Origin: Convolutriloba macropyga
Taxonomy: Eukaryota
Reading direction: 5' to 3'
Length of the DNA stretch: 64,000 nt
Assembly (NCBI RefSeq): GCF_964194025.1
Contig: NC_134469.1
Location: 43,772,001 to 43,836,000 of the forward strand
The notes below the pieces were generated by a model. That model made no database searches. It was not told the DNA's origin and saw only the letters and a program-made list of their open reading frames with translations. How positions within the stretch are numbered: the stretch's first letter is position 1; each line of letters begins with the position of its first letter. A program made the position numbers and the translations under genes. Below, piece after piece: positions 1-64,000 of this stretch.

Positions 1-46
1 TTTTTAGATGAAATTATTGATAATACAAACATCATTATTAGTGAAA

Positions 47-50
<4 letters not shown>

Positions 51-88
<38 letters not shown>
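51..88. repeat. (TA)n microsatellite
   Basis: Uninterrupted TA dinucleotide run. Confidence 0.95.
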
Positions 89-91
<3 letters not shown>

Positions 92-114
92 CAGTAAATT
101 AAAGAGATTAGTTC

Positions 115-520
115 AGACAGAAAACCATTCACTGATCAGACAATTTCAAGCGCAATTGAGTCTTGTCTGATCAGAGACGATTTCGAGAGCACGATAATTT
201 GATCAGGAGCAAATTTCGAGTGCACAATATTTCAATCAGAATTCATATTAAGCGCTCAATCGTCTTGACAATGGTCTAGGTTTGATATGGGCTCTGGTCG
301 CACAATCATCTTATTTCGGTCTGATTAGAAGTCGTTTCCGTCTGGCAAGGTCTGATCAGAGACAACTCAGAGCGCACTCTGAGAGCACTCGGTTTATTGA
401 GCGCTCTTCAGTCTAATCAGAGGACACTTTGGTCTGGGATGGTCTGGTCAGAGGTCACTTCGGGATGACATCTCAACCTTGGATCAGCGCTGGTTTGGGT
501 CGCAAACCTCATCTTGAGTT
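115..520. repeat. TGATCAG/TCTGATCAGA-rich dispersed repeat
   Basis: Many degenerate ctgatcaga units. Related sequence occurs in the opposite orientation at ~6151-6452 and at ~59545-59720; these two share ccaggttga..ccagacccaa.t.agct.tgatcag. Boundaries approximate. Confidence 0.55.
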
Positions 521-1491
521 ATATTATTTATTACAGCGCCAGCAATTGGAACCAGTATTGCTGCCATAGTTGTTCACGCTATATTCAGGATCACGCTATG
601 GTTATGTGAGTGCTCATCCTCAAATAGTGCTCAGCTTCAAATAGACAAGGATTGAACGCCCAATCTGTGTGATTTTAGTCACACATGTTACCTTTCGGTT
701 ATCTCACCAAAAATTTGTTTTCACTACATTAAAAAAGCTACTGAATTTGTTTCGCTTGAGTAATCTTCATCTCTAAAATAAAAATCTCAATTCATTTATT
801 CATGAACAAAGAAAACGGAATTGATTGTTTCTGATTTTTTAAAGGATTTAGTTTTCATTTGACCGTTTCAATTAACGTTTAAAATTGTGATCTTCAACAC
901 TAATCTTCTCTAATTTTTTTTTGCAAAAACACGTAATGCACATACTGCTTTTGAAATCATTTCTAAGTTTCGGTGCATCATATATCAACAAATATTCTGA
1001 ACATCATAAGTACTCGCGACTTATTTGACATCATTGCACGGTGAAATAAAAGGCAAAATATTGTAATAGCGCAACAATAAAACTATGCTTAAGAAAACGT
1101 GACGATAATTACCAACTCGCAAGATCTTTGTATTAGTTTTAGGAAATTATGTTTTTCTTACAAACCTTAAGTGGAAAAAGTATCTCCCGTTTATCGAGTA
1201 TAAATACGGTGTTGCTGTTTTCCGCCAATTGAGCGACACATTTAGTATCTTAATTAGGTCTTATATAAGTAATTTTATAAATTCGCCAAATCATGATTTC
1301 GGCATATTTCGGCATGATTCCCGCGGGAAAATTTCGACAGTCCTGAAAAAGAGCTTACTGCCACGTAACCATTGTTACATCAAGGCACAAAAAGAATTAT
1401 AATGAAAATTCAGCTTTTCCAGATGCTAAATTTTTTAAGGAAAATCAATATATCGCATGTTTTTTGCAAGATTCTCGTTCAAAGATGTGAT

Positions 1492-1708
1492 TCAAATCTT
1501 CTGAAGAATGAATCCTGCAGCAGCATGTTTGTCAAACACTCCCTCTATAGACTCTGAGTGACACATGGTGGCCACTTTATCTTCTTCCAGACGCCGGATG
1601 GTGTCCTGAAATTGACTCTGGGTGTTGTCAAACCAGTCTTTTACCATCAGAGTCGCAATCAGGCCTCCTGGCTTTGTCATTCGGGCCACTTCGAATAAGC
1701 TTTCACTC
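1492..1708 (-). CDS. Methyltransferase exon 4 (motif III KPGG, stop)
   Basis: Acceptor ctatttag|; SESLFEVARMTKPGGLIA...ILQKI*. Confidence 0.85.
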
Positions 1709-4700
1709 CTAAATAGCCCTCTCAATATCTCAGTATATCTATATAATTCAATGAAATTTAGCTGAATCCGAACATTTCAGACAAATATTAGCAGTGATAT
1801 GATGAATGTGCTGTTGTAATAGCGCAACGATAAAACTATGCTTAAGAAAACGTGACGATAATTACCAACCACATCTGGTTCAGAGATGCTCTGGCCCTGA
1901 GTCTGATGCTTACATAATTTAAAACCAGTCTACTTTTTTCTCAATTTAGAATGGGTTTCCGGGTTTTTTATTTATTTTTTTAATGTTAATAGAATTTTAA
2001 AAAAGCGAAAGCCTATTCTATGTAAAAAAATATGCAGCATTCAAGTTCACACAATATTCTGCATGCTGGCCCAGAGTCATAGTGATTAATTCCTTGAGCA
2101 GATCAATACACATAAATAATGAACAAGTCTCCAGTTTCTATTCGATTCAATATTAAACAACTGTTTTCAAAACATGGCTGTGATTTCTGTTAACGTGTCC
2201 AAATTTATATAATGGCCCATTTTCTCTGTATGAACAAAAGAAAAAAGGCCTTGATATTTCTAAATAATCCATTACAAATCTGATCATTTCGTTTTGTGGT
2301 TTCTTATCAGTTTTAAAGTGCAGATAAAACTATTTCATATTTTAATTTCTCTGTTTTTGCAGGAAAAAGTAATGAGGAACTTTGCAGCAGTCGAAAAGAA
2401 TTTGATATTCTTTAATAGTCTATAAGACATCAGGTAATTATTTTCTGCTATGGGTTTTTCCATTTTGAAATTGTAGAAGTTTTTTCATCTTTTAAAATAG
2501 AACAAGTTAGAAGAGCTATTTACTTTACAGATCGATCACTGAAGACACCCACTGATATTACCAAGTCGTATTCCCCAGATGGCACTGATGTCTCCTAAAA
2601 TATATAGAGAAATAAAATAAAATTGAAAAACCGCAGTAACATCATCTTTAGTTGCTATATTATACTCATTTATACTAGCTGATGACAATAGTAATAGTCT
2701 TTCTAGCCCATTAGATTATTCGAAGCATAAAAAAATGAAAAACACCAATTAGTTTGTTCAAACAAGCTAACTGGAACAAAACAGTTGAACAGGTAAAGAA
2801 AACGAGAGATGTCCAGATATTGTATTATTCCAATTGAAACGAGAATAAAATTCACGAGGCGCGGGAATTAGATTACGTGAAGATAGACATAGAATTGCGA
2901 GCCCTTTGCACCTGTGTCAAGATGTCTTAACTTGCTAAGTCATTCCAAGTACAAATAAATCGATAGCATTCCAGTTCATGTAAATGGATAGTTTGCATAT
3001 TTTGGCTTGATGTATGGCCGGGTTTCCTAATTTTTCAAAAAAAATCTTAACTTGAAAAATGATGAGTCTTTGATGTTTCTTGTTCTAACACCACGTCGAG
3101 TTCGTCATTCCTTTCACATAACTCTACAATCATGCATTTTTTTTCAAGTAAGATGGTTTACTATTTTCGTTCTGTCTCACTGAACAATCATTTGTCCATT
3201 TTTGAACCTCTTGCTAAACGTCAGTTATTTCGTACTTTGTCAATACCTTTAAAGTTGACATATGTAAAATTAAAATTTGCTGAAACAATGCAAAAAAAGC
3301 CAAAGCTATCCTTAGTTTCAAAGACCGAACAAAGGCGACACAATATATGTTCTGTAAGTTCAGTTTTCTACGTTGGAAAGAATTGGTATGTTCGGCTTGT
3401 TCGGTATGTTTGGTTTCAAGCGTGAGAAGTCGTCCGTATGTTTGGTCTGGAACGTAGGAAAGCTTCTGTATGTTTGGTTCAACTGGAGACAATTTTCGGA
3501 CTATATTTAAGTTTAAAAAATGTCGATATAGAATCTCTCTTATGTTACGTATACCAAATCTCTTTTACGTTTTAAAACGACGATACCAAATTTTTCTTAT
3601 ATTTCTTATGTTAAATACCGAACAAAAACGATGATGCCGACATAAAGGTCGTCGGAACGTTGTTCATTTTGGCTAGAAAAAAACGGCGGTGAACTTTACA
3701 ACAAAAATTTGCGTGCAAAAAAGTTTGTGCTACGGTTGCTTTTAAAAGATTATAAATTTTTGGTTTCCAGTTTTGAAGTGTTGTCAAAAGTTTGACAATT
3801 TTCTCGTAACCAATGTATTTCAGAGAAAGAGGTTAAAGAAACTTAATCTGTGTTTGAATTTCTTGCTTCACAATGGCGGCATGAATTTCTCATCCTTTTT
3901 TACCCTTCAAAAGCAAATTTTGTGATGCTTACTCGTTTCATATAATATTCTCTAGCTAAAAAAAATCCAATCAGATAAATACACAAGCACAATTTTCAAT
4001 AATAAGCATGATAACTTTCAATGAAAACGCAACAAATGGTTTCTAACGCTATGGCAATCAAATTGTCTTTTTTCACCATTACAAGCTTTAGAGCGATTTA
4101 TCCCAACGAGGTCTCTATACGGGGCCGTTTTCAATGCAGAGAGACAAAGCCATTGCAGACATAAAACAGAAAGTGTTTAAAATTTATCTCCTAAAAACTG
4201 CCGCAATAGAACATTTTTGACTGTTTTCTTTGAGCTATCTTTGAAATGAAGTTTACAATTTAATTAACTGGTGGTCTGATGCTATGCACAACTTGAAAAT
4301 GAATTGATTGATATTCTTATCTTTCTTAATAATTTTTAATTCATATTTAAAAGCAGATAAAATTGTTTTCCACACAAAAATTTTCAGCTACTGACGAAAA
4401 AAACGAAGCCAAAACGGAAGAAAGTTTTCTGAAAGTGCGACTCATTTCTGAAAAAATTTTGTTAAAACACCTGGCCTGGATCTCCGGACACTCTGGAAAC
4501 TGTTTTTAGGAATCCGGGGGTGGCTTTATTCCCAGTTTTCCCATTGATATTCCCACTAACCGTCCTGAAAATCCTGCGGGAATTTAAATATTCTCCGTTT
4601 TTCCTGCTGGGAACCTTGAAGTTTTCTGATTCGGTTCCGGGAAATGTGGAATCTTAATCCATTTTGTTCTATCTTGCATTACCGTTTCTTCCCCATGTGT

Positions 4701-7700
4701 TTCTTGAATCTTCGCCGTTAAAATCCGCGATTTTGTTCGGCTTTCAAGAATTCAGCATACTGGTTACTAGATAGTAATTTGAAATAAAAATAATCTTTTT
4801 CACGCACTTTAGAATATTACAATATCTAAGTGACTAACTGGGTTTTATATGGTGCATAACATTTGGTCAGTCTTAAGAGATCTTGTTCTGTTATTCATTT
4901 TTTTGGTAATCTTATGAGATTTGTGTCGATATTCTCTTTATCAGAAATTTTGATTGGTTAACCAGGTTAATCAGGTACCAAGTCGGGATGCAAGCGCCGT
5001 TTTTCAGCTCATTCTTGTTGTTAAAAAAGAGCTCAATGCGTTGAAATTATATAATAAATCCGCTCAAAGGTGTAAAAATTTCGAGAATACGCTGAAACAT
5101 TCCCATATATGTTCAGTGCATTTTCAGCACATTTCCTACTTAAATGTTTACTCAGTTTGAAGCGTCTTTGTTACAAAGTTTAAGCGCATCCGTCTCAACA
5201 ATTTCAGCGCATTTTTTTACACAGTTTCAGCTGATTTCGGCGGAATTCAGCGTTTTTTTTGCAGGATTTTTGATCCGTAAATCTTTCCACCTAAATTTTA
5301 TTTTATTTTTTGAAATAACATTTTTGTACGAAGCAGGCTTAATTTTCAGCGCGTTTTTTTAAATAGTTTTAGAGCATTTCTGCGCATTTCTTACAAAAAC
5401 TGTTCATTAATAGAAAGTCAAATTAAATAGGAGGAAATTCAGGAATCAGTGGCACAGTAGGGCAGGGTTAGAGGCTCGAGCAAGGCAAAAAAATGACAAT
5501 GAGCTGTAAGTTTTGAAACTTTGGCAGATTTCAGAGCTTTTCTTACAAAAATGCACGCATTTCAGCGCACTATTATATAAGGTTTTCACGCTGAAATTTT
5601 GAAAATTCAGCGCATTTAAGCGGATTTTCTTACAAAATTTTCCAAAAAAATCTCGACCCGGTGTTTAACCGGACTAAGCGACGCACTCCCTTTCTTGAAT
5701 AATCTCTCTTTCTTGAAGAATAAGACTATGATTAGTACCTGAGCTCCAATCAAAAAATCCGAGAAGTATTGGGTGTAGATATTTTTGGGCTTCGCTTGAG
5801 CAAACATCATCTCAGATGGCTCAAGAGCGTCAATTGTGCCGGAAAAGCCGGCTTCTCTCAGAGCAATACCACTCAAGCCACTTCCAGCCCCCACGTCAAG
5901 CACTTTCACGGAACTTTTGTTCAGTTCTTTACCTGAATACATACATCAACCAACGTGCATGCTGGCTCAACTTTGACTTATAAACGGTAGCTAAATAAGT
6001 GGGGTTCGATAAACAAGCAAAAAAATTAAAGCCAAGAACTTCAAACAACAAGACCTCAAGTGCTATATTGTTAGAAGACTTCTCCAGAAAAAGTTGGCGA
6101 AAATCTTGAAAAAAGTAATCTTGATATAGTTCATGCAAGATCTTACTGCATACCCCAGGTTGAGGTCCAGACCCAAATTGAGCTATGATCAGACTTTCCA
6201 GACCTAAATTACCTATGATCAGAGACTTTCCAGACCAAAATAACCTCTGATCAGACTTTCCAGACTGATTGTGTCTCTGATCAGGCTTTCCAGACCGAAG
6301 AAGTTCTGATCAGACCATCTCCAGATCATGGTTCAGACTCAAATTCAGACCATTGCCCAGACCTTAATCAGACTGTGATCAGACCCAATTTCAGAAGCAA
6401 GTAACCTCTGATCATACTCAGTGGAGACCATCTCCCCAGTTGACCACTGATCAAAAATAGTCAATATCATCATCATCAGCCCTCATCAGCCATCCCCGCC
6501 ATTACTCCCTCCAACACTCCCATTGTCCACCCTCCTCCACCTGCCGATTTTAAATCCCTTCTCATCTAGCCTTAAGGTTGAGCTCCCCGTTCGAAATGAT
6601 CTATGAAAATACCTGTCCAGACTATTTTTGCTTATGAAAGAACCCAGGCAGGCCAAAAATGCCAATGATGCAGACTTTGCCTCGATCAAAAATTCTGTGC
6701 GTTCATGTGTTTGTTCAGAAACGCTTAAGAGGATACTCGTCCAGGCCACAATGTGACATGATACAGACTTTGATCACGCAACAAAATGATTAGTGTTATT
6801 TTGCAGCACACTGGGCGTCAAGTCACAATAAATTGGTTGCTAAGTTGCTCCAAATAATAGAGATGAGTTGAATTTCTGTGATAAGTTGTAAGTTTTGCTT
6901 CTCAATTTTTGCCGATTTATGTTTTCGTATATTTTATAGAAGAATATCAGTACTATTGTCAAGTCAAGGCGGGATGATTACCTTAGTAGATCTCTCACAA
7001 GATTTGAAAAAAATTGAGAAGACATCGTTCTGTTGTTGAAACAAGAATTCCGATTTGCTTGACTTTCTGATCTTAGCTCATGAAGCATCAGATAAAGTTA
7101 ATAATTATTAACAACTTGGTAGAAAAGTTGAGCGTGAAAAACTCATTTTATCAAAATTTTTAGAATCTTTAAGCCCGGATAAAGATTCATTGTTCCACAG
7201 CTGTATTTTACATTATGCAGTCAATTTTTATGGCTAGACGCAATGATAATATTAAAATTCATGAGCTTAAGGGCTTACGATAGGTTTTTGTGACAAAAAT
7301 TATGCAGCGATTACTCTTTGTTAAGTGCAATCAATCAGTCAAAATTGTTTCTCTTTGTGAAAATATTTGATATTCTGATTAGACTGATTTTCATTGTTAC
7401 AAATTCTCAAAATTTCAGTAACATACTTCGTATATGTGATTGTATATTCAACGCAAAGAATGTTTAACTTGGTGTGTTCTTTAAACTTTTTATGCTGTTT
7501 CGAATTTTTTTTTTGATTTCAATCAGAGCCTGAGAAATCTCTTGTTGAGGATTTTCTTTTTTGATTTCACTTGAAATGATTCGTCAGAAATTTCTTTCAG
7601 GTCCATTTTATAAAAAAACTGCTCCCTCCTTTTATTATGTGGAAAAGATTTCTCCATGTGTAATGTGATCAATTCTGTGAACAACAAAAATGTTGCAAAT

Positions 7701-9772
7701 GTTTAGCATAATTTTGGTCAAAGAAGATCTCGTTTCACAAAAAAACTTATTAATATTATTTACTCATTCACAAGTTTTAAATTTCAAGTTTTGTCAATTC
7801 AAAAGGTACTTCTTTGACATGGCAAAATGTACGTCGAGTTGTATTAATTGCCATACCTAAAATAATAAGTTTCAGTATTAAAATTAAATTTAATATTGGA
7901 ATTGGAGGTGTTTACATATATAAAGTTACATTTTGTTGAATTGAAGAGCAAAATGATATATGATAAAGCCTGTGGCCTGTATTGTTACGAGCGTACGTTA
8001 TTTGAAATTGAAGCAACAATCTGTCTAAAAAATGAAATAAGGGCCCTCTTAGTTTATAAGAATTTCCAACATTGATTGCGAATTTTAAAAATATTTGAAT
8101 TTTTTTTAATCCAAAGATTAAACTTGTGCTTAGTAAACACTGTAAATGTTTGCGTATCACCATTTTAATTTATTGATAGTTTCTAGATACACTATGTGAT
8201 CAAAAAGCTACGGTCACCTAACAAAATTTGTAAAGGGCTACAGAAAACAAAAAATACAAGATTATTAGATGAAATCAGTGCTCTAGTTGCAATTTGTGGC
8301 GTTTTAGTTTTTTAATAACGACAACTAGACGTTACAACTAGACAGATTGTATAGTTTTCACTCTAGATTCCCAGGACACCTGAATAAGTTTTCCAGCACA
8401 TTTTTCTCCAAATTTTCCCAAAGCACTGTCTATTTTCGTGATTATTGCTTCAAAATTGCGGATAAATGTTCAATTTGACTCATATCGGGTCTATTTACTG
8501 AGAGTTCTGGTACTTCTCACTCTTTTTCGATGAAGAATTTTTGCTGATAATTTTTGATTTGTTCACAGGAGCCTCATCTTACTGAAAGAAAGTCTTGAAA
8601 ACGCATTTTTTTCGTGTTTTTTTTAAGTTCCAAAGTAATATAGAACCTTTATCTTGTTTGGAAATCTCATACAAACAGTTATATCCCTCTGATTGTATTT
8701 TAAACCAAAATATTGATTTTCCGAATTCGAGTTGTGTTTTTTGTCATTTCTGCACTTCATTTCTGTGCAAAATTCATTCACTTGATACACATTTAGCCTG
8801 TTAATTTTTAGATCTTCATTTTAAACTAATTTTGTTTTGGCTATGAAAATCGAATATGTTCGCAACAGCGTGGCAAACAGTAACAGAACAAAGAAGCCTA
8901 ACTATCTTTCTGTGTGAGCGGAGAAATTGAGAATGAGATCTCTTTTTGCCGTACTTAACGCCAAGTCAGTATCAGTACTGGGCAAGTCTAATTCCAAGTC
9001 TAGGTATCAGTACTGATTCATAACTATGATCATAACACATTTAAGACTGGTCAGACTTGACTAAGACGGTGTAAAGTTCCCTACGGTGATGGAACCACTG
9101 ATCGTCCGCTTCCTAGATGGTTGTTCTCCTTACTGCGCTACTAAGTATTCTCTTTTGCGCCGTTAAAACACACTTGAAAGAAGCAAATTTGAAGCGAGAA
9201 AGCGGGCAATTATATTACATGGGAGACTTGTTATTACAGTTGCCCAGTACTGATTTACACTTGTTCGGAACGGGTTAAAGCTTCAAGATTTCACGCATTT
9301 CTTCATGCTTTGGCGAATATCAAGCTTTTTAAGCGAAAGTAACGTTTAAAGAGCACATATTGTGCTGTACGCATCATAAAGTTGCAACGCTAGCGAGCGT
9401 TCGAAAAACTTAAATGTGAACTTTCATCTTTGAAACGTTCGGTAGCGCTGCAACCCTATGACACTGACTATAACTTTGTGGTACCAAAATGTATATCAAA
9501 TGCATCAATTTTTGAAAAAAGATGAAATTACAATTCCGAGACACGCAATTTTGCTACAAAAAACACAAACCTGATTTAGCTATGTAGTTCTCTATGACTT
9601 TGACACAAAACGTGGGCGCACTCCACCCGATTCTACTCATCACTGTTTCGTAGTCGGCTGCTGTTCGATCGTAGAACTCTTTCTCTGCCTCTTTGGTCTT
9701 GGAAGCCCACAACTCTCTGAGCCATACGTCTTCCTCATCTGCAGCGTTACTCTTCTTAATATCATCCGACAT
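1492..9772 (-). CDS. Class I SAM-dependent methyltransferase, METTL27/WBSCR27-like; 4 exons, 227 aa
   Basis: Exons 9772-9571, 5932-5739, 2594-2524 and 1708-1492 join through GT..AG introns with compatible phases (1, 0, 2) into a 684-nt ORF. Motifs: FYDRTAADYE...GWSAP, motif I VLDVGAGSG, IDALEPSEMM, YDLVISVGVF, RMTKPGGLI. Confidence 0.88.
2524..2594 (-). CDS. Methyltransferase exon 3 (ETSVPSGEYDLVISVGVFSDRSV)
   Basis: Acceptor ttttag|, donor AA|gtaaat; 71 nt. Not in the ORF track, but phase-compatible with both neighbouring exons and carries motif II. Confidence 0.82.
4977..5662. mobile_element. Degenerate copy of a cagcgc/gctga-rich non-autonomous DNA element
   Basis: Ends accaagtcggg...ctcgacccgg resemble the termini of the 21648-23234 copy; same internal motif content. 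Confidence 0.45.
5739..5932 (-). CDS. Methyltransferase exon 2 (SAM-binding motif I)
   Basis: Acceptor gtattcag|, donor CAG|gtacta; encodes VLDVGAGSGLSG. Confidence 0.88.
6151..6452. repeat. TGATCAG-rich repeat with ~31-bp internal units
   Basis: Tandem tgatcagactttccagacc units; same family as 115-520. Confidence 0.6.
9571..9772 (-). CDS. Methyltransferase exon 1 (MSDDIKK...YIAKS)
   Basis: ATG at 9772; donor G|gtttgt; 202 nt, phase 1. Confidence 0.82.
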
Positions 9773-11639
9773 TGAAACTTTGAACAAATTTAACCTTGAA
9801 CTGCGCAAATAATTTGACTCAAAAGTTGAAGAAATAATAGATTCGTATATAACCACAGTGATTACTGTCTATACTTGCAAACTGGTGATAATGTTGCTCT
9901 TTGGTGATTTTGCTGTTTTGTTTGCCTTAAATTAGCTTGATAAGAAAGTGAACTCTTATAATTATTGCTTTAGTGAGACAGAAGACGTGCAAGTATGCCG
10001 ACGTATAAAAATGCCAAAAATCTATTCTAATGGTTAGCAGTAAATTTCTAGACCAATCAGATTGCTTCGAAATAGGTCCTACCAAAGGGTTCTGCAATTT
10101 TTATCATTTACAATTATTGCAAATCTCTTGCAAAACTAGCTGATAAGGTCTTATCTGATTATGCATTCCGTACCAAAATCTTATAAGACACTCGCCAGAT
10201 CTTTCACGACAAAGCTTTGCCTTGTAAGAACTTTTGTGATAAAAATTCAACTTATCAGATAGAAAAGTTCTTGTACAATTTTGTTTGCTATTTCGATATT
10301 TTTGTACGTTGGCACAATATTTCGTCGGCTTAGTTGTACGTTATCAATAAAACATACCTAGCAAGCGAGCCAGACGGTCGATAGTAGTCAAAAGGTCTAG
10401 CAAAGTTAGACTTTAACAAATTGTTAAATAACGAAAGCGTTTTTGCTCAAAGTTGTGTATACATTCTAAATTCAGTTTTCTCTAGATCAATACAGGTTGT
10501 CAAGGTTCATGGTTCTGCATTATTACTGAACTCAGTTTTGCATGTCCTGCATTATAACTGTTCTGAATCTTTCAAACACGCCACCTAAGAAAGCGTCAAT
10601 AAATTGGGTTTTTAGTGCTGTATCGTCGTAGATTATATCAATGAGACCACGTGACAATGCAACTTTCACTGACTTAAATCCGAAATTACTCGAAATTCTT
10701 TTTTTTCTCCACAAGTTGAGGTGTCCGAGCCAATTATGCGCTTATGCGCATAGATGTAAATTTCAAAGATGTAAATTTGAATAGTCACGAGATTAAATTA
10801 AATCAAAGATGTAAATTTGAATAATCACGAGATTAAATTACATGTTGTCATATTATAACTGAAAAATATCACATCTTCCATCCGAATAGATAAATAATAA
10901 CTATCATTCGATACCCAGTTTTCGTGAATTATTTTTACAAACAAAATTTTTGAAACCAGTGGATTTTTTTGTCAAAGATTTTTTGTCCAGTGGATTTTAT
11001 TCGTGTATTTTTGAATCTCTTCTTTTAACATAACCTTGAATTTTTTCTTTGATTTTTTTCTTAGAGCTCTAGGAAGTGTATTTAGTATACGAACAAAAAT
11101 TTTTATAATTGAATTGTGACTATAAGTTGATTTACATTCTTCTGTGGGAGAAAAACTATAGGTACACTTGTTCACATTATTTTCAATGTTTCCGATTATT
11201 ATAAACTTTTTTTCTCCTCATATGTTTCCTTGTTGGATGATATCGAAGTCTTTTTAAGGAAGTTTCTATTTAATAAAAGTTTTTTAAGGAAGTTTGGTTC
11301 GAAAAAAAAAAGAAAATTGCTGATTATTTTTAGTATTAAATCTGTCGCCTTTCTTGTAGACAGAAGTTACTTATGTTTCTTTGAAGTATCAGGGAAATGT
11401 TCGTGTGTTTATACTGAGATAGATTTCGATATCTCTAATTGTGCAACATAGCACAACGAACTGTAATAGAAAGGCGCTGCATAGCGCTGATTAGTGCTGA
11501 TAACAGCTGAATTGAGCTGAAAATAAAGAATTCCTCACTAATTCAGCGCGGATTGTAAACTTCAACCAATTCTGCACTCTGTTTATATATCAACAAGAAC
11601 CACAATTAAGCCATAATAGCTTTTAAAAATCTGAGGTCC

Positions 11640-14111
11640 TCAAAACTCTTCAAAAGAAAACTTCATGCAAGCAAGCATTTTGCAGTCTTTCTGATAAGCT
11701 CCCGAAAAAAATTAAAAAATGAAAAATTGTCAAACTTTAAAGTAAGTTGGTATGAAACTATTTCCAAGGAGGAAGTTGTAGGCTGTTCCAATCTGATTCT
11801 CCAAATATATTTCATGTATTAAAAATTTAATTTTGCCGTTTTTACTAGACCATAAAACCACCCTAGTACGACAACCTCTTTTGTCAAGAAAGACATGTAT
11901 TAAATCGAACTCTCAAATGTTGAAAACTCTTTTGAATACTTCCACAAAGTAAAGTTTAAATACAGTGTACATTTTCTCTGAGAAGAAAATAGCAGAGACA
12001 CTATCATCACGATTGCTGCAAAAAACTGCCCTAACAAGGCGTTTCTCAACTAACAAAACCTTGTGCGAGTTAGTTTTTGCCGTGGCTCTATATACAATCA
12101 AAGCAGATCGCTTTAAAAGTTCAACATTAGTCAAACAGCACTTATGCAATTGTTTCTTTTTTTAAAAGAAAGCCCGACTAAAATAATCCAATCAACAAAA
12201 ATATTTCAATCTTTTAACAACATAATTGATGAGATCATTGAAATTCGATTTTTGTCAAATACCGCGCCAAAAAAATTTTCAATATTCTGCTTTTATTCAC
12301 TTACAAACTCTTTTCATCAAACCTTTGGTTAAGACTCGCAAACTCGCATAGGAATTTGTACGCATCAAAAGAACTTAGCGATCTGCAAAACACTCATGTA
12401 TTATCTGCAATGATACATACTTTCGATTTGTTGCAGCCTGAAGTGAGATCCCTAATGCATAAAAAAGATAAAGAGCGTCTAATACAGATCATTGAGGGAC
12501 AACACACTGAACGTTATGAAAACCTATGATATGAGAACGTTATTTTTATATTTGTTTCAAAAGTTGCAATGTAGTTGATGCATTGATGCAAAGATAAAAG
12601 AGCATCTAGCACAGATCCTTGAGGGAAACTACACTAACGTTATGAAAACTTGATGACCATAAATCATTCGCATCATATTGTATTCGGTTGAAGAAACAAC
12701 TTTTAATTCAGCATTAGACAATACCTTTATACCATGATGTTCCAATTTTGTTAATAGAATACCATAACTCAGAGTGTCAAAGACCTTTTGAACATCAACA
12801 AAACACGCTACGCCAACGTTTCTACTCATTTTTGACTTTCAAATACTTTTGTTGTGACAAAAAACAGCCGTGGATTTTCAATGGTTAGGTGAAAAGTCAT
12901 GCTGTTTTTTGCTCATTTTTATATTTGTTTCAAAAGTTGCAATGTAGTTGATGCATTGATGCAAAGATAAAAGAGCATCTAGCACAGATCCTTGAGGGAA
13001 ACTACACTGAACGTTATGAAAACCTTATGACCATAAATCATTCGCAACATACTGTATTCGGTTGAAAAAACAACGTTTAAACCAACATTAGACAATACCC
13101 CTTATACCACAATGTTCCGACTTTGTTAATGGAATACCATGACTCAGAGTGTAAAACAATTTTTGAAGATCAACAAGGCACAATACGCCAATGTTTTAAA
13201 TCATTTTTGACTTTCAAATACTTTCGGTGTGACAAAGAACAGCCGTGGTTTTTGAATGTTTAGGTGAAAAGTCACGCTGTTTTTACCTCCTTTTTATATT
13301 TGTTTCAAAGGTTACAAAGTAGTTGATGCTTTGATGCAAAGTTAAAAGAACATTTCGCACAGATCCTTGAGGGGCACCACACTGAACATTATGAAAACCT
13401 AATGACCATAAATCATTCGCAACATACTGTATTCGGTTGAACAAATAATTTTTAAACCAGCGCTAGATAGTACCTCTCATACCATAATGTTCCAATTTTG
13501 TTAATAGAATACCATGACTCAGAGTGTAAAAGACCTTTTGAAGATCAACAAAACACGCTACGCTGATCTTTCTACTCATTTTTGACTTTCAAATACTTTC
13601 GGTGTGACAAAGAACAGCCGTGGTTTATGAATGTGTAGGTGAAACGCCATGCTGTTTTTCGCTCATTAAGGTATATTTGTTTCAATAGTTGCAAAGTAGT
13701 TGATGCATTAGTTTGTTTATTATTTGCTTAGAGATGATATTAAGTTGATTGGACAATAATTGTTACAATCAACTTTGGCTTCTTTTTTGGAGAGAGCAAT
13801 TACTTTTGCAGTTTTGAAACGTTCCTGAAAAAAGTTGGCTTTCAAGTGTTAACCAGAGCAATTAATACAATATCAAAAAGGCTGAGAGTAACGACACTAA
13901 TGCCATCATGAGCACAAGAAACATTGTTGGCTATAGATTTAATTACATTAAGCATTTCGTTTTGGTCTGCTGAAAGAAACTGCCAACGTTTTATCGTTAT
14001 ATGGAAGTACGGCTGGCATAATTTATTTGAGGGAAACTTTGATGAGATTTTTTTTTTACCAATTCTCGAAAAATGTTTGTTTAACTTTTCCGGAGTTATA
14101 ATACTGGCCAC
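11640..14111 (-). mobile_element. Decayed non-LTR retrotransposon (CR1/L2-like) reverse transcriptase
   Basis: Minus-strand fragments LNKHFSRIG, SCAHDGIS, FKTAKVIAL..NNYCPI, FVDVQKVFDTLSYGILLTKLEHHGI, PQGSVL, and IADNT (degenerate YADD). Many stops and frameshifts; ends approximate. Confidence 0.75.
12542..13710. repeat. About 3 tandem copies of a ~373-bp segment of the LINE RT core
   Basis: tatatttgtttcaa..gtt.caa.gtagttgatgc recurs at ~12548, 12920, 13295 and 13672. Confidence 0.85.
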
Positions 14112-15414
14112 GTTTCTGGACGTTGATCTGAGGTCTTTGGTCAGCTTGAAAATGTTCTTTCAGTGTGAGTCGCATTCAATTTTCTCAATGATTCTTTTAA
14201 TGCCACGAATCAACAACTAAACTTGATTTCCTGCTTCGCAGAATGATTTGTCATATTCAGTAAGATATGCATTTCATCGTTTTTTGTTGCAGCTTATCTC
14301 TTTTTTTTTGCCTCACTGCCAGATCGATATTTTTATAGTTTTTAACTAACTTGATTTCTTGCTTTGCAGAATGATTTGTCATCTTCAATGAGATATTCAT
14401 TTCATCGTTTTTTGTTGCAGCTTATCTCTTTTTTATTGCCTCACTGCCAGATCGATATTTTGTAGTTTTTTCAGGACAACATTTTTCCAAAACAGCCGTT
14501 ATAGCATCAGCTAGGGCTATAATTCAGGTTTAATATTTAGACCAAATTTTGATATTTCAAAGTGCAGATTGTATAGGGCATGAAGATGTGTATCTGTATT
14601 TCTAAAAACTTTGAGGTTACGGGATTTTTTTCGGATTTTGAATGGCCCCTTATGTTCTGGAAATTGTCTTATTTTAAAGCATAATGATCGGTTGCTGTTT
14701 TCTTAATACTTTTGCTCTTATCTAATTTTCACTGCAAATGTATAATCAATGGCGCCACTGGATGAAGCACAAATTCTTGTAGATTGACCATTATTACTGT
14801 GCAAACCATAGGACACAACAATCTTAAACAATTGTCTTCTGTTATTACAATATCTATCATCATAATTTATTTAGCTCAATTTGTGTAAATATAAATGAAC
14901 AGACACTGTTTAACTAATAGAGAGACTGTTCTTCTCCTATTGTGTGTAGTTTTGATTTGTAATAATTCAGCAAATACAATAAAGTTCTTGTTTCCGTTTC
15001 ATATTCTCATGTTGAAAGGTTTTTAGCGAACTTGTGACTTAAATTAGAACAGTAAAACACTGTCTATGATAGAAACAATCTATGATCAACATTTTTGTCT
15101 TACAGACTGGCAAAATTAAAACCGAAGTAGTTTAGTGTTTTCTTAAGTAGTTTAGTAAATGACTGCTTAAAAGTATTGTGCAACTGTAACCCACCCCCCC
15201 TCCCTTGGTGAAAAACTTTTTTGTATAACCTAATTTATACGTCTAGCTATTATAATACATAATGTGATGAAAATGTAAAAATAAGTTAATAAGTTACGTT
15301 AAAACAATAAATTAACAGAGTTGACCATGTACCAACTGTGTGAGAGGAAACAGTTTGGGATAAATGATGGCCACTTTGCGTGCTTAATTTGGTTGTTGGG
15401 TCTGTTGTGTTTAG

Positions 15415-15592
15415 AGACAGGAGCTGGATGTTTGTGTCTGCATTCATGGTGACCGGGCTGGTGATTGGAGTGTGTGTGGTTCTGATGTTGTGTCTCACAG
15501 TGAAGTACTCACTCCAACAGAAGAGAGCATCAGCTGCCAAGGCTCAGAAGAAGAAAATGATTGAGGAGTATGCCTTCATCAAAGAAAAGACT
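15415..15592 (+). CDS. Probable internal exon encoding a single transmembrane helix plus basic juxtamembrane segment (copy 1)
   Basis: Acceptor tgtgtttag|, donor ACT|gttagc. WMFVSAFMVTGLVIGVCVVLMLCLTV is followed by KYSLQQKRASAAKAQKKK. Differences between copies are synonymous. Confidence 0.6.
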
Positions 15593-16870
15593 GTTAGCAT
15601 TTTTGGTTGCTGACCAATTCCTAATTTTTACTTCCAGCTTCCCAAGCTGCTCGGGTCCAGCTGTCACACGTAAATATGGGGAAAATGTTGTAAAAAAATA
15701 GCATTGAGAGTTTGAGCAGTAGTTACTCTTCATCCCCTCTTTATTCCTGTTATTTTTGCGCGGCAATGCTCTACCCGGTTGAGACTCTGGCTCAAAACTA
15801 GTCATAATAAGACGCACCCAAACGTTACCCCATGTTGTAACCGAGTTACTGTTCCGAACCCACTTTAGTGCGGAGAGGAAATATATACTCAAACGTGGTT
15901 TTTTTATTCCGTCAATTTTGGCCGATCGATGCATTCATCTTAATTAAAAAGATTTTTTGAAATTCGTTTTCTCGGAGGAATTATCGAGGTTTAACTTTTA
16001 TGGATACTAGGCCGATTTCCCTTGTTTTCATTTTTCCGTAATTGTTTAACCAAAGCTTCGACAATTTGTAAACATGTCAACAACAGTGTTACTGGTTTTA
16101 AATTGAAAGATTTAGGAGGGTTGCTGAAAGGCTTCTTCTGAATTTTTTGAGAAATTTTTGCTAATTTTTTCAAATTTCAGGCATTTTTGTCAGTTTTTAT
16201 TGTGAAGTACAATTTCTTTTCTAAGAAGGTTTATTTTCAACTAATGGTTTCTTGGCTTTGATACTACAAGTTTCCAAAAAACGTTGTGGTCTCTGCACGT
16301 TTGCCCAGTTTTGAGGTTCAGTTTTGTTTGCTTGATATAATATCACGTTTTTGACAGACCCAATCGACGTTTAAAGATTGCGCACGGGAACTTATTTTTA
16401 ATTTTTGTTGATTTGTAATAATTCAGCAAATACAATAAAGTTCTTGTTTCCGTTTCATATTCTCATGTTGAAAGGTTTTTAGCGAACTTGTGACTTAAAT
16501 TAGAACAGTAAAACACTGTCTATGATAGAAACAATCTATGATCAACATTTTTGTCTTACAGACTGGCAAAATTAAAACCGAAGTAGTTTAGTGTTTTCTT
16601 AAGTAGTTTAGTAAATGACTGCTTAAAAGTATTGTGCAACTGTAACCCACCCCCCCTCCCTTGGTGAAAAACTTTTTTGTATAACCTAATTTATACGTCT
16701 AGCTATTATAATACATAATGTGATGAAAATGTAAAAATAAGTTAATAAGTTACGTTAAAACAATAAATTAACAGAGTTGACCATGTACCAACTGTGTGAG
16801 AGGAAACAGTTTGGGATAAATGATGGCCACTTTGCGTGCTTAATTTGGTTGTTGGGTCTGTTGTGTTTAG

Positions 16871-17048
16871 AGACAGGAGCTGGATGTTTGTGTCTGCATT
16901 CATGGTGACCGGGCTGGTGATTGGAGTGTGTGTGGTTCTGATGCTGTGTCTCACAGTGAAGTACTCACTCCAACAGAAGAGAGCATCAGCTGCCAAGGCT
17001 CAGAAGAAGAAAATGATTGAGGAGTATGCCTTCATCAAAGAAAAGACT
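16871..17048 (+). CDS. Transmembrane exon, copy 2
   Basis: Same protein sequence and splice sites as copy 1. Confidence 0.55.
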
Positions 17049-18330
17049 GTTAGCATTTTTGGTTGCTGACCAATTCCCAATTTTTATTTCCAGCTTCCCA
17101 AGCTGCTCGGTTCCAGCTGTCACACGTAAATATGGGGAAAATGTTGTAAAAAAATAGCATTGAGAGTTTGAACAGTAGTTACTCTTCATCCCCTCTTTAT
17201 TCCTGTTATTTTTGCGCGGCAATGCTCTACCCGGTTGAGACTCTGGCTCAAAACTATTCATAATAAGACGCACCCAAACGTTACCCCATGTTGTAACCGA
17301 GTTACTGTTCCGAACCCACTTTAGTGCGGAGAGGAAATATATACTCAAACGTGGTTTTTTTATTCCGTCAATTTTGGCCGATCGATGCATTCATCTTAAT
17401 TAAAAAGATTTTTTGAAATTCGTTTTCTCGGAGGAATTATCGAGGTTTAACTTTTATGGATACTAGGCCGATTTCCCTTGTTTTCATTTTTCCGTAATTG
17501 TTTAACCAAAGCTTCGACAATTTGTAAACATGTCAACAACAGTGTTACTGGTTTTAAATTGAAATATTTAGGAGGGTTGCTGAAAGGCTTCTTCTGAATT
17601 TTTTGAGAAATTTTTGCTAATTTTTTCAAATTTCAGGCATTTTTGTCAGTTTTTATTGTGAAGTACAATTTGTTTTCTAAGAAGGTTTATTTTCAACTAA
17701 TGGTTTCTTGGCTTTGATACTACAAGTTTCCAAAAAACGTTGTGGTCTCTGCACGTTTGCCCAGTTTTGAGGTTCAGTTTTGTTTGCTTGATATAATATC
17801 ACGTTTTTGACAGACCCAATCGACGTTTAAAGATTGCGCACGGGAACTTATTTTTAATTTTTGTTGATTTGTAATAATTCAGCAAATACAATAAAGTTCT
17901 TGTTTCCGTTTCATATTCTCATGTTGAAAGGTGTTTAGCGAAATTGTGACTTAAAATAGAACAGTAAAACACTGTCTATGATAGAAACAATCTATGATCA
18001 ACATTTTTGTCTTACAGACTGGCAAAATTAAAACCGAAGTAGTTTAGTGTTTTCTTAAGTAGTTTAGTAAATGACTGCTTAAAAGTATTGTGCAACTGTA
18101 ACCCACCCCCCCCCCCCCTCTTGGTGAAAAACTTTTTTGTATAACCTAATTTGTACGTCTAGCTATTATAATACATAATGTGATGAAAATGTAAAAATAA
18201 GTTAATAAGTTACGTTAAAACAATAAATTAACAGATTTGACCATGTACCAACTGTGTGAGAGGAAACGGTTTGGGATAAATGATGGCCACTTTGCGTGCT
18301 TAATTTGGTTGTTGGGTCTGTTGTGTTTAG

Positions 18331-18508
18331 AGACAGGAGCTGGATGTTTGTGTCTGCATTCATGGTGACTGGACTGGTGATTGGAGTGTGTGTGGTTCTG
18401 ATGCTGTGTCTCACAGTGAAGTACTCACTCCAACAGAAGAGAGCATCAGCTGCCAAGGCTCAGAAGAAGAAAATGATTGAGGAGTATGCCTTCATCAAAG
18501 AAAAGACT
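18331..18508 (+). CDS. Transmembrane exon, copy 3
   Basis: Same protein sequence and splice sites as copy 1. Confidence 0.55.
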
Positions 18509-21500
18509 GTTAGCATTTTTGGTTGCTGACCAATTCCCAATTTTTACTTCCAGCTTCCCAAGCTGCTCGGGTCCAGCTGTCACACGTAAATATGGGGAAA
18601 ATGTTGTAAAAAAATAGCATTGAGAGTTTGAGCAGTAGTTACTCTTCATCCCCTCTTTATTCCTGTTATTTTTGCGCGGCAATGCTCTACCCGGTTGAGA
18701 CTCTGGCTCAAAACTATTCATAATAAGACGCACCCAAACGTTACCCCATGTTGTAACCGAGTTACTGTTCCGAACCCACTTTAGTGCGGAGAGGAAATAT
18801 ATACTCAAACGTGGTTTTTTTATTCCGTCAATTTTGGCCGATCGATGCATTCATCTTAATTAAAAAGATTTTTTGAAATTCGTTTTCTCGGAGGAATTAT
18901 CGAGGTTTAACTTTTATGGATACTAGGCCGATTTCCCTTGCTTTCATTTTTCCGTAATTGTTTAACCAAAGCTTCGACAATTTGTAAACATGTCAACAAC
19001 AGTGTTACTGGTTTTAAATTGAAAGATTTAGGAGGGTTGCTGAAAGGCTTCTTCTGAATTTTTTGAGAAATTTTTGCTAATTTTTTCAAATTTCAGGCAT
19101 TTTTGTCAGTTTTTATTGTGAAGTACAATTTCTTTTCTAAGAAGGTTTAATTTCAACTAATGGTTTCTTGGCTTTGATACTACAAGTTTCCAAAAAACGT
19201 TGTGGTCTCTGCACGTTTGCCCAGTTTTGAGGTTCAGTTTTGTTTGCTTGATATAATATCACGTTTTTGACAGACCCAATCGACGTTTAAAGATTGCGCA
19301 CGGGAACTTAGTTTTAATTTTTGTTGATTTTTTTTTGGTTTTGTCGGCTGCGACATCGGTTTATAGTTTAGCAGAGTTTTGTTTAATTTTTTATCAGTAT
19401 TGATCGTCGTTTTTAGTTATTCAATAAACTCCTGATAATAAAAATTCTCAAAATTTTTCCCTTTATGGATGAACGAACCAGTTCATGGATTTCAGTTTAC
19501 AGCTTAATGCCTAAATGACTTTCAGATTAAATAATTTCAAAAAACGAAAGGATTTTTGAACCCACAATTTTTTGTTCTTCATTTTGTCATCATGTACTTT
19601 AGTCTCATTTTCGACAAGTCTTATCATTTTTTGCTGAAGGGTTTAACAGTTATCTAATGTTTATTTGTTGTTGTTATATGGTTTATAATAACGCTTCATT
19701 TTATTGGTTTCAATAATGCAGTTTCGCAAAATTGTTTGTAAAACTTTGAGTTCTGTCCGTAATTGTTTTCTTGAAGCAATATGAGTTAGTCTAGCTGGCT
19801 AATAACAAGCCCAATTTGTTTCCTATGAAGTTGCAAGATGATCCGTTATTATTTTTGATTGAAAATGCATGGCTGTTACGATTTGCAAAAATTTATTAAA
19901 AATCAATGAATTTTTGAACTTTGTCACTTTTTATTTTACCTCTCTCAATATGTAGCTTATATATGTAAAGTCATATTGCATCCCTTTCTAAAGAGCCGAA
20001 ATTCAATTTCTATAAGTATTTTGTTTTCAAGTAATGATTTGTTGGCTTTGATGCTATATAATTTTATTCATTTTCTGGTTATCTGCTCAATTTGGGGTTG
20101 TTTTTTTTGTTTCTTTGCCACAGTATCCTTCTAAATAGCTTTTTGAAAGAAAACGAATGCGCAATTAGGCCAATTTGATGTTTCCAATGTTTTCCTTATT
20201 GTATTAACTACTTCAACATCGTTTTCTTGTTCAATAAATTTTTAATTTGACTGACTTTCTCGGTCTTTTTGTAGTCGCATAACATTTTATGAATAATGAT
20301 TTGCCTCAATTGCTTCCTGAAAAAATAAATGAAGAGATCTTAATTACTTCCTCATTTATACCTCGAGGAAAAGTGATCCTTTTTGAATTGATACAGTTGA
20401 TACCTAATGGTTTAATCGCTTAGAAAGTACTTCTTTTCAAAAATGAAAACTTATTTTTAACTTTGCTTTTCTGCCGTTTCGTCGAATTGTTACAGAGTCT
20501 CGTTTGGGCCAGGTTCCGTGACTTTTGTTTAGGTTTTATTTGATGCCATTTTTTTGTTATTTGTTTTCTTTTAAATATAAACATCAACTTTTGGGTGTAA
20601 TTAATGTTTGTTGTTACATGAAATTCACGTTTGGCTTGTCTCGTATTCTCGTGAATGACAGGTATCATCGGTCATCTCATCATCGGTCGGCAATGGTTTA
20701 TCCATATAATGATGTGCTGAACAATATGTATATTTTTGAAAGTTTTCTATCCTTTCCTCAATGGGTAGACAATTAAGTCAAAAATTTGGATGAGCGGGGT
20801 CGGAACTTTAGGTTCAAACGCACATTACCATGCCGTCTTGTTTATCTTTTACTTTACTTGTTACTACTAAAATTACCTATCTACCGCAAGTTGCGAATTT
20901 TCTTAGCGTAAACATAATCAGACGGATCAGTCAATACCGTGCCATAATCAGACATTGACTCATTCATGAACAATACATAGTACATGATTAGCAGATACTT
21001 CTTTTAAGTCCAACCGATGGATTTTGAATCGGCCTTATAAGAGCTCACCATATACCATCCCCGGTTCATAGATAAATGATTCATCCTGGATAAGCGCCTG
21101 AAGGTGGGTCCCTTTTAAAATAGTGTCGTTTACCTTACAAGAAATGCGAGATTAGCCGCACAATAAAATTGAGCTTAAATCTTTTCATGGAACGTTTGAT
21201 CGAGTCAAACAAGTTGTTTTCATACCACTTTATCATGACTTTCTGGGATTTTCGATCTTTGATACCAATTTGAATGGTATCGTTTTGGTAAAGAAATAAT
21301 TCACTTTTTATTTCAGGGAATCCTCAGATTCGTGGAAGTTTTTAACGCTCAAGGTGTTAACCTTTAAACGATAAAGTATATTCCACCATAAAGAATAAAA
21401 TGTATATTCCACATTCCTCTAAGACATTCCACTCCGCTTTGCTTTCATTGAGTTTTTGTAACAAAACAATTTTTTTAGGTAAATATTTGGTTTATAAACA

Positions 21501-21647
21501 AAATGAGAACTCAAGTTCTTCGATGATTTTATTTTCTACTAATATGCATGTTGAATGAAAAATTGGATGTTGGGGTTTTCCAGAAAATTTTCAGCAAGTC
21601 TTTATTTACAACGATTTTCTGAACAGGGTAAAAAATGATATACCGAA

Positions 21648-23234
21648 ACCCGGGTCGAGGAATTCGTCAAAAATTATCTAAGAAATGCGCTGTTAACCGC
21701 TGAAAAAAAAAATTTTCAGCCGGTAAATCTTACACATTAATCCGCTTAATATGCTGATTTTTCAGCACTTTCTTTCAGAATTTCAGCACTTTTCAGCACA
21801 TTAAGCGGATAATTATGTAAGATCTAACTGCTGAAATATAATTTTTCAGCGGCTGTCAGGCAATTTTTTACATAACTTTCAGGACTTATGTTACACAATA
21901 TCAGCACTTATCTTATGCATTTTCAAAGGTTTCCTTGCACAAGTTGAAACTTTTTGAGTTGTTCTTCCTGCTGTACATTCAGAGGAAGCAACTGCGCAAG
22001 ACTAAAAAGCATTGCACTAGGGCAGTTCAACTTAAAAACAGTTGGATATCTGCCAAAAGAATTAAGAACTTTGTCAAACCTTAAGATGAAGCAGTTATTG
22101 CAGCTGAGGTATGAAACCAAATTACTTTATTGAATGAAACCAGGTAGCTTAAGTATAATTATCTTCCTTCCGCTACAAATGATGAAAGTGTGACGTTTTT
22201 CACTCGGTCTGTTTTTCAAAAAAATGAATTTTCATTTTTAAAAAAAACCCGCAGAGTTTTTATTGATTAGTGGCTCTTCATAAGTGCAAAAGTTGAAGGA
22301 ACCTACATGCTGACTACGTTATAAGCAATAGTGAGCAAAAGAAATTGCGTGTAAAATTATGTAAGAAAGGCGCTGAATCCGCAGAATTTCATATTTTCAC
22401 AAGTACTGAAATTATGCAAGGAAGGCGCTGAATCCGCTGATTTTAAAATTTTCACAAGTGCTGAAATTATGTAAGAAAGGCACTGAATCCGCTGAATTTA
22501 CAATTTTCACAAGTACTGAAATTATGTAAGAAAGGCGCTGAATCCGCTGATTTTAAAATTTTCACAAGTGCTGAAATTATGTAAGAAAGGCGCTGAATCC
22601 GCAGAATTTCAAATTTTCAAAAGTACTGAAATTAAGTAAGAAAGGCGCCGAATCCACTGATTTTAAAATTTTCACAAGTGCTGATATTATGTAAGAAAGG
22701 CGCTGAATCCGCTGAATTTAAAATTTTCACACGTGCTGAACTTATGTAAGAAGGGTGCTGATTCAAATGCTGATTTTATGCAAGAGATGTGCTGAAATGT
22801 GTTTAAAATTTTTTTTTCAGCGGATTCAGCACCTTTTTATCGATTTTCAGCGCAATCAGCACAAACCAAACATGATTGCAACACATTCAGCGGATTTCTT
22901 ACAAAAATCTCTGCTTACAGTTGCTGACCCCTCGAACCGGGAAAGATTAAATGGTTCGAAATTAAGGAATCGGTGTCAAAAAGCGTTTAAATCCACTCCT
23001 AAATAATTTTAAGAAATGCACTTGAAACTCAAATACATTTCTAACAAAATTTCAGTGCATTTCATTGCAAAATTATGTAAGATTTTTGCGCTGAAAAATT
23101 TGAAAAATCAGCGCGTTTCAGCTCATTCGAGCGCATTTCAGCGCATTCAACTCATTTCTTACATAATTTTAGCACATTCACCACACTTCTTACAAAATAA
23201 TGCGCTTAAACGGCGCTGACATCTCGACTCGGGT
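21648..23234. mobile_element. Non-autonomous DNA transposon-like element with 12-bp TIRs and an internal minisatellite
   Basis: acccgggtcgag at 21648 and ctcgactcgggt ending at 23234 (11/12 inverted match). Related termini at ~5652 and ~62795. No clear TSD. Confidence 0.65.
22356..22751. repeat. 55-bp minisatellite, about 7 copies
   Basis: Unit attatgtaagaaaggcgctgaatccgctgattttaaaattttcacaagtgctgaa. Confidence 0.93.
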
Positions 23235-23759
23235 AGGATTAAAAAAAATTAAGAATTACTATGATTCATCGCTACAATTGAACTCTGATCTTAGGAAGTA
23301 TCATGTTGTATATTTTTCCGTTAAAATATGGCCCTGACTCTTTTTCCTTGCAATTTCATAATTTGTTTCAATTGCTGTAGCATTCATTACAGTTTGCAAG
23401 TTTCTGTGACAGCCAAAAGAGATTTCAAAATCGGTTTCTTCTTTTGAGTGCCTTTGAGGATAAATAGTTCGGCCAACCTGCCATTTTTTTCCCAGGTTAT
23501 TTTCAATATTTCTGCAATCTGTTTGAAGATCCTGTTTTTCATTTTACTTCTGGAAAAAATTTGTCTAATATTGCGGTTGTTAATTTTTAAGTAGCACAAA
23601 AATAATTATGCATGGATTCTACTATTTATCTGAGATCATTAATTTCAGTGTCTAACTCTTTTTCAGAATTTTGTTCCGGTTAACTTGGAATATGAGGACT
23701 CTGAGCGAGAAAGATGTTTCAATGTTTTAGATCAGGTCATGTCTTCTGAACAAAGTTCG

Positions 23760-26645
23760 CTAAGGGCGGGGCATCCTAATTTGTTTTGGATTGGATGGCT
23801 TGCAGCAAAATGAACTCAATGATACTGTAATAATTGCTTCGACCACTTTAGTGGGGGGAGGAACTATACACTCAAAAGTGTTTTGTGCAGTCATTTTTGG
23901 CCGATCGACATAATCATCATAGAGAGTTGTAAGTGGTATCATTAGAAAGCACATCCGGAGTAGAACATGGAAAAAAATTTCGTTATTAACAAGGAGTTAT
24001 CGAGGTTTAAAATTTTGGGAATAGTAGATGATATTCCGTTGTTTTTAATCACATTTTCCGTATTTTTGACAAAATTTTTGTCAATTTTGCTAAAACAAAT
24101 AAAAATTATTAACGGTAGTGTTAATGAATTTATCTTAATGATGGAGAAGGGTTGCTGATTTGTGCAATCCCTGTTTTTTGGCTAGCATTTACGCTAAATT
24201 TTTCAAAACTGAGACTCTTTTCAGGAACGGTACCAAATAAGCTTTTTTAGCCGACTTTATTTAAATTTTCTGGAAGCAGATTCCTTAAACCTGCAATAAT
24301 AGTCTTTGTAAGTTCTAAAAAAGAGCTATTTGTACTCCTGCTGGCATTATTAGTCTTCTGGAAATATAATTTTGCCATTTATTTTACAAATTTGAACCCG
24401 AAAATTATTTGAAAAAAATGCATTATTTATATTTGTTATACTGAAAAATATTATTCGAAAATTGATACATTTTGCAACCATTTGAACATTTGAATGTTTC
24501 CCAAGCCCCGCAGCGATATCAGGTATTATTTTGAATCATTAAGGTTCAAAATTTATTGGGGTGCCGCATCTTATTAATATTTCCGCATTTATAGTTTCTT
24601 ATGTAAATCGGTGACAAGAATTTCAAATCAGGGTTCAATTAATGACAGATACTATTTTAAATAGAATGAGTCCCAAAGACTGAAAATAGTAGTTTCAGGA
24701 TTGTGCTAATTGGCTTTATGGCTCTGACCAATTGCTTCCGTAAAATTTTACTCTTATGTTTTGCTTTAACTTGTTTTAAACTTTGTCGCAAGTGGTATGA
24801 ATTAGTCTCCCCATCAAATTCCAATTGTATTTTTCTATGATGAGTCACTGAAACTAGGCAATAGTTTCAGTAGTTCTCCATTCTAATTATATTCTCTCAT
24901 GACTTTTGTTTGTTTTAAGAGAAGGTTTGTGAACATTTGAACTTTGCCACTATTTTATCTTCCTTTCTCAACTTCTGGCGTAATCTCAGTGAAAACAGTC
25001 AGAAATTGTTTTCCCATGAGTGATAAAAAAAATGTTTTTACTGGTTTTATATTTAACTAATTTTCCTTGGTTTTGAAACTACGAGTTTTTAAATTGTTTT
25101 TTATTATAATTTCACAATTTAGAAGTTCATTTTGTTTCCTTGTCAAATTATCACCGTATTGACAGCTCCACTTGAAGAACTGCATAGTTGTGATGATGCA
25201 CAGCGTCGAAAATGGCGTATCTGAATATTTTAACTTTTTTCGTTTAATTGTTTATGCTTTTGATATGATACACAATTCTGTTGCATTTTTTTGTGGATTT
25301 TTTTTTTTACTTTTGCCAGTGTTTATTTTTGTTGCTGTTGTAAGACATACACCAGTTAAAGATGGTTTCATTTTTTTCTCAGGAACGCATAACTGAACCA
25401 ATTAAAGTTTTCACTGTTATAGCTATTTGTTTTAATGACTTTCAATTTAGATTCTAAAACAATTTACTCAACTGTCTCCTTTTTGGTTTCATTTTTGTAA
25501 TTCTGTAACTCAATCTCACTTATAGGTCCTCTGGTATGGGAAACTCCCTGATGCTAAGATGAAAAGCAGCATATGATTTATAGTTCTTGCAAATAACCTC
25601 TTATAATTAGAGTGCCTTGAACACTGCAGTGTCATAAAATTGCTTGTAAAGTTTTGGCTGGTGTCTGTTCTTGTTGCTATTTTGTAGTCTCGCGACTTAG
25701 TCTCCTAATTAACAACTACATATAGCTTACTGAAGTTGTGCAAATTGATCCATCTTTTTTTTGCAGAAGTCTTATGTCGGTTATTACTATTAAAGCATTT
25801 GTTTTCAAAAGTATTTTTTGGTTTTTGAGCTTCGCCATATATTTGTTTCGTTTTTCGGTCAATTTTTAGCTTAGTTTTTGTATAAACAGATCACATCACA
25901 CTTCTAGTAAGCTATAATTTTTTGATTATAACGGTTTTGATTTCAACCAATTGTTTTTTGGCTCTGTAGCTACTGTTACTACGAGATTTCACAAAATGTT
26001 TGAGATTTTCATATATTTGTTTATTTTAAAAGAATTTTGTTTTTTCTTAAAATATAACATTGACGAATAAGATCCCATTGGCCTTGAAATATTGTGCAAT
26101 TGAATATTTTCATTAATTTTATTGAGAACTTTCTGGTTTTAACGTCTTCAATGCCATTTTCGGGCAATGATTAATCGAATTTTTTTAAACTTTGCCGGTA
26201 TTTTTCCTTTTTTTTGTAGTCGAATGGCGTATTTTTGAAATTCGGACGTTTTTGCTCTTTCTTTCTACCGGTAACCCAGTACCCAGTCATATTGAGGACA
26301 GGTCCCATATTTCTTTTAAATAAGTGTAGGTTAACTTGTTTTGCTTAGGTTTTATCTGATGCATGTCTGATTTTGCTATAAATTTCTCGTGTTTTGACAT
26401 CGTGATTGACATCGAGTTTTGATCGTAATTAAGGTTTGTTTTTTGATTTTTCATTGTTTTTCATAATAGTCCTATTAGCAACAACTATCATCGGACCTCT
26501 TATGTTATTTTACTTCATTAGTAAAATTGGTTGAACGATGTGTATGTTTTTCAAAGTTTTCTAACTCTTCACCATTTGGTAGCTAATTAAGACAACAATG
26601 TGGTTAATCGGGGTCTGAACCCTATATGCGTACTCACATTATCGA
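23760..26645 (-). mobile_element. Highly decayed repeat, probably LINE-derived; related to ~18700-20830
   Basis: Collinear shared blocks (ttttggccgatcga; ttatcgaggtttaa; aaagttttcta...aattaag...cggggtc.gaac) between 18830-20830 and 23895-26640. Minus-strand IPKILNLDNSLLIT resembles the LINE pre-RT region. Confidence 0.4.
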
Positions 26646-27284
26646 GCCTCTTTTTTGATGTCTTACAATCAAAACTCAAAATATTCCTTTTATTTTTTTA
26701 GTAGTGTAAAAAAATGACGCTGAGTTTAAATAGTTAAACGACTTCTCTAGAACAAATTGCAGCAATTATTTGGTAACGCACGGGTCTTTTCATCCATTTT
26801 ATATTCAAAAGCTTTTAAATTTTCAAGTGAGTGTTACGCCTTCGACTTTTTGCCTTTTGGTAGATCAAAATTTCCCTCTCATTTACAACTTTAATCAGCT
26901 GGAATCAATCGATTGCAGTTTACTATATAAGTGAAAAAAAGCACAGTTGGTGTCAGTTTTTCAGGTTGAACCTTAATAATGGTAAAAAATTACTTTTGCT
27001 CGACTTTAAGGAGAGAAACAGACAATGTAGATTTAGTCATCATTGATCTGGTTTGGGATATATAACGGAATGATCTATTTGGGCCTTTTTCAGACAATCG
27101 GAGGAAGCATTCCTGTCAACTCGTAGCTGAAAATGGCGTTTCCGACTATAGAGAAACGGACGAGACAAAAAACCCAGAGTGAACTTGTATCAAAAACTCT
27201 ATGTGTTAGTGTGCAAAAAATCAATCCCAATTATATTAAACTACCGTTAAAGCATGTTTTTGATGAGATGAGTTAAATTAGCGT

Positions 27285-27336
27285 TCGTAGACATTATCAA
27301 ATTTCACATGCATAGGAAATTTGATAATGTCTACGA
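27285..27336. repeat. Perfect 21-bp inverted repeat with 10-nt spacer
   Basis: tcgtagacattatcaaatttc ... gaaatttgataatgtctacga. Confidence 0.9.
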
Positions 27337-27352
27337 TCTTTAATTGAATTCT

Positions 27353-27595
27353 TTGTGGATTAAGAAGACTAATGGCAAGTTTGCTGATCGAACTATTATA
27401 AAAGACCCCCCCCCCCCCCCACCACCCTACAAAAAATCCAGTTTTTATGTTTTATTCAAACTCTACAGCAATGAATTGACATGTCAATCCGTTGCCTTAG
27501 AATTTGAATAAAACACAAAACTTGATTGGGGGGCTTGGCTTTTTTATATTAGTTTTATCAGCCACAGTGCTAATTGTCTTCTTCTTAATCCACAA
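27353..27595. mobile_element. Fold-back (palindromic) MITE-like element
   Basis: Ends ttgtggattaagaag / cttcttaatccacaa; imperfect symmetry throughout, centred on attgacatgtcaat. Confidence 0.7.
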
Positions 27596-28639
27596 TCAGT
27601 ATCGTGAGGGACATTTCTGAAATTAATCACAAATTAGGCTTCTTTCATTTCGATCTAATGGACACTATCTCAGTAACTAGATACTACATCGAAATGAGTT
27701 TTTTGTAGCGTGGAAAAGTGACAAATTAGTAAACTTACTCGAAAAAATCTACTTTGGCCACGCAATGAAGCGTTCATCGGCGCCGAAGAGCTGAATTAAC
27801 ATTGCAGCAGCTAGAGGTAGTGGAAAGCGGTTAATTTGATGGAAAGCGGTTTTTGCAGATAAGAACTAACCTCAATTGAAAAAGAAAGCAGTGATAAACG
27901 TGGAGTGTGGCACATCATCGGCGCTATTATGAGTTCCAGAATACTAGTTTCCATTCTAGTTCGTAGCTACTTTCCCTTAACCCAAGACTACTTTGAAGTA
28001 CAGGCGTGGTTGTGAGCTTCAGTGAACAATTTCCAGTCGCTCCTTTTTTCTTTATTGTCAGTGAAGCTATGACCCAGCAAAGGGCTAAAATCTACATTCA
28101 GGGTGAGAGTGAAATCGTTTTCTAATTATATTAATGGCCGAGAGTTTTTTTGAGACATCCAACTCTGATCGTCTCAAAGAATTGTTGATTTACCCTATTA
28201 AAAATAATTAACATTTAATATCCTTTGAGCCTGATTCATCTTCAAATAAGTGCTTAATTTTTTCAACTGCTTCTTTAATTTTTCGTCTTATTTGGAGTAA
28301 AAATTCGACACAGGAAATTTCTCTATTTCCAATTTTTAATCTTTGTTTTTCATTGACTAAAATTTTTACTGATCCTGAGAACATCTTAAGGCTCGACAAT
28401 TTTTACAGATAAAAATAGTTATTAAAAACACAGCTAAATGTTGAGTGGCATCTAATAATAATTGTGGTTTCTGCGTAATCGCAGTGGAACCGCATTAGGC
28501 CTACAGTAGCCTGTTTTCAGCTGCCCTTTTTCTTATTATTCCCCACATTTCAGACTGATCTTTTCATGAGCAGCATTGCTCTTTTTTGGTGACTATAGCC
28601 ACTTTTTTTTGCGTCTGAAACTTTCACGTGGTACCATCA

Positions 28640-28788
28640 TTGCAGCCAACATTGGTCAGGCTATGGTCAACCTGAAGCTATGGTTAAGTAAGAGCTCATC
28701 CTCACACAGACAGCTTCACGGAGGCAGGGGATTGAACTCTCAATCATTGGCGTGTGAACCACACACCTTACCTTTCGGCTATCACGCC
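28640..28788 (-). mobile_element. tRNA-derived SINE-like head
   Basis: Minus strand ggcgtgaTAGCCGAAAGG (A box) ... GAGTTCAATCCC (B box), followed by non-tRNA body. 3' end approximate. Confidence 0.6.
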
Positions 28789-30649
28789 ACTAAGTTCTTA
28801 GAATCTGTTCTTAGAAACATAAAATTGGATCTGTTTTGCCTTTTCGGTTTCAATTTTGTGTCAATTTGTCGATATAATGAATAGCATAAATCGATAAAAC
28901 CATATCATGTGTAAACCTCTAAGCTACTGAGTTTAATCACGCAAAAATTGCATATCATTCATAGATTAAATTTAATTTTCCCGGAGTATATAGGCATGCT
29001 ACACACTGTCACATCAAAAGTTTTCGCGTACTCCCCAATGGCAAGACGCGGTTCGACCCCGATTCATTCGATCCCACGAACTTTTCATTCAAAAACCCTT
29101 CACTTAAACCTACATATCCTTGTTGAAAATCAATTGTTGAAAATCAATTGCTCAAATTGAAAATCAATTGCTAAAATCATATTTAGAATTACATGGAAAA
29201 CCAGAATCGGAGTGAAGTGTTAAACGGATTAATTAACCGGTGTGAAATGATATGATAAAATGGTGAAACTAATTGGGACGGTATTATTGCGGATTCTTTG
29301 ATTGAAACAGTAAAAATTGATATCTGTGAAACCCAAAGAATAAACAAAATTGCATCAATGTCGCCTCCTTTAGAAAAATGTGTCCTTATTTGGGATTCCA
29401 TGTCCTTGTTGACTTCCGCACTCACGCACAACAATGTTTGTTGTCGAATTGCAGTCCCTTCGATTTCCAATTCTTCTCAACCATATTCGCTGTTCTGTAT
29501 CCTGCTCGCCCAAATTATGTTGCATTTCCTCTATATATGTGCACTCCTGGTAATCCTCGTATTTCAGGGTACAGAAACATCTATTAGAATCTGATAGAAG
29601 TCTCGACAAACATGTTTAACCAAATCTGATAGAAATCTCGACAAATATTTTAACCAGTGTATGGAAAATATTTCCGCAGCCCAAAAGTTAAGAGAACATT
29701 GTTTCGCACATCCCAGTAGTTAAAAGTTAAGTTTACGATTCTTTAAATGCAATATTTTCTGAGGCTCACAACAATCCAATCCTGCTGTACACCAAATTGC
29801 CTAAAGTTGCATGCAACAAAAACTTACTTTGAGCAAATTACATAGATAACAATTCTACAAAAACAGTGATGTAGTGGAACATAATGCCCGTATATACGCC
29901 TGTACAAAATGGCGTACGTCTGTACATTTCAAACCAAATCAGAAGGGAAAACCATGGCTACATGAGTTTCTCAATTTTCAATCTTGACACTACATATCTG
30001 ACTTGAAGAATATTAAAATGTCATGAGAAATGAAGAACTCTGATAAATTGAAGTTTCAAGTGTCCTTGAGGTTACAAAAAAAATTTTCTTGTTTTTGTGT
30101 AATTTTCCTGCTAAATACTTTTGCACCCTTAGTGGTTTATCAACAATTATAACTTATAGCAGCTTTAAGAAATCTAAAAAACAAGCGTAAAAAATACGGA
30201 ACATCTCAACTGAAACCTTCTCCAGATTAGGAACTCGGTGGCTCCGACCCCTTGTCTCCGATCTAAGATCTTCACGCTTCTAATACCTTTCTTGGGCTGC
30301 TGAGCTCACTCTTCCTAGTCCAGAAGACCGAAGAGAAACAGCATAAGAAAATGACAGTATGGTCGGTTCGGAATAACAAAAAATTTTGGTATCTTCGTTT
30401 TCGCAGGATTTGAAAAGTGCGGTTTTGAAACGCATGAAACCTTCATGATAGCGTTCTATCTGACGGTATTTCAAACTCTCAGAGAAAAATTCTGAAAGAA
30501 TGTGCAAGTTGAGAACTTTTTTAACTCATTAAAGAAGTATAATATTGTTGTGGGTTCTTAAATTCAAAAATGTATCATACTTGATCAAAATTTATGTGAA
30601 GTATGTTCATCAATTCCAATTAACGGAATTTGATTTGCTTTATTGTGTT

Positions 30650-32480
30650 TTGATGCCTAACATACCGACGGTTACTGACGTTTAAAACTAAACATTTCAA
30701 CGATTTCTTATCCTTGAAATGGAACATACCGACGGCTTCTTACGTCTGAAACCGAACATAACAGACGTTTGAAACGGAACTTTCCGACGGTTATTGATGT
30801 TCGAAACCGAACGTACCAGCGGTTTTTATCTTTGAAATGGAAATTACCGACGGTTTCTTCATTTGAAACCTAACAAAACAAGGGTTTCTTATCTTTGAGT
30901 CTGAGCTTACCGACGGCTACTTTCAATTGAAACCTAACATGCCAACAATTGCTTACCTTTGAAACGGACTTTATCGACAATTACTTACGTTTGAAACTGA
31001 ACAGATAAACAATTTTTCACATTTGAAACGAACTTGCCAACGGTTATTGACTTTTGAAACCTAACTTACTATCGGCTTCTTACGATTGAAAACGAACATA
31101 CCAATGGTTCCTTACGTTTGAAACGGAATTTGCCAATGGTTATTGACGTTTGAAATCAAACATACCAGCGGTTTCTTATCTTTAAAATGGAACTTAAGGA
31201 CGATTTCTTACATTTGAAACCTAACACACCAACGGCTTCATACGTTTGATGCGGAACTTACCGACCGACAGATATTGACATTTGAAACCAATCATATCAA
31301 CGGTTTCTTATCTTTGAAACGGAACTCACCGACAGTTTCTTACCATTGAAAACTAACATACCAACAATTGCTTACCTTTGAAACGGACTACAACGACAAT
31401 TTTCTACGTTTGAAACCAAAAATACAAACGTATTCTTATTTTTGAAGTCAAACATACCAACGATTTTTTAATTTTGAAACGGAACTTAACGACGGTTTCT
31501 TACGTTTAGAACCAAACAAACCAGTGGTTTTTTACGTTTGAAACCAAACATATCAGCTGTTTCATACGTTTGAACCGAACCTACCCTCGTTTTCTTACGT
31601 TTGAGGCCAAACATAACAGCGTTTTATACGTTTGAAACCCAAATAATCACGGAATTTTATTTGTTTCATTGTGAATGGAAGCTTATCAAACCGATGATTA
31701 TTGACGTTAAAAAGTGAACATATCAATAATTTTCTTAAATTTGAAGGGGATTATACCAATAGTTTCTTACGTTTAAAACAAGACATAACAGCGGTTTTCT
31801 ATCTTTGAAACAAAGCTTACCGACGGTTTCTTACATTTGAAACCGAACATAACAACGGTTTCTTATCTTTGAAAAGGAATTTAACGACGGTTTCTTACGA
31901 TTGAAATTTAACACAACATTATTTGATTACCTTTGAGACGGACTTTATCGACAATTTCTTACGTTTGAAACTGAACATTTAAACAAATTTTCACATTTTA
32001 AACGGAACTTACCGACGGTTATTGACTTTTGAAACCTATAATTCCAACGTTTTCTTACGTTTGAAGCCGAACTTACCGACAGTTATTGTTGTTTGAAACC
32101 AAAGAATCTAAGGGTTTCTTATCTTTGAAACGGAACTTACTGACGTTTTATTATATTTGAAACCTAACATACCATCGTTTTCTTATCTTTAAGTCCGAAT
32201 TTACCGACCGCTGCTTTCGATTGAAACCTAACATGCCAACAATTGTTTAACTTTGAATCGGACTTTATCGACAATTTCAATTTCTTCCGTTTGAAACTAA
32301 ACATATAAACAATTTTTCACATTTGAAACGGAATTATCGGACGGCTTCTTGCGTTTGAAAACGATCATACCAACGGTTCCTTGCGTTTGAAACGGAATTT
32401 GCCAATGATTATTGACGTTTGAAACCTAACATACCAACGGTTGCTTACGTTTGAAACCAAACAAAGCGGTAAAATTGTAT
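30650..32480. repeat. Degenerate ~30-32 bp minisatellite array
   Basis: Consensus tttgaaac(c/g)gaac(a/t)taccgacggtttcttacg repeated over ~1.8 kb. A short related tract lies on the opposite strand near 3340-3490. Confidence 0.92.
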
Positions 32481-33880
32481 TTTTTCAAACCGACCACACC
32501 AACAATTGAACTTTTTCACATTCCCAAAAAAAACTTAACAGCTTTCGTCGTTTTTGTCCAACTAAAACCGAACCTACTGACAATTTTCTTAAGTTTATAA
32601 GTTTTTAAACAGTTATTTCTGAACTAGGACAGGCTGGTTAGTTAAATTTATGGAATAATTGAACTTTAAAAAATGAGCGTAGGACCCACAGAATGTTCAC
32701 ACTTGACGGGCTTTTAATAACTATGAAAATTTTATTACGGGAAGAAAATTCAGATAGATAAATGTCAATATCTCTGGACCCCGATATTCGGTGCAATCAT
32801 TCGAGAGGTTGATTGGACTGTTTCTTCTGCCGATTTGCCTACTCGTAGTACGTTCTTGTCGATGTTCCTGTTGTTATAACACTTTCGTTTTCTTTGAAAA
32901 CCACGCTGCTGTATGGGAGCACTGGAGTTGAAAATCATTGCATCTTGCTTCCACGTTAATTTGAAGTAAAAACTAAACTTTGACCAACCTTAATGTTAAA
33001 ACGGAACTAAATTTTTGAGCTTGTCGATCCGCGCCTTCTTCATCTGCAGTAAAGAGTGAGTATTAAGCTACCTAAAGGAAAATTGCTGCTACTCCAACTC
33101 GCATCTATAATTACCGATTACAGAAATTATTTCTCCTATAAAAATGGATGTATTGTGGCTTAAAATTCCGCTAAATTCTAATTGTTTCTAATTGATTCTT
33201 AATTTAGGTCATCGATAAATTTTGTTTATTTATGAGACCTAGAAACTTTAAAGTCTCTACACTTAACTCCTTTGTGTTGTGGCTTTACTCTATTACTACG
33301 TTGGAATTGATTTTGACACATTGAACTACTGCGCTGCGTTGTGAGTCGGGTTATTATCAACTTTTTGCCGATAAACCGAATGAGTTAGGCTGTTGCTCAA
33401 AAGCTGGAGAAAAATTTAAAGGCTGAGCATAAAAATTAGATTCTAATTGATTCTTCAAAAACTAGTTTTGTTCAAAATAAGGTCAAGAATTTCAATCTGC
33501 TCAAACATACTGCTTTTCAAAACGATATAAAAATGTTTTATGAGGATAAAGTTCTAATGCAAGGCAATAAAAGAAGATAATTTTTATTTCGGCAAAAAAA
33601 TTGTCGCAATAAGGTTTTTTGAAACAAACTAATTGTCCTAAAACTCAAAACGACCTTGGGCTTTGTCGGCATAGCTATTTGATCATTTGGTGACTTATGT
33701 TAATTTTTTTTGGTCTGTCAAGAAATCATTAATTTTTCCTTGATTTAAAAATATCTTCAAGAGCATGGCTCACTGCATTACGAAGTTTTTGTATCTTGCT
33801 ATTCAGTCTTTTATAATAAAAATCTTTCAATAGTTCTTCATAGTTGGCTAAAATTATAAACAGAAAACTCTTAGAGCCTA

Positions 33881-34324
33881 ATGGATCTTTTCTGCTAGCG
33901 CCCCCCCCCCCCCCCCCCCGCTTAGTTAGGCACCCCCCATTTATAAATGTGTAAACATATTGTTAAAGCTAAGTAATCTTACACGTAAACATATATGAGC
34001 AATGTGCATTTACTAAAAGCTAGGACAGCTATGGTTTGAAATTATTACGTATTCAAGCAAAATTTGTTGCATATAACGTAAGCATCATTAAAAATTTCTC
34101 TATTAGATCATTTTTGGTGTTATCGGCTACAATAAGGGCTTGAATTTTTAAAACTTTTTTAAGGAAATGAATCTAAAAGTGCCTTCAATCTACCTAGACA
34201 CTTGTTTCAATGAATTTTGCAAATATCGCTCTTACAATTCGCGAAAACTTAGATTTTGGGGGGTGCAAATATATCGGCTATATAAGCCGGGGGGGGGGGG
34301 GGGCGCTAGCAGAAAAGATCCGCC
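33881..34324. mobile_element. MITE with poly-C/poly-G-containing TIRs, flanked by TA
   Basis: ggatcttttctgctagcg(C)n at 33883 and (G)ncgctagcagaaaagatcc ending at 34321; TA on both sides. Confidence 0.8.
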
Positions 34325-35339
34325 TAATTTACTGGAAAAAAACACTAGCAAATGACAGATTTTAAGGCATAATAACGTTTAATACTCCACTACTAATGGA
34401 GCTCTGCTGACTAAATAAGTAAAGTCTTCGGAGGGTAGACACTACAGTAGAGCCACAACAACATGTTCAGCAAATTTTCCTTATTTGTTTACTCAACGCC
34501 CAAATGGATTTTTTTAGGATTTGTAAACATACTTAGTTAGTGTCAATTGAAAATCAGTTACGACCTACTTGACCATCCCATATCAATTTCGCCACGTATG
34601 CACAATTTAGGAGATCATCTTAAATATTTCACCATGATCTTTGCGATCGATTTTTTTAAACTATTCCCTAACATACAAGTTAATCTCAAAAAATGATGTT
34701 TAAAACATATATTTTACATTCTGTTGATAAATTAACCTCCAGTCAGTCAAAGATTTTTGGTAACCTATAAAACGCATAACTTGCAGTAAAAACAAACGCT
34801 GAAAAATTATAAAAAAACTGAGCTGAAACTTAAAATGTGGCCTTACTAGAGTGACAGACGGTGCGTATACAGGCGCAATTCACCATTGAGCGGTCAAATT
34901 GTTGCATTGTATTCGTTCTAACAAAAGTAATCAGTGATTGTACAGCTTGCCTAACATTGAAATCTCAGCGGGAAAAGAACTTTGATATACAGAAATTCCT
35001 TGCTGTCAAAATATTCCCGAAGAAGGGGAAACTTTGTGCAATTTCCAGAGTAAATTCCTCCAAGTGACCAAAGCAAAACCAAGAGAGAGACTTGTAATAT
35101 TACAGCTAAGGAAATGAATTTTTTAAAAGTGTTTTCTATACCTAACGAGTACTTTTTGTAACCTTTGAATTGAAAAACCGTAATTTGCGTAACTATAGCA
35201 ATTTTTCAATTGCACATTTTGGTTGGGAAAGGAACTCTAATATTCGAATTTCGTGGTATTGTTATTTTTAGAAGTCAATAAGTTGGTCAGCGGAGCTGTA
35301 ATTCTACTGGTTGAGACTAGCTAAACATCAAGTATGGCA

Positions 35340-35470
35340 AGTAATTGTAAAATGTGGATCCCAGCGCACCCTCGCATTCGCTCAACGTTCGCTGGGATGC
35401 CACATTTTACAATTACTCTACACACATTAAAATTTCGATCGAATAGCTCATTTTTGAGTAATTTCACATT
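35340..35470 (+). repeat. Left terminal inverted repeat (131 bp)
   Basis: Reverse complement of 50826-50958, apart from a few differences in the hairpin loop and T-runs. Confidence 0.95.
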
Positions 35471-35746
35471 CACTAAATTTTCACTGTGTTAGTCAAATTT
35501 ATAATTACTTTATACATAGTAAATTTTGATCAAATAGCTCATTTTGATTAATTTTTTATATTCACTCAATTTTTTGCTTGAGATCCACATTTTTGCAATT
35601 ATATATTTTAAAAATTGATTAAATAACTCATTTTTTGATGAATTTTTAAAATATCGCCAAAACATTAGATTTGAATTAATTTTAACATATTTGATCAACA
35701 TTCAATATATGAAAAATTATTTTTTGAAAATTTCGAAATAAAAATA

Positions 35747-38700
35747 ATGGATATATTTTGTGAAACTTGTAACAGAGAGTTCAAAACTAATAAAACACTT
35801 CATAAACATTACTCGAGTAAAATACATAAGGATAAAGTGGAAAAACATCAAAATCAAGATATGATGAATAAATTAGATGAATATATCAAGACATTACCCA
35901 ATGATATTACTACTTGTTTTAATAATTCTGTTATACAAATAAGTTCAATTCGCAATAAAGATGATGGATATAAAGATAACTTTGAAGATATTCTTGATAA
36001 CATAACATCTTTTACTCATAATCCAATAAAAATATATTTATCCGAAGAAATTGAATATAAAAAAGGAGAAACAAAGTTTATTATGGGACATACTACTATT
36101 CCACAAGTTTACACAGCAGGTATTTATTTATCACATTTGAATAAAATAGAAAAATTATTAAATGAGGCAGAATTAAGAGAATCAGGTTGGATGATTCGAA
36201 GGAGAATATCACGAACATTACATATTTCGTATTATAATTCAGCTGGTGGATCGTATATAGAATTACCTTTCAAATCACCATATATTATTAATGTTAAGAA
36301 TATGGATGATGATATGTGTATAATTTGGAGTTTATTAGCATATATGTTTCCAGCAACAAAGGATAAACAAAGAATATCTAAATATTTAGATCATCTTAAT
36401 TCAATTATTTTACCATCCTTTGATTTTCCATATAATTATAATGATATAAAAAAGTTACACAAATTGAATAATGTAGATTTTAATATATTTGAGATTGATG
36501 AAGATAAAAGAATTAAAGGAATAATATTTAGATCTCATAATAATTATAAGGGTTGTAATCTTTTATTATATAAAAATCACTATGTTTTATGTACTAATAT
36601 ATCCACTATAATTAGAAATTCAAATAGAATGTCATATCCATGTTTAAATTGTCTAACAAGCTACTCATCAGAACAAATATTAGAAAATCATAAAATAATG
36701 TGTGAAGATCATAAAGCAGTAAAAATTACCTATTCGCATAATGATTACCATCAGTTTGATAAATGGTGTTACAAAAACAGAGTTCATTTTACAATGTATT
36801 GTGATATTGAAAGTTTTAACACTAAAGTAAACACACAAAAACCATTCTGTTATAATCTTATAATTAAATCTAGTTATCCTGATCTAATGGAAGAACATGA
36901 AGTTACTTATATGGGTAAAGATTGTGGTGAACATTTAGCCAACACAATAATAAAATATGAGGATAAATTTAAAAAACTACTGAATGAAAACATTGTAATG
37001 AATGATGAATCAGTTACTGGAGAACCTAATATTTGTTTCTATTGTAATAAAAAATTAGGTGAAGACATAGTAAGAGATCATGACCACTTTAATGGTAAAT
37101 TCAGAGGATATGCTCATAATATATGTAATTTAAATGCTAAGAAACCTAATTTTGTTCCAGTATGCTTTTATAATGGATCAAAATATGACATACATCTTTT
37201 CATTAAAGAATTAGCTATAACAAAGTTGAAGATGAAAGCATTAGCTAAAACAGAAGAAGAGTTCTTTTCTTTAAATATAGGATGTATTAGAATATTAGAT
37301 GCATTTAGATTTTTTACACCACTAAGTTTAGATGTGGTAGCAAAAACATTAGGTGGAGAACAAAGAAAAGGATTTTATCCTTATGACTGGATTGATGAAA
37401 AATGGGAAGAAAGATGAATTCAACTGAGTTTCCTCCACAAGAAACATTCTATTCTAAACTAAAGCAAGAGGGAATATCAGATGAGGATTATCTTAATGCT
37501 AAAAAAAATTTGACAATGATTGTAAAACTTTTGCAGATTATACAATTATGTATCTAAAACAAGATGTAAAATTACTAGCAAAGGTATTTGAAAAATTTAG
37601 AGATAAACGTATAGATGAATATAAAATAGATCCATGTTATAGATATTCATCACCAGGTTTATCATGGATATGTGGATCAAAGTTTACAGAACAAAGATTA
37701 AAACATTACCAAAAAGATACATATGATATATTACTCATGATTGAAAAAGGAATAAGAGGTGGTATTGCATCAATACTTGGTGATAGATATGTTAAACCTT
37801 GGAATAGATATACACAACCAGAAAATTATGAAATAAATAAATTATGCAAGTTATTGGATGACATGGACTTTGACCCATTGCATAGCATGGCCTTTGACTC
37901 AAATAAAGCACAAGAAGGCTATCTATTATATTATGATTTTAACTCATTATATCCATCAAGTATGGTAGAAGAACTACCTATAGGTGAATTTATTAAATGT
38001 AATGACCTACCTTACGAAACTACTAAAGATGGAGACTTTGGTGTAATATATGAAATAAATATTAAATATTCCAATGACCTTAAACAGAAAACAGAAGTCT
38101 TCCCTTATTTTCCAGAAAATTCAAAACCATATACTGAAGAATTTACTAATTATCAAGAAGTAAACAAACCCAATAAATACAAACCATTAGAGAAATTAAT
38201 GCTTACATTACATGATAAAAATAACTATGTTATAGAAGGAAGAATGCTTAATTGGTATTTAAACAATGGTGTTAATTTAGAAGATATAACAATTATCAAA
38301 AAAAATCAAATATGAGAAAAGTAAATGGTTAAAACCATATATAGAGTATAATGTAAAGAAAAGAGATGAAGCAAAAGCTTATAATGATAAATTTGGTGAA
38401 ATGTTTTATAAATTAATGAGTAACTCATTCTATGGTAAAACATTAGAAAATGTAAGAAATAGACAAGATGTAGAAATTGTAAATAAATTAGATAGATGCA
38501 AACAACTAGTAGGTAAAGCAACATATAAATCAACATCAATATTTTCTAATAATCTTGTTGCTATACACAATTATAGAAGTGTAGTTAAACAAGATAAATT
38601 TAATTATATAGGATTTGTAATATTAGAACTTAGTAAACTTAAGATTTATGAATTTGTGTATAATGTATTGAAACCAATATATAATAATAATTTCAGCTTA

Positions 38701-39117
38701 TGTTACATGGACACTGATAGCTTACACATACATCTAAAAGATGACCCAAACAAAATGAAAGAATACATAGGAAGTAAATTAGGACAAATGAAAGACGAGT
38801 TAAAAAACGAATACATAACAGAGGCTATATTTTTAGCACCAAAAGTATACTATTTTGAAACAACAAAAGAACAAACTCTTAAAGCAAAAGTTGTAACCAA
38901 ACCATCTCAAAAACATCAACTAAACAGAGATGATTATTATAATGCATTGTTTAACAATGAAAACAAATATGTTGAACAATTTAAATTAAGATCAATTAAA
39001 CATGATATGAATATTGTAAATGAAAAAAAGCTTGCATTATCACCATTTGATGATAAAAGAATTGTAGATGGTGTAAAAACTAAACCGTATGGTTGGTTCG
39101 AATACCTAATACTATAA
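35747..39117 (+). pseudogene. pPolB: Protein-primed family B DNA polymerase with three 1-nt frameshifts
   Basis: N-terminal C2H2 finger; OTU-like NMDDDMCIIWSLLA...HYVL; ExoI YCDIES; EndoVII/HNH insert CFYC...RDHDHFNGKFRGYAHNICN; ExoII NGSKYD; ExoIII YLKQDV; GIRGG; motif A DFNSLYPS, B KLMSNSFYGK, C YMDTDS. Frames join at ~37410, ~37501-37508 and ~38298-38305. Confidence 0.95.
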
Positions 39118-39124
39118 TAATTTA

Positions 39125-39421
39125 TAAAAACTAAATATAGAACTAAATATAAAACTAAATATAAAACTAAGTAATTTTTATGATAAAAGGTTTTACGTAA
39201 ATAACATTAAAAGCTATCCTCACGATGAGAATCTATATCTATTCAAAAGAGATCTAGTAAATAAAATCTGTGAAGCATATTTAAACTTAAATCCACGAAG
39301 CGGTTTCACCAATAAAGACCTGTGAAACAGCTTCGCTGATAAATAATATTAAAGAGCTAACCATTAATGATGATAGAAAGTTAATCCTTGCTGCAATTAC
39401 ACTATATAATGATTTATTATA
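39125..39421 (+). pseudogene. Short disrupted ORF starting with a PolB C-terminus-like motif
   Basis: KLSNFYDKRFYVNNIKSYPHDENLYLFKRDLVNKICEAYL..., then after a frameshift LINNIKELTINDDRKLILAAITLYNDLL*. No ATG. Confidence 0.35.
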
Positions 39422-39431
39422 ATTATAAAAA

Positions 39432-40370
39432 ATGACTAAATTAGATAAACTTATAGAATTAAACAATCTAGAAAAACAAAACAGAAGAAATAGATTAGAC
39501 GATAAATTAAAACAACAAGAGTATTATGGTGAAATAGAAGAGTTATTTGCTCCTTTAACTAAAACACTAAATGCAAACAATGAACAGAATCTAGCAGTAA
39601 GTGAACAAACATTAAGAGCAATAGATTGGCAAAATCAAGAGTTAGATAAACAAACTAAGATGATCAGTGAAACTGCTTCGCAGATTGGTGAAACTGCTTC
39701 GCAGATCGATCAAGCTGGTTACCAGTTTAATGAAACTGCTTCCAAGATGGGTGAAACGTTAAAGGGGACTCAAGAAATAGCACCAGTTTTTGTTGATACA
39801 AAGATAGCCAAGAATCTTCATAAAATGGGTACTCAAACTAATCCTCAATTAAAATTAAATCTTGTAGATTTGCCTACTAAAAGATACAAAATGAATGGTG
39901 TTGATATAACCCTAGAGCAGGGTGCATTTTTAGTTAGGGATAATATATACGAATTCTCAGAAGGATTTATTGAATTTCTCACTAACCCAAATGTAACATA
40001 TAACGATGATATCGAAGAAGATGAAAACAAAATTAAAAGGTTTTTAAAGGATATTAGATATGATTTAGGAAAAGGGGATAAGAAAAGCGCTAGATATAGA
40101 ACAATAAAACGTATAATGGAAGTAAGAGATGATATATTTGGCAGAGGGTTAAATACCAACCAACAAAGTTGCCACCACTACGTGGATCAGGGAACCTGCT
40201 TTGCAGATCCAAATAATTTAGTAGAAAAATTAGAATTATTAATACTAGAAACGAAAGCTGGTCATGACGGATTATATGATGAAATGCTAGATATATCTAA
40301 GCAACTATTATCTATGAATGTTATTAATCAAGAACAACTAGATAATTTTGTTTTTAACTATGATAAATAA
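39432..40370 (+). CDS. Conserved Polinton accessory/core protein (coiled-coil N-terminus, C-terminal DPN.LV..L.LL motif), 312 aa
   Basis: C-terminal DPNNLVEKLELLILETKAGHDGLYDEMLDI resembles a motif I recognise from animal Polinton proteins. Candidate protease site IFGRG. Confidence 0.8.
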   Translation: MTKLDKLIELNNLEKQNRRNRLDDKLKQQEYYGEIEELFAPLTKTLNANNEQNLAVSEQTLRAIDWQNQELDKQTKMISETASQIGETASQIDQAGYQFNETASKMGETLKGTQEIAPVFVDTKIAKNLHKMGTQTNPQLKLNLVDLPTKRYKMNGVDITLEQGAFLVRDNIYEFSEGFIEFLTNPNVTYNDDIEEDENKIKRFLKDIRYDLGKGDKKSARYRTIKRIMEVRDDIFGRGLNTNQQSCHHYVDQGTCFADPNNLVEKLELLILETKAGHDGLYDEMLDISKQLLSMNVINQEQLDNFVFNYDK

Positions 40371-40394
40371 AGGGTAAACCTGACTACGCGCATA

Positions 40395-49128: not shown

Positions 49129-49878
49129 ATGGTTATAAAATGTTTAGAGTGTAACTATAAATGTGGAAACATTGCTTGTTTAAAATATCATTACGAATCA
49201 TGTCATAAAGATAAAATTGATAAATGTATATGTCGTAATATAACAATAAGTGCTATTTGTGCTAATGATTTTTCTCCATGGGGTTGTTCTTTAAAAAATG
49301 AATCTAGTTCTGGTTCTGGTTCTAGCTCTAACTCTAGTTCTGGTTCTGGTTCTGATTCTAGTTATAACTCTAGTTCTAACTCAGACCCTAACCCTAACTC
49401 TAACTCAGTCCCTAACCTTAACCCTAACCCTAATCCTAACCCTAACTATAACTCAGAAGTATTAATCAGTGAAGGGGACGAAGTCCTTAGTACCCCAACT
49501 GCCCCGCAGATCAGAAATTGTAATAAATGTAATTATATAAAACCACTAACTGATTTTGATGAGAGTAAGTATACATGTAGAAGTTGTACTTCAGCTAAAG
49601 TTAATTGTCCATATTGTGCTTCTATTGTGAGATATGATGGGATACGAGCCCATGTACAGAAACAGCATCCAGGTGTAGAATTAACTAAAGGATTTAGTAG
49701 AAATCTAACTGAAAAACAAAGTTCTAGAACTGAAAGTACTTTAGCCATTAGACAAAATGAAGAAGATTGCTCATGTAAATATTATAATTTTGTATTATTT
49801 CTTATTAATAATGGAATAAATATAGAAAAAGTAAAAGAAAATATAAATTTATTAAAAAGTATAGATAATTTGAAATAA
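49129..49878 (+). CDS. Multi-zinc-finger protein with Ser/Gly and Pro-Asn low-complexity linker, 249 aa
   Basis: CLEC...HYESCH, CNKC..KPLTDF..CRSC, CPYC...HVQKQH. Confidence 0.8.
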   Translation: MVIKCLECNYKCGNIACLKYHYESCHKDKIDKCICRNITISAICANDFSPWGCSLKNESSSGSGSSSNSSSGSGSDSSYNSSSNSDPNPNSNSVPNLNPNPNPNPNYNSEVLISEGDEVLSTPTAPQIRNCNKCNYIKPLTDFDESKYTCRSCTSAKVNCPYCASIVRYDGIRAHVQKQHPGVELTKGFSRNLTEKQSSRTESTLAIRQNEEDCSCKYYNFVLFLINNGINIEKVKENINLLKSIDNLK

Positions 49879-50262
49879 AAGTATAAAAAATATAAAAATT
49901 TATAAAAATTTATAAAAAGAGGGAATCACTCCTTAAGAGTGAAAAAGAGCGATATTTTCTACTGGGGGATAACTCCGAATAAGAGTGAATCGCTCTTAAA
50001 GAGTGAAATGTAAATTTGGCTTTGATTTTTTAACTTTTATCTTATTTTTAATTTAAATTAATTTCTGATTAATTTTTGATCCAATATAGAGAGAATATAG
50101 AGAGAATATTCAAGAAGACATTGAAAAAAAAACACTTATCACTGTGTTTCCACCGATCTCAGTGTTTTTGACTGTATACCCATCACAGTGTGTCCCATAT
50201 ACAGTCTCACAGCAGGGATCATCCTTTTTAAGAACTGTGAATTTGTTTTTTTTGTTTTTTTT

Positions 50263-50423
50263 ATCTCACTTAGTTTCATATTTTTTTTTCATCAGAATCC
50301 TGAAAGGCGGCATCGCCAATCGGGGGACGTTCACTGGAGTCAGTGAGGAAGGAACCCCAAACCTTCCGTTTGCTAAAGCAACTTAACTAGACTCGATGAT
50401 TTAACCACTACGCCAAGTGAGAC
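50263..50423 (-). ncRNA. Candidate Pol III/tRNA-like structured RNA, unit A
   Basis: Starts GTCTCACT-TGGCGTAGTGG (canonical A box); degenerate B box GGTTCCTTCC; stem TCACTG-actc-CAGTGA; possible terminal pairing with CTAAGTGAGAT. Confidence 0.4.
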
Positions 50424-50550
50424 AGGAAGTTTTAGTTTTAGATTGGTTAAATATTGATTAGGGGAATATATGAAAATTTTAATTATTTTAATATTTTCAT
50501 TTTTTTGTTCAAGTTTTTTCGCAATTTGGTTTTACGTGCTTCTTAGTTTT

Positions 50551-50665
50551 ATACTAGTACTGGGATACGTCCACCGGAGTCGGTGGGGATAGAACCCGAA
50601 CTCTCCGTCTGATAATGGTTAATTACCAGCTTAACTCTGTACTAGTGGTTTGCACTAAGTGAGAC
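50551..50665 (-). ncRNA. Candidate Pol III/tRNA-like structured RNA, unit B (paralog of A)
   Basis: Starts GTCTCACTTAG; B-box-like GGTTCTATCCC; stem CCACCG-actc-CGGTGG; closing stem ACTAGTAC/GTACTAGT. Confidence 0.4.
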
Positions 50666-50825
50666 AAGAAAGGATAGTTTTTAATTGTATAAGAAGTGAA
50701 TATAGAGTGAATATACAGTAGTAGATAAAACAGGGAAACCAGCAAGCAGTAAAATTTGTTCCTACTCGACATGCGCGATTAGCGTTAGGAGAAAAGGAAC
50801 AAATTTTAGGTGGTGGCTGGTTTCC

Positions 50826-50958
50826 AATGTGAAATTACTCAAAAAATGAGCTATTCGATCAAAATTTTAATGTGTGTAGAGTAATTGTAAAATGTGGCAT
50901 CCCAGCGAACGTTGAGCGAACGTTGAGGGTGCGCTGGGATCCACATTTTACAATTACT
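50826..50958 (-). repeat. Right terminal inverted repeat (133 bp)
   Basis: Reverse complement of 35340-35470. Confidence 0.95.
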
Positions 50959-50964
50959 ATGGCA

Positions 50965-53900
50965 ACAGTAAACGACAAATCAATTGACTAAACGCTTCGC
51001 AAATGTTTTGCACGAAAACATAATATACTGACGGACTTGAAACCGTCGGACAAAACTGGTCAAGTAAGTTGATCTCGGACGCAAGTGGGAGATCAGACTT
51101 TGTTTTTAGACCACCAACGCCAACACCGTCAAAACAACCAAGCAAACACAGCTTAGAAACCATTGTGTGCATTCCTCTTGTTATTTTATGGAGAAAAACC
51201 TGAAGAAAACGAAAGAGTGCAAGGCCAAATTAACAATTTTTTGATTCGGATCCATGTGCAAAGGTACGCAACCATCATCAAGTAAGAAGACCGTGAAATG
51301 AATGCAAGGAGTAAAAAAGATACGAACGCCAAACAACCATCGTTCTCAATTCATCAGTGAGAGGGAAAGATCACACCTGAGTTGAATATAAAAAAACAGT
51401 AATGAATATCAAAAACAAAATAATAGAATTTTAATAAAAGAAAATATTCATCTCAGAATAAAATGGCTGCATTCAAACCTGCTAGAACAACCGTTGAATC
51501 ATGCAAACCCGCCTTCAAACCTGCCAGAACGCACAACAAGCTGAAGCAAAACTTCAGCCATTTAAAGATTTTCCAGAATAAAAAATTCTCGTTGATTAAC
51601 GTCATTATATTTCTGGGTCAATTTGCTTATGAGCTGCAACGGCCAATTTCCTCCAACTGGACTTTCCTAGACAGAGAACCCCAGTCTACTGTTCAATAGA
51701 GAGAGAACACCAAAAAGTTATGCAGATTCAACAGAATTAGGATGTGTTGTCAAAGAACAATGGAAGGACAAAAGAGGAAAACTATAATTTACCCTTCTTG
51801 CTTCACAGAAGAAGTGAGGGCGACTAAGAATATCAGAACATGTTAAGACATACTTCAAAAACAGTCATCTTTAGTCAGTTAGTGGAAAAAAGATTCCCCA
51901 CCACAAAAGATATTAGAGAGTGCAAGTAAACAATCGAAGGGAACAAGAATCAAGTCTAACACGTAACAACAATTTAGTCCAAAAAAAGGTGGAGACACTA
52001 AACAAATAAGATACATACGGGATTTTCAATAAAAAAAGTTGCTACATGAACAAAAGTTAAACCCGGACAAGTTGAGCAAAATTTTAGGCTACAGCCAGGA
52101 CCGGATCTACACGGGTTGTTTGTATTCATAATCTGATTTCGTGGAGGAACAAAATAACCGACAACCCATATGGAATTGAGATTTCAATATGTGCAACTAC
52201 GCAAACAGCCTAAAAGTTTTTTTTTATGTTTCTATGTTTTCCATGAGTCAATGAACTTGTTCAAACATATATCAGCGGACCTTATCGGAAGCCATGAGTA
52301 CTCAAACTTCTGCATTATATGCTTTCAAACAATTGGTACTCGAAAAAAAGACAAAATTTCCAATTGCAGCAAGGGCGTTACAACTAAACCTCTAGAATGG
52401 CAATGGGAAAAACTCTGTGAACACACCAAATGAAGCAAACCAATTCCTCAAAAAGTTACAAAGTTTCTTCTCATCGCATCAAGCTGCAGATGTGGGTTTG
52501 CAACAGCGATGTGGTTGCCCAAGCAATCCCGGAGGCCGTGAAACTGGTCAGCAAAGAAAAAACCTGTTGTTGAACCCAATACAGAGGTCTCTTCGGTACT
52601 TGATGCCAATAGATAAGTGTAAAAATTAATGACTCAGAGGAAATATCCTTCACTACAGTCCCCTGTATTTGGTCAAAGTGAACTGTTTTCGCCGTTCAGT
52701 ATTCAGATGAGAAGACCACTAAAATTATATTTGTCTAAGGAAAAGACAGAAACGGACAGATACAACTTTCTTCTGAAGTAGGAACTAGCAATAAAAACAT
52801 CTTGAATCAAGCGCAGAACAGTACTGAGCTTCTTATATCTACTGATAATTCTAACATCTCAATGTTTTTAGGGGGCTGTTTACGTCTACAACAAAAAAAA
52901 CTAATCTTAAAGTTCGCATTTGGAATTGAAAAATGGAAAGTCGCACCACAGAGGCATTTTCCAATACAGAGTTTTGAATTGCAAGCACCGGTCATGGCAG
53001 TGACATAGAAAGAACAAATAGTCAGAAAACAAGAAACAAAAATTCAAAATTGCAGCTTTTGTGTTGGTCAGACTAAACGACCTATCTGCAAATTATTCAT
53101 GGTCTCATAGTACATAGCGAACTTTCGAAGCAAATAATTAGGCTGGCATACTGGATACAAATAATTTTTCACAAAAGATAAAAGTCAGCGATATCAAAAA
53201 AAGCACCGAAAACGGCAGCAAAGCAATAAAAATTCAAAATCAGAATAAAGGGTTAGATCACTCTGCCGTCACGTTTGGCGAAACCAGAAAACAAATCACC
53301 AGTGAACATCGCTCTGCTTCAGAGGAAGAAATCACAATCGCCTTGATTTGCACGAAACAAGCTTCAGAAAAAAAACAAAGTATAGGCACATTGGAGAAAA
53401 AAAATATTGAAAAAGATTGTAGGCATTGATTAAAAAAAGGAAATATCAGCAGGAAGAGTAACTGAAAAACAGCAAAGCTACGCATGGAATATCCGTGTTT
53501 GTTGAAATGGTAGTTTTTGACGCCAAAAACAGGAAAGGCAAATTCACTTGGGTTTCAAAACATTACGCTGATGCAATTTAACTATTACGCAATCAAGCTT
53601 CAATTTCCAAGTAATTAGTTTACGACCATTTGGAAGACACAAAAGCTGTGAAAAGCATTGTGCAAAATATGATGTCAATCCTGGCCCTTCAAAGTGATTT
53701 ACGATTGATCAAAATCAATTGTTTATCCTGATGAAAAGACAGACTACTAAATTAACACCCTCAATGGCAGAATTAAGTGGAAAACAGTACAATGCATTAG
53801 CAAACTTGAGAGATGCTTCAGTGGAAAAAATTGTCTCCCTCATTGTGATTTTTAGGCAACGAAACTAAAGTTGTTAAAACTCAGTAAACATGTCTAACTG

Positions 53901-54350
53901 TGAGAGTGATGCCTAGAGATTATTACACGTAAGCAGACACATAAAATTGTCCCAGCGCAATAATGAGACATGCTATTTAAGTGGCGATCCATTTACAATT
54001 ATCATTGGCAACAGTTTGTTGGAGCTGTGCATCAGTGTGCAGAGTTGGTCAGCGCACAAAAATTGAAGCGACAGAAATATATTTGATTCACTAAGGTATC
54101 AAATTAGCATTGGACCTGCACACAGAGTCCAATATTTGAGGGGCATAGAAATGGTGGTCAGAAAATGCAGGAAGGACCTGCACGCCATTTGGTAGAAATG
54201 GTGGATCATGGAGTACGGTCTGTTGGCATCAAAAAATGTTTTTGAACAAACAATGAACTCAAGACCACTCACACCATAAAGATGTCATAGAGGCTACAGC
54301 AATATGTGCCCAACTTATCTGCATCCGCGCAAAATTTTTTACTATTGAAA
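50965..54350 (+). mobile_element. Very decayed retroelement-like sequence (possibly Ty3/Gypsy pol) next to the Polinton
   Basis: A-rich coding-like strand bias with scattered traces such as KKGGD, KLNPDK..LGY and QAPVMA. No long ORF. Confidence 0.3.
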
Positions 54351-56914
54351 ACCCATACACTTTGACAAACTCAACCTCAGTAATATCCCTAATGATATCT
54401 CTTCCGTAAACATCTATATCCAACTTTGAATAGTCGGCAAAAAGGGCCAGCTATAGCAAACGAAAACCTTCAAGGAACGATCTTGTTTGATTTTTTGATT
54501 GAAGCAGTTTACAAAAACATTAACCCTGGTTTGGTTGCGGAGATTATTGCAGAATCTGATGGTGTAATTCGATGAACTAAGCTTGAAACAACCAAAGGAG
54601 TCCATAAGAGATCAATAGTAAACCTTGCTCTTGTAATGCTTAATAGGAAAAACAATGATTTAACGATAGAAAACAGGGCTTTGCTTTGCTGTGGGAGTTG
54701 CTCAATTTTATTATAAATAAACAAACGCATCGCAAGTTACTGTTAACCATAAGTTGTTATTAAAAAGTCATAACAAAGTTAATGCTGCATTGAATCAAAG
54801 TCCAAGTGCTTTGTTCACGATCCGACATCGTATTGAGTTACAATTTTCTTTAGTACCTGAATGTTATGTTTGAATTGAAAGTGAATATCATTTTCAAGTA
54901 ACTTTACTATCAGAAATCGGAATCGCCACGGAAGTACAATTTACGAACTCACATTTAAAAGGTATCAATGTGTTTAACCATATTGTTTCGGGATTATATC
55001 TGCTGTTGGAAAAACTATATTTAAAAAATGTTCTATTTTGCCAGCAATTTTGCCGTGACACCACTTTTACACTGAGCAACCGACAATATGGAAAAGTGTT
55101 TTCATTAATTCAACATCTTTTCCTAAAAGCAAAAAAAACATGCGAATTTAACATGTAGGTCACGTTACTGGCTGACTAAATAAGGCTTGAAGAACACCAT
55201 AAAACTACAGATGAATATTTATACATAAATTTCTATTAAAAATACACATAAAAGTATTTAATACTCATAACGTGGTCTTTCAGACTGATATAAAGTTCGG
55301 GTTAAGGCAAACCGGGTTTTCGATTGGTATATTTCTTGTTGCTTTGTTTTACCCCTGCTAATCATTTTAATGCAGCTTAACTAACTTTGATTTTTGAATG
55401 AAATTATTAACCTTGATATCCTAATTCTTGTTTTCTGAGTAACAAATATCCTAAGAATGATCTTCTAGATACAAGATACAGCGTTAGTTTTTCTTACTGG
55501 CTTTAACGAAGTCTACTCAAGTCCAACATCTTCGTCGTTCTTGAAACCAGAAGAAATTTACTTACATTTAAATTACTTTTGTCGTTTACCTTTAAAGTAA
55601 CCTTGTGTTTTTCTATAATATTCGTAAAAGAAAGCTAGAGTTTTGCATTTACTTTGATGGGATGGGAATTCGAAAATTGCCTTTATATTCTTAAACATAC
55701 GTTCAAAGTCTTTCATAATTGAAATTAATAGCCATTTGTAGTTAAAATTTCTGCTTTTTCGACTGAAAGATTTTTCCATATTCTCAGCGAAACAAGTTTG
55801 TTGGTAAGCAAAGCTGAACGATTATTAAATGTATTAATACATTGTAACTGATAATACTGTTAACAAATACTATCCGCAAGAGTTTTATAGCCGGACAGAT
55901 TTCAAACCGCTTAAACAAACGGGGAGGTGTAAAACGTTCTTTCCTTGTCTTAAGTGGGAGAGCAGCCGATACAAGCAACAAAGTTCTGCTTCTCAAATCT
56001 AAAGTATTAATCCTTAGATTATATAAGAGGTAACTCTCTCTATTGAGATCCTATTTAAGCGCTTCATCTGATCCTAAATTGTCAACAGTAAATTGTTAAA
56101 AGGCGCTAAAAACTAATTGAATCCGATTCTAGTTCTGTATAATTTTAATTCTCAAATCCGGTACAAGTTTTCAGTTTTCTAATATTTTGTTCCTGTCGTA
56201 CGTACCTCAATTACAATGTACACCTGAAGATTTTAGTTGTTTGGTAATATGATAGATGGAAGCAAGTTGCGTTTACGCTAATTTCTGCTTTTTTCTCGGC
56301 TGAGCCGGTCTTTCATCATGAGTATGTCGATCATGAGTGGCAAACATTCCGACAATCATAGCCCCTACAAACAAGAATGATGTTTGAGCACAAAAGGCAG
56401 AAGTTTTGTGTATGTTGTTATTTATAGCAAATGGTATCGTTATCATTACTCCAACAATTATACATTTACCCCTAGAACACTGATTCAGACGCCTTCACCG
56501 CCAAGGAAATGTTTTCTTCTCAGATTTTTTCGAAAATCCTCAGATCATATTAATTCTAAGGTTTTGTTGGTGGATCTCATCAAAACGCTACGTGCCAAAA
56601 TTTTTAATTACTACTTATATCCGAAATAAATATTAGCTTCTATTTGATGATTTTTTAACTTTACTATTGCGTGTAATGTAATTACGACATACAACTGAGT
56701 AGGTCAGTTTTTTCGTGATTATAGTATGAATCAAGATAATGAAATTCAGGATGTTTGGGTTAATTCTCGCATGTCACCTTGAAACCGGACCATCCAGTCA
56801 AAAATTTATCAGCAAATTAACCGGAAAGACCAGAGTATAATATATAAAGTATGACACCGGAAATAATATAAAGTATGTAAAGTATGACACCGGAAGTCAA
56901 ATGAAGTTATTTTC

Positions 56915-57709
56915 GCTACAAAATGATTTAAACAAAGCTATCAAATGGTCAAAAGAATACAGTTTAGAATTCAACAATGCAAAGTTTGAAGCTATATGAT
57001 TTGATATAAAAAATTTAGATCAGTATAGTGTCCACTTGTATAGAGATGATACAGAAATTAACTGCAAATCTTCGGTGAATGATCTTGGTATAGTTATTAC
57101 TAATAATTTGAAAGGGGACAGTCATATCAATGAGCGATTATCGAAGGCACAACAAAAGCTTTTTTTCTTGAGAGAAACGTTCCCTTTTCTACAAATACGA
57201 GAGTAAAAGTAAGTTTATACAAAAGTTACATTTTATCAATTCACCTTTACGCATCAAATGTATGGTTCTCGAATTGGTCAAAATGCAGAAAACTAGAAAA
57301 GATGCAAAGACGAGCGCTCAAGTGGCCTTTGAATAAGAAATTTTTTACCGATAGTGACTACAATCAGAACCTCATTTACAGCAATTTGTTGCCAATCAGT
57401 TTTCTTTTGGTTCGAAATGATCTCTTTATGCAGAGCAAAATTTTTAACTGCGATACTGCCCTTAAGTTTGATGATTATTGGAAAGTGTTCAAGGGACCAC
57501 GCAATAACTGTTCTGCAGCAAAACAATTTTTGAGAACAAATTTTAATTGGACGAAATCAATCAAATTGGAAGAGTATTTTGTTTTGAGAGTTGTGAAATA
57601 TGCAAATGTTCTCACCCAGCGAAACGACATCTCAACTTTTGACATGTCCAACGGTGTTATTTCGGAAACAGCTGAACTCTCTGTTGAAATTAAAGGCTGT
57701 GAACTTTAA
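56915..57709 (+). mobile_element. 3' fragment of a non-LTR retrotransposon RT
   Basis: LQNDLNKAIKWSKEYSLEFNNAK, VNDLGIVITNNLK..HIN, LYKSYILSI..YASNVW and LEKMQRRALKW are typical post-YADD LINE motifs; frameshifted. Confidence 0.8.
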
Positions 57710-57944
57710 ATACTATCAGTATCCTGTTAATTGGTCCTGTTTTTGTAATTAATTAACAAAGTGATTCCCGCATCGCGGGTACCAAGTCAATTTAATATTA
57801 ATGATAAGAATCATCGCAGTTAATTTTCTTTTGCTCATTTCGTTCATTTCTCGAGTTTTTTACCCCACAGTTTCCCAGCTCGAGTTTTTTCTAAAGTCTC
57901 GAATAGAAGTGTCCCCTTTTGAAACAGTTAGATTTGAAACTGAC

Positions 57945-58118
57945 CTAATCCAGTTCTGAACTCTCTGTGAGCCGTAAACTCCACTATGAAAAGAACGAGT
58001 GTTGCTGCGAGAGTGAGAAGTACTGCCACATCTGCACACAGCTGTCTCACAGGCCATGTGTGGTGATCGTCTTTACTCACGGAGAATAATGCCAGTGCAA
58101 CTGCCAAATTATGAAGCA
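57945..58118 (-). CDS. Probable host exon encoding hydrophobic helices
   Basis: Acceptor ttctttttag|, donor TAG|gtcagt; 174-nt open frame LHNLAVALALFSV...VAVLLTLAATLVLFIVEF; more GC-rich than the flanks. Confidence 0.5.
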
Positions 58119-59755
58119 CTAAAAAGAATAAATTGACTTTCAAACCTAAGGACATATTGTGAATTAAACACAAACCCATGCTTTGATTTGACAGGTTTGA
58201 AAAATTTGAATAAACTGACGGACACTCTTTGGCCTAGACACACTAGTAAATGATTTTTAATATTGTTTATTTATAATAATATTGTTTATAATATTGTTTA
58301 TTTAAGAGATTAATGTCTAGATATAAAAATCTTCATTTCACAATTGATCAAGCTATATGAAATTTCGTGCAATTAAAAACCACTGAATCTATCAGAAAAA
58401 AATATGCCTGCTCTAATGAAAAAAATGGTGCTAATTTTTAGAAAATAATTCTGGTCAAATATTTCAAGACAAAGTTTCATTAGTTTTAGTGATGAATGCT
58501 TTGGTTTGTTGTGAATCTGTTAAAGTATCTTTTACAACTCCCAATCCTTATTATCGTAAAGCAAAGTTGAACATTTCGACAGAGAAATGATCTTTTTGGG
58601 CCAGATCTTTTTGCTTGTCAGATCTTTTTGGGCCAGATCAAAAAAGTTATAAATATAGTAAAATTGAAGTTTTTAAGTTTTAGCAGCACACTCATTTAGC
58701 AATTGTAATATCAAGTACCAAATGTCAATAGATTTTCTTTTTTCTCTTTTTAAATGATATTTTTGTTGGTTTTAATAATTATTTTTAATAAATCCAAAAT
58801 GTTAGTTTAGATTCCGTTTAACTGAAAGATAAACATACAGAACTAATAGCCATATGCACACCCAACCAAAATTTCCAGATTTTCTGTGCTTGTTCCTAGT
58901 TTTATAAGAAACTTGAAAGACGTCTTGGAAGTGTTATAATTTCAGCTAATATCAATAGATTGTTTTAAGCACTGTGCAATATTGTAGAATTAATGATTTA
59001 AAAACTGATGCCTGATTCAGTCCAAGTTGCAACCAAGACACGGTTGCACTGTTTGATCACAGGGTCTTCTTGGGTGCCAATGTACACCACACTGTTGGAA
59101 AGAGTCTCCCCTCCCCGTCTCTGCTTACTACGCAAAACAGCAAATATTATAACCTGGGTCGACTATCAGGAAAGACTTGAACCCAGACGAAGTAGGGTAG
59201 TCTCCCTACCCCAATTATATGGTCAAGACCACAATTAACTTTTCGATCTAAAATTTTTTCAGATGTCAGCCCACGGTACTATATACCCAATGTCGGTCGA
59301 CTACGTTCTTGTCATAAATTGAGCTCTCAACTGGGGAACCGGGGAACACACACATTCTTCCATATCGAAAACCCCAATGTTCCGACGATGTTCTTTAGTT
59401 TGAAAGCGACACCTTCTGGACTAGTTAATCTACCGTTGGGAAAGAAATAGTTCCAAAATGACCAACTTTTCTGGGTTTTCATTTGTGACGTAATTGTATT
59501 ACAACCCAAACAGATATATTCAATAGCCCAAATACGAAAACAATCCAGGTTGAAAAACCCAGACCCAATTAAGCTCTGATCAGCATCAAGTCGAGCGCAT
59601 GAATCGTGAGCTTAGCATTCTTTCAGACGAAAGTTACAGTGTCCTGTAAATAGATTCGAGCGTGCGAAAGTCTGTTCAGAGGTCAGTTCAGCCTGTAGGT
59701 CAATTCATGTCTGTTCAGAGATCTGAGAATTGATCCAGGGAAGATAAAAGCTTAC

Positions 59756-59902
59756 ATTTCCCTGTAGGTGTTAAAGTTGATCCAGTTGATGGTTGTCATT
59801 CGAATGATGTGAACAAGCAGTGCTGGTAGTGCCAATGTGAACCACTCTTCTTCCTGGGGTTGGTTCTTGTCAGCTGCTGCACCAGCCCACCCAAAACGAC
59901 AT
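59756..59902 (-). CDS. Probable host exon (same strand and possibly same gene as 57945-58118)
   Basis: Acceptor ttttttccag|, donor AT|gtaagc; 147-nt open frame CRFGWAGAAADKNQPQEEEWFTLALPALLVHIIRMTTINWINFNTYRE. Confidence 0.5.
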
Positions 59903-60352
59903 CTGGAAAAAAACGGTTAACTTTCGGGGTCCACGTTTCAAAGGAGTCACACTGAGCTTATACCAGACTCAACACAAGTCATAGGATATTTCTTCGTATG
60001 GTCTTATGGTTATAGTGAGATTTTCTATTTTTCAGACAGGGCTTGGTATGATTACCCGTAGTTAGGTCCTAAACCATATCAGGACTGAAACATGATATAC
60101 AAAGAACAACCAGCACTGCGACATGTAATCGGCATTGTAAGCTTGTTATTTAGACAAAACAGTCTTCAGACAGACTGAGATCCATCGATTTTTAACTGAT
60201 TATGATGTTCAAAAAGCTGTTAATTTGATGAACATTCTTTTGTGCACTCTGTCCACACAACTGAACATCATGTTGGGTGATATTATTATGTTCAGGACAA
60301 TCACATGGCATTAAGAAAATTTCGAAAATCGGGCATGTAAATCCAAACGTGA

Positions 60353-60520
60353 ATTGAATTAACCATTAGATTGAATTAACCGTGAATTACCGTGGATTGA
60401 ATTAACCATCAGAGATTACACGCTCTGTCAGAAGATTGAATAGAGGATTGAATTAACCATCGGATGTGTTTACGATGAGATGGAATTAACCGTCAGTGTG
60501 ACGTGATGGTTAATTCAATC
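60353..60520. repeat. Cluster of gattgaattaacc direct and inverted repeats
   Basis: About 5 direct copies and one inverted copy (ggttaattcaatc at ~60508). Confidence 0.7.
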
Positions 60521-62065
60521 TTCTTCTATTTTACCATAGTTAGCATTATAATACTTTATCGAGAGTGGTGCGCAGTATTTCATATCCCTTTGATATTTCA
60601 GGTAGCCAATGATTTTCCGGTACCGAGTACAGATCTCCAAAAAACGACAGACAGTGTATTGATGGCCTGAGGAGGAGGGGGAGGAGGGGGGCGTAATAGG
60701 AGATACAGGGATCCAAAATTTTGTACTTATATTCTATTTTTACTCTCTGACTATATTTGGAGAACTGACAAGAGCGTGTGAACCTGGAATTTCCACGATT
60801 TCGATTCAACCGTAGCTTTTTCCTGTTGGAAGCATTACACACTCACTAAACAACGTAGAGATTCGTGATTAAACGGTTTTAAGGCTCATGAGATAATTCA
60901 TTCCAGAATCTCACCTCTGCAGAGAACTTTTTCCCTTTTGTATAACATATGCAAAGTACTGGACAGTCAAATAGTTTGATTGCAATTCTGTCTTAAACAC
61001 GAGTTATGGTCTCCTAATTAACTGCAGGTATAACCACAATTATGGTCTCCAGTTTCATTAAATGATAATTTTCGATATTTGCACTTAGTCTCCTTTCAAT
61101 TTTGCAGATATGACACTGATGTTCTAACTTCCGATGCTGTAGCTATAGCTTGTCAGTATAGTTTGAGAGCAGTTCGCCCGACATTATGCTAATTTTATTG
61201 AATAGTTCAAATTTAGAGTATTTTAGATTTGCCAAGGTTAAACAAATTTTTCGTGCATGACAACAAGTGCCGGTTATGGTTGATTATTCTCGAATTGTCT
61301 TTGATCAGTTTGTTGTCGGCCCCTTTAATATAATTCAGAGAATCCTGAATGCTTTGCAATGATTCTTGGCCGACTCTGGCTCTCTGGCCAATTTACCGTA
61401 TTCGAAACTTTCACACACATTTGCAACATTTCTTGAGATGTTTGATGCAATTTGTCACCATGCTGAGGAAGTGGAGAGAGCACGCGGTGGGTTTGAGAAG
61501 ATGGCTGAAAGATGTGGTGGATGTGAACAATGTGGGAAAAGTCTGTCTCTATCGCAACAGAAGATGCAGGAGAGTCCAGCAGATACGGGGAATTAAATCT
61601 AGTGTTTTAAAAGTTACAAACGCAGACATTTAACTCAATAACTTCATCCTCCTTGCAACTTCATCATTTAGCTCAATATATGCATGTTTAATATATATGT
61701 TTATTTTCAATTCACTTCTACTTCACTTTGCTTCATTTTACTTCACTTAGAGAAGCGGTTTAGTAAATTACATGTAAATGCGGGAAAATGAGTGCAAAAT
61801 GAGAGTGGTTCTTTTCAAGTGCGCTTAGTTCACACAAATCCAGCGTGGGTTTGCATCATACTCAGACAAAGAGAAGCGAGGGCATTTACATGTACATGTA
61901 GAGGACAGAATGTGTAATAAAGCGTTCATGCAAAGTAAAGAATGTGAAATAAAATGATCATGCAGCTTAGCATGGAATTGAACAGAATGTTCCGCAAAAG
62001 GACAGTTAGGTACCCTGATATGAATTCTGCATATGGTATAAAGTGCCATGATCCGAATGCTGGCA

Positions 62066-62265
62066 NNNNNNNNNNNNNNNNNNNNNNNNNNNNNNNNNNN
62101 NNNNNNNNNNNNNNNNNNNNNNNNNNNNNNNNNNNNNNNNNNNNNNNNNNNNNNNNNNNNNNNNNNNNNNNNNNNNNNNNNNNNNNNNNNNNNNNNNNNN
62201 NNNNNNNNNNNNNNNNNNNNNNNNNNNNNNNNNNNNNNNNNNNNNNNNNNNNNNNNNNNNNNNNN
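62066..62265. other. Assembly gap (200 N)
   Basis: Run of N. Confidence 1.
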
Positions 62266-62806
62266 AGCGATGAATGCAGTGAAAAAAAATTTTAAGCGGT
62301 GGAAAATATGTCAGCGCTTTTAGCGGTGAAAATAAATTTTTCACCGCTACAGGCAGGATGCGATGAAAAAAATTTTCACCGCTACCAGCATAATGTGGTG
62401 AAGAAAAATTTTCACCGCTACCAGCAGAATGCGGTGATAAAAAATTTTTCACCGCTAAAATCTCAAATCTTACAAATATTCACCGCGCTAATTTCAACGC
62501 TTATCTTATATTCACAGGAAATATAACAGAGGTACGTGACAGACGGCGCAGTGGATTACGAAGTTGGTGACACGCATGAGGTAGAGTTTCGAACCCTTGT
62601 ACGGCAGTTTCTTTTTTGTAAGAATTCCGGTGAATGCGGTGAAAAAAAATTTTAACCGCAAAATTCAACCCAATTCTTACAAAAATTCGTTGCTTTCAGC
62701 GCATTCAACGCTAAAAGATGCGGGCGCTTTGCGGTGAAAAAAGTTTTTTTCACTGCTATTCACCGCTAATCTTACATTATGTTTTGACAAAACCTCGACC
62801 CGAGTC
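62266..62806. mobile_element. Partial DNA-element copy rich in gcggtgaaaa/ttttcaccgc, ending ctcgacccgagt
   Basis: Terminus matches the family at 21648-23234; left part is lost in the gap. Confidence 0.5.
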
Positions 62807-64000
62807 GCCTAAATGATGACAACATCCTGAAAAAGAGTTTTAAGCCAGTACAAAAAGCATTACACATACAAAATCTTTGGAAGTCCTAATTGGAAACTAA
62901 AAATGAATCAACTCGTAATTAATGGTAGATTGACAATCATTTATGAAAAAATAGTTGTGACATTTAATAATTTAAAATGTGGTTGAAAAAACTCGTAACC
63001 TACTGAGTTCAAAACCAATTTATTGATAAAAAGTCTATGCCTTAACGTCTTCTCAAATCTTGAAGAGGATTTTACTACCACTGAAGAGTCAGAAATTGAA
63101 AAAAAAAATGAAAAAGAAGTCAATTGAATTGACAAAATTTGCAAATTGTATTGAAAAAGTAACTGTCTGTTGTGATACCAATATCTCCATTTTTTTCTTT
63201 CACTATTGGAAAAACCTGAAAAGGAGTAGAGTTTCAGACCATGAATACGAACGTTTCTTTCTTTAGAACTCTCTATTGCTTCTTGCGAACGAATCACTGA
63301 ATCAACGAAAACAAGGCAATAGCTCAAACTGAATTAAGTGTCCATAACTGTTATGGTTTCCAAGTAAAACTTTTAACTCACATATCGAGGCCGAGGATCA
63401 ATTAAAAAGACACTAGCCTTGAACTCCGAACAAGTTCCAAATTTATGTGGATTCATTTATGGAAAGATGATATTCGTATTATATAATAGATTACCTTATT
63501 TATTTTTCGAAATTTTGTTTTATTATTACAAGAACGAGAAATCGTGTTCTATGATGGACGATTTGTTAATGTTCATGAATAACCCACAATCACATCAGCC
63601 AAAATTGGCTGAAAACATGAACTGAAGGGCAAAAATTTTTGCTATAAAACCAAGATCGAAAAACTTGAACTTGATCAAAAAAACTTACAAGTCCGAATTG
63701 ATGTTCAAGAGCCATCAGTCTAAAAGATAAGCAAGGCATTTGCAATCCACCATTTGATGCACAACGGAGCAACAGCGTACTTCTTAACAACTTTTGGTTC
63801 TTTAAAAAATCTTTTGGAATCGAAATCCACGGAACCAAATTAAAAGCAAGTCATATACTCCCGGGGATTGGAAACGATTATGTCTTGCCATCAGTTATCA
63901 TCGAATTCTTCAACTTTGACGATAAGAAGTTTATAAGTAACGCAAACAAATAAAGAATAGCAAAAACGAGTAGAACGTTCAAAACATCAACATTAAAAAG

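Follow-up and report, generated by a model that had tools for sequence, protein, structure and literature searches.

One-base bulges in the terminal fold-backs of a Convolutriloba macropyga Polinton and its relatives

Terminal palindromes with unpaired bases, which occur as flip and flop isomers, are features of AAV-type rolling hairpins and of poxvirus telomeres. At the left end of MVM, according to the available text of PMC1185569, the sequence of the asymmetric base is unimportant, the addition of one more nucleotide inactivates the origin, and one arm of the duplex palindrome is active and the other is not. In the TP-capped telomeres of Streptomyces, the 3' single strand folds back via terminal palindromes, for both priming and end repair (PMC5449611, accessible part). 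Terminal hairpins are already known in the supergroup considered here, because a July 2026 preprint (10.64898/2026.07.28.741278) reports, in its accessible part, terminal palindromes for Halocafeteria seosinensis virophages (subtypes 1, 2, 5, and 6) and for PLV subtype 4; the words bulge, mismatch, and flip are absent from its main text. The same preprint (10.64898/2026.07.28.741278) draws, in the part available, the standard Polinton model, which relies on the annealing of the two TIRs. Terminal hairpins or palindromes have no occurrence in the main text of PMC8097293 and PMC10748475, and in PMC11161782 they appear in one reference title only. The accessible parts of PMC11296320, 10.64898/2026.10.13.758929, PMC6431247, PMC4061559, and 10.1101/2022.07.28.501842 describe no terminal hairpin in Polintons; PMC4061559 states that bidnavirus ITRs do not form hairpins, and the hairpins named in the available text of 10.1101/2022.05.25.493380 are protein β-hairpins. 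We found no published report of hairpins in Polintons with a TP and a protein-primed DNA polymerase (pPolB), or of a conserved bulge, and older subscription papers or Repbase reports may mention such ends.

The window, which is the whole 64-kb stretch of C. macropyga DNA that we analyzed, contains a Polinton of 15.6 kb (35340-50958) with TIRs of ~132 bp and a 6-bp TSD. Because the same hexamer, ATGGCA, flanks both outer ends (35334..35339 and 50959..50964, identical copies), the outer arms of the terminal hairpins are the true termini. The left TIR (131 bp, 35340..35470, + strand) and the right TIR (133 bp, 50826..50958, - strand) are 96% identical over 133 columns. They differ at five positions, none in the 55 stem bases, three in the loop, and two in the tail, numbers that are too small for significance. 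The terminus reads AGTAAT, one base off the (AGT)2 motif that is complete in three related loci (L034, L002, and L013); for vertebrate Polintons, the end motif is listed as (AG)3 or (AGT)2 in the available text of PMC8097293. Comparison of the left TIR with a phage collection by blastn gave no match.

We scanned 14 open reading frames of the element against Pfam; three had no match, and several had only weak ones. The pPolB gene (35747..39117, + strand) contains three frame changes and encodes, in this order, a C2H2 finger, a terminal-protein domain (with Ser146), a vOTU (Cys191/His278), an exonuclease with an EndoVII-like insert, and the palm. It is followed by an rve integrase in an open frame (40395..41270, + strand; PF00665 E 9e-6, below the curated cut-off), a double jelly-roll MCP (43321..44565, - strand; PF21738 E 1e-21), and a probable minor capsid protein (44767..45465, + strand), which has no Pfam match and is labeled from its position; its homologs adjoin the MCP in L038 and L065. 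A protease-like N-terminal part, which we take to be such from its motif, shares one frame with an A32-like packaging ATPase (45567..47078, - strand; ATPase PF04665 E 5e-4). DUF5679 was also found among the scanned frames. With its pPolB, rve integrase, double jelly-roll MCP, and A32-like packaging ATPase between TIRs and a 6-bp TSD, the element is a Polinton, and it resembles Polintons/Mavericks (adintoviruses) in gene set, TIRs, 6-bp TSD, AG..CT ends, and the presence of TP and vOTU, as these are described in the accessible parts of PMC11161782, PMC8097293, PMC8502044, and PMC10748475. The MCP has 476 homologs, with 75-96% identity among the 120 matches listed; this number suggests a large family.

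Several further features of the element and its surroundings were recorded. Within the 45567-48976 region, a long Asn-Asp repeat joins the protease-like region to the packaging ATPase in their common frame, and a second P-loop ATPase, split and on the opposite strand, lies at 47397-48976 with a Gln-Asp/Asn repeat. A motif of ~21-26 bp, its core resembling GCTTCGCAGAT, has 18 occurrences over both strands, all of them inside the element (39276-49000) and many in frame within open reading frames; it may be a protein-binding site or a small selfish insertion. A second, imperfect hairpin of 92 nt (50734-50825) directly adjoins the right TIR on its inner side; its + strand RNA has a folding energy of -45.9 kcal/mol (z -8.3), G-U pairs included, versus a weaker -38 for the - strand, and the fold resembles a pre-miRNA or a terminator, without an Rfam match. 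Near the right end, two diverged copies ~240 bp apart (50315-50435 and 50555-50675) contain on the - strand a stretch that we take to be B-box-like; ARAGORN and Rfam found nothing in them, and their folding was not above that of shuffles (z 0.0 and -1.5). Over the whole window, the Rfam scan gave no match and ARAGORN no gene. The host DNA contains three tandem units of ~1456 bp that are 99% identical (14952-19330), each with a 134-codon open reading frame without a Pfam match, as well as tandem arrays with periods of 32 bp (30623-32463), 375 bp (12542-13709), and 55 bp (22354-22778). A run of 200 N occupies 62066-62265.

Folding confirmed that both ends of the Polinton are real fold-backs of 27 bp with one extra inner-arm base after base pair 18. 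At the left end (35340-35417, 78 nt), the outer arm (35340..35366, + strand) is the true terminus and consists of an 18-bp terminal segment and an adjoining 9-bp box. It pairs with an inner arm (35390..35417, + strand), an inverted copy of the terminus with an unpaired G at 35399, across a 23-nt loop (35367..35389, + strand) that contains three of the five TIR differences. This hairpin folds as DNA at -27.2 kcal/mol (z -9.8). The right end (50880..50958, 79 nt, - strand) has the same stem, with the inner arm at 50880-50907, the extra base at 50898, an outer arm that ends at the terminus, and a 24-nt loop with a duplicated 11-mer; it folds at -31.7 kcal/mol (z -11.8). For each end, none of 200 shuffles was as stable, and across the four strands of both ends the z-scores range from -9.8 to -11.8. 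The original prediction had described these two hairpins, the inverted inner copy of the terminus within each TIR, and the common orientation of the two bulges; its description was exact. Hairpins as such are not rare here, since nine in the window score at least 19, one of them with a perfect 21-bp arm (27285-27336), so the telling fact is the position at TSD-defined ends. The terminal 3' base is predicted to pair with the inner arm on both strands (P 0.94). The long-range panhandle of the two TIRs is far more stable, at -152.5 kcal/mol versus -29.6 and -34.6 for the two local folds.

The left end also carries a degenerate ~90-bp tandem array (35372..35740, + strand; self-blastn 67% over 292 columns, E 4e-28). 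Its unit 1 contains the inner arm, and units 2 and 3 contain decayed inner-arm copies. The array is found at the left end only, and the left TIR ends just past unit 1.

As in the Halocafeteria elements (10.64898/2026.07.28.741278, accessible part), the palindrome occupies the TIR extremity adjoining the TSD in an integrated polinton-like element. In contrast to those palindromes, which in the available text go mostly with non-pPolB replicases, the one described here is found on a Polinton with pPolB, TP, and vOTU (10.64898/2026.07.28.741278). The sizes also differ, with 52 nt in the example given in that part of the preprint (10.64898/2026.07.28.741278) and 78-159 nt for the units of the window Polinton and its relatives.

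The relatives come from a contig scan with an eight-protein alignment, which yielded 134 candidate stretches, of which 83 were confirmed and 80 kept, giving 78 loci (L001-L078) selected by a related pPolB. These loci sit in dozens of prokaryotic MAG records, one of which holds about a dozen, and most likely represent eukaryotic or viral DNA that was carried over in binning; several carry integrase, ATPase, or capsid genes. For 47 of the 78 loci, we inspected at most 1.5 kb on the upstream side of the polymerase; 31 loci were left out, most of them since their contigs do not include this stretch. A complete hairpin of the same type was found in five of the 47 (L005, 9350-9508; L034, 5614-5742; L055, 2544-2647; L074, 9333-9457; and L075, 2065-2206), at 67 to a few hundred bases before the polymerase gene, and two more contigs (L015 and L016) start inside such a hairpin. 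In the window and at all seven hairpin loci, which were chosen by pPolB, the hairpin lies directly upstream of this gene. L063 has a different, longer hairpin, and most of the remaining 39 loci need not include an end. The presumed ends of the relatives were assigned from the end motif, their position, and the lack of shared sequence in the 1 kb outside; just outside the presumed end of L005 lies an RT fragment.

The original prediction had asked whether the hairpin is universal and named relatives lacking the inner arm as evidence against it. The structure is kept at the seven related loci, in two other pPolB branches, and it is not universal, as the inner arm is absent from the presumed ends of L013, L023, and perhaps L002, where an N gap lies in the region. 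L013 is 69% identical to the hairpin-bearing L075. A midpoint-rooted FastTree tree without topology test, with 67 rows (56 loci, the window, and 10 proteins), left out 22 loci for their short matches, among them L055, which is 69-74% identical to L005. In this tree, hairpin ends fall in three branches including that of the window, with 27-35% polymerase identity between branches, and L013 is nested among hairpin-bearing elements.

Some candidate ends were set aside. The AGTAGT of L065/L012 lies inside a shared repeat and gives no clean end, and the hairpins of L038, L042, L056, L063, L073, and L076, as well as that at 8013-8180 of L005, have no end motif or lie off the boundary and were kept as controls. 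The ends of L005, L055, L074, and L075 start with (AC)n, while their close relatives L013 and L002 have (AGT)2; the end motif is able to change inside a single polymerase clade. Just inside the hairpin, a CACGTCAG motif followed by an A-run is present in L034 (5800-5830), L015 (125-150), and L016; we presume that this motif resembles an ATF/CREB site.

The bulge is a single extra base that lies on the inner arm in nine of nine ends (eight elements), and its identity is G, A, or C. It follows base pair 19 in L005, L034, L055, L075, L015, and L016, base pair 18 in the window, and base pair 26 in L074. We compared 28 hairpins scoring at least 19 from all loci and the window and found that the first gap was a 1-nt bulge after base pairs 18-20 in six of seven terminus-type hairpins versus one of 21 others (Fisher p 1e-4; 0.002 when three lineages are counted). 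The arm sequences have diverged, with only 2-9 of 19 positions identical between lineages, while pairing is kept at 26-28 of 28 positions once the bulge is removed. The loops of L034 and L015 align well, yet 9 of the 19 terminal arm positions differ between the two; in L015, the eight visible outer-arm bases pair with its own inner arm (8/8). Pairwise comparison of the outer arms in the group of L005, L055, L074, and L075 shows 45 differences, of which 44 stay paired in both elements. The hairpin is very probably under selection of some kind.

A GTTCTG-like box follows base pairs 19-20 in L005, L055, and L075 and is also present in the hairpin-less L002 and L013. With the box at this position, the bulge lies where two sequence blocks meet, which suggests that the terminal segment and the box form a two-part site with fixed spacing. 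The two-part origin of adenovirus was the inspiration for this idea. CT directly follows the inner arm in four of four AGT-type elements. The possibility that the two bases at this position restore those trimmed by the integrase holds in these four elements and in none of the four ACAC-type elements, so we treat it as only a lead.

As far as the sequence and the structure models show, protein priming has been retained. The window polymerase matches PF03175 (E 4e-11), and its best structural match is the phi29 polymerase (Z 11.8, rmsd 3.0, 136 residues aligned). The structure model covers the N-terminal 556 residues; in a Foldseek search, it gave no match at E <= 0.001. Residues 51-166 were modeled as beta-alpha-beta-beta-alpha-loop-beta (pLDDT 72). 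Among the 10 best structural matches of this domain, seven are Y-family polymerases (Z 5.0-6.3, rmsd 4.4-5.6), including the little-finger region of E. coli Pol IV. This is the fold that the available text of PMC11161782 gives for Polinton TPs, in which the linking residue occupies the loop preceding the final strand. Ser146 lies in this loop, between alpha2 and beta4, and is conserved in 96% of 153 aligned homologs. Because the structural scores are middling, the TP assignment draws on topology, motif, and literature together. Of the vOTU residues, Cys191 is conserved in 99% of 161 homologs and His278 in 98% of 162, and the domain matches a viral OTU (Z 7.0, rmsd 2.6 over 96 residues). The window copy itself is probably inactive, because its polymerase gene has three frame changes and a Tyr where 97% of 165 homologs have His. 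No full-length close homolog of the polymerase was found: 23 matches were among longer proteins, the best-scoring with 32% identity, and close relatives appeared only as fragments. The homologs that carry a name are those of a sponge, a beetle, and an aphid.

The polymerase does contain the EndoVII/HNH-like insert that the original prediction had noted; it matches PF02945 below the curated cut-off (E 1e-3), with its CxxC..DHxH..HxxCN motif intact, and no EndoVII structure is among the best 50 structural matches. The proposed link of this insert to the hairpin was weakened, as it is clade-wide (73 of 85 long polymerase homologs) and also present in L002 and L013 with their presumed hairpin-less ends. 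Because it occurs in elements with and without hairpins, we rejected it as a dedicated hairpin partner; it may nonetheless act on the hairpin structure. The polymerases of L005, L055, L013, L074, and L075 have an extra Cys/His-rich segment inside the zinc-binding part of the EndoVII-like domain. None of the 14 scanned frames had a Pfam match to an HUH (Rep/NS1) nickase.

Our preferred explanation, which we hold tentatively, is that the hairpin is a selected cis-acting part of a protein-primed replication origin, working through snap-back and a spacing switch; we infer its functional steps from structure, conservation, and protein domains. Strand-displacement synthesis from one end would free a single strand, whose 3' end would snap back and rebuild a short duplex origin with native spacing, the extra base being looped out. 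TP-pPolB could then start the second strand at this folded origin before a panhandle forms between TIRs 15 kb apart, and copying of the folded origin would yield an end in one orientation only. Since the panhandle is far more stable, any gain from the local fold would be kinetic. In duplex DNA, whether free genome or provirus, the extra base would displace the box of the inner copy by one position, and the initiation, integration, or excision machinery would then not read this copy as an end. The position of the bulge would be kept and its identity not because an insertion alone disables the duplex inner copy yet leaves both boxes paired. The nearest precedent for such a one-base spacing switch is the MVM left end (PMC1185569, accessible part), and fold-back ends in a TP system have one in Streptomyces (PMC5449611, accessible part). 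The inner arm could also template the repair of a trimmed 3' end, thereby keeping the arms matched. Against this explanation, the bulge follows base pair 26 in L074 and 18 in the window, not 19, and the close relatives L013, L023, and perhaps L002 seem to manage without a hairpin. Moreover, the fold-back puts a 3'-OH on a template, where it could simply be extended, which favors self-priming. We therefore kept rival explanations, given the more stable panhandle, the hairpin-less relatives, and the fact that the fold-back is also a perfect primer-template.

Self-priming and a role of the hairpin in excision had been raised in the original prediction, and both, the former with one-sided resolution, are possible. 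In a self-priming scheme resembling the MVM left end, which we consider rather doubtful, the TP would prime the first strand and the folded 3'-OH the second, giving a closed end and then a dimer junction, of which a nuclease, with the EndoVII-like insert as a candidate, would cut only the correctly spaced arm. The primer-template geometry is perfect (P 0.94), the catalytic-looking EndoVII motif is intact, and the single orientation in nine of nine ends together with an extra base of conserved position and free identity matches the MVM description; hairpin priming has also been proposed for protist virophages and PLVs (10.64898/2026.07.28.741278, accessible part). However, the 14 scanned frames, three without match and several with weak ones, include no HUH/NS1 nickase, EndoVII is present with or without a hairpin, and the TP/vOTU machinery already solves end replication; its retention also weakens the earlier suggestion that hairpin priming replaces protein priming. 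An excision aid is unlikely. Here, the palindrome of the provirus would extrude as a cruciform, or a single strand of it would fold where a host fork passes, the base of the stem coinciding exactly with the boundary between host and element; a junction-cutting nuclease would free the end, and fill-in or TP priming from either diagonal cut would restore the original orientation. This agrees with a stem that directly adjoins the TSD at either end of the element and with the lack of flip/flop, which it predicts, and an inactivated inner copy would be most meaningful in a provirus, where both copies are internal sites. T4 endonuclease VII cuts four-way junctions and bulges, which counts in favor of this scheme, while loops of 23 to ~70 nt disfavor cruciform extrusion. 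The removal of the TP in Polintons, stated as unclear in the available text of PMC11161782, also speaks for it. Weighing against it, hairpin-less relatives carry the same EndoVII-like insert, and the window and 78 loci yielded neither empty sites nor solo units.

It is quite unlikely that the inner arm is an end-repair template only, which would restore bases lost to exonuclease or integrase trimming, with repair stopping at the bulge, since the origin would be spoiled by copying beyond this base. This role, which is compatible with our preferred explanation and has a precedent in palindrome I of Streptomyces (PMC5449611, accessible part), fits arms that evolve together with a loop evolving independently, the most perfect pairing in the distal 18-19 bp, and the CT directly after the inner arm in four of four AGT-type elements. 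It does not fit the four of four ACAC-type ends, where the bases after the inner arm are not conserved, or stems that extend far beyond the bulge (over 70 bp in L005), more than repair would require. That the hairpin is a neutral by-product of recurrent template switching at ends, kept by copying between arms, is very improbable: it would suit the patchy distribution on the tree, the variable hairpin size, and the decayed extra inner-arm copies at the left end, and the Halocafeteria authors, in the available part of their preprint, also allow for accidental annealing (10.64898/2026.07.28.741278), but it neither predicts that one-base bulges in three lineages would lie equally far along the same arm nor explains why the bulge survived while neighboring positions were homogenized. 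Scarcely credible are, finally, flip/flop transfer of the AAV/poxvirus type, the integrase-mobilized 78-bp mini-element that had been suggested earlier, and an assembly artefact. Each unit has an end motif at either side, and flopped ends could escape notice if integration were limited to ends with the correct spacing. Yet zero of nine ends are flopped (p ~0.008 for eight elements if orientations are independent), no solo unit exists in the window or the 78 loci, a small sample, and the unit length varies between 78 and 159 nt; we rejected both transfer and mini-element. The differing loops and the decayed copies at the left end argue against an artefact and for some age of the structure, and these observations, together with the TSD and the independent assemblies, exclude it.

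Among known systems, the MVM left end is similar in its one-nucleotide asymmetry of free identity and its single orientation (PMC1185569, accessible part). MVM differs in being a ssDNA virus that uses the HUH nickase NS1 and a host cofactor (PMC1185569, accessible part), whereas the present element is a dsDNA, integrating, TP-pPolB element. Unlike the MVM left-end telomere, moreover, the two ends of the window Polinton are alike, and a role of its bulge is suggested by analogy. In contrast to AAV and poxvirus ends, the nine ends show no flip/flop isomers, which selection at integration could hide. Streptomyces telomeres differ in their internal replication start, several short palindromes, unrelated Tap/Tpg, and, in the available text of PMC5449611, no conserved bulge described.

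The fold-back has been kept across lineages with ~30% polymerase identity, which argues against terminal hairpins being a property of elements without protein priming, lost in their past. For annotators, it offers a structural marker of true ends, and the contigs that break inside the hairpin (L015 and L016) suggest why such ends can be missed. The element further provides three natural substrates, the outer duplex end, the inner duplex copy, and the folded end, that are directly comparable with an intact polymerase. A combined arrangement, in which the TP starts the first strand and the bulged fold-back is a one-base switch limiting EndoVII-like cutting to the outer arm, appears doubtful; if true, one reaction would release the provirus at the host border and resolve self-primed dimers into ends of a single orientation. 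Such an end would be a convergent, HUH-free counterpart of the MVM left end and would answer how Polintons excise. Chromosome exit and replication of Polintons have so far been modeled and never shown, and a bulge at a fixed distance from the terminus gives them a concrete cis signal.
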